From: a bacterium
GTDB taxonomy: Archaea; Aenigmatarchaeota; Aenigmatarchaeia; CG10238-14; SCSR01
NCBI GenBank assembly: GCA_027310405.1
Contig: DAIDAX010000002.1
Location: forward strand, 1 to 50,216
Direction of reading: 5' to 3'
DNA length: 50,216 nt
Shown here: one piece after another, positions 1-50,216 of the stretch
Layout: each line of letters begins with the position of its first letter
Position numbering within the stretch: the first letter of the stretch is position 1
The notes under the pieces: model-generated
What the model was told of the DNA's origin: nothing
Databases searched by the model: none
Seen by the model: only the letters and a program-made list of their open reading frames with translations
Translations under genes and position numbers: made by a program

Positions 1-42
1 GAGCTGAACAAGCTATTGAAAATAAAATTGGAGGTAAATGAA

Positions 43-330
43 ATGCAAGAAGTTTACGCCGCACTCTTACTTCACTCGGCGAAGCAACCAATCAATGAAG
101 AGAATTTGAAGAAAGTTCTCGCTGACATCGGAGCACAAGTTGACGATGCAAAGATCAAAGCTTTGGTTGCAAGTTTGGAAGGTGTGAATATTGACGAGGC
201 AATACAGCAAGCTGCTGTCGTAGCCGCTGCACCTGCCGCACAAGCTGAGAAAAAGGAAGAGAAGAAAGAAGAAGAAACAGAAAAGAAAGCTGAAGAAGCT
301 GCGGCTGGATTGAGCGCACTATTCGGCTGA
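43..330 (+). CDS. rpl12: ribosomal stalk protein P1 (L12e/aP1)
   Basis: [24 protein letters not shown]-terminus and an Ala/Glu/Lys-rich tail ending [12 protein letters not shown] are typical of archaeal P-stalk proteins. GGAGG at 30-34 precedes the in-frame ATG at 43; the ORF track begins at an upstream TTG at 16. Confidence 0.9.
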
Positions 331-345
331 ATAAATCTCTGAAGA

Positions 346-993
346 GTGAGAAGAATGCAGAAATTGCTAGACTTGGCAAACAAGATAGAAGACAAGGAAT
401 TGAGAAAGAAAGTTATCGACTTTCTGAAAAATCCTACGCTCGAGCACAAGGATTTCAAAAAGTATCAGCGTGGAGATTGGGAGAAAACGAAAACTCCGTT
501 TGCTGTTGGTGGAACTCCTGCGCTTCGAGATGTTTTGAATCATACTGTAGCAGTTGCAGAAGCTTGCTTGACAATTGCCGATAGCTTGAAGAAAAATTTT
601 GGAATAAAGATGAAGAAAGATACTTTGCTTGCTGGAGCTTTGCTTCATGACGTTATGAAACTTTTCGAGTGGAAGATGACAAAGAACGGACCGGAACATA
701 CTGGAATAACTATGGACCACACTCTGCTCGGAGTCGCTGAACTTTACAAAAGAGAATTTCCAGAAGATGTTATACATTTAGTTGCCTCGCATCCAGGAGA
801 ATATGGAACGACTCAGCCGAGAACAGCTGAAGCATTTTTGCTGCATCAAGTTGACAACATGATGTCAATTATCGAACACAATGCACTTACTGGTGGATCT
901 TCAGAAATTTCTGAAAAGCAAATTCCTATTTTGTTTTTGGACGAAGGGACTCTAGAAAAAATTAAGAAGAGTAGTGAAGATGAAAAGAAATGA
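346..993 (+). CDS. HD-domain metal-dependent phosphohydrolase
   Basis: H..(LNHTVAV), HD (GALLHDVMK), H (HLVASHPGE) and D (HQVDN) spacing matches the HD superfamily. The start could be GTG 346 or ATG 355. Confidence 0.7.
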   Translation: MRRMQKLLDLANKIEDKELRKKVIDFLKNPTLEHKDFKKYQRGDWEKTKTPFAVGGTPALRDVLNHTVAVAEACLTIADSLKKNFGIKMKKDTLLAGALLHDVMKLFEWKMTKNGPEHTGITMDHTLLGVAELYKREFPEDVIHLVASHPGEYGTTQPRTAEAFLLHQVDNMMSIIEHNALTGGSSEISEKQIPILFLDEGTLEKIKKSSEDEKK

Positions 994-2071
994 ACTCGTG
1001 GAAAAAACTATCGAACCTGCCTTGCAGTTTTTTTCTAAAATAAAACCGAGAGACGAAGTTACAATAATTCACGGACACGACATGGACAGTATTTGTTCGA
1101 CTGCGATTTGTTACACTCTTGCAAAAGAAATTTTTGGTGCAGATGTTTCAACAATTGCTTCACAATTTAATTTTACAGTGACTGCTGATTCACTTGAAAG
1201 AAAAGAAATAAAGTTCACAATTTTCGTAGACCTTGCAGACATTCCTCAAGAAATTTTCGACAGACTGAATCAGTTTGGAAAAGTTTTGATAGTTGATCAT
1301 CATCCTCCGAAAAATTATCGCGACGTGTACAACAGTAATCCTAGAATTTTTCAGCAAGACATTTACATGCCGACAAGTTATGTGGCATACAAAATTTTCG
1401 AACATTACTCGAACGATAAAAAAATGTTACTGTTGAGTTGTCTTGGAACTCTCGCTGATCACGGAGCAAAACAGAATTCGGATATTTTCAAGAGTCTGCA
1501 GAAATTTTATCCGAAACTTTTGGGAAGAGTGAAGACCGATGATGAGGTTTTGTTCGCGAAAAGTTCTATCGGAGAATTGGTTTCAATAATTAGCAGTTCG
1601 TGGATATTTGGAAGAAAATCTGGGGCAGAGACCGCACTCAAAGCATTAATTAAAATGAAAAATCCAAGCGAAATTTTCAACAGTAGTTTCAAGGAAGCAA
1701 AAACTTTGTTGAACATGCACAAAAAAGTTTCGACAGAATACAAAAGAGTACTGAAAGATTTTCAGGAAAAGAAAACAACATTCGGAAATATTGTTTTTTA
1801 CGAGATAAGTTCTGAAATGAATCTCAAATCGATTCTCGCTAGCTCGGTCCAAAAAGATTTCAAAGAAAAAATAATCGCAATTGCACAAAAAACCGACGAT
1901 TCTTATGACATAAGTTTCCGCAGAGGACCAGGGGTGACTGAGGATCTCGGACAATTTGCACAACAAGCAATCCGCGATATTCCAAATGCTAGTGGTGGTG
2001 GACACGAAGCTGCGGCTGCGGCAAGGATTCCGAAAGAATACATTGGAAAACTGTTGGAAAATCTCGCTTGA
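980..2071 (+). CDS. DHH/DHHA1-family phosphoesterase (NrnA/RecJ-like)
   Basis: DHH motifs IIHGHDMDSICS and LIVDHHPP plus the DHHA1 motif ASGGGHEAAAAARI. Overlaps the 3' end of the HD gene by 14 nt (ATG 980; the track starts at GTG 974). Confidence 0.8.
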   Translation: MKRNELVEKTIEPALQFFSKIKPRDEVTIIHGHDMDSICSTAICYTLAKEIFGADVSTIASQFNFTVTADSLERKEIKFTIFVDLADIPQEIFDRLNQFGKVLIVDHHPPKNYRDVYNSNPRIFQQDIYMPTSYVAYKIFEHYSNDKKMLLLSCLGTLADHGAKQNSDIFKSLQKFYPKLLGRVKTDDEVLFAKSSIGELVSIISSSWIFGRKSGAETALKALIKMKNPSEIFNSSFKEAKTLLNMHKKVSTEYKRVLKDFQEKKTTFGNIVFYEISSEMNLKSILASSVQKDFKEKIIAIAQKTDDSYDISFRRGPGVTEDLGQFAQQAIRDIPNASGGGHEAAAAARIPKEYIGKLLENLA

Positions 2072-2095
2072 AAAAATGAACTATGGCAAAGTATA

Positions 2096-2380
2096 TCAGT
2101 CTGCCATCGGAAAATATGGTTCACAGTCTGTAGCTTTAAACTTGTTTTTCATTAATGAATCTACTTCTGAGATTTCTGATGGTTTCGTGTTGTTTAAAAA
2201 AATTAACGAAATAGGAGAAACCAATCCATCATGGCTAAAAGAACCAATACCATAATGTGCAATTATTCCTCTTCTATGTAAGAGTTTTACATAATCGCTT
2301 ACTAAGTAATGATTGCAGAAACTGGGTTTGGTCTCTTTTCCAATGTGTCTGGGTACATCGTAATCTCTTTGCTCAGCCAT
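2096..2380 (-). CDS. hypothetical protein (94 aa)
   Basis: ORF exactly fills the gap between the DHH gene and an AT-rich divergent promoter region. No motif recognised. Confidence 0.35.
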   Translation of the reverse strand: MAEQRDYDVPRHIGKETKPSFCNHYLVSDYVKLLHRRGIIAHYGIGSFSHDGLVSPISLIFLNNTKPSEISEVDSLMKNKFKATDCEPYFPMAD

Positions 2381-2505
2381 TGTCTACAATTTCACTATAA
2401 ATTTTAAAAATTTATGTATTTTCAAAAATATACTTTCCAAAACACGAAATCTACCCTGAAAAACTGGCTATACGGCTGAGTACAAATTATTTTTAGTGAG
2501 AAAGA
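2381..2505. promoter_or_regulatory. AT-rich divergent intergenic/promoter region
   Basis: Contains TATA-like runs (ctataaattttaaaaatttat, caaaaatata) between oppositely oriented ORFs starting at 2380 (-) and 2506 (+). Confidence 0.3.
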
Positions 2506-2691
2506 ATGAACTGCGTTCGATGTAGATCACCTCGGACAATGAGGTTTGTTGACGGTTTTGGCGCTCACAGAATCTTCTGCAGAACTTGTCGAGTGAGTTA
2601 TCCTGAGGAAGTTCCTAATCTGGATCAAACCAAACTGCTTGAATTCCATGAAACATTCCACACGAATTTCGCAGCAGTGGGGAGGACTTGA
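2506..2691 (+). CDS. small zinc-ribbon protein (61 aa), hypothetical
   Basis: CVRC..(17 aa)..CRTC four-Cys spacing in MNCVRCRSPRTMRFVDGFGAHRIFCRTCRV. Lies downstream of the AT-rich region. Confidence 0.4.
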   Translation: MNCVRCRSPRTMRFVDGFGAHRIFCRTCRVSYPEEVPNLDQTKLLEFHETFHTNFAAVGRT

Positions 2692-2808
2692 GATGGAAGA
2701 ACTAGCAACGATGCAAGCAACACTTCTTTTCGACCGTGGACACTACAAGTTTCGAGTGAACATGAAAAAAGGAAATCGCATTTTTGGATTTATCCGACCG
2801 CTGAGGAT

Positions 2809-2873
2809 GGAGGGACGAGGTTAAAACATCTGGATTTTCCAGCCCACCTATTTTTTCAATGCCTTGTCCCTCC
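2809..2873 (+). other. GC-rich stem-loop (possible terminator/insulator or small structured RNA)
   Basis: ggagggacgagg (2809-2820) pairs with ccttgtccctcc (2862-2873). This gives 12 bp, including one G-U that is a wobble only in the + sense. A nested hairpin ctgga-ttt-tccag lies at 2830-2842, and a T6 run lies in the 3' arm region. Confidence 0.4.
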
Positions 2874-2917
2874 CGCCCCCATATTCTTAATTTTAAAAAA
2901 TTCAACTATGTGGTAGA

Positions 2918-3442
2918 ATGCCAGAGTTCAACAAAGAAATTGAGATTAAACTTTACCTCAAAAAGTTTCCAGAAAAACTGAAGAACTTAGATTTTGACGA
3001 GTCCTCCGAGGTTGACGAATATTTCATGAACGAATCTATCGCAGAAGGTGGGAAGTTGTATCTAAGAATACGAACTCGAGGAAATAAAAGAGTTTTGGAG
3101 TTGAAGGAAATTATTCAGCATGGAAATCCGTACAAAGCTGAGGAAATCCTGTTTCAGCTAGCCGAGGAAAACTACGAAGCATTGAAACATATCTTAGGAA
3201 AAGTTTTACCGATAAAAACTGTAATTAAAAAAATTAGGAAGAAAATAAAATTCAATGAATGTGAAATTGCAATTGACGATGTTGAAAATCTTGGAAAGTT
3301 TATGGAAATAGAGGGTTCTGAGGAGAAAATTAAAGAAACTTGTAAAATTCTTGACATTGACATGAAAGATGTGGAAACCGAAGGTGGGTATGTTCAAATG
3401 ATGTTAAAAAAACTTGGACTTCCTCATCGGAACTTTACTTGA
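2918..3442 (+). CDS. CYTH-domain protein (triphosphate tunnel metalloenzyme / CyaB-like)
   Basis: N-terminal EIEIK (ExExK) signature, ~174 aa size, and alternating charged beta-strand pattern (LRIRTRG, ELKE, EIAIDDVENLGKFMEIE). A TATA-like ttttaaaaaa sits ~20 nt upstream of the ATG. Confidence 0.7.
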   Translation: MPEFNKEIEIKLYLKKFPEKLKNLDFDESSEVDEYFMNESIAEGGKLYLRIRTRGNKRVLELKEIIQHGNPYKAEEILFQLAEENYEALKHILGKVLPIKTVIKKIRKKIKFNECEIAIDDVENLGKFMEIEGSEEKIKETCKILDIDMKDVETEGGYVQMMLKKLGLPHRNFT

Positions 3443-4115
3443 ACTTCATCACGACAAACAGATGATGCTTTTCGTATGGATCTAATTCTACCTTATCCAG
3501 AATTTCAAAATGTTTTTCTAGTTCTGCTAAAGCTTGTTTGTAAACTTCTTTTGGTGGTTTTGTCACGTCAATGCTTTGAGATTTTATCGCGATCATCGCA
3601 TAACCACCTTCCTTCAAAAATTTTTCACAATTACGAATCATTATTGGGATTTGATCATCACTTGCAACATCCTCATAAACCAAATCGACTTTTTCAACAG
3701 AACTCGCATACTCCTCCGGTTTTCTCGCGTCAGCTAAAATTGGAACAATGTTTCCTCTTTTTTCTGCGACTCTAACCAAATCTCGCAAAACTCTTTCAGC
3801 AACATCAACTCCGTAAATTATTCCGCCGCTTCCAATTATGTCAGAAAAATGTGAGGCCGTTGTTCCGCTTGCAATTCCCAGATACAAAATCTTCATTCCT
3901 AATTTCAGTGGAAAAATTTTCAATCCTTTCTTCAACGCTGCTGCTGGTTTGCTTCTGTAAAAATCCCACACACGGTATTCAATGTTCTCTTCCTTAACGA
4001 ACTGTTCTCCGTAAACTTTTTCTCCGAGGATAAGATTTTTCGTTGCGAATTTTCCATCGGTAATAAAAATTCCTTCGAGTTTTGATTCTTTCACTTTAGG
4101 CAAGTTTATCACCAA
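3435..4115 (-). CDS. flpA: fibrillarin (C/D box sRNP 2'-O-methyltransferase)
   Basis: YRVWDFYRSKPAAALKKGL, ILYLGIASGTTASHFSDIIG (SAM motif), GVDVAERVLRDLV..AEKRGNIVPILADARKPEEY. Starts at TTG 4115 or GTG 4112. Confidence 0.92.
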   Translation of the reverse strand: MVINLPKVKESKLEGIFITDGKFATKNLILGEKVYGEQFVKEENIEYRVWDFYRSKPAAALKKGLKIFPLKLGMKILYLGIASGTTASHFSDIIGSGGIIYGVDVAERVLRDLVRVAEKRGNIVPILADARKPEEYASSVEKVDLVYEDVASDDQIPIMIRNCEKFLKEGGYAMIAIKSQSIDVTKPPKEVYKQALAELEKHFEILDKVELDPYEKHHLFVVMKFK

Positions 4116-4521
4116 GTTCCAATACTTTCCTGTCTTTACTCCATCTCAATAGTTTTAGAGCTTCGATTATAGAACACCATCTATATTCTTTAATTGGTTT
4201 ACCATCCTCTTTGCCGAGTTTGATTTTATTTGACATATCTGTTTTAACAAGATAAACAGAAATGAATACATGTTTACTGTCAATCAAAAAATTGTAATCA
4301 AATGGTATTTTTCTTTGAATTAAAATTTTCTGTAGTCCGACTTCTTCTAGAATTTCTCTTCTGAGAGTTTTTAATTCAGTCTCGCCTCTTTCTATTTTTC
4401 CTGTCACAAGTCGCCAAAAAAATCTTTTATACCTATAAGACCACTGTTTTGTCACAAGATACTTTTTTCTCGATCCAATGGTTGTATAGATTAAGCCGCA
4501 AACACCGTGTAAAATTTTCAT
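4096..4521 (-). CDS. NUDIX hydrolase
   Basis: Nudix box GKIERGETELKTLRREILEEVGL (GX5EX7REUXEEXGU). The ATG lies 1 nt after the nop5 stop, and the 3' end overlaps the flpA start by 20 nt. Confidence 0.8.
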   Translation of the reverse strand: MKILHGVCGLIYTTIGSRKKYLVTKQWSYRYKRFFWRLVTGKIERGETELKTLRREILEEVGLQKILIQRKIPFDYNFLIDSKHVFISVYLVKTDMSNKIKLGKEDGKPIKEYRWCSIIEALKLLRWSKDRKVLELGDKLA

Positions 4522-4522
4522 A

Positions 4523-5596
4523 CTACTTCTTTGAACTCAAAATCTCTTTAACTCTTTCCTCAAGTTCTTTTTTCATCTGTGGAGCTTTGTATTCTCCATT
4601 GTAGAAATCGAGTTTTGCTGCGATTGAAAGTTTTGCTGCAAGAGTTCTTGCAATCTTTCCTCTTTCACTATCAGGTGCATTTTGAATTAACGGATGTGAA
4701 AAAATTAAACCATGTCTCGGAGATTTTCCGTGTCCATGCAAAAATCTGAACAAAGCTTTCTCTGCACCAAGAAGTTGAATTGTTGATGACGGCATTCGTG
4801 CAAGTCTATCCAGTCCACCAGATTTTGCAATTAATTTTGCAGCAAGTTGTGATCCAGCAAGTTCAGAAAAGTTTGGTGCGATTTTTTTCAAAGATTTTTC
4901 AATGTAAGTTGAAATTTTTTCACGGAGTTTATATAATTGTAAAATTTGATTTGCAATATCCTGAATAACTTTCACATCTTCATCCTCAATATCAATTCCC
5001 ATACTTTGTTCGCTGAATTGTTTCAGTTCTTCTTCGTCCATCTTTTCTCTTGTGCCAAATTTTCCAACAAGAGCTGCAAATTTTTCATGATTAGAAATTA
5101 TTTTGTCCATTTCTGGAAAATGTAAGCCGTACCATTCACGTAAACGTTCAACAAGAATGTTTATCGATTTATCAAGTTCATCAATAGAATTTATTGCATG
5201 TATCACGAGATGGTCTGCACCAACTGCTTTTTTGATTTTAACTTTTGTGAGTTCTAGATTAGCCTGCGTCAAAAACTTGTTGTATTCTGCGTCGTCTTTA
5301 ATCAGACCTTTCTGAATTGCAAGCTTGCGTAAGTTTTCACGAACATAATTTTCAAATTCGTTTCCAGGTTCAGCATGTTTAACTCCTTCTTTTCTGTTGC
5401 TGAAAATTACAAAAATTTTCTTTCGTCCCAATCTTCCAGCTATTTCCTTCTCTTCGGGGAGAATTTCTATCTCAGAACGTTTCAGTTTCTCCGCGACTTC
5501 CTTCGGATTCCTGCTGAACGCACTGAACTCGACAATTTTCTTGTTCTCGTCAATAGCGAAAACTCCGACGAGTGTAGTGACAATGTAAGCTCGCAT
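4523..5596 (-). CDS. nop5: Nop5 (Nop56/58) C/D box sRNP core protein
   Basis: Conserved NOP domain: GLHFPEM, ...LLGAEKALFRFLHGHGKSPRHGLIFSHPLIQ..., ARTLAAKLSIAAKLD. Confidence 0.92.
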   Translation of the reverse strand: MRAYIVTTLVGVFAIDENKKIVEFSAFSRNPKEVAEKLKRSEIEILPEEKEIAGRLGRKKIFVIFSNRKEGVKHAEPGNEFENYVRENLRKLAIQKGLIKDDAEYNKFLTQANLELTKVKIKKAVGADHLVIHAINSIDELDKSINILVERLREWYGLHFPEMDKIISNHEKFAALVGKFGTREKMDEEELKQFSEQSMGIDIEDEDVKVIQDIANQILQLYKLREKISTYIEKSLKKIAPNFSELAGSQLAAKLIAKSGGLDRLARMPSSTIQLLGAEKALFRFLHGHGKSPRHGLIFSHPLIQNAPDSERGKIARTLAAKLSIAAKLDFYNGEYKAPQMKKELEERVKEILSSKK

Positions 5597-5657
5597 AGTT
5601 TTTATTAAACTGATATCTTTAATAAGACTTAGCTGATAGTAATTTTCTTAGATAGGA

Positions 5658-6491
5658 ATGGCTATATTTAGAACAGCTTTGTTAATGGGTCTTCTTACCG
5701 GAATTCTTTTAGCTATCGGTTATTTTTTAGCTGGTCTCGAAGGAATGATGCTGTTCCTAATTATTTCTGTACTGATTAATTTTGCAACTTACTGGTGGTC
5801 GGATAAAATTGTTCTTGCAATGTACAGAGCGAAACCTATTTCGGAAAAAGATAATCCTAAGTTGCATCAGATAGTCGCAAAAGTTGCGAAAGAAGCTGGA
5901 ATGCCAAAACCGAAAGTTTACTTGGTTAATCTTCCAGTTCCAAACGCATTCGCAACAGGAAGATCTCCAAAGCATGCTGCAGTTGCAGTAACATCCGGAC
6001 TCATGAATGTTTTGAATTACGACGAGGTAGAAGGTGTACTTGCTCATGAAATTTCACACGTTAAAAATCACGACACACTTACATCTGCAGTTGCCGCATC
6101 TATCGCCGGTGCAATTTCTTACATAGCTCAGCTTGCATGGTTTGGCGCATTTTCTGGAAATCAGAGGAATAGTGGAAGTGCAATTTTATTTCCATTGATA
6201 ATTCTTGCTCCAATTGCTGCGATGCTTGTTCAATTATCAATTTCTCGGACTCGTGAATATGCTGCTGACAAAACTGGAGCGACAATTTCTAAGAAACCGC
6301 TTAGCCTCGCTTCTGCGTTGGAAAAAATTTCTGCAGTCGCCAAGCAACATCCGCTTCGAGGGAATTCTGCTACAAGCCATCTATTCATTGTGAATCCGTT
6401 CACGACTGGCTCGATTGCAAATTTGTTCAGCACTCACCCAAGCACCGATGAAAGAATTCGAAGGCTTAAAGAACTTGCCAAAGAATTATAG
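5658..6491 (+). CDS. htpX: HtpX-family M48 membrane zinc protease
   Basis: HEISHVKNHD (HExxH), several TM helices, NAFATG, and EYAADKTGA plus the C-terminal STHPSTDERI motif. Confidence 0.88.
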   Translation: MAIFRTALLMGLLTGILLAIGYFLAGLEGMMLFLIISVLINFATYWWSDKIVLAMYRAKPISEKDNPKLHQIVAKVAKEAGMPKPKVYLVNLPVPNAFATGRSPKHAAVAVTSGLMNVLNYDEVEGVLAHEISHVKNHDTLTSAVAASIAGAISYIAQLAWFGAFSGNQRNSGSAILFPLIILAPIAAMLVQLSISRTREYAADKTGATISKKPLSLASALEKISAVAKQHPLRGNSATSHLFIVNPFTTGSIANLFSTHPSTDERIRRLKELAKEL

Positions 6492-6494
6492 AAC

Positions 6495-7076
6495 ATGAGA
6501 GTTTTTGAAACAAATCTCTTCAGTTCTTTCTCCAGAAAAATTAAGAGAACTGCTCAAGTGATGCTTCCGAAAGACATAGCGATGATTCTTGCGTACACTG
6601 CGATTCCGCAAAAAAGTTTGGTTGTCGATGCCGGAACTGGCACTGGTTATCTTGCAATTTTTCTTGCATATTTTTTGCCGAACGGAAAGATAGTAACGTA
6701 CGAAAAGGACAGAAGATTTTGGAAGAACATTAAATCAAATTTCAAAGCGACCGGATTGAAAAATATTCGCTTCAAGAAAAAAGATTTCGCGAAAGCTTCA
6801 GAAAAAAATGTAAACCTAATAACTTTAGATTTGGAGAAAGCTGAAAAGTTTATCGACAAAGCGTATAAAATGTTGTGCAAAAATGGGTGGCTTGCTATTT
6901 ACTCACCAACCGCAGATTCGTTAATCAGAATCAGAAAAAAACTTTTGAAAAAGAATTTTGCAGAAATAAAAACAGTGGAAAATATTGTGAGGGAGTGGCA
7001 GATGACAAAAACTGTAAGGCCGAAAACCATTGGACTTATGCACACAGGATTTTTAACTTTCGCAAGAAAGAATTAG
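6495..7076 (+). CDS. trmI: tRNA (adenine-N1)-methyltransferase TrmI/Gcd14-like
   Basis: PKDIAMILAYTAIPQKSLVVDAGTGTGYLAIFLA (SAM motif I context typical of TrmI), class I MTase size. Lies directly upstream of a tRNA gene. Confidence 0.6.
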   Translation: MRVFETNLFSSFSRKIKRTAQVMLPKDIAMILAYTAIPQKSLVVDAGTGTGYLAIFLAYFLPNGKIVTYEKDRRFWKNIKSNFKATGLKNIRFKKKDFAKASEKNVNLITLDLEKAEKFIDKAYKMLCKNGWLAIYSPTADSLIRIRKKLLKKNFAEIKTVENIVREWQMTKTVRPKTIGLMHTGFLTFARKN

Positions 7077-7084
7077 CATTTGTC

Positions 7085-7159
7085 GGGGTTGTCGTATAGC
7101 TTGGTCTAGTACCTGCGCCTCGGGCGTGCAGAACCTGGGTTCAAATCCCAGCAACCCCA
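7085..7159 (+). tRNA. tRNA-Pro (anticodon CGG)
   Basis: Hand-folded cloverleaf: acceptor GGGGUUG/CAACCCC, anticodon stem UGCGC/GUGCA, loop CU-CGG-GC with G37, T arm CUGGG-UUCAAAU-CCCAG, discriminator A. No encoded CCA. Confidence 0.88.
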
Positions 7160-7161
7160 AA

Positions 7162-9345
7162 TTAAAAGTTTTCTAGATTACTTTGTTCGAGTTTTTCAAT
7201 TTTCTGTCCTTCTAATTGTTTTTTGATTATTGCTGCAACATTAGCTCCAACAATTCGTGATAGACTTTCAATTGGAATTTTTCTCAAATCTTCTAACGAT
7301 TTTAGATTTGCATTCCACAATTTTCTTGCACGGACTCTGCCAATTTGTTCGAGTTTAACAAGTGGAAGAAGTTCTTCGCGAATTCCATAAGTCATTCTTA
7401 CACGTGTTTTTCTAACTTCAGTCAAACATTTTTTATTGTCAGTAAGTAAAGCAAGTTCATGTAATGCATACAACAGCCAATCAGCATTTCTTCTCCGATT
7501 AAAAAGTTCTCCGGGCGCAACTTTATACTTGACTAGAATTTCTTCCTCGGTTTTCTCATTTATCCAATCTTCAAACATCAGTGCTGTCTTGATTGATTTA
7601 AAAAATTCTTCAAAATCTAAATCCCATTCTTCTGGAATGGTTCGCAAGAATTGGTTTGTGTTTCGTGCAATAAAATCTTCGAGATCTGCGAACTCTCCAC
7701 TACGCACAGACAATAGTGGGCGCATTTCAGGAACTTCAGAAACTGTCTGCAGAAAACTGAACGAAGAAAGTTTTCTTTCTTCAGAAGTTTTGAGAGCTTC
7801 AAGGAAATTAAATGCAGTTAGTGGATCTATGTATAGTTCTGAAACTCTTTTTCCAATTTTTGTTGCGCGAATTTTTCCGTCAGAAACAGTAACGAACTTC
7901 CATTCAACAAGTTTTGATAAAACTTCTTCTAATTTTTCTTCTAAGCCAGCTTCACTTCCATATTGAAATGCATAGAAAGTTTTTCCAAAAAAATCATAGA
8001 GTTTTTTTTCTGTATTTACAAAATCACTTGCAATTAACGCAAGAGTATGCGTTCGTAAAATTGGTTCTACTGCGAGTTTAGAATGAATTTCTTCAGGTTC
8101 TCCTAAAATAAATTTTTCAGTCAAATCGTGTGCATCATTTTCATTTTTCGCAACAAGTATCGATTCGCCAAATTCGTCGTATTGTGGTCTTCCTGCTCTA
8201 CCAGTCATTTGTTTGTACTCGAGAACTGGAATGTAGACCGAGCCTACTCCAGCGTAAAATCTTTTTGCATCTCTAATAATCACTCTGAATGCTGGTAGAT
8301 TGACACCGAGTGCTAGCGTTGGTGTTGATGTTATTGCTTTCAGTAATCCTTTTCGGAAATTTTCTTCAATAAGTTGTTTTTGTTTTCCCAAAAGTCCGGC
8401 ATGATGAAACGCAACGCCACGTCTAATACATGTTGCTAATTTTTTACACTGATGTGTTGGAATTTCCAAAACATTTAAAATTTCTTCAGAAAGTTTTGCT
8501 AGTTCAAACTCTTCATTCTTTTTTAAGAAAGGTTTGCTTGTCTTAGTTAATTGCTCTGCAAGTGTCTCTGCATTTTTCCTGCTCGAAACGAAAAACAAAC
8601 ATTGTTTGTTCATCTGCAACGTGTTTTGCAAAATTGCATCTTCACTTTTGATATCGCTGAGATTGTAGGATTTTTTTCCGTAAAACTGAATTTGTGAATC
8701 GGAGAATACTCCTTCGTAAAGTTTCACTGGTCTGAAATCACTGAGCACTAAAGTTGCATTCAACCATTTAGAAAGTTCTTGAGAATTTTTTACTGTAGCT
8801 GAAAGTGTAAGTATGTGAGCTCTTGGTGCAACTTCTCGTAATCTCGTCAGCAAAATTTCCAGAGTCGGTCCTCTCTCCGAATCGTTTAGCAAATGAATCT
8901 CGTCAGCAACGGCTAGTCCAATTTGTGAAGCCCAACTAACATTGTGTCTGAGAAGGCTGTCGAGTTTTTCAGATGTCGCAACAATTATGTCATAATCTGC
9001 AAGCCACGGGTCAGAAGAATCATAATCACCGACAGAAATTGCAACTTTGTATTCATCACCAAAAAAGTTTTTGAAATAATTATATTTTTCATAAGCGAGC
9101 GCGACAAGAGGAACGATATAAACTATCTTGTTTTTTGTCTGACTGAGTTTTTTGTACATTACGAGTTCAGCCATTAAAGTTTTTCCACCCGCTGTTGGGA
9201 GAGTTATGACAAGATTTCTATCGTGCAGTAAATTCTTTCTTACCATGTCTGCTTGCGGAGGATAAAGTTCTTGAATTTTTTCTTTCTTCAGTTTGTCAAC
9301 AATTTTTTCAGAAAAACCAAACTTCAGAAGTTCTTCGACTTTCAT
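7162..9345 (-). CDS. hel308: Hel308/Hjm (Ski2-like) DNA helicase
   Basis: LPTAGGKTLMAE (Walker A), VADEIHLL (DEIH box), LSATV, HHAGL, TPTLALGVNLPA and QMTGRAGRPQYD. The start is set at the internal ATG (MKVEELLKFGF). The 53-codon upstream extension in the ORF track overlaps kae1 and looks non-coding. Confidence 0.9.
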   Translation of the reverse strand: MKVEELLKFGFSEKIVDKLKKEKIQELYPPQADMVRKNLLHDRNLVITLPTAGGKTLMAELVMYKKLSQTKNKIVYIVPLVALAYEKYNYFKNFFGDEYKVAISVGDYDSSDPWLADYDIIVATSEKLDSLLRHNVSWASQIGLAVADEIHLLNDSERGPTLEILLTRLREVAPRAHILTLSATVKNSQELSKWLNATLVLSDFRPVKLYEGVFSDSQIQFYGKKSYNLSDIKSEDAILQNTLQMNKQCLFFVSSRKNAETLAEQLTKTSKPFLKKNEEFELAKLSEEILNVLEIPTHQCKKLATCIRRGVAFHHAGLLGKQKQLIEENFRKGLLKAITSTPTLALGVNLPAFRVIIRDAKRFYAGVGSVYIPVLEYKQMTGRAGRPQYDEFGESILVAKNENDAHDLTEKFILGEPEEIHSKLAVEPILRTHTLALIASDFVNTEKKLYDFFGKTFYAFQYGSEAGLEEKLEEVLSKLVEWKFVTVSDGKIRATKIGKRVSELYIDPLTAFNFLEALKTSEERKLSSFSFLQTVSEVPEMRPLLSVRSGEFADLEDFIARNTNQFLRTIPEEWDLDFEEFFKSIKTALMFEDWINEKTEEEILVKYKVAPGELFNRRRNADWLLYALHELALLTDNKKCLTEVRKTRVRMTYGIREELLPLVKLEQIGRVRARKLWNANLKSLEDLRKIPIESLSRIVGANVAAIIKKQLEGQKIEKLEQSNLENF

Positions 9346-9391
9346 GTGAACACAATTAACTTCTTGATTTTTAAATGTTAGAAATATTCGT
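9346..9391. promoter_or_regulatory. shared bidirectional promoter with a palindromic TATA box
   Basis: TTTAAA at 9370-9375 lies ~27 nt from the hel308 ATG (9345, -) and ~20 nt from the kae1 ATG (9392, +). This is consistent with leaderless divergent transcripts. Confidence 0.4.
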
Positions 9392-10369
9392 ATGATCTGT
9401 CTTGGGATAGAAAGCACGGCGCACACTTTTGGAGTGGGAGTTGTAAACGATCGGGGGAAAATTTTGTCCGACTCTAGAGACATGTTTGTACCTAAACCTG
9501 GCAAAGGATTTGTTCCAAAGGAGTTGGCTGATCATCACATTGAATTTGCTTTCAAAATAGTTGATGATGCATTAAAGAAATCTAGTTTAAAGCTGCATGA
9601 TTTAGATCTGATTGCTTTTTCACAAGGACCTGGTATTCCAAATTCTTTGAGAATTGGTGCAGCTGCCGCAAGATTTTTGGCGACAAAATTTAATAAACCT
9701 CTTGTAGGAGTTAATCATCCTGTTGCTCATATTGAAATTGGAAAATTGAACACTGGAGCAAAAGATCCGATTGTCGTTTATTTGTCGGGAGGAAACACGC
9801 AGATAATTGCACATGTTGAAGGAAAGTATAGAGTTTTTGGTGAGACTGAAGATATTCCTGTCGGAAATTGTTTTGATGTTGTCGCGAGAGAAATTAGTTT
9901 ACCTTATCCTGGTGGGTCAAATATAGAAAAATTTGCAAAGAACGGAAACTATGTAGAACTTCCTTACATTGTAAAAGGTATGGATCAAAGTTTCAGTGGA
10001 ATTGCAACTGCTGCTGTGAAAAAATTCAAAGCCGGAGTGAGAAAGGAAGACATTTGTTACAGTTTGCAGGAAACTTGTTTTGCAATGTTGACAGAAGTCA
10101 CCGAACGAGCGATGGCTCATACAGAGAAAAAAGAAGTGTTGCTTGTCGGCGGGGTTGCAGCGAACAAAAGATTACAAGAGATGATGAACAAAATGTGTGA
10201 GGAGCGCGGAGCGAAAATGTTTGTTGTCGATGAAAATTTTTCAGGAGATAATGGAACGATGATTGCTTGGACTGGATTGCTTCAATACTCTACAGAGAAA
10301 AAGCAGACTAAAGATACTTCTATCAAACAAAATTGGCGCACCGATGAAGTGAAAACAATTTGGATTTAG
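9392..10369 (+). CDS. kae1: Kae1 (tRNA t6A37 threonylcarbamoyltransferase, KEOPS catalytic subunit)
   Basis: MICLGIESTAHTFGVGVV, GPGIPNSLRIGAAAAR, GVNHPVAHIE, YLSGGNTQ, LVGGVAANKRL and SGDNGTMIAW are ASKHA/Kae1 signatures. Confidence 0.92.
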   Translation: MICLGIESTAHTFGVGVVNDRGKILSDSRDMFVPKPGKGFVPKELADHHIEFAFKIVDDALKKSSLKLHDLDLIAFSQGPGIPNSLRIGAAAARFLATKFNKPLVGVNHPVAHIEIGKLNTGAKDPIVVYLSGGNTQIIAHVEGKYRVFGETEDIPVGNCFDVVAREISLPYPGGSNIEKFAKNGNYVELPYIVKGMDQSFSGIATAAVKKFKAGVRKEDICYSLQETCFAMLTEVTERAMAHTEKKEVLLVGGVAANKRLQEMMNKMCEERGAKMFVVDENFSGDNGTMIAWTGLLQYSTEKKQTKDTSIKQNWRTDEVKTIWI

Positions 10370-10629
10370 ATAAGTTCGTTTTCACTCACGATGACGAAGT
10401 CTCCGATGCTCTTCACTGCGGAGAATGGAACGAGTAAACGTCCTTTGTCGTCTGTTTTAAGATTCAGGTCTGACAAATGCTTTGTCGGCTGTTCAACAAT
10501 CAGGTTCAAGAGCTCACCGCTTTCAGTTATGAAATCTATGTTGCTCACGATTCCGAACTTTCTTCCTGTCTCTTCGCTGATTATCGACTTACCAACGATG
10601 TCCCCTGCGCGAACTTTTTGCTCAGCCAT
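10366..10629 (-). CDS. PRC-barrel domain protein
   Basis: DIVGKSIISEETGRKFGIVSNIDF..SGELLNLIV pattern. Start set at the ATG preceded by GGAGGT; the track begins at an upstream TTG at 10656. The 3' end overlaps kae1 convergently by 4 nt. Confidence 0.65.
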   Translation of the reverse strand: MAEQKVRAGDIVGKSIISEETGRKFGIVSNIDFITESGELLNLIVEQPTKHLSDLNLKTDDKGRLLVPFSAVKSIGDFVIVSENELI

Positions 10630-10704
10630 TAGAATACCTCCAGCTTTTCTATACAATAGTTGGGATTATTTATATTAATCCTTTTTTGACTGTTTTTACG
10701 ATTA

Positions 10705-11247
10705 ATGCTTATGCCACGTCTGTTTATTGGCATATTTGTTCCGGAAAATTTGAAAACGAAGATTGTTTTGTTACAGAAAGAAATTGAGAAACTTCCAGCA
10801 AAACTCAAGTTAGTTGAACTGGAAAATCTTCACATAAGTTTGTCGTTTTTGGGAAACGTCGAAGAAAGCAGAATAGACGAGTTAAAGGAGAAACTGGATT
10901 CTGTTGCACAGGCGTATACGAAGTTTGAGACAAAAATTTCAGGCTTGAAACTTATCCCAAATGAGAATTACGTACGTGTTATCGCCCTTAATTTACAGAA
11001 TGGTGTTTTGAACCTAATTTCTAAACACGTTGAAAAAGAAATCGGCGGTGATGTTAATCCTCCGCATCTTACTTTGTGTAGAATAAAATCTATTTCAGAC
11101 AAGAAATTTTTTGTTGAAAAGATTTTGAATTTGAATTCGGATATTGGAAAATTTACAGTAGATTCACTTGATTTAGTAGAAAGTAAGTTAGGACAGAATG
11201 GTCCTGTATACAACAGTTTGCACAAAAGTTTTCTACTCAATAAATAA
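10705..11247 (+). CDS. 2H phosphoesterase (2'-5' RNA ligase LigT/ThpR-like)
   Basis: Two HxT/S motifs (LHISLSFLG and PHLTLCRIK) with the correct spacing in a 180-aa protein. Confidence 0.8.
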   Translation: MLMPRLFIGIFVPENLKTKIVLLQKEIEKLPAKLKLVELENLHISLSFLGNVEESRIDELKEKLDSVAQAYTKFETKISGLKLIPNENYVRVIALNLQNGVLNLISKHVEKEIGGDVNPPHLTLCRIKSISDKKFFVEKILNLNSDIGKFTVDSLDLVESKLGQNGPVYNSLHKSFLLNK

Positions 11248-12031
11248 GTTTGAGAATGTCGCGATCGGTAATTATTCCTTGCAAATTGGCATCAGTATCT
11301 ACTACAACTAGTCCGCCAACATCTAAATTGTTCATTGTTTTTATAGCATCTGAAATGTCGGAGCTTTTGTTTGTTTTTGCAATGACTGTTCTCATCATTG
11401 TCACTAGCGGAACTTTCAGTGCATTAATGTCGAAATTGTTTTGAACGAGATTGCTGAGTATGTCATGTGAAGTTGTTATGCCAACAACTCTGTTTCCATC
11501 AAGCACAGGGAATCTTCTCAGTCTTGCAGTTGCAGTAAGCCTCAGTGCATCGTACATCGTGTGTGTTATCTTAAGAACCATTGGCCTTTGAATCATTATC
11601 TGATCGACAGCTGTTTTGAAAACAACATTCGCAAAATTTTTTACAAAATCTCTTTCGGTGACCATACCAACTGGTTTGTTTTTATTCATCACTGGCAGTC
11701 CGCCTCGTTTACCAATTTTTAATTTTTGAAAAACTGTGTCAATTGTGTCGTCGACAGAACAAGTGAAAACATTTTTCACCATAATTTTCGATACGCTAGA
11801 TTTGATACTTTCTCCATTAGCAAGTGCTGTAAGAATATCAACAGAAGTTACAATACCTTCTAGAAAGTTTTTGTCGTTCACTACTGGCATTCTGCGAGTT
11901 TTGAGTTGTAAAATTCTTTTTGCAGCTTGCTCAATAGTGTTGTGTGAGTAAACTGTAACGACTGGAGATGAATAAAGTTTTCTTATTTGATCTGATCTTC
12001 TGAAGCCGGAATCTTCAAGGAGGACATTCAT
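11237..12031 (-). CDS. CBS-domain protein (four CBS repeats)
   Basis: Repeated CBS patterns (..RRMPVVND..LEGIVTSVDIL.., GGLPVMNKNKPVGMVTERDF, RRFPVLDGNRVVGITTSHDIL, GGLVVVDTDANLQGIITDRDIL). Start set at the ATG that forms an ATGA overlap with the upstream stop. Confidence 0.8.
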   Translation of the reverse strand: MNVLLEDSGFRRSDQIRKLYSSPVVTVYSHNTIEQAAKRILQLKTRRMPVVNDKNFLEGIVTSVDILTALANGESIKSSVSKIMVKNVFTCSVDDTIDTVFQKLKIGKRGGLPVMNKNKPVGMVTERDFVKNFANVVFKTAVDQIMIQRPMVLKITHTMYDALRLTATARLRRFPVLDGNRVVGITTSHDILSNLVQNNFDINALKVPLVTMMRTVIAKTNKSSDISDAIKTMNNLDVGGLVVVDTDANLQGIITDRDILKLIY

Positions 12032-12576
12032 TTTTCCGCTTCCGCTTCTTCTCTGCAACTATCACAAAGCCAACTTCCACCAACTGGTCTAAGGTCGTCT
12101 GAAAAATTGTCGCAGTTATCGCAGATTCCGGAAGTATGTTCTGTCATGGTTTCTGTTGGCTCCTCTTTCATCTGCAATCGCATTTCCAAAAGGTTGACCA
12201 TCTCCGGAGAAGTTTTTGCAATGTCCGATAAAGAAATTATTCCAACAATTTTTCCATTGGCAATTACTGGAAGCCTGTGGACATTTCCTTTCTTCATTTT
12301 TCTTACAGCTGTTAGAATATCAACATCTGGTGTTGTTGAAACGAAGTGTCTGCTCATCACATCTTTTATTTTTACTTTGCTTGGTTGTTTGTTAGCAGCG
12401 ATTATTCGTTTGATTAAGTCGCTATCTGAGAGAACGCCAACTGGTCTGTTCTTGGATGTTACAACTAAAAATCCTCTTCGTATTTTTCTCAGAAGTATAC
12501 CAGCATCTTTTGCTGTTTTGTTTTGATCGATTGTGTAGACTGGTTGTGTCATTATTTCTTTTACAAGCATCGGCAC
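12028..12576 (-). CDS. CBS-pair protein with C-terminal zinc ribbon
   Basis: CBS patterns (RGFLVVTSKNRPVGVLSDSDL; HRLPVIANGKIVGIISLSDI) followed by CDNC..(16 aa)..CDSC. Confidence 0.8.
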   Translation of the reverse strand: MPMLVKEIMTQPVYTIDQNKTAKDAGILLRKIRRGFLVVTSKNRPVGVLSDSDLIKRIIAANKQPSKVKIKDVMSRHFVSTTPDVDILTAVRKMKKGNVHRLPVIANGKIVGIISLSDIAKTSPEMVNLLEMRLQMKEEPTETMTEHTSGICDNCDNFSDDLRPVGGSWLCDSCREEAEAEK

Positions 12577-12610
12577 ACTAACACCTACAATAGTTAGTTG
12601 GTTTTTGTTT

Positions 12611-12943
12611 TTATTTATATTGTTTCAAAAATTCGTTTATTTCCTGTCCGTCAGTTTGTAAGACAACTTTTTGCGGATTCATTATACGGATTTTTCCATA
12701 GCCAAAATCAACGACGAGAAAGAATGGAAATTTTTCAAGTTCCTTTTGCATGTATCCGTAATAGTAAAACTTTTTTTTACCGGAGGATTTTATCTGAAGC
12801 ATTATACAATTTCCACGTTTCATGCAAATGAGATCAGCTTCTCCTATACTTGCACCAGCACGAACAACAATCCATCCGTTTTTTTCAAACATAATTCGAA
12901 TTTTTCTTTCAACTCTGTAGCCCTTTCTCTTCGAGTGAACCAT
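12611..12943 (-). CDS. hjc: Holliday junction resolvase Hjc-like (PD-(D/E)xK nuclease)
   Basis: SKRKGYRVERKIRIMFEKNGWIVVRAGAS.GEADLICMK..CIMLQIKS matches the Hjc layout (E..., D, E/Q-x-K). 110 aa. Confidence 0.65.
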   Translation of the reverse strand: MVHSKRKGYRVERKIRIMFEKNGWIVVRAGASIGEADLICMKRGNCIMLQIKSSGKKKFYYYGYMQKELEKFPFFLVVDFGYGKIRIMNPQKVVLQTDGQEINEFLKQYK

Positions 12944-12978
12944 ATTAATTATTTGTAGCGAAACGTAAACATTAACGT

Positions 12979-13656
12979 ATGAGAATACTCGCGATTGCTT
13001 GCATACACAATGACATAGAAAGTTTGTTGAATCTTCTCGACAAAATTTCTGGAGAAAAATTTGATGTTGTTGTGTGTCCTGGAGATTTCACTGACTTATC
13101 TTTGCCGAAAGGTTTCACTCGTGTCGACGTAGGGAAACTTATTCTTGAGGAACTTCGTAATGCTGGCAAACCCATTGTTACTGTTCCTGGAAGTTGGGAT
13201 AAAGAGTTGATAGAATTTTTAGATAAACAAAATGTTAGCGTTCATGGAAAATCGATTGTTGTTAATGATGTTGCGTTCTACGGTTATGGTGGTGCACGAA
13301 CGCCTTTCGGAACTCCATTCGAGCCGAGCGATTTGGAAATTGAAAATGGATTACGTGCGGCATACAAAAATATTTCACATAAAGCAGTGAAAGTTCAGGT
13401 GACTCATGCTCCGCCAGCGAATACGAAGCTTGATGTTATTTACAGTGGTGCGCATGTCGGATCTGAAGCAGTGAGAAAAATCATTCAGGAATTTGAACCG
13501 ACTGTTGCAATTTCTGCACACATTCACGAATCGAAAGGAGTAGATGCTCTTGGAAAAACAACTCTTGTAAATCCTGGAAGATTTCCAGAAGGAACTTGCG
13601 CTCTTATCGACATAGATAATGGGAAAGCTACAGCAAAAATCGTGAGTCTGACCTAG
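12979..13656 (+). CDS. calcineurin-like metallophosphoesterase
   Basis: VVCPGDFTD (GD motif), THAPP and SAHIHES (GHxH-like). Motif I reads ACIHN and motif III reads GSWD, so both are partly non-canonical. Confidence 0.65.
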   Translation: MRILAIACIHNDIESLLNLLDKISGEKFDVVVCPGDFTDLSLPKGFTRVDVGKLILEELRNAGKPIVTVPGSWDKELIEFLDKQNVSVHGKSIVVNDVAFYGYGGARTPFGTPFEPSDLEIENGLRAAYKNISHKAVKVQVTHAPPANTKLDVIYSGAHVGSEAVRKIIQEFEPTVAISAHIHESKGVDALGKTTLVNPGRFPEGTCALIDIDNGKATAKIVSLT

Positions 13657-13736
13657 CTTTTGCAGTATACAAAACCATTTTTATATCTTAAGTTCTATAA
13701 CTCTTTCACAGTGAGGGGCGAAATGAGGGAGAAACG

Positions 13737-14129
13737 ATGACTAATCAAGAACAGTCGATTAATTTTTCTACAGAAATTCAAGAAGCCTCTACAAATCTGG
13801 ATGAAAATGTTTTGACTCTCGCCGAAAGAATGGATTTCTTGGACGTTCAGCTTTTGAGAAAATTTTATTCAACTGGCAAACCATTCCCAAATGACACGCA
13901 ACCGTTTTGTTTTCCTGTTCTGTTTATGGAAATGAAAGTCAACAACAAAATTCAGATCGGGCTCGAGGCCTTGAGGAAGAGACTTGATAACCTTGTTAGT
14001 CTTGGGTTCTTGGAAAAAGTTGTTAGATCAAATCCTGCAAACTACACTCCAGTTCATGGTAAAGAAGTCGAAGTCCGGGCCCTCATAACACGTTTCTTTG
14101 TGATTAATGGTTTAATGAAATATTTGTGA
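13737..14129 (+). CDS. winged-helix DNA-binding protein, hypothetical
   Basis: LDVQLLRKFY ... GLEALRKRLDNLVSLGFLEKV resembles a wHTH recognition helix plus wing. A GAGGGAG RBS-like element lies upstream. Confidence 0.5.
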   Translation: MTNQEQSINFSTEIQEASTNLDENVLTLAERMDFLDVQLLRKFYSTGKPFPNDTQPFCFPVLFMEMKVNNKIQIGLEALRKRLDNLVSLGFLEKVVRSNPANYTPVHGKEVEVRALITRFFVINGLMKYL

Positions 14130-14408
14130 GAATTCCAACACAATTTTTCTAACATTCCAATTTTAATTATGTAAATTCTGACGAATTTTTTCCGATCTTT
14201 CTACTGAAATTTGTGTAGATGTAGAAGAATTTTTTCGGGATTAATTAATTTTTAATTTTATTTTCTATCTATAACAATAACAACGTTATTATATTATATA
14301 ACTAACAGAATCTTTACAAACACGCGAAAAACTGTCGTCGGCCATTTACTCGAACTGTTTAGGGAACATTTTCAAAATTATTTAAGTATGTATGACTAAT
14401 CATAGAAA

Positions 14409-14666
14409 ATGAAACGCGGGCGTCCAAACGTCAGAAATTTAGTTCAAAACAATCTTCTGCTTGTTTTAACAACTGCACAGACACCAATGACCGTTTCTTC
14501 GCTGACAAGGTTCATTTCAAAACAGATCAACAAGCAATTGAGCTGGAACACAGTTCAAAAATATTTACAAGAACTCATTCAAGCTGACAAAGTACAAGCA
14601 ATCTCACTTCCACACTCGAAACTTGAAGACAGGAATGGCTTAACCGTTTATACATTGAGGAAGTAA
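14409..14666 (+). CDS. small winged-helix DNA-binding protein, hypothetical
   Basis: LLLVLTTAQTPMTVSSLTRFISKQINKQLSWNTVQKYLQELIQADKV..GLTVYTL has an HTH plus beta-wing layout. A TATA-like tatttaag lies ~20 nt upstream. Confidence 0.5.
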   Translation: MKRGRPNVRNLVQNNLLLVLTTAQTPMTVSSLTRFISKQINKQLSWNTVQKYLQELIQADKVQAISLPHSKLEDRNGLTVYTLRK

Positions 14667-14680
14667 TAGATTACGATTTC

Positions 14681-15709
14681 ATGAACGCACAGGAAGTCAT
14701 TAATAAATTTATTTCAAAAGGATTTCAGCTGAACTCAGACAGTCTGAAATTTTTCACAGAGAATCCGGAAAAAATTGATGACTTCATTACCGAATTAGAA
14801 AATCTTCCACAAAAGCCAACAACGATTACAAAAGAGAACGTAACCAAATTTTTGGAGACTACAGAATCCGAAATCAAAATAATTGAAGAATTTCCAAGAC
14901 AGAACAAAGTTCTCACGACAAACGAAGTTGCACAAATTTATCAGAACCAATTTGATAGAATTAAAAAAATTCTCTCCAATAGGATTGATTTACCAAACTC
15001 GATATCAATAAACAAAATCTCCGACAAGCTGAAAGAATTTTCGATAATAGCAAGAGTTTCACAGATTGATGGAAGCAAAATTATTCTAGAAGACCTAACA
15101 AACCAGATAACTGTAACTTTTCCAAACTCAGAATCCGATAAGCAATTTTTAATTGAAGGAGAAGTCGCGGGATTTATTTGCTCAAATACAGAAAGAGGTC
15201 TACAAATTAAAAAAATAATCTGGCCAGATTTACAATTCAAAAAAGAAGTCACAAAAGGCACAGGGAAAATTATGTTTTCAAACACAACCGACGAAAAACT
15301 ACAACAATCATCAATAAAAATATTTCTTGGAAACGAAGGTCTCTTTTTAGAAAGAGACTCAGAAATTAAAAAAATATCCGATCCATGTATACTTGAAATG
15401 AACGGAGTACGAATTTTTGTTTCGCATGGAAAAATTTTAGAAAAATATAAGGCTAAGCTTGGAGATACTGCAGCAAAAATAATTCTAAATCTAGCTCGCA
15501 AACGAATAATTTTTCCACCGAAATCAATTGCAGAAAATTTTGTACTAGAGGAAATTCCAGATATTTTTGTTGTTGATTCTTTCGGAGAGGCCGAGGCAAT
15601 CACATACAAAGGAACAACTTTTCTTTCGTTAGGTGACCCTAACAAGAAAAAAACTGCGTGGATAGTGGATCTACAAACTAGAGAAAACGTTAAAATAGAT
15701 TTGAATTAA
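14681..15709 (+). CDS. DNA polymerase small/B-subunit-like protein (DP1 homolog, shortened, degenerate phosphoesterase motifs)
   Basis: Aligned by eye to archaeal PolD DP1. Matching segments: N-terminal VINKFISKGFQLNSDSLKFF, FDRIKKIL, an OB-like segment FSIIARVSQIDGSKIILEDLTNQITVTF, GEVAGFIC..IKKIIWPDL, DPCILEMNGVRIFVSHG, LARKRIIFPP, IPDIFVVDSFGE..YKGTTFLSLG. Expected motifs DxH, GDxxDG, GNHD and GHxH read FSNTTD, absent, GNEG and DSFG. Confidence 0.65.
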   Translation: MNAQEVINKFISKGFQLNSDSLKFFTENPEKIDDFITELENLPQKPTTITKENVTKFLETTESEIKIIEEFPRQNKVLTTNEVAQIYQNQFDRIKKILSNRIDLPNSISINKISDKLKEFSIIARVSQIDGSKIILEDLTNQITVTFPNSESDKQFLIEGEVAGFICSNTERGLQIKKIIWPDLQFKKEVTKGTGKIMFSNTTDEKLQQSSIKIFLGNEGLFLERDSEIKKISDPCILEMNGVRIFVSHGKILEKYKAKLGDTAAKIILNLARKRIIFPPKSIAENFVLEEIPDIFVVDSFGEAEAITYKGTTFLSLGDPNKKKTAWIVDLQTRENVKIDLN

Positions 15710-15718
15710 TTAGTAAGC

Positions 15719-18430
15719 ATGGAAATCGTTTTTCAACTTCTAGACTGTGATTATGTTCTGCTTGATGGATTGCCTCTAGTGAGAATTTTTGGAAAAACCG
15801 AGGAAGGAAAATCCACATGCATCTTCGTGAAAAACTATTTTCCATATTTTTATATCCAAGTCTCAGAAGAAAGGAAACAAGAACTCAAAACTTTTCTTGA
15901 CAAAAAATTCAAAAACCAAATTCTAAAAATAGAAGAAGTAGAAAAATTTATCCCAGCAGGGTATCAAGAAAGCAAAACCAAATTACAGAAAATAATTTCC
16001 AAAGACCCATCACAAGTCCCTATGATAAGAGACGAGTTATCGAACCAAAAGTTTGTGGAAAAGATTTTTGAGGCTGATATACTTTTCAAATATAGATTCA
16101 TGGCAGACTGGAATTTGTTTGGCATGCGTTGGTACAAAGTGAACGGAACCAAGATGAAAACACAGACAGTAAAGGCGGATTACCCAATTGAACTCGAGTC
16201 AATCGAAGAGGTACAGGATAAACAAAGCAGTTTTAAATTCCTAAGTGTTGACATAGAAACGATTTCGGAAGAAGGGTTGCCTGATGCGACAAAGGATCAG
16301 ATTGCAATAATTAGTTTAGCATTCGAACCAGAGTTCAATGGGCATTCAGCAATTGTTCTTGTTGCTAAGCCAACTGCCAGACACAATGGGGACATTCAGG
16401 TTTTCAAAAACGAAAAAGAAATGTTACAGGAATTTGGGAAAATAATTTCGAACTACGATCCAGACATGATAATAGGCTACAACGTAAATAATTTTGACAT
16501 ACCTTTCATATCGGAAAGATTTTCTCAAAACAAATTATCGAAAACCCTAGGCCGAGACAATCAAAAACCTCTCATGTCGCATAAAATCGCAGGAAGTTTT
16601 AGAAATTCAATAATTGGAAGAACAATTGTCGATGTGTACGATCTGGTAAAAGAAACTCAAATTAAAACACAACTTGCAGAGAAAGGTTTCTCCAAACTTA
16701 AACGATACGGACTAGACGATGTAGCAAAAGAACTTTTGAAGGAAGGTAAAGTCGAAATTATCAAAAGTGACATTCCGAAAATGTGGAATGGAAATTCGGA
16801 TCAGATAAAACTTTTGCTTGATTATGCAAGAAAGGATGCAGAACTTGCACTGAAGCTTCTCATCAGAATTTCGATGCTTGACAAATTCGTAGAAATTTCA
16901 AAAGTTTCTGGATTGCTACTTCAGGATTCGTTAGACGGCGGGGAAGCCACACGAGTTGAAAACATATTGTTGAGAAAATTTGATAAAGAAGATTTTGTTT
17001 TACCGCTAAAGCCGAGCTCCAACGAAATTTTAAAACGAAGCGAAGACAGAATATCACGTGGATTCAAGGGGGCGTTGGTGCTTGAACCAATCGCGGGGTT
17101 GCATACAACTCCGATAATTTATCTCGACTTCAAGTCAATGTATCCGTCAATCTTCATCGCATACAATCTTTGTCCATCAACTGTAATTATTAAACCAACA
17201 AACGTTACCGACGTAATAGAAACTCCGAACAAAGTCAAGTTTGTCGGCAAATCTGTGCGAGAAGGCGTAATGCCGAAAGTGGTAAGAGAACTCATAGAAG
17301 AGCGTGATAAAGTTCGCGCAGAGGCAAAGAAAACAAAGGACGAAAGCAAGAAAAAAATCCTCGAAGCAAAACAAATTGCGCTAAAGTATATGACCAACTC
17401 TTTCTATGGCTATACCGGATACGAGAGAGCCCGATTGTACATGCTCGATATAGCAACGTCGATTACTGCATGTGGACGGTTCCTAATTGAAAAAACAAAA
17501 TCTCTTGTCGAAGAAGACAAAACGCTGAAAGTCGTTTACGGTGACACAGATTCGATTATGGTAAAGACGAGCTTATCCAATATTGACGAAGCTTTTGCAA
17601 CCGGTCTTCAACTTGAGAAAAAGGTGAACAAAGCCCTGGAAGGAATCATTCAAATAAAGATAGAAAGCGTCTTCGGATCGTTACTTATTCTTTCGAAGAA
17701 AAGATACGCTGGTCTAAGTTACGAAAAATCGGAAGATGGCTGGAAAGAAAAACTGACTATGAAAGGAATAGAAACTGTCAGACGCGACTGGTGTGACTTG
17801 ACGAGCGAGACACTAAGAATAATTCTCGAAATAATTTTGCGAGAGAAAAATCCGAAGAAAGCTCTGAACTACATGAGAGATGTTATACGAAAGTTAGACA
17901 GGAACGAGATTCCGGTAGAAAAATTGGTGATAACAAAATCAATCACGAAATCGATACGCGCGTACAAAGGAATACAGCCACATGTAGAACTTTTGAAAAA
18001 ACTCAAGAAACGAGATGAAGCTTCCGCTCCAGGAATCGGAGACAGAATAGGTTTTGTCATCATTCATGGCACTCAGCTTCTGTCTGAACGTTCGGAAGAT
18101 CCAGAATATGTCAAGATACACAAACTGAAAGTTGATTCGAAATACTACATCGAAAACCAAATTCTTCCGCCACTCGAAAGAGTGTTTGAAGCAATAGGAA
18201 TTTCAAAATCAGAAATTCTTCACGCCGGAAAACAACTTCTTTTAACTGACTCGATTAAGAACGGCATAACAAAACCAGAGAATCAAGTACTGCACGAGAT
18301 TGACGGATTCATTTGTGACAAATGCAATAAGACCTACACACTGATGCCGATGATAGGAAAATGTTTTGACTGCGGCGGAGAAATCGAATTCTACAAAGGA
18401 GAGAACAAGGCAAGGTATTTCTCGCCATGA
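15719..18430 (+). CDS. polB: family B DNA polymerase (PolB) with C-terminal C4 zinc ribbon
   Basis: Exo I FLSVDIET, Exo II IIGYNVNNFDIPF, Exo III YARKDAELAL, Pol A YLDFKSMYPSI, Pol B KYMTNSFYGYTG, Pol C VVYGDTDSIMV, KKRYAG. The C-terminal extension is CDKC..(14 aa)..CFDC. No intein. Confidence 0.95.
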   Translation: MEIVFQLLDCDYVLLDGLPLVRIFGKTEEGKSTCIFVKNYFPYFYIQVSEERKQELKTFLDKKFKNQILKIEEVEKFIPAGYQESKTKLQKIISKDPSQVPMIRDELSNQKFVEKIFEADILFKYRFMADWNLFGMRWYKVNGTKMKTQTVKADYPIELESIEEVQDKQSSFKFLSVDIETISEEGLPDATKDQIAIISLAFEPEFNGHSAIVLVAKPTARHNGDIQVFKNEKEMLQEFGKIISNYDPDMIIGYNVNNFDIPFISERFSQNKLSKTLGRDNQKPLMSHKIAGSFRNSIIGRTIVDVYDLVKETQIKTQLAEKGFSKLKRYGLDDVAKELLKEGKVEIIKSDIPKMWNGNSDQIKLLLDYARKDAELALKLLIRISMLDKFVEISKVSGLLLQDSLDGGEATRVENILLRKFDKEDFVLPLKPSSNEILKRSEDRISRGFKGALVLEPIAGLHTTPIIYLDFKSMYPSIFIAYNLCPSTVIIKPTNVTDVIETPNKVKFVGKSVREGVMPKVVRELIEERDKVRAEAKKTKDESKKKILEAKQIALKYMTNSFYGYTGYERARLYMLDIATSITACGRFLIEKTKSLVEEDKTLKVVYGDTDSIMVKTSLSNIDEAFATGLQLEKKVNKALEGIIQIKIESVFGSLLILSKKRYAGLSYEKSEDGWKEKLTMKGIETVRRDWCDLTSETLRIILEIILREKNPKKALNYMRDVIRKLDRNEIPVEKLVITKSITKSIRAYKGIQPHVELLKKLKKRDEASAPGIGDRIGFVIIHGTQLLSERSEDPEYVKIHKLKVDSKYYIENQILPPLERVFEAIGISKSEILHAGKQLLLTDSIKNGITKPENQVLHEIDGFICDKCNKTYTLMPMIGKCFDCGGEIEFYKGENKARYFSP

Positions 18431-18990
18431 GCATAACTGATTTGGATTTGCAGATTCTGCAATTTTTCAATGTAAGCCTTTCCCCAACAATTAACACGCT
18501 CGTCGTTATTCTTTCGTACACAATTTACGCATACGTTTTGATCATGGCGTTTTATCTTTACAGGAAAAAAGACAAGAGAACCTTTGTGCATTTTCTGCTT
18601 TCTGTAGTTACAGGATTTATTTTCGTGTACATTCTGAAGTATGCAATTAATCGACCGAGGCCTTACGTTTCATATCCAAACATTATTACTCCGCTAGCAC
18701 AAGAATCTTCTCCATCTTTTCCATCTAGTCATGCATTCTTTTCTTTTTTGATGATGCGTTTCATTCCGAAAAACTTTTCAAAAATTTACAAAATTCTCAA
18801 CATTCTATACTTGATTTCTGTTTCGCTCAGTGTTCTTTACATTGGTGAACATTATCCATCGGATGTTCTAGTCGGTGCAATACTCGGCTACATCTTCCCA
18901 TATTTTATTACGGAAAAAATTTCTACAAGAATTTGGAATTTCTTCGCTACAAAAGTTCCATTACTAGACAAGCTTCTCAAGCCGCTCTAG
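18427..18990 (+). CDS. PAP2-family (polyprenyl-diphosphate/lipid) phosphatase
   Basis: PAP2 motifs KYAINRPRP, PSSH and GEHYPSDVLVG. Polytopic. ATGA overlap with the polB stop. Confidence 0.8.
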   Translation: MSITDLDLQILQFFNVSLSPTINTLVVILSYTIYAYVLIMAFYLYRKKDKRTFVHFLLSVVTGFIFVYILKYAINRPRPYVSYPNIITPLAQESSPSFPSSHAFFSFLMMRFIPKNFSKIYKILNILYLISVSLSVLYIGEHYPSDVLVGAILGYIFPYFITEKISTRIWNFFATKVPLLDKLLKPL

Positions 18991-20628
18991 AATTGCAGTG
19001 TAAGCCGGTCTAGTGATGAATATTCCTATCAGAACTCCGAGAATTGTTGTTATCGCAAATCCACGAAGAGTTCCAAGTCCCAAAACAATCAAAGGAATCA
19101 TCGCAGTGATGACTATCGCTGCAGAATTGTAAATCATGTTCATCGCAGTCTTGTATCTGTACTTAACTGTCTGTTCGCTTTCCAAAAGCATCTGGTCAGT
19201 TATGATTATTAACTGATTTACTCCGACACCAATCAATGCAATCAAACCAGCGACAGCAGGAATGTCAATGTCCCAACCGTTTCCACCGCTGAGAACTTGC
19301 GTCAACGCATAAAATCCGAGAACGATTGTCACTTCTGAAAAACTTGTGAGTATCATCGGTATTGCAATTTTTATTTTTCTGTATCGGATCATGATGATTA
19401 TGCTTACCGAAATCGCTGCGGCAATTGCTACAACAAATGTAGAATTAATCAGTTGTTGTCCTGCTGTCTGAGTTATCGTGTCGACTTTTACAATTTCTAA
19501 CTGTACCGGCAAACTTCCAGAACGCAGAGTTGACTGCAATCGCAAACTTTCTGTAAGCGCATCGTTTTGTGTTTGTTGAACTCCTTGGATAGAAGCAACA
19601 GTTGTTACTTGTCCAGCGATGTTCGATGCAATGTTCAGCTGACTGATAATTTGATTGTCTAAAAGTAAAACGAGCTGCGGAGTTATGTAGCTCTGTCCGC
19701 CAATGTAAACTGTTGGTTGATTCGATGTCAGTGTTGCAAATCTTTGTGCAGCTGTTTGTGTGAGTTGTATCGAAAATGTGAACTGCCAACCGCCCTGAAC
19801 TTGTTGAATGCTGCTATACTGCGCACTATTCAAAACAGTAACGATGTCGCTTCCCTGCAAAACATCTCCGTAAATGAATGCCGTGAAATTTGTTGTATTC
19901 AAAAACTGAAAGTTGAATCCATCAAGAACAAAATTTTGTCCTGGTTGTACAGCAGTTCCGTTAATAATAATCGAAGAATTTGTCACACCGAAACTAAATT
20001 TGTTGTTTCCAATTGTGAAAGGTACAGCATTGTTTGAAACTTGTATCTGGTACAAAAGTTTTCCTTCGAACTTTCCCTGCTTCGCCAAAAAATTGCTTAT
20101 GTCGTTTCCAGTAGCCCCAGCTTCCTGAATCTGAATCAAATTCGATCCAATTGCAGAAACTCGAATGTCTTTCAATCCGTAAAAGTTTATTCTGTCGTTC
20201 AGCGTCGTGATTGTTTCAGCGATTACGTTCGGATCTGCTGTCGCGTTAACTGGTTGAAGTAGGACGCTCGTTCCACCAGAGATGTCTATTCCGAATTTCA
20301 GATTGCTTGAAGAAATATCCTTCACCAAGAATCCAAGATCTCCGTTTGCAATTGCAGTGCACGCCACGCTGTTTCCGTTGTCTGTAAGAGAGATAGTTGA
20401 ATTTTGCGTAACGTTTTGAACGAGACTCTGGAACTGATTCGCATTTTGTATTTGCAATCCTTCCAAACCAGTTAGTATGTCTCCTTGACTCACGCAAGTT
20501 GTTCCATTTTCCACAAAACTGACTTCAACTCCTTTCTGTTTGAAAATGTATGGCGACAATATTAACAACGCAGAAATTAACACGAGGACAATGAGTATCG
20601 TCAACCTCATGTTGCTCATGAAACTCAT
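18964..20628 (-). CDS. secD: protein-export membrane protein SecD (enlarged extracytoplasmic domain)
   Basis: N-terminal TM, GIDISGGTSVLL motif, large N/Q/T-rich external domain, C-terminal 5-TM RND-like block. ATGA overlap with the secF stop. Confidence 0.85.
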   Translation of the reverse strand: MSFMSNMRLTILIVLVLISALLILSPYIFKQKGVEVSFVENGTTCVSQGDILTGLEGLQIQNANQFQSLVQNVTQNSTISLTDNGNSVACTAIANGDLGFLVKDISSSNLKFGIDISGGTSVLLQPVNATADPNVIAETITTLNDRINFYGLKDIRVSAIGSNLIQIQEAGATGNDISNFLAKQGKFEGKLLYQIQVSNNAVPFTIGNNKFSFGVTNSSIIINGTAVQPGQNFVLDGFNFQFLNTTNFTAFIYGDVLQGSDIVTVLNSAQYSSIQQVQGGWQFTFSIQLTQTAAQRFATLTSNQPTVYIGGQSYITPQLVLLLDNQIISQLNIASNIAGQVTTVASIQGVQQTQNDALTESLRLQSTLRSGSLPVQLEIVKVDTITQTAGQQLINSTFVVAIAAAISVSIIIMIRYRKIKIAIPMILTSFSEVTIVLGFYALTQVLSGGNGWDIDIPAVAGLIALIGVGVNQLIIITDQMLLESEQTVKYRYKTAMNMIYNSAAIVITAMIPLIVLGLGTLRGFAITTILGVLIGIFITRPAYTAILERLEKLV

Positions 20629-21473
20629 GGAACAATCCTCCTTCTGTGCACATGCATCTCAAGAAGTCCGGCGTTCATTATCCACGTGAATGGAAGATCG
20701 GAGAGAAAACCAATCACCAAAACTTCAGCGACGTTTACCAAAAGCGTTGAAGCAGAAATGAAAACAACAGCAGTCATCGTTATCGTTATTGTTGCGATCA
20801 ATGTCAGTCCAGTTGTAAGTGCAAGTCTGTATTTTTTTCTGAATTCTTCCGGAGTTGTTCGCAAAACCTTTGTCGTGAGCACGATATTCGTGTCGACTGT
20901 GTAAGCGATAAGCATCAATAGTGCAGCGAATCCTGCAAAACTAATTTCTATTCCGAGCAAACTCGAAACAGCAAGAGTTGTGAGAATGTTTGATAGTGCA
21001 GCGAAAACAATTGCAAAGCTCGACACGAGTTTTCTGTATACAATGAAAATTACAATACTCATCAGAACGAATGCAACTGCCAACACATCCATTACCTGCT
21101 GAAGAAACTGACTTCCAAGTTCGGGCCCGACAGTTTCTAGTGTAACAGAGTTCGTAGGAATTCCAGTGGTATTAAGCGTGTTGATTAGCGCCATTGTGTT
21201 TTCGTTTGCTCCAACTTCTATGTTCGCTCCATAGCCACCAGTTGTTCTAAGTCCTGTGACGAGAACGGATCCAAATTTGTTTCCAAGTGCCTGCTGTATT
21301 GTATTTGTATCAATCGGGGTACTTGATTGAAGCGTTATCAGTGTTCCTCCTCGAAGATCTATACTGAGGAGAAAAAAATTTCCAGTACGATAATAATTGT
21401 AAACTAGTATCGACACAGAAAAAATGAAAAGCACTACAGGAATAATCAAAAGTTTCTTCGGAGTTAATTCCAT
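20625..21473 (-). CDS. secF: protein-export membrane protein SecF
   Basis: N-terminal TM, SIDLRGGT motif, C-terminal TM bundle (DTNIVLT..). Lies immediately upstream of secD. Confidence 0.85.
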   Translation of the reverse strand: MELTPKKLLIIPVVLFIFSVSILVYNYYRTGNFFLLSIDLRGGTLITLQSSTPIDTNTIQQALGNKFGSVLVTGLRTTGGYGANIEVGANENTMALINTLNTTGIPTNSVTLETVGPELGSQFLQQVMDVLAVAFVLMSIVIFIVYRKLVSSFAIVFAALSNILTTLAVSSLLGIEISFAGFAALLMLIAYTVDTNIVLTTKVLRTTPEEFRKKYRLALTTGLTLIATITITMTAVVFISASTLLVNVAEVLVIGFLSDLPFTWIMNAGLLEMHVHRRRIVP

Positions 21474-21528
21474 TATTCAACACTAACCTTTTATTTTAAA
21501 GTATTTGCTCTACAGCATTATTTAAGGT

Positions 21529-22179
21529 ATGAAAAAAATTTCCGTCATCATTCCGACGAAGAACGAGCCATATGCCGGTACTCTCGTGAAAAGAATTAAC
21601 AAAGTTTTGAAAACCAAACACGAAATCATTATTGTAGAAAAAGGAAACAGACTTCCTAAAATTTCTGGTGCGAAAGTTTTCAGACAAAAATCTGACGGAC
21701 TTGGAAATGCTTTTCTTGAAGGATTGGAAAAATCTTCTGGAGATGTTATTGTTCTGACGGATGGAGATGGAAGCCATCGAGCTGAAGATATTCCGAAACT
21801 AATTTCTAAACTAAACAAAGCAGACATTGTTGTTGGTTCTAGATTTGTTAGCGGTGGAAAAACTTTCGACACTGCTCACAGACAATTTATCAGTTTTGTC
21901 GCTAGAAAACTTTCCTCAACTATTCTCGGAATAAATGTTAAGGACAATATGTCTGGATTTTTTGCTGCAAGAAAATTTGTTTTTAAAAAAATAAAATTGA
22001 ATCCAATAGGCTACAAAATTCTTCTCGAGCTGCTTTACAAAGCAAAGAGAAAAAATCTGAAAGCTGTCGAAGTTCCGATAATTTTTGAGCAAAGGAAGAA
22101 AGGGAAATCCAAATATGGAATGGAAGAAAATTTCCGATTGCTGAAACTTATTTTCAGTTTAAAGCTAGGACTCAGATAA
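21529..22179 (+). CDS. GT2 glycosyltransferase (dolichyl-phosphate mannose/glucose synthase-like)
   Basis: ISVIIPTKNE, VLTDGDGSH (DxD), VVGSRF, and GYKILLE are typical of the Dpm1/GtrB-like GT2 family. Confidence 0.8.
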   Translation: MKKISVIIPTKNEPYAGTLVKRINKVLKTKHEIIIVEKGNRLPKISGAKVFRQKSDGLGNAFLEGLEKSSGDVIVLTDGDGSHRAEDIPKLISKLNKADIVVGSRFVSGGKTFDTAHRQFISFVARKLSSTILGINVKDNMSGFFAARKFVFKKIKLNPIGYKILLELLYKAKRKNLKAVEVPIIFEQRKKGKSKYGMEENFRLLKLIFSLKLGLR

Positions 22180-23298
22180 AACCTTTTTGTAAATTTTCAA
22201 AACGCTTCTTCCCATGTCCTCTTTTGTGAAATATTTGTAGAATCTTTTCTTTGCATTCCTTCCAAACTTCGTTCTCAGTTTTTCTTTTTCCAAAAGTTTG
22301 TTTATCGCACCAGCAAGAGCTTCTGAATTTCGAGATTTTACCACGAATCCGGTTTCTCCGTTCTTGTTTACGAACGACATTCCACTTCCTTTCACGTCAG
22401 TTGAAATTACAGGTTTACTTACAGACATAGCTTCAATCATGGAGATTCCGAAAGCTTCTCCTCTGTTCACTGACGGAAGAACGAAGACAGTCGAAAGTTT
22501 ATACAGCGCATTCCTTTCCCTGTCTGGAAGTTCTCCTGTAAAAACAATATTACTAAACAAGCCTAGGTGGTTTGTAAGTTTTTTCAATTCGAACTCAAGT
22601 TCGCCGGATCCGACTATCACCAACTTTGCATCAGGATGTTTCTCGGAAACTTTTTTCATAGCCTCGATTAGAAAACTTAGTCCCTTATACGGAAACAATC
22701 TACCCGCAAACAGAACAACTTTCTCTCCTAAACCGTATTTCCGTTTTATTTTTTTTAGGTTCGCAAAACCTTTTAATGGATCTATCCCAATCGGAATTAT
22801 CGAAATTTTTCTCGTAAATTTTCTCAGAGTCGGAGAGCTTGAAGCATAGTTAGAACTCGTCGAAATTATTGCATCTGCATTTGACAAAACACCCTCCGAT
22901 ATCGGCGAACGAAATGCATCAAGAACTTCGTGCAAAGCAGTGTAGTACGGAACATCGGCATGATAAGTTACGACAAGCTTCTTTCGTCTAGCCAGCATGT
23001 AAAGTAACAGATAAAATTCGAGAGCAGGGTTCGGCATGTGAAAGTGAATTATGTCAGGATTTATTTTTTCTATATCCTTCCAAAAAGGCGAGACGAAAGG
23101 AGTGTATACAATTCTAAACTTTTCTTTTAACCGAATAACTTCTATTCCATTTACTCTTTCGTGTTTGTTTATCTTTCCAGCAGCAATGACAAAAACTTTG
23201 TTTCCTTCCCTTTTCGCGTATTCAGCCAAGTTGTAGGTGTAAGTTTCTATTCCACCTTTCACTGGGTAAAAAAATTTTGTTATGTGCAATATTTTCAT
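22165..23298 (-). CDS. GT4 glycosyltransferase
   Basis: MKILHITKFFYPVKGG N-terminus and GEAFGISMIEAMSVSKPVISTDV (E-x7-E region). Confidence 0.85.
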   Translation of the reverse strand: MKILHITKFFYPVKGGIETYTYNLAEYAKREGNKVFVIAAGKINKHERVNGIEVIRLKEKFRIVYTPFVSPFWKDIEKINPDIIHFHMPNPALEFYLLLYMLARRKKLVVTYHADVPYYTALHEVLDAFRSPISEGVLSNADAIISTSSNYASSSPTLRKFTRKISIIPIGIDPLKGFANLKKIKRKYGLGEKVVLFAGRLFPYKGLSFLIEAMKKVSEKHPDAKLVIVGSGELEFELKKLTNHLGLFSNIVFTGELPDRERNALYKLSTVFVLPSVNRGEAFGISMIEAMSVSKPVISTDVKGSGMSFVNKNGETGFVVKSRNSEALAGAINKLLEKEKLRTKFGRNAKKRFYKYFTKEDMGRSVLKIYKKVLSES

Positions 23299-24095
23299 TT
23301 TTTATTCTCCGTACCGCAGCTTGCGAAGTAGTTATCCGAATCAATTCTCTGGATCGTATAACCAAACTTGTCTAAAATACCTTTGACCATTTTTAGATGA
23401 GGCTTGTCCCATGCCTCGAAAGCAATCTTTGGGTGGGACGTTTTCAAAATATTTTTTGCTCCTTTCAAAACCAGTGCTTCCGCACCTTCAACATCAATCT
23501 TAATTAAGTCGACTTTTTTGATTTTCAATTTTCTAATCATGTTATCCATTGTGTCTGCTTCAACTGTTATGGCAGATTCACCTCGCTTCACTCCAAGAGA
23601 ATGCCCACCAGTGCCCTCTTTATCAATGTAGAGTTTCAGTTTTCCATTAGAATCTGAAAGAGCGATATTTTGTGGAATTACATTTTTCAATTTATTTAAT
23701 AAAATATTCTTTTTTAATATAGCAAAGTTGGATGGATGAGGTTCTACGGCTATGATTTTTCCTAATCGCCCCATCTTCTTTCCAAGAATGATGGAAAATT
23801 TCCCTATGTTCGCGCCAACATCAATGAAAACGCCATGATCAAGATTAATAAATGGTCTTAACTCTCTTTCATGGAATGAGCTACCACACCAAACAGTATA
23901 CATGTTATCACCACAGAAGAAAATTCCATCTTTCGATTTTACTGTCACATTTCCAAGTAACTTGTGATTTCGAATTATCTGAAAAAATTTCAGAATGAAA
24001 TAACTTAAAATAAAAAATTTATCTTTGTAAGTTTCACCTTGCCAAGTTATTTGGAATAGCTTTTTAATCGTCTTCAAAGACATTGGTTCTTCCAC
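23295..24095 (-). CDS. FkbM-family SAM-dependent methyltransferase
   Basis: VFIDVGANIGKFS, AVEPHP.NF, LIKIDVEGAE. Confidence 0.8.
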   Translation of the reverse strand: MEEPMSLKTIKKLFQITWQGETYKDKFFILSYFILKFFQIIRNHKLLGNVTVKSKDGIFFCGDNMYTVWCGSSFHERELRPFINLDHGVFIDVGANIGKFSIILGKKMGRLGKIIAVEPHPSNFAILKKNILLNKLKNVIPQNIALSDSNGKLKLYIDKEGTGGHSLGVKRGESAITVEADTMDNMIRKLKIKKVDLIKIDVEGAEALVLKGAKNILKTSHPKIAFEAWDKPHLKMVKGILDKFGYTIQRIDSDNYFASCGTENKK

Positions 24096-24996
24096 GACTT
24101 AATTCTTTATATAATCTTAGATGTTCTTCCGAACATCTGGACCAAGTAAATCCATTATATATCAAATATTTTCTCTGATTTGTTAGCGGCTTTATTTTCC
24201 CGCTGGATAATTTAGTAAAGAAATCTTCAAATTGTTCAGGTAAGTATATTGGCAGTTCTCCAGCGATACCGATGTTTGTAGAAAGTATGAAAGGAACTTC
24301 ACAAGACATTGCTTCCAGTAGCTGCATGGAAAACCCTTCGTACTTACTTAGTATGATAAACACATCAATCGAATTATAAAATTTTGGTAAATTATTCTCT
24401 GGCACGAATCCTAAGAATTTTACGTTATCTAAATGATTTGCATCCATCAGTCTCAATAATTTTTTCTCTTCTTGCCCTTTACCAGCTATGATGAAATCGA
24501 ATTCTCTAAATCTATCGGCAAAAGAAAGTAGAGTTTCTACAGACTTCCTTTTAGTAAGAGCCCCGACATAACCGATTACTTTTCTTTTAGTATTTGTTCT
24601 ATGTAATGGTCTAAAAAAATTCATGTCTACACCCCAATGTATCATTGAAATCTGTTTTCCTTCTATACCGTATTCTAGCAAGTCTTTATATGTAATCCAA
24701 CTCGGTACAATAAAATGTTCAGAAGAATCCAACGCCTTTTTCAAAATCTGTCTTCTTTTTATTCTACCAAGAAGACTTCCATCTTTCGCTTTGAATGGAA
24801 TTAGATCATGAATTGTTACAATATCTTTTTCATTACCAAACTGTCTTAAAGGATTAAGATAGTGTAGTATATCTGGTTTCTTTGAAGTAAGTCTAACTTT
24901 ATTTCTCAGACTCTTTCTTAGATAGTAAGCAACTTTGTAAATTCCTTGTCCTGATCCTTTGTCAAAACTTTCACAAACCAAGTTTACTTTCATCAT
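24064..24996 (-). CDS. GT4 glycosyltransferase
   Basis: VGALTKRKSVETLL, YEGFSMQLLEAMSCEVPFILS. Confidence 0.75.
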   Translation of the reverse strand: MMKVNLVCESFDKGSGQGIYKVAYYLRKSLRNKVRLTSKKPDILHYLNPLRQFGNEKDIVTIHDLIPFKAKDGSLLGRIKRRQILKKALDSSEHFIVPSWITYKDLLEYGIEGKQISMIHWGVDMNFFRPLHRTNTKRKVIGYVGALTKRKSVETLLSFADRFREFDFIIAGKGQEEKKLLRLMDANHLDNVKFLGFVPENNLPKFYNSIDVFIILSKYEGFSMQLLEAMSCEVPFILSTNIGIAGELPIYLPEQFEDFFTKLSSGKIKPLTNQRKYLIYNGFTWSRCSEEHLRLYKELSRGRTNVFEDD

Positions 24997-25904
24997 CCAA
25001 ATGTCGCCCCAAACACGTAAGCAAATCTTCTGATAATGGTAATTAGAATCCCGTAGAAGAAACCGTTAATTTTTTTCCCTATCACAGAAAATTTCACTCC
25101 CGAATAAATTAAATAAAGAATCAAAATACCAAAAACAATTTCGGTGATTTTTATATTGAACGCCGAGGACACAAGCAGAGCAATCATGTAAAACCAGATT
25201 CCAACAATAAATAATATGTTTTTCTTCATTTCGAAGAGATTACCAGACTTCTTGTCACCGCTTCCATAGTTGAAAAATTGTTTGAACAAAGCATACCACG
25301 TTCTTCTCATTCGCCAGTAAACAACTGCACTTTTTGCAAATCCAAATTTTACATCACTACTTTTAAGTTTCAAAATAAATTTTGTGTCCTCGCCAGTATT
25401 AAAATCTGGATAACCACCATGTTTTTGGAAAACAGTTTTTCTAATTGCAAATGATCTTGATGACATTCTTGTCGAACTCATGAAAATTTTTTTAGCTTTA
25501 GGAACGATCTGTAGTGCCTGAAAATATTCAAAATTATTTTTGTACAATGGCCTGTATATACCAGCAACGGCATCAATATTTTTTTCTTTAAACGGTTTTG
25601 TTATTTCTTTTAACCAGTTCTTGTGTAAGACACAACCAGCATCAGTGATAGCAATAATGCTGTTTTTACTTTTTTCAATTGCATAATTTCTTCCTTTACC
25701 GACAGATACATCTTTAATTTGGAAAACCTTCATCCATCTATACTTCTTTGAATATTTTTCTAAAACATTGAAAGTATCATCAGTAGAGCCACCATCAACA
25801 ATAATAAATTCCTGTGGTTTCTTTTTTTGATTAATCACAGAATTCAAAAATTCTTCTATATTATCCGCTTCATTTTTCACTGTTGTTATAAGCGAGACTT
25901 TCAT
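24993..25904 (-). CDS. GT2 glycosyltransferase with C-terminal TM segments
   Basis: VSLITTVKNEADNIEEFLNSVINQ, IIVDGGSTDDT, ITDAGC. Hydrophobic C-terminus. Confidence 0.8.
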   Translation of the reverse strand: MKVSLITTVKNEADNIEEFLNSVINQKKKPQEFIIVDGGSTDDTFNVLEKYSKKYRWMKVFQIKDVSVGKGRNYAIEKSKNSIIAITDAGCVLHKNWLKEITKPFKEKNIDAVAGIYRPLYKNNFEYFQALQIVPKAKKIFMSSTRMSSRSFAIRKTVFQKHGGYPDFNTGEDTKFILKLKSSDVKFGFAKSAVVYWRMRRTWYALFKQFFNYGSGDKKSGNLFEMKKNILFIVGIWFYMIALLVSSAFNIKITEIVFGILILYLIYSGVKFSVIGKKINGFFYGILITIIRRFAYVFGATFG

Positions 25905-26989
25905 TCCAATCCACTTTCCAAATAGTCTACAATTCTTTCTGCAGCTTTTCCATCTCCAAATGGATTTTTAACTTTTCTAAAATCTTTCTTAAGAAATGAA
26001 ACGACGTCATCTACATCTTTGTCTATCATCAAAGTTGCTACCCCAGCCCTTATTGCTTCGGGTCTTTCAGTTTTCTGTCTAAACACCAGGCAGGGCTTTT
26101 TAAGTATACAACATTCCTCTTGCACTCCTCCACTATCAGTAATTATTCCAGTGGACGAATTTAACAACTTCAAAAAACTTGCATACCCTCTCAATTTCAT
26201 AATTTTAATATTTGATTTTCGTAATGTATTCCATAAGTTCATTTCTTTAAGCTTGTATTCTGTATTTCCATGGACAATCAGAATAACTTTGTATGGAAGT
26301 TTTGTAATTATATCGACAAATTTTTTCATCCTTTCATAAGAATTTATATTTTCCTGCCTGTGAATTTGAGCTATAACATATTTTGTTCTAGAACGGGTTT
26401 TAATTTTTTGGGGAATAAAATAATTGACAGCATCTACAATTGTATTACCCGTATAATAAATTTTTCCAAGCCTGAACTCGTTTTTTAGATTTTTAATAGC
26501 GTCTTTTGTGGGTGCAAATAAAAAATCTGAAAATTTATCTGATATTCTTCTTGATATTTCTTCTGGAAAAGGTTCAAAAAGATCGTAACTTCTTAGCCCA
26601 GCTTCTACATGTCCTATCTTGGGTCGTTTGAATACAATACTTCTATCAGCAATGACTGCAACTGCAGTAGCTAAGGTATCTCCCTGACATACTACAAAAT
26701 CCGGTTTGATTTTTTGAAATACTTTTCTTAGTTTCAAACAAATTTTTAGACTCCATACAGATGCATCTAAAATAGATTTGAATAAATTTCCTTTAAATTT
26801 TCCAGTCTTGTATTCAGATATGTCTAATTTAACGTCGGGCTGTTTAATTTTCAGTTCCTTAATCAAATCATCTATCTTATGTTGACCAGTATGAATAAAC
26901 GTCCATGGAATTTCCCTTTTATCTAACTCTTTCATTATAGGAAATATTTTGATAAGTTCTGCTCTCGTCCCAAGTACTACAGCTATCAT
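25901..26989 (-). CDS. UDP-N-acetylglucosamine 2-epimerase (WecB-like)
   Basis: IAVVLGTRAELIK, VVCQGDTLAT, HVEAGLRS, ITDSGGVQEE. Start set at the internal ATG (MIAVVLG...) to avoid overlapping the divergent gene at 27022. Confidence 0.85.
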   Translation of the reverse strand: MIAVVLGTRAELIKIFPIMKELDKREIPWTFIHTGQHKIDDLIKELKIKQPDVKLDISEYKTGKFKGNLFKSILDASVWSLKICLKLRKVFQKIKPDFVVCQGDTLATAVAVIADRSIVFKRPKIGHVEAGLRSYDLFEPFPEEISRRISDKFSDFLFAPTKDAIKNLKNEFRLGKIYYTGNTIVDAVNYFIPQKIKTRSRTKYVIAQIHRQENINSYERMKKFVDIITKLPYKVILIVHGNTEYKLKEMNLWNTLRKSNIKIMKLRGYASFLKLLNSSTGIITDSGGVQEECCILKKPCLVFRQKTERPEAIRAGVATLMIDKDVDDVVSFLKKDFRKVKNPFGDGKAAERIVDYLESGLE

Positions 26990-27021
26990 ACTACAAATAA
27001 AATATTTAATAGTAAATTTAA

Positions 27022-28119
27022 ATGATGCAAACAATTAGAGTAAGGTTAAAATCGTTTACGCCAATTCCAGACTCATCTAACTATAGATATATGATTTCCT
27101 ATCCACCATCAGATATTGAGTTTGTTGGTTTTAGAAACAAGAGTGTAATTTCAAAACCGAATATTTTTAAAAAGTGGTCTATACTAAAGAAATCTGCAAG
27201 ATCGATAATTGAAGTTACCAAATTACCTAATTTAATCTTCTCTATTAAAAAAGATGCAGATATTTTCCACTGCTCACATTCTTTGCTATTAAATAACTTT
27301 CCATGGGTTACTGATTTTGAACACTACTGGACTTTTTCTGTAAGCGCCAAAATTTCTTATTCTACGACTGGCAAGAAAATTATAAACAATTTCTTAAAAA
27401 AGAAAAATTGTAAAAAAATTTTGCCTTGGACAATTTCAGCTAAAGAAAGTTTAGAACAAGTAATTAAAAACAAAGAAATCTTGGACAAATGTGAAGTTGT
27501 ATATCCAGCAGTACCATTTTTCCAAAAAAAGAAAAGTAATAATAAAATACCTTCACTGTTGTTTGTCGGAAGATATTTTTATGAAAAGGGTGGACTGTTT
27601 TTTGTTAAAGTAGTAGAAGACTTACAAAAGAAATATGATGTAGATGCAAAACTAGTTTCTTTTACAGTTCCAGAAAGTATAATTGAAAAATACGGATCAA
27701 AAATTAAGATTTTCAAACAAGTACCAAATGAAGTTCTTTTTAATAAAATTTATCCAGAAGCAGATGTTTTTATTTATCCAGGATTCACCGATACTTTCGG
27801 GTTTTCACTTTTAGAAGCAATGAGTTTTGGCATCCCAATAATTACAACCAACGCCTTTGCTAGAGAAGAAATCGTCACAAATAACAATAATGGATTTATT
27901 GTAAATAGACCGGACAAAATTAATTTTTTTAAAATCGACAGAAAAGAGAATAATTTAGTAAATAACTTAGTGAGAAAAACGGCTCTTCTTATTGAGAATC
28001 TTTCTACAAGGAAAAAAATGAGTAAAGAAAATAGAAAATTAATTAAGAATGGTAAATTTTCAATTAAAAATCGAAATAAAAAACTTAGGATAATTTATGA
28101 AGAAGCCACCAAACAATAA
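27022..28119 (+). CDS. GT4 glycosyltransferase
   Basis: LLFVGRYFYEKGG, DTFGFSLLEAMSFGIPIITTN. Confidence 0.75.
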   Translation: MMQTIRVRLKSFTPIPDSSNYRYMISYPPSDIEFVGFRNKSVISKPNIFKKWSILKKSARSIIEVTKLPNLIFSIKKDADIFHCSHSLLLNNFPWVTDFEHYWTFSVSAKISYSTTGKKIINNFLKKKNCKKILPWTISAKESLEQVIKNKEILDKCEVVYPAVPFFQKKKSNNKIPSLLFVGRYFYEKGGLFFVKVVEDLQKKYDVDAKLVSFTVPESIIEKYGSKIKIFKQVPNEVLFNKIYPEADVFIYPGFTDTFGFSLLEAMSFGIPIITTNAFAREEIVTNNNNGFIVNRPDKINFFKIDRKENNLVNNLVRKTALLIENLSTRKKMSKENRKLIKNGKFSIKNRNKKLRIIYEEATKQ

Positions 28120-28169
28120 TACTTAACAAATATACTTAAAATTTAAGTTAATTGTAAAATTGTGATTAG

Positions 28170-29684
28170 ATGAAAATTGGAGAAAAACTAGTAAGCAATT
28201 CAGTTTATCTTTTCTTCGACTGGTTTGTTGTTACAGTCTTTTCTCTAATTTTTTGGCTTGTAGTAGGAAAAACTCTGTCAACATACGATTATGGTGTTAT
28301 TGCAACATCGGTAAATACAGTTTCTCTACTTTCGGCTTTCGCACTTGTTGGTCTCGCTTCAGCAGCTCCAAAATTAATTTCGGAATATTTGAGCGTAAAA
28401 AATAGAAAAAGAGCAGATGCAGTTACCACGCTTTCCTTAAAAATAACTTTATTGACATCGCTAATAATAGGAATTGTTTTGTTTTTTGCTTCTGGATACA
28501 TATCCTCCGTTTACAAGACACCAACGATCAGTTTACAAATTGCTTCATTGACAATGATTCCGGCTTCTCTCTACATACTCTCTTCTTCAATTCTACAAGG
28601 TTATCAAGACATGAGAAAAATTTTTTCAACTGATGGACTCGGGTATGCTGTAAAAGCTGGACTTGCTCTCGTTCTAATTGTTGTTGGGTTTGGTTTTATG
28701 GGGCCACTCATCGGTTGGCTACTAAGTTATCTTGTAATTATCTTGTTGCGACTTAGATATTTCAAATCACTGTCATCGAAAGGTATAGACAAACATTTTG
28801 TGATTTTTTCTTATGCAATTCCAGCATTTATTGGTAGTATAATTTTTACTCTCCTCTCGAACACACCAAATCTGATTGTTAGTTCTTTAGAGGGGCCAGC
28901 ACTCGCAGGTTTGTTTGCACTGTCGTTGACTATCACTTACCCAATAGCAGTTGTACCAGGCATATTGAATACAGCTTTATTTCCAATAGTATCAGGACTA
29001 ATGAATGAGAAAAACGCGGCTAAAAGACAAAGGAGACTCATCGGTTTAGTGACACATTACACCTCTTTTGTCGTAATACCTGCTTTAATATTATTCATTT
29101 TATTTTCACGTGAACTAGTTTTGTTTTTTGCAACTCAGAATTATCTTGGCGCAACTCAGTTAATTCCGTACTTAGCTGTCGCATCGTTTTTCTTTGGATT
29201 CGGAAGCATACTTAGTCAAGCTATATACGCCATAAGAAAACCAAAGATGTCACAATACATTGCATTGTTGACGACTGCAATTTTCTTTATCCTTGTACTC
29301 CCACTTACTCTGATGTCTTCTATAAGAGGCACTGCAATCGCATATTTAATTTCTGGAATAGTGTTTTCATTTGTAAGTTACATTTTTCTAAATAAGGTTT
29401 TAAAATTCAGATTACCATTAAAACCACTATCTAAAATTCTCTTATCTGGTGTTTTGGTTTTGCTGATTGGTCTTTACGCACTTAACTTTTCTCTAATTAT
29501 AAAAATTCTATTAGCCATTGCTTCATTGCTGATTTATGTATCTGCTTTAATCCCCCTTCGCTTTTATTCAGTTGACGATATAAGAATTCTGCAAATCCTT
29601 GCAAAGAAATCTCCAGTATTTAAAAATTTGTTTAGATTCACTGGAAACTTCCTTTCAAAGTATGCCAGAGAATCCGATTATTGA
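28170..29684 (+). CDS. MOP-superfamily oligosaccharide flippase (Wzx-like)
   Basis: 504 aa and roughly 12-14 predicted TM helices. Typical polysaccharide-biosynthesis-protein layout within a glycosylation locus. Confidence 0.7.
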   Translation: MKIGEKLVSNSVYLFFDWFVVTVFSLIFWLVVGKTLSTYDYGVIATSVNTVSLLSAFALVGLASAAPKLISEYLSVKNRKRADAVTTLSLKITLLTSLIIGIVLFFASGYISSVYKTPTISLQIASLTMIPASLYILSSSILQGYQDMRKIFSTDGLGYAVKAGLALVLIVVGFGFMGPLIGWLLSYLVIILLRLRYFKSLSSKGIDKHFVIFSYAIPAFIGSIIFTLLSNTPNLIVSSLEGPALAGLFALSLTITYPIAVVPGILNTALFPIVSGLMNEKNAAKRQRRLIGLVTHYTSFVVIPALILFILFSRELVLFFATQNYLGATQLIPYLAVASFFFGFGSILSQAIYAIRKPKMSQYIALLTTAIFFILVLPLTLMSSIRGTAIAYLISGIVFSFVSYIFLNKVLKFRLPLKPLSKILLSGVLVLLIGLYALNFSLIIKILLAIASLLIYVSALIPLRFYSVDDIRILQILAKKSPVFKNLFRFTGNFLSKYARESDY

Positions 29685-30677
29685 AAAAATAATTTGCAAT
29701 CCGATTAGGATTAATGTCATCTGCTTCTCTGTGAAATTTCCAACCGACATTATCCACTGAGTTAACCCATAAACTCTTTCGTTGTATCTCGGTCTCAACG
29801 TCCCATCTCTCTGCAACAATCCCAAGTTCGAGGGGAAGAATCCAAACCTGTAACGATTGTAGAATTTCAAAATAACATTGATGATGAAGAGAAGCATTGT
29901 GATTATCGCAACTTTTTCCATGTTGCCGATTATCGCTCCAGTTGCAACGATTGCCCCGAGAAGATAAGTTAGCGAATCTCCTGGAAGAATTTTTGCTGGA
30001 TAGAAATTAAATTTCATTGCAGCAATCAACGCAGCAAAAGTTACAAAAAATAAAACCGATGCGTCGACGCTGCCGTGTAGCCAAGCAAACAATCCAAGAG
30101 AAAAAGTGTAAACAATTCCCATTCCAATTTCAGACCCATTAAATCCGCCGAGCATGTTTACCATGTTACTTGCAGCGACAACACCAATCGGAACAAGCAA
30201 CAACGTATAGAGAATTCCAAACTGCACTTCACCAATTAGTGGTATGCTCATCGAGGTTATTCCGGCCATTATTACCATTAAAGGAAATGCAGCGGGAAGT
30301 GTAAGCAAAGGTTTCACCCATCTTTTCAGTCCGCGCTTTCCTTCGTGATGATTTCTGATCTCCACTTGCCTTGTGTTGATGTCATCGACAAAACCGATTA
30401 TCGTTATTATCAAAATTGTTGTGACAGATGCGAACAAAGTCAACAAACTAGAAGTCGAACTGTATAGAAAAACTTGGACGAAAATGTAAAACAGAATTCC
30501 GAACAATAGACCAGCTGCTACTGGCAGGCCAATTGAGTGTGGAAGAAATATTTTTTTCTTCTTGTGAACATCTATATCGACTAACTCCGCTTCTCTGAAG
30601 TAATCAATCGCATATTTTGTAATGAAAAACGTTGCAAGGAAAGAAAGAACCATCGAAATAAGTAGAGCCGTTACCAT
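29655..30677 (-). CDS. UDP-HexNAc:polyprenol-phosphate HexNAc-1-phosphate transferase (AglH/WecA/GPT family)
   Basis: GFVDDINT, NMVNMLGGFNGSEIG, PGDSLTYLLG. Polytopic. Confidence 0.8.
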   Translation of the reverse strand: MVTALLISMVLSFLATFFITKYAIDYFREAELVDIDVHKKKKIFLPHSIGLPVAAGLLFGILFYIFVQVFLYSSTSSLLTLFASVTTILIITIIGFVDDINTRQVEIRNHHEGKRGLKRWVKPLLTLPAAFPLMVIMAGITSMSIPLIGEVQFGILYTLLLVPIGVVAASNMVNMLGGFNGSEIGMGIVYTFSLGLFAWLHGSVDASVLFFVTFAALIAAMKFNFYPAKILPGDSLTYLLGAIVATGAIIGNMEKVAIITMLLFIINVILKFYNRYRFGFFPSNLGLLQRDGTLRPRYNERVYGLTQWIMSVGNFTEKQMTLILIGLQIIFSIIGFSGIL

Positions 30678-30678
30678 C

Positions 30679-32325
30679 TCACAACACCTTGTAGATTATC
30701 GAACCATCGCATCCACCTTGCGATAAACAAGTGTTCAAATCTGGACCATTCTCGTAAACTTTCTGGAATGTGTTATTATTCTGTTCCAAGAATTGAATGA
30801 AGCTTATTGGATAACTTTGCTCATATGCTTGAGGACTGATTGCAAATTTTTGCACGAAAATGTAATTAATTCCATCTATACTAAGTCTATCTTTGACTAG
30901 TGTAACGTTGTTGCTCAAAATTATATCTGGTAAATCTTGCAACTCCCACACAGCATTTCTGTCGCAATTATAGACAGTAGGATGTCCATTCTCAGAAAGG
31001 AGTGTCGAGTTTGTCGGTGTATTCTGTTTTACCCAGTCACATGCTTGTAAGAACAACGGAGAAAACTGTTTTACACCAGACATTATTGCATTTTTGCTGT
31101 AGAAATTGCTGAATGACGCTACAATTACTACAAGAATCAGTAACACAGGTAAATATTTGCTGTATCGTTTTATTGCTCTTGATAGTTCTTCCAAATAAAT
31201 CGAAGCTACAACTGAAATTGCTGGTACAGCGATAAGTGTGTATCTTGCTGCGTCTTCGGCTCTTCCCGAATAAGTCAGGTAGAAAATTGGTAGTGTCGCG
31301 AGTAGATACAACAGTGAAATCAAACCAAACTTTTCGCGCCTTGCCAAAATTAACACTGCACCAATCGTAAACAACAAAGGAACTAACCAAATCTGACCGT
31401 ATGCAAATTGAAAGAACGAAATTAATCCAAGACTGTAAACATTTTGCTCTGTCCCAACTAGCGCAGTTCGTCCTGCAAAATTATTTTGTGGTGTATAGTT
31501 ACTAGTTACTATACAATTTTGATTTCTAAATAGGAATTCAAGTTGCCCTGCACAAATGGGTGCATTAAAATAGTAAAGATTTCTTAGAAAAAATCCACCG
31601 AGAAAAACTAACAAGACTACAACAATGAATATATATTTTTTAATAACTCTGAAATCTTTTATTTTGAAAAACTCGTATAGAAAATACAGAAAATAGAACG
31701 GCAGAATTAAATAAGCAGGAGCTTTGGTCAAGATAGAAAGAGCGGCAAATGCTGTTGACAAGACGAGATATTTTTTATCTTTAGTTTTTTCGTATAAAAT
31801 AAAAGTTCCTACAAAAAGAGTAATCCAAAATATCAGAAGCGTATCCACATAGAATAAATCTGCATAAGTAACAATTGACGGAACTGTCACTAGAATTATC
31901 GAGGACAAAAATCCAGTAAGTTTGTTAAATATCTTTCCAAACATTGCATAAGCAGCCAATCCAGTTAAAACGGAAATAAGTGGGGTAAGAATTTCAACTA
32001 TCAACGGACTGAATCCAAACAGATAGTAAAAACTTCCTTCTAAAAATATCCACATTGGTGGTTTAAAGAATCCCTGATGTTCAACACTATCTCCTTCAAA
32101 TGGCATCCATGTATAGTACTGAACATTTCTTGCCACCAATCTCGAAAGCTGTGTATAGTAAGCTTCATCTCCAAATGCAATCGGACTCGGAATTGTTACA
32201 GAAATCTCGAGATAAAAAATTATTGCGAGAAACATCAACAAAATCCAAAACTCAGGTCTTTTTATTTCTAAAGTTTTTTCAGCTTGCTTGTTCTCCTGTT
32301 GAACCTGTTGTATTTCATCTGCCAA
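30679..32325 (-). CDS. GT-C glycosyltransferase (PMT_2/ArnT-like; AglS-like candidate)
   Basis: First external loop has AFGDEAYY (acidic DE motif), followed by ~11 TM helices and a C-terminal soluble domain. 548 aa. Confidence 0.7.
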   Translation of the reverse strand: MADEIQQVQQENKQAEKTLEIKRPEFWILLMFLAIIFYLEISVTIPSPIAFGDEAYYTQLSRLVARNVQYYTWMPFEGDSVEHQGFFKPPMWIFLEGSFYYLFGFSPLIVEILTPLISVLTGLAAYAMFGKIFNKLTGFLSSIILVTVPSIVTYADLFYVDTLLIFWITLFVGTFILYEKTKDKKYLVLSTAFAALSILTKAPAYLILPFYFLYFLYEFFKIKDFRVIKKYIFIVVVLLVFLGGFFLRNLYYFNAPICAGQLEFLFRNQNCIVTSNYTPQNNFAGRTALVGTEQNVYSLGLISFFQFAYGQIWLVPLLFTIGAVLILARREKFGLISLLYLLATLPIFYLTYSGRAEDAARYTLIAVPAISVVASIYLEELSRAIKRYSKYLPVLLILVVIVASFSNFYSKNAIMSGVKQFSPLFLQACDWVKQNTPTNSTLLSENGHPTVYNCDRNAVWELQDLPDIILSNNVTLVKDRLSIDGINYIFVQKFAISPQAYEQSYPISFIQFLEQNNNTFQKVYENGPDLNTCLSQGGCDGSIIYKVL

Positions 32326-32413
32326 TTATTCACCGAACAATTTATACAATTTGAAAGTGCACTATTAAATCTCTTAATCAATGATAAGTTTAAGATAACT
32401 TTAGGTGAAGTTG

Positions 32414-33559
32414 ATGAAAATAGCAGTAATTAGCGATTTGTTTTACCCCCACGTTGGTGGCGGAGAATATTATCTGATGAACATAGAAAAACAACTTGTC
32501 GAACAAGGTCATGATGTAATTCATCTGACAAGTAGACTTGCTGGATCTAAAGCAAATGAAACCGTCGATGGAATAAATGTCATAAGATCTTGGATACCTT
32601 TTTCAAACAATGTGATGAAAGGTCGGTTCTTCTTTCCTTTCACAAATTTGACTAAAATAAAAGAACTGAGAGACGCCGACATAATACAAAGTGTAACTTA
32701 TCCAGCCGCTGTGACTGGATGGCTTTTTGGAAAACTTTTGAAAAAACCAAATATACTTTTTTGTCACGAATTTTTTAGAGACTACTGGAAATTTATGCGA
32801 AGCAACATTTTAGCGAAAAAAATTTATCCAGTTGTAGAAAATTTCATAGCAGACTCACCATACGATTGGGCAATTACTCCATCAGAATATTCCAAGAGAT
32901 CTTTAATTGATGCCGGTTTCGATAAAAGAAAAATATCTGTCGCTTATCATGGCATAGATGAAAAATTTAGACCGAACATAGAAGTTGGTAGTCTGCGAAA
33001 AAAGTATAATTTGGTTGGGAAGAAAACTTTTGGATTCATTGGGAGAATGGATGATTTTGGGCAAAAAGGAATCAAATATTTGATTGAAGCTGCTAAGCTC
33101 GTCGTGAATGAGGTGCCGAATGCAAGATTGCTTTTGGCAGGTACTGGTTACAACAATGTAAAACCATTAATCAAAAAACTTGGTATTGAAAAGTTTGTTA
33201 TAAACTTTGGAAAAATTCCAGATAACATGGTTCCTAAATTCTATTCATTGTTAGATGTTTTTTCTGGTGCATCTATAGCAGAAGGGTTTGGACTAGTTTA
33301 TGCAGAAGCTTCAAGATGTGGGAGACCAGTTGTCGCAACAAATACATCATCCATTCCAGAAATTGTAATTAACAAGAAAACTGGTTTACTTGTTCCTAGC
33401 AGGAATTCAGAATCTTTAGCTAATGCAATAATAAAATTGTTAAACAACAAGAAATTAGCTAAAAAATTTGGAAAGAATGGTCCGAAGTATACGAAAAAGT
33501 TTACTTGGGAGAATTCTTTGAAGAAACACATTGAAGTATACGAAAAGTTTGTGGAGTAA
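32414..33559 (+). CDS. GT4 glycosyltransferase
   Basis: MKIAVISDLFYPHVGGGE, EGFGLVYAEASRCGRPVVATN. ATG 32414 is preceded by GGTGA; the track starts at GTG 32405. Confidence 0.85.
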   Translation: MKIAVISDLFYPHVGGGEYYLMNIEKQLVEQGHDVIHLTSRLAGSKANETVDGINVIRSWIPFSNNVMKGRFFFPFTNLTKIKELRDADIIQSVTYPAAVTGWLFGKLLKKPNILFCHEFFRDYWKFMRSNILAKKIYPVVENFIADSPYDWAITPSEYSKRSLIDAGFDKRKISVAYHGIDEKFRPNIEVGSLRKKYNLVGKKTFGFIGRMDDFGQKGIKYLIEAAKLVVNEVPNARLLLAGTGYNNVKPLIKKLGIEKFVINFGKIPDNMVPKFYSLLDVFSGASIAEGFGLVYAEASRCGRPVVATNTSSIPEIVINKKTGLLVPSRNSESLANAIIKLLNNKKLAKKFGKNGPKYTKKFTWENSLKKHIEVYEKFVE

Positions 33560-33563
33560 GTCT

Positions 33564-34076
33564 ATGAAAAAGATACTAAATGTAGGATGTGGAAACGACA
33601 CTTATGGTACGGATTTTGTAGATTTGTATCCAAGTAGAAAAGAAGTGCTTAAATGTGATATTGATAACGAGAAACTTCCATATCCAAACAACTCATTTGA
33701 TGAAGTCTTTTCACGATGTCTTTTCGAACACCTAACCAAACCCGGATTTGTGCTGAAAGAAATGTATCGTGTCTTGAAAAAAGGAGGAAAATTAATTTTG
33801 ATTACAGACAACGCAAACTATTATGGCTTTGCAATCGGTAAGACTCACCTTGGAGATTATGAAGGAGTCGGTTCTCATGGGAAAGAAGACAAACATTATT
33901 CTCTATTTACAGACTGGCATCTGAGAAATCATACACAGAAAGTAGGATTCAAAAACATTAAAACATCCTATATAGATAGCTCAAGGTCAAGTTTGAAATT
34001 TTTCAATTTTATTTTGAGAATAACACCGTTGAAAAGAATGAGTTATTCGAGGGTAAAACTAGAAGCCACGAAATAA
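33564..34076 (+). CDS. class I SAM-dependent methyltransferase (type 11)
   Basis: ILNVGCGNDTYG (motif I), FDEVFSRCLFEHL, VLKKGGKLIL. ATG lies 5 nt after the upstream stop; the track starts at TTG 33531. Confidence 0.75.
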   Translation: MKKILNVGCGNDTYGTDFVDLYPSRKEVLKCDIDNEKLPYPNNSFDEVFSRCLFEHLTKPGFVLKEMYRVLKKGGKLILITDNANYYGFAIGKTHLGDYEGVGSHGKEDKHYSLFTDWHLRNHTQKVGFKNIKTSYIDSSRSSLKFFNFILRITPLKRMSYSRVKLEATK

Positions 34077-34134
34077 CATTTACAAATAACAAAAGGTTTA
34101 TCCACGCGGTTCAAACTATAATGAGGTTTAATTT

Positions 34135-36288
34135 ATGCAGAGATTACTGAAATTTGTTTTGGACAATGTTCAGTGGTTTATACTCGCAGGAATAATGGCT
34201 CTCGCGATAGTTCTTAGACTGTCAACTGCAGGATTTACGAACATACTTGATTATGATCCATGGTGGTTTTTCAGATGGGCTCAAACGATTCTTGCAAATA
34301 ACTTTGTTGCGCCCCGCTGGGATTTGCTAAGTTATTTCCCGCCAGGAAGGCCAGTTGACTTTTATCTCGGCTGGTCGTACACAATAGCATTCTTCTACGC
34401 AATCTTCAGCAAATTTGTAAACGTCTCGCTCGCAATATTTTCCGGATACTTTGTTGTAGTGTTTGCAGCGCTGGGTGCGATTCCAGCATACTTTGTTGGT
34501 AAGCACGTCACGAACAGATGGGGAGGACTTGTCACTGCATTCTTCGGAACGATTGCTCCGATAAGCATAACACGTTCGTTAGCAGGATACCCAGCAGCAG
34601 ATATGGCTGATGTATTCTACAACTTTCTTGTTGTACTTACAACTCTCTACACCATAAGTGTGTGGAAAGATTTTTCATTTTCATCTTTTAGAAGCAGTTG
34701 GAAAAGTAAAAAATCTTTGAAGTATGTTTGGTCTGTGTTGATTGCAGTTTTGACTTACTGGCTTTTCTCACTCAACTTCAACAGCAGCTGGTACATCTAC
34801 TACATTTTCGTCTTGTTCATCCCATTCATTCTGTTTTTCAAAGTGATCGAAAATGTAATCGCAAAAAAATCATTGAACCTATTAACAATTGTAAAAGAAA
34901 ATCAAGGACTCATCCTTTCGATAATCGCGATTGGAGTTGTTGGAGAGATTGTTACTTATCTTACTTCTGGTTGGCCGTTCAACACAATTGATCCTATCGC
35001 CGGGATAATCGGCGGACTGAATTTTCTAAACAACTATCTGATTGTAAACGTTTCAATCGCAGAACTTCAACCACTGAATGTCTTTTCGTGGGGTGGATTC
35101 CTTGGCGTTTTGCAGAACGTTGGAACAGTTCCAGTCTTGCTCGGTCTATTTGGTCTGCCTCTGATGCTGTTGTACAAACTTGCGACGAAAAAAGAAATCC
35201 ACACCGCAGAATATTTCACGATAGTTTGGATGATAATCGGATTTTGGATGATTACTAGAGGTTTGAGATTGGCACTCCTGTTTTCTCTTGCGACTGCTGC
35301 TGGTTCTGGATTCGTTATTGGAAATCTGATCGAATATCTTAAGGCAAGAAAAAATATTTTGTTGTTCGCAACAATTATTGGAATAATTTTGTTCGCATTT
35401 GTTTGGGACATTTCAGACAACACACAAGTTTCTCTCGGATCTGTAAGCGGTCTGCAAGTTGATCAAAACTGGATTGATGCATTGAACTGGTTGAAAGCGA
35501 ACTCAGATAACAACACACTCGTCGCCACGTGGTGGGATCCGGGACACATCATCACAGGGTATACTGGGCTGAAAGTTTTTGCTGATGGTGCACATTGCGC
35601 TCCAGGATCGTGTATACCGTATAACATAAACGATAGGATAGTTGACATGGGAACAATTTTCACAACGTCGAACGAAACGCAAGCCGTCAGTATTTTACAA
35701 AAGTATACACAGCTCACTCCATTGCAACAACAAGCAGTTCTCCAAGCTTTTGGCAATGCTGTTCCACAATCCGTATTCACTCCTGTCGACCAAGTTTACT
35801 TGATTGCCAGCTCAGACTTGATCGCAAAGTATTACTGGATGAGTTGTTTTTCGATGTACGCTGCACAATGCACTCCAAGTTCTCCGAATGTTGCAGGATT
35901 CATACAATTCTATCTCGCTGGAAGAGATAATTCTGGAGGGCTCGTTTATCAGGGACCAGGAGATGCAACAATCACTCTTGCGCAAACTAACACGAGCCAA
36001 GTTGTTGCAGTTTTGAATTCTCCATCTTCGAACATACGAAGCACACTGATTAATGATGTAGTTCTTTATCAGAATGGGCAAGAATTAGATTTCAATTATG
36101 GAAACGTTTCTAGCGCGATTCAAGCGATGGCTTGGATCTCGCCAGACTTTTCGTACATATTCTTCATGCAATCTTCTGTGGAGAACTCTATGTTCACAAG
36201 AATGTTCTTCTTCAATGGAGCAGGGTTGCAACATTTTCAACTCGTTTTCAGTAACGCAGAAATAAAAATTTTCAAAGTTAAATTTTAA
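34135..36288 (+). CDS. aglB: oligosaccharyltransferase AglB (STT3 homolog)
   Basis: 13-TM-type N-terminal domain with DYDPWWFFR in loop 1, the catalytic WWDPGH (WWDxG) motif, and a large C-terminal external domain. Confidence 0.9.
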   Translation: MQRLLKFVLDNVQWFILAGIMALAIVLRLSTAGFTNILDYDPWWFFRWAQTILANNFVAPRWDLLSYFPPGRPVDFYLGWSYTIAFFYAIFSKFVNVSLAIFSGYFVVVFAALGAIPAYFVGKHVTNRWGGLVTAFFGTIAPISITRSLAGYPAADMADVFYNFLVVLTTLYTISVWKDFSFSSFRSSWKSKKSLKYVWSVLIAVLTYWLFSLNFNSSWYIYYIFVLFIPFILFFKVIENVIAKKSLNLLTIVKENQGLILSIIAIGVVGEIVTYLTSGWPFNTIDPIAGIIGGLNFLNNYLIVNVSIAELQPLNVFSWGGFLGVLQNVGTVPVLLGLFGLPLMLLYKLATKKEIHTAEYFTIVWMIIGFWMITRGLRLALLFSLATAAGSGFVIGNLIEYLKARKNILLFATIIGIILFAFVWDISDNTQVSLGSVSGLQVDQNWIDALNWLKANSDNNTLVATWWDPGHIITGYTGLKVFADGAHCAPGSCIPYNINDRIVDMGTIFTTSNETQAVSILQKYTQLTPLQQQAVLQAFGNAVPQSVFTPVDQVYLIASSDLIAKYYWMSCFSMYAAQCTPSSPNVAGFIQFYLAGRDNSGGLVYQGPGDATITLAQTNTSQVVAVLNSPSSNIRSTLINDVVLYQNGQELDFNYGNVSSAIQAMAWISPDFSYIFFMQSSVENSMFTRMFFFNGAGLQHFQLVFSNAEIKIFKVKF

Positions 36289-36308
36289 GCTGGACTTAAA
36301 TTAATCAG

Positions 36309-36530
36309 GTGAATAACATCGGAAAACTTCCACGGCTCCCCTTCGAGAGGATTTTGAAGAAAGCAGGAGCAAAAAGAGTTTCACACGAAGCACTTGACGA
36401 GTTTGCAAAAGTAATGGAAGACAGACTCATGTTAATTGCACAGGAAGCGACAGCACTCGCAAAGCATGCTGGAAGAAAAACAATTGTCGATCAAGATGTG
36501 CGCGAGGCAAGAAGAAAATTGAAACTTTAG
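36309..36530 (+). CDS. archaeal histone (HMf-like)
   Basis: LPRLPFERILKKAGAKRVSHEALDEFAKVMEDRLMLIAQEATALAKHAGRKTIVDQDVREA is a canonical histone fold. GTG start. Confidence 0.9.
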   Translation: MNNIGKLPRLPFERILKKAGAKRVSHEALDEFAKVMEDRLMLIAQEATALAKHAGRKTIVDQDVREARRKLKL

Positions 36531-36538
36531 TTGATTTT

Positions 36539-37489
36539 ATGCAACTAGAAGAAATCTTCAAAGAACTAGAGAAAAATAAAAAAATTTCCAGAGAGGAAGC
36601 TTTACAAAGAGTAAATCAAAAAATAGAAGATCTATTTGGATTAGTTACACAAGAGGCAGCAGCATATTTAGTTGCAAAAGATTTAGGAATCAATTTGCCT
36701 CAACTTGAGAGAAAACCTCTACAAATAAAAAACATAACGACAGGAATGAGAAACGTTTCTTTCGTCGGAAGAGTTTTTAAAATTTCTCCAATAAATGAAT
36801 TCCAGAAGAAAAATAGGAAAGGACGTGTAGTAAATATTTTTATCGCTGATAACACAGGATACATTAGGATTCCTTTGTGGAATGATCAAGTTAGACTAAT
36901 TGAGGACGGAGAAATAAATCTCGGAGACGTTTTACAAATTTCTGGAGGATTGGCTCAGGAAAATATTTACGGCGATGTTGAAGTTTCTCTTGGAAAATTT
37001 GGAACGATTAAACCAGCGGAAGGTTATTTCGATTTGCCAACAACAGAAAAACTTTCAAAAAACTTTTTATCCAACGTACCGCAACGCATAAAAATTTCTG
37101 ATATAGTTCCAGGAAATTTGGAAATATGCGGAACAATTGTACAACTTACTGGAAGAAAATTTATTTTCGAATCGGACGGAGAAAAGGCGATGATGATTTC
37201 TTGCTTGATTGACGACGGCACCGGAGATTTGCGAATAATTTTTTTCAGAAATCAGGCAGAAAACTTGTTGAACGATTCTGTCAATGAGCTTTTGCAAATT
37301 CCCGAAGAAAACAGATACGATTACGTTGCACAAAAAATTCTCGGAAGAGAAATCGCAGTCGTGGGGAAAGTGAAAAAAAATGAGCGCTTCGATTCTCTCG
37401 AAATGATCGCAGACGACTTAAAAGCTTTAAATCCTTTGGACGAGAGTAAGAAATTAGCTGACGAGATTCAGCTTCTGTTAGGTGAATGA
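36539..37489 (+). CDS. replication protein A / OB-fold ssDNA-binding protein
   Basis: N-terminal helical segment ending [14 protein letters not shown], then OB-fold repeats ([13 protein letters not shown]......[23 protein letters not shown]; [10 protein letters not shown]..). Overlaps the radA start by 8 nt. Confidence 0.7.
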
Positions 37490-38441
37490 TTTGGCGAAAA
37501 AAGAATTCGTGCTTGAAGACGTTCCGGGTGTCGGAGAAAAGATTGCAGAAAAACTCAGACAAATTGGTTATGCAGATCCTATGGCAATTGCTGTTTCTTC
37601 ACCAACCGAACTCGCGATGATTGCAGAAATCGGAGAAGGACAGGCAACAAAAATAATTGGCGCAGTTAGACAGATGCTCGATATTGGGTTTACTACTGCT
37701 GATAAAATTTTGGAAAAGAAAATTGCAACAGCAAAAATTTCTACTGGAGTTCAAAGTTTAGATAAACTTCTTGGCGGCGGAGTAGAAACACAGGCGATAA
37801 CAGAAGTTTATGGACAATTCGCAAGTGGAAAATCGCAACTAGGGTTTCAACTTTCTGTAAATGTACAACTTCCAGCAGACAAAGGCGGACTTGGAAGAAA
37901 TTGTCTTTTCATCGACACAGAAAATACCTTTTCGCCAACTCGAATTATTCAGATTGCAAAAACTTTGAAACTTGATCCAGAAAAAATTTTGAGAAATATT
38001 TTCGTCGCACGCGCCTACAATTCTGATCATCAGATGCTTCTTTTGGATAAAGCTACTGAAATGATTGAGGAAAAAAATATTGGATTGATTGTTATCGACA
38101 GTCTGACTTCACACTTCCGTTCCGATTTTGTTGGACGAGGAGAACTTGCTCCCAGACAACAGAAGTTGAACAAACATTTGCACACTTTGCAGAGACTTGC
38201 TGACGCGCACAACCTCGCTGTTTATGTGACTAACCAAGTCATGGCGAGACCCGATGTTCTTTTTGGAGATCCAACTGCACCAGTTGGCGGTCATGTTCTT
38301 GCACATCAAGCGACATACCGATTGTACTTCAGAAAAGGAAAGGAAGGAACGAGAATTGCACGCCTTATGGATGCAGCGAATTTACCTGAAGGCGAAGCTA
38401 TTTTCAAAATAACAGAGAATGGTTTAATCGACGTGGCATAG
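37482..38441 (+). CDS. radA: DNA repair and recombination protein RadA
   Basis: HhH N-domain ([20 protein letters not shown]), Walker [19 protein letters not shown], Walker [20 protein letters not shown] and GGHVLAH. Confidence 0.93.
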
Positions 38442-38443
38442 TT

Positions 38444-39067
38444 ATGCAAATTCTTCGACGCGGGGCCGAAGCAATACTCTACTTGGATGATTTTGATGGA
38501 CAAAAAGTTCTAGTAAAAGAAAGAGTGAAAAAAAATTATCGTATCGAACAAATCGATACGACTGTTCGTAGAAATAGAACGAAAGAAGAAGTAAAACTCT
38601 TGACAGAGGCTAGAAAAATCGGAGTCAACACTCCAAAAATTTTAAATACTGACTACAATACGAATAAAATTTTCATGGAATTCATAGACGGAATACGCGT
38701 GAAAGATTTTTTGAATTCAGCAAGCACTACAGAAATAAAATCGATAATGCACGACATGGGAACTTACGTTGGCAAACTACACACTGCAAACATTATCCAT
38801 GGAGACTTGACAACTTCCAATATGATTTTGAAAGATGGAAAAATTTTCATAATCGATTTCGGTCTCGGATATTTTTCGAGCAGACTTGAAGACAAAGCGA
38901 CTGACATAAATCTTTTTCACAAAGCTTTGAAATCAACACATCTAAAAATTCTGAAAGAATGTTGGGAAAGTTTTCTGTCTGGATACAAGAAAGAATACAG
39001 GAATGCGAAAAATGTTTTGTCGCAAATGGTCGAAATAGAGAAACGCGGAAGATACACCAAAAAATAA
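38444..39067 (+). CDS. bud32: Bud32 (Kae1-associated kinase/ATPase, KEOPS subunit)
   Basis: RGAEA.LY, K (VKERVKK.YR), RTKEEVKLLTEARKIGVNTP, IFMEFIDG, HGDLTTSNMIL, IIDFGL. ~207 aa. Confidence 0.88.
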   Translation: MQILRRGAEAILYLDDFDGQKVLVKERVKKNYRIEQIDTTVRRNRTKEEVKLLTEARKIGVNTPKILNTDYNTNKIFMEFIDGIRVKDFLNSASTTEIKSIMHDMGTYVGKLHTANIIHGDLTTSNMILKDGKIFIIDFGLGYFSSRLEDKATDINLFHKALKSTHLKILKECWESFLSGYKKEYRNAKNVLSQMVEIEKRGRYTKK

Positions 39068-39099
39068 AACTATTTAATCGCTCTGCACAAAAACTGATT

Positions 39100-39321
39100 A
39101 TGAAAATTCCATTGCTCGGAGACATTAAACAGAACACAACGGAAAAGATTTCCATCGTAATGATTGTTCTCGGACTGCTTCTTTTCAGTCTTGGAAGTTT
39201 AGTTTCGATTTTTTCGCAAGTTGGATTGTCTGCAATACTCGCAATGTTCGGAGCGCTGATAACTTTTGTCTTCACTATCGTTTTAATTTTTTACTGGCTT
39301 TTCAAAGAACGAAGTGAATAA
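39100..39321 (+). CDS. small two-TM membrane protein, hypothetical
   Basis: MKIPLLGDIKQNTTEKISIVMIVLGLLLFSLGSLVSIF..GLSAILAMFGALITFVFTIVLIFYWLF. Start set at the internal ATG after the bud32 stop. Confidence 0.45.
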   Translation: MKIPLLGDIKQNTTEKISIVMIVLGLLLFSLGSLVSIFSQVGLSAILAMFGALITFVFTIVLIFYWLFKERSE

Positions 39322-39372
39322 ATACAAAAAGAAAAGAAATTAAAGCTACAAACCAACTGAAGAATGAAAAAC

Positions 39373-39831
39373 ATGGCAAGAATATACTCGAGAAAAAAAG
39401 GAAGACACGGGAGCAAAAGACCACCTGTAAAAGTTTTGCCGAGATGGGTAAAGGCCGACAAAGATTCTGTGGAAAAACTAGTTATGCAGCTCGGACAGGA
39501 AAGAAAAACTTCTGCAGTTATCGGAGTAATTTTGCGAGATCAGTATGGAATTCCTGACGTGAAACTTGCCACAGGAAAAACAATCTCACAGATTTTGCGC
39601 GAGAACAATCTTTATTCTGAAATGCCTGAAGATCTTTTGAGTCTTTTCAAGAAAGCAGTTGAGTTGCGCGAACATTTGGGAACGAATAAAAAAGACAAGG
39701 CAGCACTCAAAGGGCTTGAACACCTCGAATCAAAAATCAGAAGACTTGTAAAGTACTATGCGCGTGAAGGAAAGATCGACAAGACTTTCACGTACGATCC
39801 AGAAAAAGTGAAGCTCATAGTGCAGAAGTGA
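39373..39831 (+). CDS. rps15: 30S ribosomal protein S15 (uS15/S13e)
   Basis: MARIYSRKKGRHGSKRPP N-terminus and the C-terminal LEHLESKIRRLVKYY. Confidence 0.9.
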   Translation: MARIYSRKKGRHGSKRPPVKVLPRWVKADKDSVEKLVMQLGQERKTSAVIGVILRDQYGIPDVKLATGKTISQILRENNLYSEMPEDLLSLFKKAVELREHLGTNKKDKAALKGLEHLESKIRRLVKYYAREGKIDKTFTYDPEKVKLIVQK

Positions 39832-39835
39832 TAGT

Positions 39836-41212
39836 TTGTTTCTGGATTATGCAGAAAAAATTGCAAAGATTTCCAAAGCGATAATTCGACAAAAGAAAGT
39901 CAAAATATTTTCACAGTTTGATTGCGACGGTCTCTGCTCTGCATCGATTCTTACAAAAGCGATGCTGAGAGAAAATGTCAATTTTGAATTGAGAATTTAC
40001 AAACAGTTAACGGAAAAACTGTTGAATGAAATTCAAGCATCTGAAAACGATTTTTTAATTTTTGCCGATTTTGGAAGCGGACAACTACAAATGATGCAGA
40101 ATATTTTGGACAAGACACAAGTGTTGATTTTGGATCATCATGAACCAGTGAACTTCAATCACATGAATCTTCTACACGTAAATCCAATGATGCATAATGA
40201 AGACGAAATGTCTGCTTCTATAGTTTGCTATAGCTTTGCAAAATTTCTAAATCCACGAAATACTGATTTAGTCGACATCGCACTTATCGGCGCAATCGGA
40301 GATGAATCAGGCGAGAAGTGGGAATTCAAAGGATTCATAAAAAAAATTTTAGAAGAGGCTGAAGTGCTAGGCAAAGTTTCTGTGCACAAGGGTCTTCGAT
40401 TCTACGGAAGATCGACAAGACCGATACACAAATCTTTGGCTCTCACTTATGAACCGTTCATTCCAGGAGTTTCAGGATCGGAATCGCAAGCAATTCAATT
40501 TCTTTCCGATATAGGTATTCGAACAAAACAAGACGGCGATTGGATAAAACTGAAGGATTTGACAAAAGAAGAAGAGCAAAAACTTGCAAGCGCGATAATC
40601 GTAGAAAGAATGAAAACAGAAACTGCAGCAGAGGATATTTTTGGAGACATCTATACGCTCATTGGAAAACCAGAAGAGTTACAAGATGCGCGCGAATTTG
40701 CAACTCTCGTGAATGCATGCGGGCGTACACAAATGCCTCAGATTGCAATTCGTTTGTTATTGGGTGATTATTCAGCGATAGAGAATTCACATCAAACGAT
40801 TGAAGATTACAGACGTATGATTAGCGATGCACTGAATTGGTTGAGAGAAAATCCAGAATCAATAAAACAAACCCCCCTTGCTAATTTCATTATTGCTAAT
40901 GGAAAAATTCCAGAGAGCATAATCGGAACAATAGCATCAATTGTTGTAAATTCTGATTTTGTTGACTCTGCTCAACCACTTTTTGCTCTTGCGAATTCTG
41001 ACGAAGATAAAATGAAAATTTCTGCACGACTTCCAAAAAATTTGAAAATAAATCTAAGAGGTGTGATGACAAAAATAATTTCGAAAACTGGTGGAGAGGC
41101 TGGAGGTCATGCTAATGCAGCAGGAGGTTTTATTCCAAAAGCAAAAGTTGAAGAATTTATTAACACTACACAAATGGTATTAGGTGAAATGATTGTCGGT
41201 AAAGAAAGCTAA
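39836..41212 (+). CDS. archaeal RecJ/Cdc45-like DHH nuclease (GAN-like)
   Basis: FDCDGLCSASIL, ILDHHEP, GAIGDE, and the DHHA1-type TGGEAGGHANAAGGFI. Apparent TTG start 4 nt after the rps15 stop. Confidence 0.8.
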   Translation: MFLDYAEKIAKISKAIIRQKKVKIFSQFDCDGLCSASILTKAMLRENVNFELRIYKQLTEKLLNEIQASENDFLIFADFGSGQLQMMQNILDKTQVLILDHHEPVNFNHMNLLHVNPMMHNEDEMSASIVCYSFAKFLNPRNTDLVDIALIGAIGDESGEKWEFKGFIKKILEEAEVLGKVSVHKGLRFYGRSTRPIHKSLALTYEPFIPGVSGSESQAIQFLSDIGIRTKQDGDWIKLKDLTKEEEQKLASAIIVERMKTETAAEDIFGDIYTLIGKPEELQDAREFATLVNACGRTQMPQIAIRLLLGDYSAIENSHQTIEDYRRMISDALNWLRENPESIKQTPLANFIIANGKIPESIIGTIASIVVNSDFVDSAQPLFALANSDEDKMKISARLPKNLKINLRGVMTKIISKTGGEAGGHANAAGGFIPKAKVEEFINTTQMVLGEMIVGKES

Positions 41213-41753
41213 ACAAAAACAATGGCATACAATTGTTGCGCCAAAACTTTTTGATGAAGTAGAAATAGGAAAAACATTTAGTATTGAACCAAAGAATTTG
41301 ATTGGAAGAAGAATAACTGTATCGGCAATAGATTTGACCGGCAACTTTAGCAAGTATTATCTAAAATTTATTTTTAGAATTTCTGAAATGAATGGAGAAA
41401 AAGCATTGACAACATTAGACGGTACAGAAATTTTAGGAGATTATATTTCCAGAATGATTTTGCGTAGAGTAAGAAGAATTGATACTATCCAAGATTTGAA
41501 AACGAAAGATGGAATCATACTACGAGTGAAAGCATTGACTGTAATCGGTAGAAGAGTCAAAAGTAGTATACAAAAACAAGTCAGTGAAAAAGTAAAAGAG
41601 CTTATTGTCGGTGCAATAACTGAATCGACACTGGAAGAAATTGTTGAAAAAATGTTGAATGATGAAATGAAAAACAGAATTCTTCAAGAAGCCAGCAGAA
41701 TCTACCCGCTGAGAAATTTTGAATTTAGAAAAATTGAAGTTCTCAAACAATGA
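41193..41753 (+). CDS. rps3ae: 30S ribosomal protein S3Ae (eS1)
   Basis: KKAKQKQWHTIVAPKLFDEVEIGKT, GRRITVSAIDLTG. ~186 aa. TTG start overlapping the upstream gene by 20 nt. Confidence 0.85.
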   Translation: MSVKKAKQKQWHTIVAPKLFDEVEIGKTFSIEPKNLIGRRITVSAIDLTGNFSKYYLKFIFRISEMNGEKALTTLDGTEILGDYISRMILRRVRRIDTIQDLKTKDGIILRVKALTVIGRRVKSSIQKQVSEKVKELIVGAITESTLEEIVEKMLNDEMKNRILQEASRIYPLRNFEFRKIEVLKQ

Positions 41754-42954
41754 TTGGAATTACAACTGTTAATAAGATTAGAAAAATTACAAATCCAGTT
41801 ACGAATGAAACAATTCTCAAAGAAGATTTTGGAAAATATTTATCAGTAATTGATTTTACAAAAACTCCACCATCGAGAGGATAGATTGGTAGAATATTGA
41901 CTATTCCAACCAAGAGACTTATCAGTATCGAAAGAGAAATTAAGGGTAACAATATCGAAAATATGTCGCCTCCGTATCGAGTGTTCAACGAAAGACTGAG
42001 TCCCATGTAAGGAAAGTTAGGATTGTTGGGATGAGGAGCGAGCGTTATTGTATAAAGTTTTCCAGAAACAAGCAATGTGACATTATCTCCTGGCTGATAT
42101 TTGGAAAGTTCGTTTAACACTGGAGGACTTGCTGAAAAATCTTTTACAAAATCTGGAGTGAAACTTTTTGTGAAGAACAATAATCCAGAATAGGATGCGT
42201 AATAGTCAAAATAATTAGGATTGATACTGGTTCCGTTAATCGCTTGCAACACAGCTCCCGAAGGAATTCTAGCAAGTCCAGCGGGTGCAGTTTGATTGAC
42301 AGATGTTATTAGCGCTCCAGGCTGAACTATTGACGGCCACAATGCATACGATGCAAGTCCAAAAATTATTCCAGCTACAATGAAATTTGCAAATGCTCCA
42401 GCTGCAACAACTCTGAGTTTTGTCCGCAATTTAGATTTTTCAAAATCTTTTTCATCTGGATCAACAAAAGCTCCAGGAAAAATTGCAAGTAGAAAAACTC
42501 CAACAGATTTTACTTTTATTTTTTCTGCACGTGCAATTATACCGTGGAAAAATTCATGAGGGAACATTATGATGACAAGGATAATTATCCAAAACCAAAA
42601 TGGGATTCCAATAAATCCAAAACCAGATACAGGATTCGATGACGGATATGGCAGAAGTAAACGCACACCAGGTCCAGAAATTTCTTTCGAGATTAACAAT
42701 TGAATTGTAAGAATTAACTGATAAATTCCATAAAATATTACAAATATAGCAATTATTGCTGCTATCGTTCCTAAAATTATCCAAAATTTTGGAGAAATTT
42801 TTGCTACAGAATCGATAAATTTTTCTCCACGTGTAGTTTTTCTTTTGAAAAAAATAAAATATTTATGCTCGATATGTTTTCTGTCAAACCAAATTACGAA
42901 TGCTAACGCAACAAAAAAAACTATGACAGAGATTGTGTAGTTGTCTAACATCAT
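41743..42954 (-). CDS. M50 site-2 protease (RseP/S2P-like) with PDZ-like insert
   Basis: HEFFHGIIA (HExxH in a TM helix) and NILPIYPLDGG (NxxPxxxLDG). Confidence 0.88.
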   Translation of the reverse strand: MMLDNYTISVIVFFVALAFVIWFDRKHIEHKYFIFFKRKTTRGEKFIDSVAKISPKFWIILGTIAAIIAIFVIFYGIYQLILTIQLLISKEISGPGVRLLLPYPSSNPVSGFGFIGIPFWFWIIILVIIMFPHEFFHGIIARAEKIKVKSVGVFLLAIFPGAFVDPDEKDFEKSKLRTKLRVVAAGAFANFIVAGIIFGLASYALWPSIVQPGALITSVNQTAPAGLARIPSGAVLQAINGTSINPNYFDYYASYSGLLFFTKSFTPDFVKDFSASPPVLNELSKYQPGDNVTLLVSGKLYTITLAPHPNNPNFPYMGLSLSLNTRYGGDIFSILLPLISLSILISLLVGIVNILPIYPLDGGVFVKSITDKYFPKSSLRIVSFVTGFVIFLILLTVVIPIIV

Positions 42955-42979
42955 ATCACTTTAGTTTTTGCATTTAAAA

Positions 42980-43065
42980 TGCAGGAGGTGGGATTCGAAC
43001 CCACGAAGGGACTAACCCACAGGCTCCTGAAGCCTGCCCCTTAGACCAGGCTTGGGTACCCCTGC
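42980..43065 (-). tRNA. tRNA-Leu (anticodon CAG), class II with long variable arm
   Basis: The reverse complement folds as acceptor GCAGGGG/CUCCUGC (one G-U), anticodon stem CAGGC/GCCUG, loop UU-CAG-GA with G37, variable arm U-GGG-UUAGU-CCC-UUC, T arm GUGGG-UUCGAAU-CCCAC, discriminator A. Confidence 0.88.
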
Positions 43066-43068
43066 ATG

Positions 43069-43104
43069 AAAACAATCTATGCTTTAAAAACAATCTATGC
43101 TTTA
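43069..43104. repeat. perfect 18-bp tandem duplication (aaaacaatctatgcttta x2)
   Basis: Copies at 43069-43086 and 43087-43104. On the minus strand each copy carries a TTTAAA-type box. The proximal box is ~22-25 nt upstream of the tRNA-Leu 5' end, and the distal copy contains the trm5-like stop codon. Confidence 0.9.
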
Positions 43105-43893
43105 AAATACTTCAATGTCAAGACAAATTTTAAATTTTCTTGGTGCATAAGGCAAAACTTTTCGTACAGATTTAATTTTATATCTTCTTCTTACATCAAC
43201 TAGAGTTTTCAATTCCTTCTCCACTTCTCCAAATTTATTTTCTTCAGCAATTGTATAGTAGTGAATCATTCCAGTTTTCTTCAAACATTTTTCAGCAATG
43301 TCTAAAAAGGTTTTTGCACTAAGCGGAAGTGGCATAATTACTCTATCACATTTCCCAAAAAATTCTACACAAACTTTTCTCACATCACCTTCACGTAATG
43401 AAACTAAGTGTGCAACTTTGTTGATTCTAATATTTTCTTTTGCGTATTCTACAGCATCATGATTTATTTCGACTGCAAAAATTTTTCCGACTTGTGAATT
43501 TTTTTTTGCAATTGCTATTGCATATGCGCAAATTCCAGAGAACATCACAAGAACCATTTCTCCAGCTTTAACTTGTTCAGCAATTCTCTGTCTTTCAGTA
43601 CCTTCTCGTGACGAGAAATAAGTTTTTTGTGGATCGACTTTGAGTATATAGTTATTTTCTCTGTGGAAAACCTCCGTGTTATTATCCCCAGCAACTAGTT
43701 CGAATTCACGAATCCTGTGCTCTCCTTTTCTTTCAGAAATTTTTCGTAAGACAGATTTCACATTTTTGTTCGTCGACATTATCTGCTCAGCGATTTTTTC
43801 TTTTTCTGATTCCAACTTTGGAGAGATTTCCACTATTGCTACTTTTTTTTCTTTTGAGCCGATTATGTCAAAGCTTGATAGAATGTTTTTCAT
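43102..43893 (-). CDS. Met-10+/Trm5-family tRNA methyltransferase (Trm5 or Taw2-like)
   Basis: MVLVMFSGICAYAIAIAKK (SAM motif), IFAVEINHDAVEYAKENIRINKV, DRVIMPLP. Confidence 0.75.
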   Translation of the reverse strand: MKNILSSFDIIGSKEKKVAIVEISPKLESEKEKIAEQIMSTNKNVKSVLRKISERKGEHRIREFELVAGDNNTEVFHRENNYILKVDPQKTYFSSREGTERQRIAEQVKAGEMVLVMFSGICAYAIAIAKKNSQVGKIFAVEINHDAVEYAKENIRINKVAHLVSLREGDVRKVCVEFFGKCDRVIMPLPLSAKTFLDIAEKCLKKTGMIHYYTIAEENKFGEVEKELKTLVDVRRRYKIKSVRKVLPYAPRKFKICLDIEVF

Positions 43894-43952
43894 TTTCTCA
43901 CTTGTCGAGTTTGCAAAGCAATATATTTATCGATTGTCAACTGCTGTACATT

Positions 43953-44705
43953 ATGCTAACTCTAGTTGGTCTTGGATTGACAGATGAGAAAGATTTATCA
44001 TTACGCGGAATAGAAGCCGCGGAAAAAGCTGATAAAATTTATATCGAATTGTACACTGGTGTTTGGAAAGGAAGTTTAAAAAAGCTTGAGAAAATTGTTA
44101 AGAAAAAAATTTTCATTTTACAGAGAAGTGATTTGGAAGAAAATTCTGAAAAAATTTTGAACGAAGCTAAAAACAAAAAAATTATTTTATTTGTTCAAGG
44201 AGATCCATTAGTTGCTACAACACACAGTTCTCTTTTAGTTGAGGCACGAAAGAAAAAAATTCCTACACAAATTATTCACAATTCATCAATAGTATCTGCT
44301 GTTACAGAAACAGGATTGCATATTTACAAGTTTGGTCCGACTGTAACAATTCCATTTCCAGAAAAAACAAAAAATATTTTGCCAGAATCTATTTACAGAA
44401 CGATTGAGGAAAATCAAAAACGCGGACTTCACACTCTCTGTTTACTTGATCTTGGCGGAAAATCCGGCGGAATGCAACCAAGTGAAGCAGCTAAATTCTT
44501 ACTCGATATGGAAAAGAAATTTGGTGCTGGAATTATAGACGAAAACACTAAAGTTGTTGTTTTTTCTTCAGGCAAGAAATCCTTTCTCAAGTATACGACC
44601 CTAAATAAACTGAATAATTTAAAAGTTTCTCCAGCTGTAATAATTATCCCAGGAAAACTTCACTTTTCAGAAAGTGAATTTCTCAAGGAATTTGCAGATG
44701 GTTAA
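43953..44705 (+). CDS. dph5: diphthine synthase
   Basis: MLTLVGLGLTDEKDLSLRGIEAAEKADKIYIELYT, VQGDPLVATTH, GLHIYKFG, GLHTLCLLD. Start set at the internal ATG; the upstream 45 codons in the track look non-coding. Confidence 0.88.
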   Translation: MLTLVGLGLTDEKDLSLRGIEAAEKADKIYIELYTGVWKGSLKKLEKIVKKKIFILQRSDLEENSEKILNEAKNKKIILFVQGDPLVATTHSSLLVEARKKKIPTQIIHNSSIVSAVTETGLHIYKFGPTVTIPFPEKTKNILPESIYRTIEENQKRGLHTLCLLDLGGKSGGMQPSEAAKFLLDMEKKFGAGIIDENTKVVVFSSGKKSFLKYTTLNKLNNLKVSPAVIIIPGKLHFSESEFLKEFADG

Positions 44706-44731
44706 CAAGCTTAAATAATTATCGATTTAGA

Positions 44732-45226
44732 ATGATGAGTATGAGCATGAATTCGGATTACACTCCGAGCAGCAGGGCAATGTTACCGCAAGATGGACTT
44801 ATTCATGGGTATAATCTTTCCAAAGAACGTGGTCATGCCGCCGCAAGCATTGTTGCTGAGCATGCCAGAGAGAGTGTTTTTTACCAATCAGTACTTTTGC
44901 CTATAATGAACACGTTCTACAAAATGTCAGCTGACTGGTTCAAAGAACTTACTGGATACAAAGAAAAGTTGAAAAACACCAAAGACCCAGAAGCAAGATC
45001 TTACTACGAAAAGGCATTCGGAATGGGTCGCTATATGTTTAGAGGTCTTGCAATACGCGCTAGAGAAATTTTCGAAAAAATTTACAAACCTATGCAACAG
45101 GAACAATTAGATGCGGCTAAAGCAGAGTACGATAAAATAACACAGCCAATAATTGAAGAACTAGATAAATCAAAGGCAACGGCAGACAATGCGGACAAGC
45201 TGAAAGCACAGCTCTATTCCATTTAA
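44732..45226 (+). CDS. hypothetical helical soluble protein (164 aa)
   Basis: Intact ORF, convergent with the membrane-protein operon. No motif recognised. Confidence 0.5.
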   Translation: MMSMSMNSDYTPSSRAMLPQDGLIHGYNLSKERGHAAASIVAEHARESVFYQSVLLPIMNTFYKMSADWFKELTGYKEKLKNTKDPEARSYYEKAFGMGRYMFRGLAIRAREIFEKIYKPMQQEQLDAAKAEYDKITQPIIEELDKSKATADNADKLKAQLYSI

Positions 45227-45254
45227 ATTAAATTCAGAAAATACTACTGATTTT

Positions 45255-45848
45255 TTATTCTGATTTTCCTTTAGAAGGATTTTGTTTTTCTCCACTACTT
45301 GAAGCATAAATTACAACTAAAGCGGTGAGAACGAATACAACAATCAATGCGAGATCTGATGAGCTCAATCCTGGGAATTGGAATATTGGGGCACTTCCTG
45401 TTCCAAGAGAAATTCCCGGAAATATCGAAAGTCCACCGCTTGAAGCAAAAACTCCAACTGCAAGAATTATTGCCGCCAAAACAATCCACTTTACATCCTT
45501 TGAAATGTCCTTTAGCTTGTCTTCACCTGCAGTCGGAACGACAATCATTACAGTGATGAGCATGAAAACGAGTATCGTCAAAACTACAACCAAAGTACTT
45601 CCCGCTAAGTTAGTAAGAAACTGAGAAAGCGTGAGTGCAGCTGGTCCAACTGGTGTATAGACAAGGAGGAATGCAGAGAACGAAAGTGCGATGATGATGT
45701 TTATTCTTTTTCCAGCCGCATCCTCTCCGAAAATTTTTGCTCTGTCAAGCAATCCGTAGAATATTGCAAACATCAGAATGAAAGGCAGGTAGAATTGAAA
45801 AATCCCAAGATCTTTCGCCTGAGCTATCAGGTCTGCAAATGTAACCAT
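45255..45848 (-). CDS. paralogous polytopic membrane protein, member 1 (5 TM)
   Basis: MVTFADLIAQAKDLGIFQFYLPFILMFAIFYGLLDRAKIFGE core shared with five neighbours. Gly/Pro-rich loop before the last TM. Confidence 0.8.
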   Translation of the reverse strand: MVTFADLIAQAKDLGIFQFYLPFILMFAIFYGLLDRAKIFGEDAAGKRINIIIALSFSAFLLVYTPVGPAALTLSQFLTNLAGSTLVVVLTILVFMLITVMIVVPTAGEDKLKDISKDVKWIVLAAIILAVGVFASSGGLSIFPGISLGTGSAPIFQFPGLSSSDLALIVVFVLTALVVIYASSSGEKQNPSKGKSE

Positions 45849-45885
45849 GTTTCCAAAAACAAATTCGTTTTGTAAACTTTAATAC

Positions 45886-46437
45886 CTATTTTCCGCCGGG
45901 AACTACAACTATCGCTGCTACAGAAACTATGAGAATGATTAGAATAATAATTGTCGTTATTGTATCTTGGCTCAATCCACCAAAGCTGGGACCGGAAACT
46001 CCTCCAGGAATAATGAAATTTACCAGTCCGCTCGAAATTAAAATTCCAGCAGCGATTAAAATTCCAGCGATAACAAATCCAACTCCACCTTTACCGATTT
46101 GTTTTGACAGTGACTCGGCAAAATTTTCCGGCAAAAACATTCCACCAATTAAAATTCCGACTATCACAACCAGCGTCGCCATCGTCGCTTGAAAGAAGAA
46201 TGTCGAGAGTGTAAGTTGCACATTAACCCCGGCGATTACCGGATACGCCCAGACCATGAACGCGGCAACAATCGCAACGACAGCATTTATTGCAACGTTA
46301 GCATTCGGTTCTCCGAAAACTTTCGATCTCCTAAGAAGTCCGTAGAAAATTGCAGCAGTCAGCATGAATGGAAACAAAAATTGGAATGCTCCAAGGCTGT
46401 TCAGATTGTTTATCACTGTTTCGAATGGAGATACCAT
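45886..46437 (-). CDS. paralogous polytopic membrane protein, member 2 (5 TM)
   Basis: MVSPFETVINNLNSLGAFQFLFPFMLTAAIFYGLLRRSKVFGE. Same architecture as members 1 and 3. Confidence 0.8.
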   Translation of the reverse strand: MVSPFETVINNLNSLGAFQFLFPFMLTAAIFYGLLRRSKVFGEPNANVAINAVVAIVAAFMVWAYPVIAGVNVQLTLSTFFFQATMATLVVIVGILIGGMFLPENFAESLSKQIGKGGVGFVIAGILIAAGILISSGLVNFIIPGGVSGPSFGGLSQDTITTIIILIILIVSVAAIVVVPGGK

Positions 46438-46447
46438 GTTTCATCAA

Positions 46448-46987
46448 CTAAATTCTCGCGATTCCTGTCGCGACTATCAACAACACAATAAATATTATGA
46501 GTCCAGCAGCGATTAATATTACGTCTGTCGGCGTTGTTGGTGCAGATCCTGGTGCAGCAGGTTTGCCAAGATTTCCAACGAACACGGTTATGAGTCCGCT
46601 CGTCACGAACAATGCAATTGCGAGCACGACCATGAGGAAGAGAATCGATCTGCTTTTGATACGCTCTGTCAAAAATGTTCCAAGGTTAGGATAGAACAAA
46701 CTTGCGAGCATGAAGCCTACGAAGACTATTATGATGAAGACCGTTGCCTGTGTGAAAAACGTTGCAAGCGGGGTTGCGAGACTGACTCCAACAATAACTG
46801 GATAGCCAAAAATCATGAAAGCGACTGAGAGCGCAAGAACAGCGTTGATAACGACTGATTCTCCAAGAACTTTCGACTTTCTCAGCAACGCGTACAGAAT
46901 CGCGGCAGTGATGATGAACGGAAAAATGAAATTGTAGAACCCGAGATTAATCATTGTCTGTACTACTGCGTCAAAAGGTGTAGTCAT
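46448..46987 (-). CDS. paralogous polytopic membrane protein, member 3 (5 TM)
   Basis: MTTPFDAVVQTMINLGFYNFIFPFIITAAILYALLRKSKVLGE. Starts 10 nt upstream of member 2. Confidence 0.8.
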   Translation of the reverse strand: MTTPFDAVVQTMINLGFYNFIFPFIITAAILYALLRKSKVLGESVVINAVLALSVAFMIFGYPVIVGVSLATPLATFFTQATVFIIIVFVGFMLASLFYPNLGTFLTERIKSRSILFLMVVLAIALFVTSGLITVFVGNLGKPAAPGSAPTTPTDVILIAAGLIIFIVLLIVATGIARI

Positions 46988-47033
46988 TCTATCTCTTAAT
47001 TAATTTCGTTTGTAAGCAATTTATTCTTTAGAA

Positions 47034-47522
47034 TTACGTGCGTCCTCTGTGCAATAATCTGTCTCGACGTCTTTTCAATTCTTCAATCGTGTCGTCTATC
47101 TCGTCTTTTTCGTGTTCGTCGTCCGTCTCGTCGTATTTTTCTTCCAGCTTCGCGATTTTTTTGTTTATTTCTTTGACTTCGTCGTCGACATTTCCAAATT
47201 CTCTTTCCCATCCTTTTCCACGACCAACCGCATACTGAACTGCGCCGAAAATAAAGAGTGCGAAAAATATTGCGATTGCAAATCCTCCAGTGAACTGCGA
47301 CATCGTTGTTGTGAAAGTTACGAATGCTTGCGTGTTCGCGAAGAAAATTGTTATGATTAATGCCAGAATCGCACTGATTTTGTTGTTGAAAAGTTTCAGC
47401 AAACGAATTACTGAGTAGAGAATTAGGAAACTGAAAACGAATGGCAGGAAAAAATTGTAAATCAAATCAGGAAACCCCGATTGAGATAAAGTTGTGAGAA
47501 GAATAGAATTTTCAAAGACCAT
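47034..47522 (-). CDS. paralogous membrane protein, member 4 (3-TM core plus acidic coiled-coil tail)
   Basis: GFPDLIYNFFLPFVFSFLILYSVIRLLKLF core. C-terminal tail DDEVKEINKKIAKLEEKYDETDDEHEKDEIDDTIEELKRRRDRL. Confidence 0.75.
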   Translation of the reverse strand: MVFENSILLTTLSQSGFPDLIYNFFLPFVFSFLILYSVIRLLKLFNNKISAILALIITIFFANTQAFVTFTTTMSQFTGGFAIAIFFALFIFGAVQYAVGRGKGWEREFGNVDDEVKEINKKIAKLEEKYDETDDEHEKDEIDDTIEELKRRRDRLLHRGRT

Positions 47523-47565
47523 TGTTTAAAATTTTGTTTTCAAAATTAATAAGTTAGAAAAATTT

Positions 47566-48741
47566 CTAGTAGATTTTGTTCAGAATAGTCGACCAAGAAG
47601 AATTATAAGTTTGCATAAGGTCGGCAGCCAATTTTTCTAGATTGGAATTTCCTTTTGCCGCTGCAAACAGATCGTCGAATCTCGCTCCGTCAACCCATCT
47701 CGATGCAGAGATGTAACCTTCGTAAGTTTTAGCTCCACCTTTCTTCCCTTTCTTAGCATAAGCATTAACAACTTCTCCCTGTTTCCAAGCTATCGAGCCT
47801 CTGATAGATTCGTAAGAAGCATAAAAGCCTGGCACACACGTTGTCTGCGCTCCAGTAGTTGTTGTTGTCGGTTGCGTGTAAGTCATAGTTTGCGGCATGA
47901 TGTATCCTGGAACAGCACTCAAAGATTTTCGAATGTCTGCACGTCTTCCCCAACGCGTATTTTTGTAGAGTTCCGAAGCAACATACTTTGAACCGCGATA
48001 AGTAGCTGACAAAACTCTTTTCGTTGGCTTTTCAAGTCTTTTCGACTGTGTATAAACTTTTCTCGCAACTCTCTTTGTCGGCGCAGCAACTTTCTTAGAT
48101 CTTTGATAAGTAGTTTTTACCGCGCTCTTTGTTCGTCTCGCAATCCTTCTTGGAGATTCTTTGAAATTAATGTAAATGTTTCCGAGATTCTCCTGAACAT
48201 TTATCTGAGTAAGTCTGTCTACTCCTCTTACAAGCCCTCTATAACTTTTTGCAATTATTGGAAATCTTCCGTATTCTGCTTCTTTCAATCTCTTTCGAGC
48301 AACAGTCGGATTCGGAAGACCAGCTTCTTGCACCAAAGTGTCGGCGAATTTTTGCAGTGAATAATCGTGTTTCATGTAATCCATGTTCCAGTCAATAAAC
48401 GAAACTTTCGGCTCAATGTCCCAGTTAGAAACTCTGAAAATCGGATTTTGAGATCTTGGACTTTCGTATATCTTTAGCGAAGAGTTAGTTTCAGCAACGT
48501 AATATTTTGTCTTAAGTGGTTCTAGACTCTTTTGCAATCTTGCATTTTTCAAGTCTATAGTTTTGGAAATTTTTACATTGAGAGATTTGTTATCTGGTTC
48601 ATAATAAAATCTGTCCACGGCAAAGAGGCGTTTCATATCCTTCTCAAAACGTCCGATAACAGTTGCTTGCGTCCTTTTGTCTGAAGTCTTGTATTTCTTG
48701 CTTTCTACAAGCCTGTCAAAACGTTTTTCAATCCAAGACAT
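47566..48741 (-). CDS. hypothetical soluble basic protein with internal ~18-aa repeats (391 aa)
   Basis: Long intact ORF inside the membrane-protein operon. Repeats KTTYQRSKKVAAPTKRVAR / KVYTQSKRLEKPTKRVLS / ATYRGSKYV, and a poly-Thr segment PTTTTTG. Confidence 0.75.
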   Translation of the reverse strand: MSWIEKRFDRLVESKKYKTSDKRTQATVIGRFEKDMKRLFAVDRFYYEPDNKSLNVKISKTIDLKNARLQKSLEPLKTKYYVAETNSSLKIYESPRSQNPIFRVSNWDIEPKVSFIDWNMDYMKHDYSLQKFADTLVQEAGLPNPTVARKRLKEAEYGRFPIIAKSYRGLVRGVDRLTQINVQENLGNIYINFKESPRRIARRTKSAVKTTYQRSKKVAAPTKRVARKVYTQSKRLEKPTKRVLSATYRGSKYVASELYKNTRWGRRADIRKSLSAVPGYIMPQTMTYTQPTTTTTGAQTTCVPGFYASYESIRGSIAWKQGEVVNAYAKKGKKGGAKTYEGYISASRWVDGARFDDLFAAAKGNSNLEKLAADLMQTYNSSWSTILNKIY

Positions 48742-48805
48742 GTTTATCTTTCACTACTTGAGAGTACTTAAATATTTATATTCTCGAGAATACAGGTTTC
48801 CAAAT
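48742..48805 (-). promoter_or_regulatory. possible internal promoter with imperfect palindrome around a TATA-like box
   Basis: cttgagagta / tattctcgag (8 of 10 complementary) flank aaatatttat. The element is ~35-45 nt upstream of the ATG at 48741. Confidence 0.3.
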
Positions 48806-49492
48806 TTAGCTTGGGCGCAATCTTTCAAGTTCCCTAAGCCTAGATTCGATGTCAGCGATTTCTGTTCTATACGCCTGTGCGCGTCTTTCGAGCTCTTCTC
48901 GTCTATCTGGATTGGTTTCTCTAGCTATGTCCCTCATTGTACCAGTCAAATTTTCTTCTAAAGTACTCAAACGGTTATTCAATTCACCCTGCTGAGATCT
49001 GTACGCAGAAAAAACACCAGCTTCTGTCATTGATACATTGGTTCTTTTCCAAAAGTACAGTCCACCACCAACAAAAAAGAGTAAAATAAATATCCCATAA
49101 GCAAATGCACCCATGTATGCAAGGCTACCAGCGACAAATTGATAAAATGCACTGTTGTCGAAAAATCCGGTCAAACTACTTGGACCCAAAGTAGAAAATG
49201 CGATGAGAAAAGAAATTATTCCCGCAAAATTTCTCGGTCGATCGAAAATCCTAAGTTGTTTGACAAGTCCGTAGACTATTACAAAGAGCGCTGCAAAAGG
49301 AATAATAAACTGGTAGATGAAAGCTGGAAAAACTAACCAGTCTGCAGGGATTCCAAGTATCGATGAAATTACATCTCCGCCAGGTATTGCCGTTTGTGCA
49401 AGTACTGTCGGGAGAATTGCTAAAAACGAGATCGCAAAAGCTGTAAACAGTTTTTTCATTTCCCTCGAATAACTAATTGTGTTTGTAAACAT
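48806..49492 (-). CDS. paralogous membrane protein, member 5 (signal-peptide-like N-terminus, 3-TM core, coiled-coil tail)
   Basis: MKKLFTAFAISFLAILPTVLAQT, then FPAFIYQFIIPFAALFVIVYGLVKQLRIF core. C-terminal tail LSTLEENLTGTMRDIARETNPDRREELERRAQAYRTEIADIESRLRELERL. Confidence 0.75.
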   Translation of the reverse strand: MFTNTISYSREMKKLFTAFAISFLAILPTVLAQTAIPGGDVISSILGIPADWLVFPAFIYQFIIPFAALFVIVYGLVKQLRIFDRPRNFAGIISFLIAFSTLGPSSLTGFFDNSAFYQFVAGSLAYMGAFAYGIFILLFFVGGGLYFWKRTNVSMTEAGVFSAYRSQQGELNNRLSTLEENLTGTMRDIARETNPDRREELERRAQAYRTEIADIESRLRELERLRPS

Positions 49493-49503
49493 TTAATATT
49501 CTT

Positions 49504-50136
49504 TTATCCGTACTGCACTGGAATCGAAGGAAGACTTAGCTGGGTTGCGATGAAAAAATAAACGACAATGATTATCAAAATTGACACGTATCTTTTCCAT
49601 CCACTCAACTGGTACCACGCCCAGAAAGCGAAGAACGCGAACAGTGCCGGGAAAAACTGCGTGACAGAAGTTATCTGCCAATCTTTCAGCGCCCACCACA
49701 GCAATCCTATCGGAGCGATTCCGAAAAGTTTCATGCCGAATCCCCACGGTTTCATCAGCACGTAAAGAATTCCGAAAAGTGCTAGAACTGTCGGAAGATT
49801 CGAGAGTGTGAGATTCGACGAATATTGGAACATCACGAAAACTACGGCGAGACCAAGAGCTTTTGACGTTATTCCCCTGACGCGCAGTCCGAGTATGCCC
49901 GCGAGTCCGAGCCACATCGTTATCGAACCGCCGAAACGTAGCGTCGGAAATGCAAGAACCAAACCAAGAATTGTTTGAACTATTGAGTTTCTTTGATAAA
50001 TTCTTCCGATGAGAAGATAGAACGCGTACCAAATTACAGCGAGTGGAATGACGAAACTCATAAAAAAACTAATCGGGTCGTACGCCGGAGAAGGAACTCC
50101 AAGAAACTGTGTGAAGATGTCTGTGTAAGTAACCAC
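49504..50136 (-). CDS. paralogous polytopic membrane protein, member 6 (divergent, ~6 TM)
   Basis: MVTYTDIFTQFLG N-terminus resembles that of member 1. ISFFMSFVIPLAVIWYAFYLLIGRIYQR is the core-like TM1. GTG start. Confidence 0.7.
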   Translation of the reverse strand: MVTYTDIFTQFLGVPSPAYDPISFFMSFVIPLAVIWYAFYLLIGRIYQRNSIVQTILGLVLAFPTLRFGGSITMWLGLAGILGLRVRGITSKALGLAVVFVMFQYSSNLTLSNLPTVLALFGILYVLMKPWGFGMKLFGIAPIGLLWWALKDWQITSVTQFFPALFAFFAFWAWYQLSGWKRYVSILIIIVVYFFIATQLSLPSIPVQYG

Positions 50137-50158
50137 AATAACAATTTGTTTTTCCAGT

Positions 50159-50216
50159 TTATTCTTCTTTCTTCATTTTCTGGATGAGGTCGCTGAGTGT
50201 GTGCACACTTTCGATA
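50159..50216 (-). CDS. 3' end of an upstream gene (partial, continues beyond the window)
   Basis: The minus-strand frame reads ...IESVHTLSDLIQKMKKEE* and is open to the window edge. Confidence 0.3.
   Translation of the reverse strand, partial: IESVHTLSDLIQKMKKEE

Follow-up and report, generated by a model that had tools for sequence, protein, structure and literature searches.

In archaeal PolD, the small subunit DP1 partners with the large subunit DP2, whose Zn-III finger and KxRRxP loop dock in an acidic groove of DP1 formed by its OB and phosphoesterase (PDE) folds, and the C-terminal domains (CTDs) of eukaryotic Pol alpha and Pol epsilon dock their B-subunits with the same geometry (PMC6355029). 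In Pyrococcus abyssi DP1, two metals are held by D363, H365, D407, N453, H500, H563 and H565, and a further histidine of motif III is required for catalysis (PMC4996933). A departure from this scheme has been described in Aenigmarchaeota, where Kazlauskas et al. (2020; NAR 48:10142; PMC7544198) reported a PolB group, B6-aenigma1, alongside a group of inactive DP1s, with DP2 mostly absent, and proposed that archaea had already exchanged DP2 for a CTD-bearing PolB and inactivated DP1. According to a 2025 study in Nat Ecol Evol, Aenigmatarchaeota lack DP2 and keep DP1, and in both Aenigmatarchaeota and Baldrarchaeia DP1 binds a PolB with a DP2-type CTD (PolB-DP2CTD), as judged by AlphaFold3 and yeast two-hybrid assays (PMC12680538). 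The same study attributes the two-motif 'B6-aenigma2' sequences to Baldrarchaeia contamination and favours an Asgard (Baldrarchaeia) rather than an aenigmarchaeal source for the eukaryotic complex (PMC12680538). Among archaeal arrangements, the combination of a dead DP1 with a PolB bearing a zinc finger derived from DP2 comes closest to that of Pol alpha, delta and epsilon in eukaryotes, and it therefore bears on the assembly of eukaryotic replicases. This significance has been recognised and partly tested (PMC7544198, PMC12680538); to it, the window analysed here, a stretch of 50,216 nucleotides, adds a very divergent and extra-reduced example.

The gene at issue opens with an ATG at 14681, and its stop codon ends at 15709. 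Its 342-aa product comprises the following parts.

14681..15709, + strand: inactivated, shortened homologue of DP1 and B-subunits, 342 aa (from the ORF, profiles, the AF2 model and Foldseek)
14681..14863, + strand: N-terminal helical domain (residues 1-61), the DP1N equivalent, with four helices in the AF2 model and aligning with the canonical DP1 N-terminus
15035..15223, + strand: OB-fold domain (residues ~119-181), including an invariant LEDxTG and with PD at its end (AF2 beta strands, E119-180)
15224..15706, + strand: degenerate calcineurin-like PDE domain (residues 182-342), from the alignment with canonical DP1 and the motif census

That this protein is a DP1 homologue, as the earlier note had concluded from reading the translation, is borne out by sequence and structure alike. 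Residues 2-191 match the NCBIfam model of the PolD small subunit, NF003118, at E=2.3e-20. A phmmer search of the PDB with the 342-aa protein alone gave no meaningful match and was thus uninformative, so that a family profile was needed; one made from its seven closest relatives matched the DP1 chains 6knb_A, 5ihe_A and 6t8h_A with E-values from 7e-17 to 1e-14, in both the OB and the PDE part. Eukaryotic B-subunits were not reached by this profile in the PDB at E<=1. Recognition by Pfam, which had been suggested as a check, failed in part: PF04042 (DNA_pol_E_B) scored 14.9 bits against a gathering cutoff of 29.1 (E=0.018) and over residues 229-298 only. The weak score fits a heavily eroded PDE domain, and a relative (P0005) carries a precomputed PF04042 match.

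The predicted structure reaches further. An AF2 model built on an alignment of 11 sequences (mean pLDDT 84.4, pTM 0.73) places helices at residues 3-12, 19-27, 29-40 and 51-61 of the N-terminal domain, and its best 48 Foldseek matches in the PDB are exclusively DP1s or eukaryotic B-subunits, with query-normalised TM scores of 0.47-0.60. The top match is DP1 (3.4e-16, among the DP1s from P. abyssi and T. kodakarensis). The eukaryotic matches cover the B-subunits of Pol delta, zeta, epsilon and alpha and include 6tny_B (Pol delta p50; 1.9e-13), 5vbn_A (3.4e-10) and 4y97_C (1.3e-8). In both the model and the Foldseek alignments, an OB fold is inserted in a two-layer calcineurin-like phosphoesterase fold. 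The description of the protein as shortened holds relative to canonical DP1, yet its length is normal for its own family, whose members mostly have 325-412 aa.

What has become of the nuclease active site? Alignment with canonical Woesearchaeota DP1 locates the remnants of four of the five motifs.

15275-15292, + strand: motif I remnant, FSNTTD
15329-15340, + strand: motif III remnant, GNEG
15422-15430, + strand: motif IV, SHG
15575-15586, + strand: motif V remnant, DSFG

Measured against the Woesearchaeota proteins, SD.H of motif I has turned into SNTT, GNHD into GNEG and GH.H into DSFG, and the GDxxDG block of motif II is deleted together with the segment after it. At most two of the seven metal ligands (at most two of the eight scored motif residues) are left, namely N218, the asparagine of motif III, and H249, the histidine of motif IV, neither of which the closest relatives conserve. 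H249 had been overlooked in the earlier note, which had otherwise read motifs I, II, III and V correctly. In a larger MAFFT alignment motif I is displaced by three residues (D204/K206), which makes the assignment of single residues in the degenerate parts uncertain; DxH is restored in no register. With so few ligands and motif II deleted, exonuclease activity would not be expected from this sequence. The residues that the short family does share with canonical DP1, that is, LEDxTG, two PD pairs, K274/R275, Y309 and L..RE (E137, D138, T140, P182 and D183 being invariant across both), all lie outside the five active-site motifs, as would be expected of a scaffold that keeps its structure without catalysis.

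An exhaustive profile search at E<=1e-30 placed the protein in a family of 167 clusters (at 50% identity), with a median length of 364 aa among the 153 sequences collected. This number overturned our reading of the family as rare, which had come from the six short relatives returned by a word-indexed search. Compared with its nearest relative, the DP1-like gene shows a dN of 0.23, and since dS is saturated at >1.4, the comparison is read in qualitative terms only, as a dN far below dS. Together with the intact orthologues in 167 clusters, it speaks for purifying selection and against a pseudogene. The present protein falls in a sub-clade of four proteins of 336-349 aa, whose identity to GTDB representatives does not exceed 32% and which has an additional deletion of ~30-50 residues around motif II relative to most family members.

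Loss of the active site is graded across this family. In a motif census of 138 short representatives (>=300 aa), all eight scored residues are gone from 72, whereas about 15 keep DxH, GD, the motif IV histidine and GHxH; most of the latter are without the motif III asparagine and/or histidine. One member (P0160) still reads FISDFHFG, LLGDTFTDG, GDHD, FHGD and CGHFHK through its motifs and has the same arrangement of 85-aa ORF, DP1-like gene and PolB as the present locus. Such a gradient suggests that inactivation came after the swap from DP2 to PolB, and gradually.

The PolB gene follows the DP1-like gene after a spacer of 9 nt.

15719..18430, + strand: family-B DNA polymerase of 903 aa whose exonuclease and polymerase motifs are intact (Pfam DNA_pol_B 5.5e-119, exo1 3.5e-35)
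18314..18373, + strand: C-terminal C4 zinc ribbon of PolB, a docking module like DP2 Zn-III and CysB, CDKCNKTYTLMPMIGKCFDC (from the motif count and a profile)

All catalytic signatures of a proofreading family-B polymerase can be read in this protein: Exo I (D178-I-E), Exo II (N255xxxFD) and Exo III (Y369xxxD) on the exonuclease side, and motifs A (D470FKSMYPS), B (K556xxxNSFYG) and C (YGDTDS607) on the polymerase side. Over its full length it is 55-84% identical to PolBs of ~900 aa. Where these close relatives have phylum-level names, they are Candidatus Aenigmarchaeota or Aenigmatarchaeota, with the single exception of a sequence labelled Omnitrophica bacterium.

The ribbon has the spacing C866-DK-C-x12-C-FD-C885 (CxxC-x12-CxxC). 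A C4 ribbon is present in every one of the top 120 PolB homologues, as CxxC..CxxC in 103 and CxxC..CxC in 17, and no second Cys4 motif, as in the eukaryotic combination of CysA and CysB on a helical bundle, was found in the last 80 residues of the best 120 PolBs, the present one included. A profile of the last 85-100 residues of 18 PolBs has its best PDB matches in the Zn-III of DP2, at residues 1127-1157 of 6knb_B from T. kodakarensis (E=5e-7) and residues 1119-1149 of 6hms_B from P. abyssi (4e-6). The family consensus, 'CekCnktyrrvpliGkCseCgg', can be laid almost exactly over the DP2 Zn-III string; judged by these sequence matches, the zinc ribbon of PolB is derived from DP2. One detail sets the present lineage apart. 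Of 120 related PolBs, 101 have RR at the Arg-Arg pair of the Zn-III loop and 117 keep one arginine or more, but the present PolB has T-L at this position and its nearest relative K-M. In PolD, these docking-loop arginines reach into the acidic groove of DP1, and docking may therefore be altered or weaker in this lineage.

The pairing of the two genes is strict. In all 29 loci with a short DP1-like gene, 18 of them from GTDB representatives, PolB lies directly downstream at a distance of 9-70 nt; by comparison, PolB adjoins a canonical DP1 in none of eight loci. The position directly upstream of polB that the earlier note had observed is thus shared by all 29 related loci. Around the pair, the conserved order is Hjc, a 225-aa metallophosphoesterase, a ~130-aa ORF, the 85-aa ORF, the DP1-like gene, PolB, PAP2 and SecDF, and the remaining genes of the window encode fibrillarin, Nop5, Kae1, Hel308, RPA, RadA, a GAN/RecJ-like protein and ribosomal proteins. 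Such housekeeping flanks, in synteny that holds across the phylum, mark the locus as chromosomal and led us to reject an origin from a virus or another mobile element for this window. A DP2-like ORF was not found in the 50-kb window, where the largest ORFs are PolB, the Hel308-like helicase and STT3 and the scanned ORFs are otherwise assigned. Among GTDB representatives, the DP1-like profile had 18 full-length matches, 11 titled Aenigmatarchaeota and seven only 'uncultured archaeon', with no other phylum named; DP1s of Woesearchaeota and Methanosarcinales were matched in the OB part only. Within the cluster, the DP1-like gene is the fastest-evolving, with 26-64% identity compared to 50-84% for PolB.

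How, then, does this locus compare with the described systems? It is closest to the published Aenigmarchaeota pair, with which it shares a PolB of ~900 aa with active exonuclease and polymerase domains and one C4 motif nearest to DP2 Zn-III, an inactivated DP1, the gene neighbourhood and, by the named best matches, the phylum. By these shared features and phylum labels, the present pair would belong to the B6-aenigma1 and Aenigma DP1 groups. It differs from the published pair in that the DP1-like protein is very divergent, has the extra motif II deletion and conserves no catalytic residue, and in that the RR docking pair of its PolB is replaced by T-L. Canonical DP1 (P. abyssi 5IHE/6HMF; T. 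kodakarensis 6KNB) has the same domain order, provides the best matches in sequence and structure, and has LEDxTG, KKRhL, PDI and TRE in common with the present protein. It is, however, longer (507-538 aa in the proteins found, and up to 662 residues in PDB chains) and partners with DP2, whereas the partner of the present protein, judged by gene adjacency, would be PolB. Eukaryotic B-subunits (Pol delta p50/Pol31, Pol alpha p70 and Pol epsilon p59/Dpb2) are likewise inactivated OB and PDE scaffolds that join a family-B catalytic subunit via its C-terminal zinc module, and the structural similarity is strong. The present protein is much smaller than these, however, and the CTD of its PolB has one Cys4 motif, which is CysB-like, instead of CysA plus CysB. 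The Baldrarchaeia system, PolB3-DP2CTD, resembles the locus in lacking DP2 and in having a DP1 that binds a PolB with a DP2-derived CTD (PMC12680538). There, however, the CTD is full-length, while the aenigmarchaeal one has been called 'degenerate' (PMC12680538), and in the present PolB only the zinc ribbon matches DP2 by sequence.

Taken together, the 342-aa protein is very probably the non-catalytic B-subunit equivalent of a replicative PolB in an aenigmarchaeote, a member of the DPANN archaea. The earlier note had arrived at the same reading, an inactivated DP1 serving as the B-subunit of PolB, and the dead active site, the intact PolB motifs, the DP2-type ribbon and the adjacency in 29 of 29 loci uphold it; as the arrangement was described in 2020 and tested in 2025, it amounts to a rediscovery. 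The ancestor would have been DP1 in its role as the Mre11-like proofreading subunit of PolD. Compared with canonical DP1, the protein would have lost about 150-190 residues along with the active site that binds the metals, and would have retained the helical domain at the N-terminus, the OB fold and a reduced scaffold of the phosphoesterase fold. Polymerase and 3'-5' exonuclease activities would then both be supplied by the PolB encoded 9 nt downstream, whose single zinc ribbon, presumably inherited from the DP2 C-terminus (Zn-III, the equivalent of eukaryotic CysB), would be the module that docks the small subunit. From published work on relatives we infer that the DP1-like protein binds PolB and that the genome lacks DP2. 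One step beyond this, the N-terminal domain might tether PolB to GINS, primase or RPA, as DP1N and eukaryotic B-subunits do.

Other readings of the locus have to be weighed against this one. The DP1-like protein could be the small subunit of a PolD whose proofreading is dead and whose DP2 gene lies outside the window, with the adjacency to polB being incidental. The visible DNA is, after all, 50 kb of a genome, the protein is nearer in sequence to DP1 than to eukaryotic B-subunits, and the published statement that DP2 is missing is made for 'most' rather than all of the sequenced Aenigmarchaeota (PMC7544198). Against this stand the lack of a DP2-like ORF anywhere in those 50 kb, the report of Aenigmatarchaeota without DP2 and with DP1 (PMC12680538), the presence of PolB next to the gene at all 29 loci and a docking finger of DP2 type on PolB itself; we consider such a PolD very improbable. 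Slimmer still is the chance that the gene is a functionless, decaying relic of DP1 whose ORF has been kept by accident or through translational coupling to polB. Its status as the fastest-evolving gene of the cluster, the progressive deletions, the lost catalytic motifs and the loss, in this lineage, of the docking-loop arginines of the partner PolB would all suit a relic. A relic, however, should not leave intact full-length ORFs in 167 or more clusters (50% identity) and at 29 of 29 loci, a dN (0.23) far below dS (>1.4), non-catalytic residues that are invariant out to canonical DP1 and a confidently predicted fold, and orthologues of the protein bind PolB in the yeast two-hybrid system (PMC12680538).

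Finally, the protein might act as an adaptor independently of PolB, for instance by bridging GINS, RPA or primase, so that co-transcription would reflect shared regulation only. The DP1N-like domain and the OB fold are indeed the parts best conserved relative to canonical DP1, DP1N has been reported to bind GINS (PMC9023282), the solved structure 9f2a shows PolD with the winged-helix domain of Rpa2, and the RR docking pair is absent from the present PolB. An adaptor role is, however, compatible with that of a B-subunit rather than an alternative to it, the C-terminal segments of the PDE fold that make up the docking site are still conserved (PDIF, YKG and L..TRE), and the zinc ribbon is kept in 120 of 120 related PolBs. 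Independence from PolB thus appears improbable too, if slightly less so than the PolD and relic readings, and a B-subunit equivalent of PolB remains our preferred explanation. Possibly new, if minor, relative to the published descriptions may be the graded decay of the active site, the loss of the Arg-Arg pair in this lineage and a winged-helix gene that heads the operon.

14409..14666, + strand: conserved winged-helix ORF of 85 aa, which opens the apparent operon and is separated from the DP1-like gene downstream by 14 nt

In 26 of the 29 loci this ORF was found to precede the DP1-like gene immediately, and at two loci (L006 and L007) a called ORF of 82-85 aa occupies the same position. It has 93 homologues, nearly all of 84-85 aa, and its AF2 model (pLDDT 86) consists of three helices and a beta-hairpin, that is, a winged helix. 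As a candidate for the N-terminal winged helix of Pol delta p66 (p66N) or that of Rpa2 it was rejected, because Foldseek returned only generic matches of PadR/Fur type at E>=1e-3. The protein may be a regulator or a third subunit. In Pol delta, p50 links p125 to the N-domain of p66, which is a winged helix. By analogy, the dead DP1 could bridge the 85-aa protein to PolB, with docking rewired in the present lineage through the loss of the RR pair and the extra PDE deletion. We regard this as unlikely; if true, a DPANN archaeon would possess a Pol-delta-like holoenzyme of three subunits. The 85-aa ORF is also the slower-evolving of the two neighbours, with a dN of 0.047 compared to 0.23 for the DP1-like gene.

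How did the short DP1-like proteins lose their phosphoesterase active site? Motif loss is non-uniform across the 138 representatives of this family: about 15 retain motifs I, II, IV and V, although most of these lack the Asn and/or the His of motif III, while none of the eight scored residues is left in 72. The motif-keeping representatives comprise P0154, P0134, some 12 more, and the following protein:

L011:1932-3101: P0160, a motif-keeping short DP1-like protein

The gene order at the P0160 locus is that of the window, namely 85-aa ORF, DP1-like gene and PolB. Together, this graded retention suggests that inactivation of the DP1-like proteins was gradual, possibly repeated, and later than the replacement of DP2.

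On the polymerase side, PolB carries a ribbon of the kind found in DP2:

18314-18373, plus strand: DP2-type zinc ribbon of PolB (residues 866-885)

In PolD, the loop of this ribbon reads KxRRxP, with the Arg-Arg pair in contact with DP1, and the pair is present in 101 of 120 related PolBs. The loop of the window PolB reads KTYTLMP; within the same 120 proteins, both arginines are missing only here, in its nearest relative (K-M) and in one further PolB (V-N). The close aenigmarchaeal PolBs P0094, P0118 and P0131 are 1251-1332 aa long and contain intein or LAGLIDADG domains (PF14890, PF14528); the window PolB is free of an intein.

Immediately upstream of the DP1-like gene lies a small conserved ORF:

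14409-14666, plus strand: 85-aa ORF, separated by 14 nt from the DP1-like gene

Its 93 homologues (44-93% identity) are almost all 84-85 aa long, the few with a named phylum belong to the Aenigmatarchaeota, and related loci have a homologue at the equivalent position. Its rate of evolution is lower than that of the DP1-like gene. The AF2 model predicts a winged helix (pLDDT 86), whose structural matches are generic only (PadR/Fur-like). The protein could be a regulator or an additional polymerase subunit.

Further genes flank the polymerase operon:

12611-12943, minus strand: Hjc resolvase gene, adjoining the metallophosphoesterase gene
12979-13656, plus strand: calcineurin-like metallophosphoesterase, 225 aa (Pfam Metallophos, 7.8e-16)
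13737-14129, plus strand: 130-aa ORF, downstream of the metallophosphoesterase gene and upstream of the 85-aa ORF
18427-18990, plus strand: PAP2-family phosphatase gene

The Hjc and metallophosphoesterase genes, ~1 kb upstream of the operon, form a pair that the examined aenigmarchaeal loci share at the equivalent site (50-84% identity). The metallophosphoesterase motifs appear intact when judged by eye. The 130-aa ORF has no Pfam match, and related loci contain an ORF of 125-136 aa at its position. Downstream, the start of the PAP2 gene and the end of the PolB gene, including its stop codon, share 4 nt (ATGA), which makes co-transcription of the two genes probable. Where genes are called past PolB, PAP2 follows it in eight of nine related loci, the exception (L003) having a glycosyltransferase (PF00953) in its place.

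Other replication and repair genes are found in the window:

7162-9504, minus strand: Hel308-type helicase
36539-37489, plus strand: RPA-like OB-fold protein
37482-38441, plus strand: RadA
39836-41212, plus strand: RecJ/GAN protein

The RecJ/GAN protein is Cdc45-like, with DHH, DHH-CID and DHHA1 domains; it and the RPA-like protein could plausibly partner the polymerase in the replisome.

The window also holds a cell-surface glycosylation island:

about 21500-36300: glycosyltransferase, polysaccharide-export, UDP-GlcNAc 2-epimerase, PMT_2 and STT3 genes

Its G+C content falls to 0.30-0.32 at 24-28 kb, and the island was possibly acquired horizontally.

Follow-up and report, generated by a model that had tools for sequence, protein, structure and literature searches.

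The family-B DNA polymerases (PolBs) of the B6-aenigma1 group were described by Kazlauskas et al. in 2020 as a group in which DP2 is absent and DP1 is inactive (PMC7544198). A study published in Nature Ecology and Evolution in 2025 (PMC12680538) reports, from AlphaFold3 and yeast two-hybrid results, that DP1 of Aenigmatarchaeota binds a PolB with a DP2-derived tail. The paper terms this tail degenerate, shorter, and differently folded, whereas the C-terminal domain (CTD) in Baldrarchaeia PolB3-DP2CTD, likewise a PolB-DP2 CTD fusion with DP1 present and DP2 reported missing, is described there as full length and eukaryote-like. A PolB with the DP1-docking finger of DP2 provides a living model of a PolB that replaces the core of PolD, with the small subunit retained. 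The subject is relevant to the origin of eukaryotic replicative polymerases, a point already raised in 2020 and put to the test in 2025, and the locus presented here adds one member.

The window analyzed here is a stretch of 50,216 nucleotides from a genome of Aenigmatarchaeota, a DPANN phylum (assembly GCA_027310405.1, contig DAIDAX010000002.1). Its 903-residue PolB, identified as an open reading frame at 15719..18430 of the forward strand, is the one PolB found in the genome. A gap of 9 nt separates it from the stop codon of the upstream gene, which encodes a DP1-like, B-subunit-like protein of 342 residues (14681..15709, forward strand). This arrangement of PolB and DP1-like genes is already published for the phylum, and the window is an ordinary member. 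It shares with B6-aenigma1 the phylum, an intact PolB followed by one Cys4 motif resembling a DP2 Zn motif, the failure to find DP2, and the retention of an inactivated DP1. Judged from the shared tail and from relatives labelled Aenigmarchaeota or Aenigmatarchaeota, the window PolB probably belongs to B6-aenigma1, or PolB-DP2CTD. There is no difference in kind; the details particular to the window are Thr874-Leu875 for Arg-Arg in PolB, Gly160 for Asp in the DP1-like protein, and the loss of phosphodiesterase (PDE) motifs I and V from the latter. The first two of these, together with a co-variation over 77 gene pairs, are the small additions made here.

The PolB core is complete. Pfam assigns residues 115-335 to the exonuclease domain (E 3.5e-35) and residues 403-826 to DNA_pol_B (E 5.5e-119). 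The exonuclease motifs are ExoI VDIET (177-181), ExoII YNVNNFDIPF (254-263), and ExoIII YARKDAELA (369-377), and the polymerase motifs are A DFKSMYPS (470-477), B KYMTNSFYG (556-564), and C YGDTDS (607-612). All motifs that the original prediction had called intact could be located. The stop codon of PolB overlaps the start of a PAP2 gene.

The thumb motif ending in ERVFEAIG stops at residue 827 and is followed by 76 residues. In this C-terminal domain (residues 828-903; 18200..18427, forward strand), a low-confidence linker leads into a zinc ribbon, after which the chain ends in a short tail. In the predicted structure, the tail forms a β ribbon, with a pLDDT of about 90 over residues 859-903, preceded by short helices in blocks of mean pLDDT 52-64. 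The ribbon core, recognized by its sequence motif, is C866-x2-C869-x12-C882-x2-C885 (18314..18373, forward strand). These four are the only cysteines past residue 692, so that there is exactly one Cys4 motif. A C4 zinc ribbon past the thumb had been predicted within 18301..18430, where the four cysteines are indeed encoded; the spacing then given, CxxC-x14-CxxC, is corrected here to CxxC-x12-CxxC, and the stretch from EAIG to GFICDK, put at about 55 residues, has only 35.

The ribbon is conserved far beyond the window. The pattern CxxC-x12-Cx(1-2)C is kept in all 117 PolB clusters with the same tail, which places it beyond chance; the second cysteine pair is CxxC in 102 clusters and CxC in 15. 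In an alignment of 21 sequences from 20 Aenigmatarchaeota families, the four cysteines are invariant. The tail is no private addition of one lineage, but is common to related PolBs phylum-wide. Four PolBs of about 780 residues from another clade bear the same ribbon; a metagenome scan with these shorter PolBs returned only relatives of 26-32% identity, in which the ribbon is absent and one of which lies on a virus-like contig.

Profile comparisons identify the PolB tail as homologous to the C-terminal Zn-III finger of DP2. The alignment of 21 PolB tails with the last 170 residues of eight DP2 proteins by hhalign extends over 76 columns with a probability of 98.4% (E 5.4e-15). In a search of PDB sequences with the tail profile, the top three matches are DP2 chains (6knb_B, 1.3e-10; 6hms_B and 6t8h_B, both 1.6e-9), five to six orders better than the best non-DP2 protein at 1.6e-4, and the four cysteines align with C1123, C1126, C1139, and C1142 of Pyrococcus abyssi DP2. 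A tail search of 1.84 billion proteins gave 254 matches at E <= 1e-3. Among 24 hand-picked from these matches, below the top block of PolBs, 17 contain Pfam DP2 domains, and in the DP2-domain proteins checked the match sits just past the catalytic domain. The likeness to the DP2 tail continues beyond the cysteines, as F-x-C-x2-C-N-x2-[YF]-R-R-x-P-L-x-G-K-C-x2-C-G-G. Foldseek with the tail model found nothing in the PDB at E <= 1e-3; DP2 chains rank 2-4 (E 0.065-0.16), among them 9f2a_B with an rmsd of 0.6 Å over 31 columns at 42% identity (E 0.065). The case for homology is therefore carried by the sequence profiles. The DP2 proteins of family f12, the one Aenigmatarchaeota family that has DP2 throughout, were considered as the donor of the tail; they score 42-44 bits with PolB tails, against 44-49 bits for the best DP2 elsewhere, and give no donor signal.

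The DP2 CTD consists of the clamp-1 helical bundle and Zn-III (P. abyssi, PDB 6HMS, 6T8H, and 8PPT; Thermococcus kodakarensis, PDB 6KNB). The window ribbon has the same CxxC-x12-CxxC spacing and the same loop, and superposes on DP2 chains with 0.6-0.8 Å rmsd over 30-31 residues at 42-43% identity. In the window, however, the finger is attached to a PolB, whereas that of DP2 belongs to a two-barrel polymerase. DP2 continues after Zn-III with 42-55 helical residues that also touch DP1, whereas the window PolB has 18 residues after C885 and lacks these helices. The arginines of the DP2 motif KxRRxP are absent from the window but retained in 84 of 117 relatives.

The DP1-like protein is formed by an N-terminal helical domain, an OB fold, and an eroded PDE domain. 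Pfam has no match to its 342 residues. The NCBIfam DP1 model NF003118 covers residues 2-191 only, with an E-value of 2.3e-20, and the match falls short of the model's cutoff; a profile of the protein matches DP1 in the PDB with E 1.8e-42. The AlphaFold2 model (pLDDT 89.9) has 58 Foldseek matches in the PDB at E <= 1e-3, with P. abyssi DP1 first (E 2.9e-16), followed by the B-subunits of Pol delta, epsilon, zeta, and alpha; human p50 is found at E 1.5e-12.

Active DP1 has five metal-binding PDE motifs, DxH, GDxxD, GNHD, H, and GHxH. An alignment of the DP1-like protein with three canonical DP1 proteins has NTT, GN, a gap or EGL, SHG, and DSFG at the five sites, which leaves it without four of the five motifs (I, II, III, and V). 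The protein is predicted from this loss to be catalytically dead. Motifs I and V are retained in some relatives (L002, L003, and L005), and a Metallophos_2 match persists in L002 and L005, which are 387-391 residues long. The window's protein ranks with the more heavily eroded members of the family. It is nevertheless 64% identical over its full length to its nearest relative and retains the residues invariant in the family.

The locus also resembles the eukaryotic polymerases alpha, delta, epsilon, and zeta, which combine a PolB core with a C-terminal metal module and a B-subunit made of an OB fold and an inactive phosphodiesterase. Matches of the DP1-like model to p50 and to the B-subunits of Pol epsilon and Pol alpha have E-values from 1e-12 to 5e-8. 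In contrast to the eukaryotic CysA and CysB modules, which flank a helical bundle, the window has one zinc motif and lacks both such a bundle and an Fe-S cluster, and its 342-residue B-subunit is much smaller than the eukaryotic ones. The ribbon had been likened in advance to both the DP2 and the eukaryotic modules. The first comparison stands, as homology to Zn-III; the second has to be narrowed, since a single Zn finger takes the place of the CysA/CysB pair.

The distribution of the tail and of DP2 was compared across 301 Aenigmatarchaeota genomes. The tail query matches 281 of them, about 270 at E <= 1.3e-13. DP2 is present in 13 genomes, namely all 12 of family f12 and G091, the single one of the 289 genomes outside that family. 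Tail matches in f12 are weak and limited to four of the 12 genomes, both of the f12 PolBs inspected end without the zinc ribbon, and the DP1 frames of the family are full length (496-512 residues). Across Aenigmatarchaeota, DP2 and the PolB tail rule each other out. These counts sharpen the published picture, with the tail in about 270 of 301 genomes and DP2 essentially confined to the tail-less f12 and G091. In the window's own genome, no DP2 was found with PF03833 or PF24846, although at a completeness of 88.6% its absence is unproven. Additional tail-query matches were considered as second ribbon PolBs and rejected: five genomes, searched again with the tail alone, yielded as extra matches an 81-residue frame and one weak match.

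The DP1-like gene is widespread and usually linked to PolB. A word-based search recovered six close relatives only, and profile searches of genomes were needed. These place a DP1-like protein in 283 of the 301 genomes, and the apparent misses G039 and G116 were recovered by a broader profile. Among the genomes listed in both the tail and DP1-like searches, DP1-like lies directly upstream of PolB on the same strand in 75 of 79, as read from the lists of places. In 20 regions from 20 families, the gene is upstream and adjacent in 14 and adjacent but reversed in one; of the other five, three have it convergent to PolB at a distance of 1.5-3.2 kb, and two at about 6 and 18 kb. The co-occurrence of the ribbon with a DP1-like neighbor, which the original prediction had noted at this one locus, thus extends to related genomes.

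The ribbon loop of the window, K871-T-Y-T874-L875-M-P877, departs from KxRRxP. Residues T874-L875 (18338..18343, forward strand) align with R1131 and R1132 of P. abyssi DP2, which are reported to contact DP1 (PMC6355029). Arg-Arg is present at this site in 84 of 117 related PolBs, Thr-Leu is unique to the window, and the nearest relative has Lys-Met. On the other side of the putative interface, alignments place Gly160 of the DP1-like protein (15158..15160, forward strand) where canonical DP1 and most relatives have Asp. Among 77 unique gene pairs, 55 of the 56 with Arg-Arg in the PolB loop have Asp or Glu at position 160, the exception having Gly. When the second arginine is lost, position 160 is acidic in one of 12 pairs, which retains Asp; when the first arginine alone is changed, the acidic residue stays in five of nine. 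Six independent contrasts change in the same direction, none in the opposite one, and three are unchanged. Position 160 was selected out of 14 candidate columns with the use of 20 pairs; a sign test over all rows reaches a p of only about 0.03, and one limited to the 57 held-out loci gives 0.125. The co-variation of Arg-Arg with residue 160, seen in these alignments, is therefore weak in statistical terms.

We tentatively suggest, with less than even confidence, that Arg-Arg and Asp160 form a touching charge pair inherited from PolD, in which R1131 and R1132 of DP2 would sit in the acidic OB-PDE groove of DP1, and that both members of the pair were dropped together at least six times, as judged from the independent contrasts. 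The contact usually made by this pair might in the window be re-wired into an uncharged one, with T874-L875-M876 facing Gly160. If true, this would be residue-level evidence, from a natural experiment, for the evolution of the interface between PolB and its B-subunit. The matched changes of Arg-Arg and Asp also lend themselves to an inexpensive probing of this interface by mutation.

The explanation that we favor, and consider clearly probable, is that PolB took Zn-III of DP2 and that the ribbon tethers the dead DP1-like B-subunit to PolB. Five fitting lines of evidence support the ribbon as the predicted docking site of the DP1-like protein: the tail's homology to Zn-III, a neighbor with a DP1 fold and eroded nuclease motifs, the mutual exclusion of DP2 and the tail, the gene linkage, and the two-residue co-variation. 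The single PolB of a genome without the PolD catalytic subunit would have captured the finger, which in PolD inserts in the DP1 groove between the OB and PDE domains. The DP1 gene would have stayed directly upstream of PolB, and its nuclease site could have been lost to decay, given that PolB supplies a proofreading exonuclease itself. PolB and the dead DP1-like protein would then constitute a two-subunit, eukaryote-like replicase. Through the N-terminal domain that it keeps, the DP1-like protein may link this replicase to the helicase; in Thermococcus, DP1N is reported to bind GINS (PMC9023282).

The loop of the family consensus is basic, with Lys or Arg at several positions, and the ribbon could instead chiefly grip DNA, as a thumb extension on the minor groove of the new duplex like Zn-III in the PolD clamp, with the DP1-like protein binding elsewhere or not at all. 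We consider this unlikely, as the co-variation of the loop dipeptide involves a residue in the DP1-like protein and nothing in PolB, the window loop NKTYTLMPMIGK is mostly stripped of charge, DP1 is retained throughout, on both sides of the exclusion between DP2 and the tail, and a two-hybrid interaction is reported (PMC12680538). DNA gripping and docking of the DP1-like protein are compatible roles for a ribbon. A generic zinc ribbon of the RpoP, TFIIE, or adenylate-kinase-lid type, unrelated to DP2 and recruiting a different partner such as primase or PCNA, would account for the presence of Nob1, adenylate-kinase lids, HypA, and RpoP among the weak Foldseek and PDB sequence matches. It is very improbable in view of the E-value of 1e-10 for DP2 against 1.6e-4 for any other solved protein, and of a similarity to DP2 that reaches past the cysteines.

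Two features of the window appear to count against docking of the DP1-like protein on the ribbon, namely the lack of both DP1-contacting arginines and the strong erosion of the DP1-like protein. The contact might be decaying in the window lineage, with the ribbon and the DP1-like protein as leftovers of a complex that works in relatives. The replacement of Arg-Arg by a dipeptide found in no other of the 117 PolBs, with Lys-Met in the nearest relative, would fit such decay, as would a DP1-like protein with a truncated PDE domain, four missing nuclease motifs, and no Pfam match. Both frames are nevertheless open and 9 nt apart, all four cysteines, G880, and K881 are retained, and the DP1-like protein has a confident model (pLDDT 89.9), full-length 64% identity to its nearest relative, and intact family-invariant residues. 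Matched changes on both sides are, moreover, what a maintained interface predicts, and we regard decay as quite improbable. A functional docking site for the DP1-like B-subunit remains our preferred reading of the ribbon.

The conserved cassette around the two genes begins with a small winged-helix protein, followed by DP1-like and PolB. In the window, this open reading frame encodes 85 residues (14409..14666, forward strand). The protein has no Pfam or NCBIfam family, and its nearest named clusters in a protein atlas are winged-helix regulators. Of the order's 61 genomes, 38 have the gene, and wherever the places of both genes are listed it lies immediately upstream of DP1-like. The 85-residue protein could be a third subunit of the replicase.

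The 903-residue family-B DNA polymerase (PolB) of the window is encoded at 15719..18430 on the forward strand, in a run with open reading frames for an 85-residue protein (14409..14666, +) and a 342-residue DP1-like protein (14681..15709, +); the start of a PAP2 phosphatase gene, also on the forward strand, overlaps the PolB stop. PolB contains an exonuclease domain (Pfam; residues 115-335) and a DNA_pol_B domain (residues 403-826), and retains every exonuclease and polymerase motif, as originally predicted. The thumb motif ends at residue 827 and is followed by a 76-residue tail with all four cysteines of a zinc ribbon, C866-x2-C869-x12-C882-x2-C885 (nt 18314..18373). The original prediction located the ribbon correctly, and its presence is confirmed; the cysteine pairs are twelve residues apart, not fourteen, and 35 residues, not about 55, separate the thumb from the ribbon. 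This PolB is the sole family-B polymerase found in the window genome. Two Pfam models detect no DP2, the large subunit of PolD, in this genome (537 kb, 82 contigs, 88.6% complete).

A search with residues 790-903 found 117 PolB clusters, all of which keep a CxxC-x12-Cx(1-2)C motif and many of which carry the source names Aenigmarchaeota or Aenigmatarchaeota. The same query matches 281 of 301 genomes drawn evenly from the phylum (270 with E <= 1.3e-13), and among the matches listed 150 of 150 extend beyond the fourth cysteine. We built a profile from 21 tails representing 20 families; over 76 columns, it aligns with the C-terminal 170 residues of eight DP2 proteins (probability 98.4%, E 5.4e-15). 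Its top three matches among PDB sequences are DP2, with T. kodakarensis at E 1.3e-10 and P. abyssi at E 1.6e-9, and the next protein follows at E 1.6e-4. In this alignment, the window cysteines fall on C1123, C1126, C1139, and C1142 of P. abyssi, which form Zn-III, the C-terminal zinc finger of DP2. Among 1.84 billion representative proteins, the tail has 254 matches at E <= 1e-3. Judging by how long they are and where the match falls, the top 45 (E <= 1e-10) seem to consist of PolBs and C-terminal fragments. Pfam scans of 24 matches chosen by hand below this block identified 17 proteins with DP2 domains, five PolBs, one many-zinc-ribbon protein, and one protein without a family. In six inspected DP2 proteins, the match sits shortly past the catalytic domain, 45-52 residues from the C-terminus; DP2 continues for 42-55 residues beyond the matched stretch, whereas the PolB tail lacks them. 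The AlphaFold2 model of the tail (residues 780-903, mean pLDDT 72.1) is confident over the ribbon only (about 90 there), and Foldseek found no match to it in the PDB at E <= 1e-3; ranks 2-4 are P. abyssi DP2 chains (30-31 columns, 0.6-0.8 Å, 42-43% identity).

The segment that links the thumb to the ribbon contains a G-[KR]-Q-x2-L stretch around Q839 that is almost invariant (window 18233-18256, PolB residues 839-846). In several relatives it resembles a PCNA-binding box, Q-x2-[LM]-x-D-[VI]-[FM] (Q-L-L-L-T-D-S-I in the window); hhalign instead pairs the stretch with a DP2 helix. A stand-alone 81-residue copy of the ribbon (CTD profile E 3e-17) is encoded in genome G020, about 3.7 kb past the 3' end of PolB (region L055, G020:C1:1-1829, frame 165-407, reverse strand), and is perhaps a gene fragment.

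The DP1-like protein has no Pfam match, and the NCBIfam model of DP1, the small subunit of PolD, matches it at residues 2-191 only, under the cutoff. Its structure model, built from 31 sequences, is confident (pLDDT 89.9, pTM 0.79). The top structural match is P. abyssi DP1 (E 2.9e-16), followed by the B-subunits of Pol epsilon, delta, zeta, and alpha. Relative to three canonical DP1 proteins, phosphodiesterase motifs I, II, III, and V are gone and the motif IV histidine alone is kept. Relatives in regions L002, L003, and L005 retain DxH, GD, and GHxH and lack GNHD, whereas the window protein has lost more motifs.

The gene for the DP1-like protein lies directly upstream of PolB, on the same contig and strand, in 75 of 79 genomes, the window's own excluded, among the matches listed in both searches. 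The other four have PolB frames shortened to 186-481 residues, consistent with truncation at contig ends. Both genes were confirmed in 60 of 60 fetched regions, a sample biased because the regions were picked for having both gene positions listed; three repeat earlier loci. Twenty regions from 20 families are more varied: the DP1-like gene is upstream of PolB in 14, follows PolB in family f28, is convergent 1.5-3.2 kb past the PolB end in f14, f15, and f20, and lies about 6 kb and 18 kb from PolB in f30 and f33. In these last five families, the ribbon therefore exists without an adjoining DP1-like gene. Among the genomes examined, we saw no ribbon in one clearly devoid of a DP1-like gene.

The 85-residue protein is winged-helix-like, and 14 nt separate its gene (14409-14666, +) from that of the DP1-like protein downstream. 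Of 61 genomes from the order, 38 have the gene according to a single query (f1 17/18, f3 17/18, f2 0/18). In every case with both positions listed, it immediately precedes the DP1-like gene, and genome G013 has a duplicate of it together with another copy of the DP1-like gene (contig C21). A role as a third subunit or as a regulator is conceivable. Upstream of the cassette are genes for an Hjc-like resolvase (12611-12943, reverse strand; weak NCBIfam match) and a YfcE-type metallophosphoesterase (12979-13656); their order is kept in L002 and L004, and L005 has the metallophosphoesterase alone.

The counts of DP2, tail, and DP1-like protein all use the same 301 genomes. DP2 (PF03833) occurs in 13 of them: 12 of 12 from family f12, and G091 (contig C64, 622-residue frame). 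The tail query matches four f12 genomes weakly and eight not at all, and both f12 PolBs inspected (774-783 residues) end without a zinc ribbon. Canonical PolD is kept in all 12 sampled f12 genomes (for example, regions L036-L049), with DP2 of about 1100 residues and three listed DP1 frames of canonical length (496-512 residues). The DP1-like profile matches 283 of the 301 genomes. Five misses were searched again with a broader profile: in G039 and G116 the gene immediately precedes PolB, and the other three gave just short matches in small frames, one at a contig end. The phylum therefore has two kinds of genome, those with PolD and no tail and those with the tail and no DP2; DP1 is kept in both.

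Two papers describe much of this. Kazlauskas et al. (2020; PMC7544198) describe the PolB group B6-aenigma1, an inactive DP1 group, and the absence of DP2 from most Aenigmarchaeota. A 2025 study in Nature Ecology & Evolution (PMC12680538) reports that Baldrarchaeia and Aenigmatarchaeota lack DP2 and have kept DP1, presents AlphaFold3 and yeast two-hybrid evidence for binding between Aenigmatarchaeota DP1 and the PolB with the DP2-derived tail, considers the tail of Aenigmatarchaeota PolB degenerate and shorter, and attributes 'B6-aenigma2' sequences to contamination from Baldrarchaeia. Since f12 keeps DP2, the statement that Aenigmatarchaeota lack DP2 is not valid for the whole phylum. The tail-bearing PolB with DP1 is already in print for Aenigmatarchaeota, and our literature search found no further publications on the pairing; the phylum-wide counts and the co-variation described below are modest additions.

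According to Raia et al. (2019; PMC6355029), the acidic OB/PDE groove of DP1 binds the Zn-III loop with R1131 and R1132 (KxRRxP motif); the paper also cites a 20-residue Zn-III peptide with nanomolar affinity for DP1. The loop between the cysteine pairs of the 117 PolBs is 12 residues long, with the consensus N-K-T-[FY]-R-R-x-P-L-I-G-K; RR is present in 84, and arginine at the second position in 98. The window has T874-L875 at the positions of P. abyssi R1131/R1132 (PDB sequence alignment), the only TL among the 117, and its nearest relative has KM. We compared 14 acid-rich columns in the alignment of DP1-like proteins on 20 gene pairs, and a single one separates RR from non-RR pairs: position 160, glycine in the window and aspartate in canonical DP1. 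In 57 further loci fetched after this choice, RR is accompanied by Asp or Glu at position 160 in 41 of 41 cases (55/56 over all 77 unique pairs). The residue is acidic in one of eight cases where the second arginine is lost (1/12 over the 77 pairs) and in four of eight where the first alone is changed (5/9). On a quick PolB tree built without the tail, position 160 changes in the same direction in six of nine independent RR contrasts, in the opposite direction in none, and remains unchanged in three (sign test, p about 0.03); the held-out loci alone give 4:0:2 (p 0.125). This co-variation is only suggestive, because the independent events are few, the tree is quick, and position 160 was one choice among 14 columns. 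We did not find it in the consulted passages of the cited papers.

We read the ribbon as most likely the DP1-docking finger of DP2 moved onto PolB, where it probably holds a nuclease-dead DP1 as the B-subunit; the claim that the ribbon is a docking site for the DP1-like neighbor is supported. DP1 may have been kept for a scaffold role of its N-terminal domain, by analogy with the DP1N-GINS interaction in Thermococcus described in PMC9023282. Both partners of the Arg-Arg/Asp contact appear to have been substituted in the window's lineage. Less likely alternatives are that the ribbon serves chiefly in DNA binding, that the complex is decaying in this lineage, or that the tail is an unrelated zinc ribbon.

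Four metagenomic PolBs of about 780 residues (P0175, P0176, P0188, and P0233) end in the same DP2-type ribbon with RR but differ in the thumb motif, which is YYWTNKIFP-like in two of them. The ribbon is missing from their relatives at 26-32% identity. One of these relatives is encoded on a virus-like contig, L060, in which two motifs were read by eye: an endonuclease motif of HNH-like type and a zinc motif like that of CMP/dCMP deaminases. The four may represent a second PolB clade with a DP2-type module, possibly of mobile-element origin. PolB frames of 1300-1840 residues occur in several members of the group (genomes G022, G064, G188, G234, and G116; proteins P0132, P0148, and P0182). P0182 contains a LAGLIDADG domain, so inteins interrupt PolB in some lineages; the window PolB has none. 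In the 2207-residue predicted protein P0266, DP2 with all its domains (N, central, and catalytic) is combined with an entire bacterial Pol III alpha (PHP, NTPase, finger, and HhH); this reflects a fused gene call, a misassembly, or a highly unusual polymerase.

Follow-up and report, generated by a model that had tools for sequence, protein, structure and literature searches.

A tandem array of paralogous membrane proteins beside a type IV pilus-like operon in Aenigmarchaeota, a candidate pilus accessory

The distal end of the analysed window, a stretch of 50,216 nucleotides of archaeal DNA in which all positions below are counted, carries a minus-strand array of paralogous genes whose products most likely serve an adjacent pilus machine as a membrane accessory not described before, rather than being a virus relic or a transporter. 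They belong to a predicted membrane-protein family without a name that is, among the loci fetched, almost exclusive to Aenigmarchaeota (DPANN archaea of tiny size). All seven closely spaced minus-strand open reading frames of the original prediction, here called A to G, were found again (Table 1), separated by 11, 64, 43, 46, 10 and 37 nt. The public gene call for B (P0255, 217 aa) begins at M12 (MKKLF), and this residue, at 49459, is probably the start of a 217-aa protein. Downstream of G follow a convergent ORFan of 164 aa and then the gene for diphthine synthase.

Table 1. Genes of the paralog operon and the gene cut by the window edge, with predicted features
Feature	Position	Strand	Description
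A	49504-50136	-	210 aa, GTG start; polytopic membrane protein, divergent first-position subtype
B	48806-49492	-	228 aa; signal peptide, 3-TM core and coiled-coil tail
C	47566-48741	-	391 aa; soluble basic ORFan, unrelated to the paralogs, inserted in the operon
D	47034-47522	-	162 aa; 3-TM core and charged cytoplasmic coiled-coil tail
E	46448-46987	-	179 aa; 5-TM member
F	45886-46437	-	183 aa; 5-TM member, best conserved subtype
G	45255-45848	-	197 aa; 5-TM member with Gly/Pro-rich external loop; closes the operon
p222 3' end	50159-50216	-	gene cut by the window edge

Judged by alignment, B, D, E, F and G are clear paralogs, as the original prediction had supposed, their similarity lying far above what hydrophobic composition would produce. 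Pairwise BLASTP returned E-values of 4e-34 for E/F, 7e-21 for F/G, 3e-14 for B/D and 4e-6 for B/G, a family HMM trained solely on homologs from other genomes scored F at 175.7, E at 165.5, G at 140.9, D at 65.9 and B at 58.8 bits, and hhalign matched the B/D-type to the F-type profile over the TM1-TM2 span (probability 95.4%, E 1.6e-8). For E, F and G the alignment confirms the motifs first described; in it G16, F20, P23, F24, A29, Y32, G33, L34, R36, F41, G42, N47, N51, F60, P66 and F80 are invariant or nearly so; across all subtypes only F20, P23 and Y32 are invariant. Of the six paralogs with a 90-aa core initially proposed, five are thus clear and the sixth, A, is divergent, and the securely common part is a core of about 50 aa (TM1-TM2) instead of 90 aa that align throughout, with TM3 as a probable further element. 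Arrays in relatives hold two to nine paralogs with this one common core; E and F stand together in all 44 complete clusters, G is present in 27 of them, and a D-type gene precedes E in 16.

At E<=1e-3 the family comprises 1,401 clusters, remote matches included, in a representative library of 1.8 billion proteins, and F has 213 homologs. Almost all of the fetched loci are from Aenigmatarchaeota MAGs, which bears out the assignment to a DPANN-type archaeon. No entry of Pfam, NCBIfam, PHROG, the PDB or viral folds matched the family, and Foldseek found no PDB or viral fold resembling the model of F, so that the core, as first suggested, could be placed in no characterised family. The nearest resemblance is to DUF350/UPF0719 (PF03994, E. 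coli YjfL), likewise small all-helical membrane proteins of obscure function, which have four TMs. The Pfam model of DUF350 detects 18 of 120 F-type homologs at E<0.01 in a roughly consistent register, the best of them, at 27.3 bits, being the only one to pass the gathering threshold of 26 bits, and it matches none of the window proteins at E<=1. E. coli YjfL scores 13.7 and 9.3 bits against the family HMMs, the best shuffles reaching 9.7 and 9.6. Furthermore, the N-terminal motif F-x-x-PF...YGLLRK.x.FGEP is a hallmark of the paralogs and not a feature of DUF350, and membership in that family is not supported.

Two of the seven proteins stand apart. A is a real gene, since it has orthologs with 70% and 65% identity, and in L078, a locus of a close relative, an A ortholog likewise directly follows p222, the gene that precedes the paralogs. 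Against the whole-family HMM it scores -1.9 bits and is outdone by 11 of 500 shuffles, and hhalign gives it a probability of 3% against the whole family. An HMM of the first-position subtype, a short subtype that opens the array in other loci as A does here, scores A at 9.6 bits (best of 2000 shuffles, 5.6) and its two orthologs at 17.3 and 16.6 bits. On this score and on its first position after p222, A is classed as a divergent, lineage-specific family member, less well supported than B, D, E, F and G because the whole-family profile is not significant for it. C has no homolog among 77 loci, a phmmer re-check included, nor in a metagenome scan, and no significant match in Pfam, PHROG or NCBIfam; its AF2 model has a pLDDT of 38.

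The modular tails seen at the outset are borne out by hydropathy and AF2, which give five TMs for E, F and G, the last two being the added module, and three TMs followed by a charged coiled coil for B and D; most E-type members elsewhere also have five TMs by hydropathy. The model of F (pLDDT 76.9, with residues 1-60 above 90 in 10-residue block means) consists of an amphipathic helix at 4-14 and of helices at 17-38, 48-69, 73-101, 118-135 and 157-178. The motif F-x-x-P-F...Y-G-L-L-R-K lies in TM1 and is followed by a basic turn in the cytoplasm with (I/V)FGEP, and TM2 starts with N-x-x-x-N. The leader suspected in one member is that of B and is common in its subtype, as 14 of 18 long B-type homologs have a Sec signal peptide ahead of the core, followed in B by a short external segment with the motif G-x-P-x-(E/D)-W-L. 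Lysine and arginine together average about 1.0 over the 16 residues ahead of TM1 and 2.4-3.3 over the 13 residues behind it, and the N-tails, such as MVSPFETVINNLNSLG, are neutral or acidic. Together with the agreeing AF2 helix map, these topology signals place the N-terminus outside the cell, so that the paralogs would expose a short amphipathic N-tail there and B and D would project their coiled coils into the cytoplasm. A coiled-coil match of B to EAD9 (1e-6) is seen in just one of 53 B/D homologs and is therefore not a family feature.

The window ends within a further gene. Its last 58 nt, translated as IESVHTLSDLIQKMKKEE up to a stop codon, fit the invariant C-terminal motif LPALIESVR.L.DL of p222 and match the p222 C-terminus of L078, which closes with LPALIESVRTLSDLVQKMKKEE, and are for these reasons assigned to the p222 C-terminus. 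This conserved cytoplasmic protein of about 222 aa combines a UBA-like three-helix N-domain, a Q/P-rich linker and a coiled coil, and lies immediately ahead of the paralogs in 37 loci. The first gene of the operon in relatives encodes p131, a coiled-coil protein of 131 aa. Median gaps are 40 nt between p131 and p222, 36 nt between p222 and the family and 7 nt between family members. Neither p131 nor p222 matched PspA, and both gave generic coiled-coil matches only. The array of the window is the distal part of a conserved aenigmarchaeal operon in which p131 and p222 are followed by members of types A, B or D, then by E, by F and in some cases by G.

The DNA that lies beyond this edge in relatives, a region that the original prediction, having seen no ATPase, had advised to inspect, contains the gene set of a putative type IV pilus-like machine, in the order ATPase, platform and pilins with class III signals, from which the p131-p222-paralog operon is divergent. 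Of the 35 loci that extend 5.5 kb or more upstream of the cluster, 33 have a FlaI/TadA-type ATPase there, separated from the divergent p131 by a spacer of about 37 nt; in L078 platform and ATPase face p131, p222 and A in the same way. The ATPase matches afGspE (2oap, 1e-27), FlaI (4e-17), CpaF (4e-16) and the NCBIfam FlaI model (1e-36). The next gene encodes a candidate TadC/GspF-like platform of 653 aa, for which the profile hits are borderline (EpsF/GspF cytoplasmic domain, 1e-3; PilC, 0.57). Just downstream of the platform gene, ORFs with class III-like signals show an enrichment of about 29-fold and occur in 28 of 29 loci, so that pilins with MKG leaders are encoded on the ATPase side, next to the platform. 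In the lineage of L068, L070 and L072-L074 platform and pilins are not adjacent; the ATPase still accompanies p131, p222, E and F, and an extra B-type member abuts its 3' end. In the lineages of L051 and L066 the paralog cluster lies at another place and has neither the ATPase nor p131 and p222 beside it. The locus sits among the housekeeping genes dph5, trm5, rpS3Ae, RecJ/Cdc45, RadA and AglB, with diphthine synthase conserved beside the cluster in 61 loci and TRM5 in 47. Since dph5 and trm5 are conserved there no less often than the ATPase, adjacency by itself is weak evidence in this phylum and the link may reflect frozen synteny; the family was not seen beside a pilus ATPase in an independent phylum.

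Our tentative reading, which we hold at slightly less than even chances, is that the paralogs help to build a heteromeric scaffold of membrane and coiled-coil parts for the pilus machine, in which E and F would be the universal subunits. The subunits would join through their common TM1-TM2 core into a membrane collar with E and F as an obligatory pair; their co-occurrence in every complete cluster makes the heteromeric assembly first proposed the natural reading. On the cytoplasmic side, p131, p222 and the coiled-coil tails of B and D might then make up a scaffold that holds the ATPase/platform motor in position or anchors it. The host-contact structure originally considered would thus be plausible by way of a pilus.

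Several known systems offer parallels. Scaffolds or alignment complexes of filament motors, in which membrane-anchored subunits bearing cytoplasmic coiled coils encircle ATPase and platform and position them, include FlaX or ArlCDE in archaella and, in bacteria, PilMNO in T4aP and GspLM in T2SS, none of them similar to the paralogs in sequence. Like PilN/PilO and GspL/GspM, the present system has paired or multiple paralogous subunits, and its proposed role in positioning ATPase and platform comes from gene context; in contrast, FlaX/ArlCDE, PilMNO and GspLM are bitopic with a single TM, whereas the paralogs have three to five and an external N-terminus. An archaellum scaffold proper (FlaC/D/E, FlaX) was rejected, the sole match being FlaC_arch on the tail of D at E 0.89. 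Archaeal T4P loci often bear lineage-specific membrane and coiled-coil accessory proteins, for instance the membrane proteins arCOG10497 and arCOG10500, the coiled-coil protein arCOG07564 and the 4-5-TM partners arCOG05557 and arCOG13890 of subclade 4D ATPases, in a survey that includes neither DPANN nor Aenigmarchaeota (Makarova, Koonin and Albers, 2016; PMC4858521). Such accessories resemble the paralogs, by description rather than by any known sequence relationship, in being small polytopic and cytoplasmic coiled-coil proteins of obscure function, fast-evolving and confined to one lineage, and in being encoded in or beside a locus for a FlaI/TadA ATPase, a TadC platform and pilins. They differ in that the paralogs form a tandem array of two to nine copies of one core, an arrangement that we did not find described for any archaeal T4P locus.

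The same gene context could also be explained by a membrane complex independent of the pilus, engaged in membrane organisation, stress response or remodelling and left beside the pilus operon by frozen gene order, for example a self-contained envelope system in which coiled-coil proteins are tethered to small polytopic subunits. We regard this main rival as rather unlikely, albeit worth serious attention. It would account for the conservation of dph5 and trm5 to the same degree as the ATPase, for the clusters of L051 and L066, which have no ATPase, and for the faint DUF350 resemblance, as E. coli YjfL is likewise encoded beside a coiled-coil protein, the PspA-family YjfJ. However, L051 and L066 have no p131 or p222 either and so hold no intact independent system, p131 and p222 give no PspA match, and YjfL shows no clear match to the family profile (hhalign probability 0.2%). 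The very short divergent spacer and the persistence of the ATPase beside the operon where platform and pilins are not adjacent also speak against this independent complex.

A bolder and doubtful version of the pilus-linked reading would see the paralogs, p131 and p222 as a structural module, so far unrecognised, that belongs to a type IV filament machine in DPANN archaea, a multi-subunit collar or stator of polytopic membrane proteins with a coiled-coil cage in the cytoplasm. Such a module, on equally doubtful grounds, would have no equivalent among the archaella, T4P, T2SS or Tad systems known so far, and it might replace the platform where no TadC-like gene adjoins (L068-L074). If the pili attach a symbiont to its host, it would also belong to the host-contact apparatus.

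It is improbable that the paralogs form a hetero-oligomeric channel, a transporter or an ion-conducting stator. Some channels typically consist of several small paralogous subunits, the paralogs here are small and polytopic, and polar residues are conserved at the start of TM2 (N47, N51) and the end of TM1 (Y32, R36, S38). Yet Pfam and NCBIfam revealed no transporter or MotA/ExbB/TolQ signature, Foldseek gave no match, and no substrate-binding or transporter-type ATPase partner accompanies the genes. Aspartate and glutamate, moreover, are absent among the (near-)invariant columns listed above, which suggests that the paralogs lack the conserved acidic residue that proton-conducting stators have within a TM.

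It is even less probable that the paralogs serve the adjacent machine as atypical pilins, as pseudopilins or in place of its platform, for which the invariant G16 just ahead of TM1, the missing platform neighbour in the L068-L074 lineage and the pairing of ATPase-only systems with unexplained 4-5-TM proteins (PMC4858521) could be cited. The paralogs, however, have no K/R-G leader, and the positive charge after TM1 and the Sec signal peptides indicate an orientation opposite to that of prepilins. They span the membrane three to five times instead of once with a globular external domain, and canonical MKG-type pilins are already encoded next to the platform. As for a platform, Pfam finds no T2SSF similarity in the paralogs, and it is the 653-aa neighbour that matches EpsF/GspF.

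The virus- or mobile-element-derived membrane module (holins, virion membrane proteins) raised by the original prediction is effectively refuted: the 3-TM topology with external N-terminus, internal C-terminus and charged C-tail recalls class I holins, one homolog (P0239) bears a phage-tail-type Peptidase_S74 chaperone domain and PHROG spanins and tape-measure proteins match weakly, but all PHROG matches are non-significant coiled-coil or TM noise, 2.9 million viral contigs hold no relatives, no viral fold matches, and synteny within core housekeeping genes is phylum-wide without integrase, capsid or lysis genes. A class I holin was itself rejected as a candidate, there being no significant holin match in PHROG or Pfam. 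The contrast in GC content between single 60-nt lines was reproduced on recomputation, with 0.583 at 49861-49920 and 0.217 at 27001-27060, and A has the highest GC content in the window, 0.458.

The array comprises seven closely packed minus-strand ORFs, A to G, all of which are real and separated by gaps of 10–64 nt, as the original prediction had it. That prediction also took six of them to be paralogous membrane proteins over a core of about 90 aa. For B, D, E, F and G, paralogy exceeds what hydrophobic composition alone would produce, and three approaches agree on this. Pairwise BLASTP connects E with F (4e-34), F with G (7e-21), E with G (3e-12), B with D (3e-14), B with G (4e-6) and D with G (6e-5), jackhmmer seeded with any of the five reaches the same ~290 ORFs in 77 loci, and a family HMM trained solely on sequences from outside the window scores F at 176, E at 165, G at 141, D at 66 and B at 59 bits, against less than 3 bits for shuffled controls. 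The profile of the B/D type, with three TMs and a coiled-coil tail, aligns to that of the five-TM F type with an hhalign probability of 95.4% (E 1.6e-8), and since this alignment spans TM1, the turn and TM2, the secure core is a hairpin of ~50 residues rather than the 90 aa first proposed. TM3 follows the hairpin in every subtype.

ORFs of the array (window coordinates) and helical elements of protein F (residue numbers)
Feature	Position	Strand	Description
A	49504-50136	-	ORF of array
B	48806-49492	-	ORF of array
C	47566-48741	-	ORF of array
D	47034-47522	-	ORF of array
E	46448-46987	-	ORF of array
F	45886-46437	-	ORF of array
G	45255-45848	-	ORF of array
Amphipathic helix	F 4-14		AF2
TM1	F 17-38		AF2
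TM2	F 48-69		AF2
TM3	F 73-101		AF2
Short helix	F 106-113		AF2
TM4	F 118-135		AF2
Gly/Pro-rich loop, low confidence	F, between TM4 and TM5		AF2
TM5	F 157-178		AF2

The AF2 model of F, calculated from 120 homologs, is all-helical with a mean pLDDT of 76.9, rising above 90 over residues 1–60 (10-residue block means). Near-invariant positions are G16, F20, P23, F24, A29, Y32-G33-L34-L35-R36, S38, F41-G42, P44, N47, N51, F60, P66 and F80, in agreement with the motifs originally read from the array; F20, P23 and Y32 are the only ones invariant in all subtypes. A canonical Sec signal peptide, followed by 20–40 residues ahead of the core, is present in 14 of 18 long B-types, and K+R averages ~1.0 in the 16 residues before TM1 against 2.4–3.3 in the 13 after it. 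Because of these two features the N-terminus of the family is predicted to lie outside the cell, which would leave the Gly/Pro-rich loop on the external side and place both the coiled-coil tails (B, D) and the basic C-termini (E, F, G) in the cytoplasm.

The sixth member, A, is genuine as a gene, its two orthologs being 70% and 65% identical to it, yet it scores −1.9 bits against the whole-family profile, exceeded by 11 of 500 shuffles, with an hhalign probability of 3%. In several other loci a short family member (116–183 aa) directly follows p222, the gene of a coiled-coil protein upstream of the paralogs, and A is likewise the first paralog after p222. These first-position members share the N-terminal pattern ...G-(I/V)-P-x-(E/D)-W-L-x-F-P...(I/F)-I-P-(L/F), and a subtype HMM built from eight of them gives A 9.6 bits, above all of 2000 shuffles (best 5.6), and the two A orthologs 17.3 and 16.6 bits. 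As only this subtype HMM brings A into the family, the whole-family HMM and hhalign being non-significant, A is accepted as a putative sixth member that has diverged and is less well supported than B, D, E, F and G. Across the window, GC content per 600 nt peaks at the A gene (49501–50100), where it is 0.462 while the mean is 0.367 (sd 0.035). The gene is also overlapped by a probably spurious alternative-frame ORF (49493–50032, 179 aa).

Searches of Pfam, PHROG and NCBIfam yielded no significant assignment for the seven ORFs apart from an EAD9 match on the B tail, which was set aside as coiled-coil noise rather than a family trait, being found in 1 of 53 B/D-type homologs. A PDB sequence-profile search with the family returned no match, and Foldseek with the F model found no PDB or viral fold (best E 3.3 in PDB, 0.85 in BFVD). 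A possible relationship to DUF350, raised by JGI names and one precomputed Pfam match, was not confirmed: in a per-member scan 18 of 120 homologs matched weakly and one exceeded the cutoff, and E. coli YjfL had no significant match to the family profile. The view that the family is unassigned is thus upheld. Homologs of F number 213 in a set of 5.8 billion proteins, none with a functional name from its source, and a HMMER scan of 1.84 billion representatives gave 1,401 clusters at E<=1e-3, of which 315 reach E<=1e-10; D as a query retrieved only 4 matches because of its fast-evolving tail and the word prefilter of the search. Among the longer representative-search matches examined, four fusion-like ones (P0141, P0144, P0151, P0152) were judged from their sequences to be chimeric or frameshifted gene calls, and the sole genuine fusion is P0239 (MBI2542841.1, from an Aenigmarchaeota MAG), a G-type protein with a signal peptide, a C-terminal Peptidase_S74 intramolecular-chaperone domain (8e-17) and a coiled coil. 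This domain is known from phage tail fibres and MYRF, where it trimerises and cleaves itself, and its presence in P0239 hints that the family tails may form trimers.

In a scan of species-representative genomes, 72 loci were found, nearly all in Aenigmatarchaeota or unclassified archaeal MAGs, which makes this a phylum-wide, multi-copy 'dark matter' family outside Pfam and structural classification. Three contigs with an Aenigmarchaeota locus carry other labels: AWOA01000066.1 (L038, Calescibacterium nevadense), where the entire Aenigmarchaeota synteny is seen, diphthine synthase included, and the short contigs JAEOTG010000134.1 (L049, Heimdallarchaeota) and QNBZ01000207.1 (L062, Planctomycetota), with fragments of it. 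These labels probably reflect mis-binning or contamination in public MAGs. The window itself is ordinary archaeal chromosome, with genes for fibrillarin/Nop5, Kae1, PolB, SecDF, a glycosylation island with AglB, RadA, RPA, RIO kinase, rpS15, RecJ/Cdc45, rpS3Ae, an M50 protease, TRM5 and diphthine synthase. Given this setting, the lack of a viral fold and the absence of relatives among 2.9 million viral contigs, the earlier idea of a virus-derived structure is rejected. The glycosylation island (~22000–36300) encodes two GT4 glycosyltransferases, a Wzx-like flippase, a GT family 4 (AglH/WecA-like) enzyme, a PMT_2 protein, a methyltransferase and the AglB/STT3 oligosaccharyltransferase, and includes a low-GC segment, already remarked on in the original prediction, of 0.285 at 27–28 kb.

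Inspection beyond position 50216 for an ATPase, proposed at the outset, was carried out in relatives and revealed that the paralog operon stands back-to-back with a full set of type IV pilus-like genes. ORF clustering of the fetched loci gives the order platform (−), ATPase (−), p131 (+), p222 (+), paralogs (+), dph5 (−) and trm5 (+). The ATPase, present in 33 of 35 loci in which 5.5 kb or more precede the first paralog, is ~742 aa long; its profile matches PDB 2oap (1e-27), FlaI (4e-17) and CpaF (4e-16), and its match to the NCBIfam FlaI model (1e-36) falls under the equivalog cutoff, so that by sequence it is assigned to the archaeal FlaI / afGspE / TadA-CpaF group. The platform gene overlaps that of the ATPase by ~4 nt and encodes a polytopic protein of ~653 aa, whose profile matches the EpsF/GspF cytoplasmic domain (1e-3) and PilC (0.57) through the characteristic T2SSF helix motif. 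The platform gene is followed on its own strand by several ORFs, some small and some large, in which a typical archaeal class III leader (MKG..., MKKG...) precedes a hydrophobic helix. Called by a simple leader and hydrophobicity rule, such ORFs number 62 in the 64 kb downstream of the platform against 34 in 1,020 strand-kb elsewhere, a ~29-fold enrichment seen in 28 of 29 loci. With ATPase, platform and class III-leader ORFs identified, the paralogs are not the pilins of this system. In five loci (L008, L029, L033, L060, L076) the ORFs downstream of the platform include large Cys-rich ones (221–626 aa) with class III-type leaders and no Pfam domain, putative adhesins or minor pilins in the pilus of Aenigmarchaeota.

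Between the ATPase and the paralogs lie p131 and p222, both encoding coiled-coil proteins. The p222 product begins with a UBA-like domain of three helices, continues through a linker rich in Q and P, and closes with a coiled coil that terminates in an invariant LPALIESVR motif; its PDB profile search returned generic coiled coils only, mostly trimeric. The spacing is tight, with only ~37 nt in the divergent ATPase–p131 spacer and median gaps of 40 nt from p131 to p222, 36 nt from p222 to the first paralog and 7 nt between paralogs. The window fits this architecture exactly: its final 58 nt (50159–50216, minus strand) are the last 18 codons of p222, IESVHTLSDLIQKMKKEE and stop, and in a close relative (L078) platform and ATPase genes diverge from p131, p222 and an A ortholog. 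The ATPase/platform/pilin operon would thus be expected ~1.2 kb past the window end.

In the 44 clusters whose two boundaries are both covered, E and F occur without exception; G is found in 27 of them, D in 16 and B in 14. Clusters hold two to nine paralogs, most frequently as EF (16), EFG (12) or BBDEFG (6), and the window array, interrupted by C, is among the richer ones. A heteromeric membrane complex is favoured by the E+F pair present throughout, by the common TM1–TM2 core and by the modularity of the tails, so that this part of the original prediction holds. The paralogs would join through the core, the cytoplasmic coiled coils of B and D would form a cytoplasmic scaffold with the soluble p131 and p222 proteins, and the whole might serve as an accessory collar or scaffold of the pilus motor. 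This last reading, tentatively preferred at somewhat less than even confidence, is favoured by the conserved divergent arrangement with the ATPase. A real link to the ATPase is further suggested by one Aenigmarchaeota lineage (L068, L070, L072, L073, and L074 at ~5.1–8.3 kb) in which the FlaI-type ATPase is without an adjacent TadC-like platform or pilins and nevertheless remains with p131, p222, E and F. Loci of this lineage also carry an extra B-type of 308–327 aa, convergent with and abutting the ATPase 3' end, with a signal peptide, two extra TMs, the core and a coiled coil.

The main rival, a membrane complex independent of the pilus, is held to be less likely. Three points counsel caution over the pilus reading: diphthine synthase and TRM5 are conserved neighbours too, so that synteny in Aenigmarchaeota is sticky; the association of paralogs and ATPase was seen in one phylum and in no independent one; and in L051 (7172–9297) and L066 (8407–9989) the paralog cluster sits in another neighbourhood, away from ATPase, p131, p222 and dph5. 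Both of these clusters are preceded by a 187–189-aa signal-peptide membrane protein and an opposite-strand DUF72-like gene. A channel, a pilin or platform, or a viral structure is given little probability. As for the host-contact structure originally envisaged, it is plausible, but only by way of the adjacent pilus genes.

Like other DPANN archaea, Aenigmarchaeota are uncultivated, have reduced genomes and are presumed to be symbionts, for which, to our knowledge, few mechanisms of host attachment have been described. Adjacency to the type IV pilus genes of the lineage gives the family a concrete, testable hypothesis and makes it a useful marker for locating such loci in MAGs. Were it part of the machine, a collar of polytopic paralogs with coiled-coil proteins would be a new accessory architecture in type IV filament systems; were it independent, it would still rank among the most conserved lineage-specific membrane systems in Aenigmarchaeota. 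A functional analogy to FlaX or ArlCDE, PilMNO and GspLM is proposed, although these differ from the family in sequence and topology. No description of the family was found in the literature on archaeal membrane dark matter and type IV pilus diversity. The archaeal census of Makarova, Koonin and Albers, whose coverage leaves DPANN outside, reports that type IV pilus loci repeatedly gain accessory proteins confined to one lineage, both membrane and coiled-coil ones, among them unexplained 4-5-TM proteins that accompany ATPases (PMC4858521), and DPANN pilus components often escape detection by similarity (Makarova et al., 2019, PMC6393860). The locus would be the same kind of accessory in the variant form of a tandem array of paralogous polytopic proteins with a common core.

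Between B and D, the basic, soluble ORFan C (391 aa) is a lineage-specific insertion with loosely repeated K/R-rich segments (...RRTKSAVKTTYQRSKKVAAPTKRVARKVYTQSKRLEKPTKRV...); no relative of it was found among the fetched loci or by scanning metagenomes, and its AF2 model is unusable (pLDDT 38). At the other end of the array, a 164-aa ORF (44732–45226, plus strand) convergent with G retrieves only itself with jackhmmer and has no homolog in the other loci, and a gene of similar size (161 aa in locus L001) fills the same slot between G and diphthine synthase.
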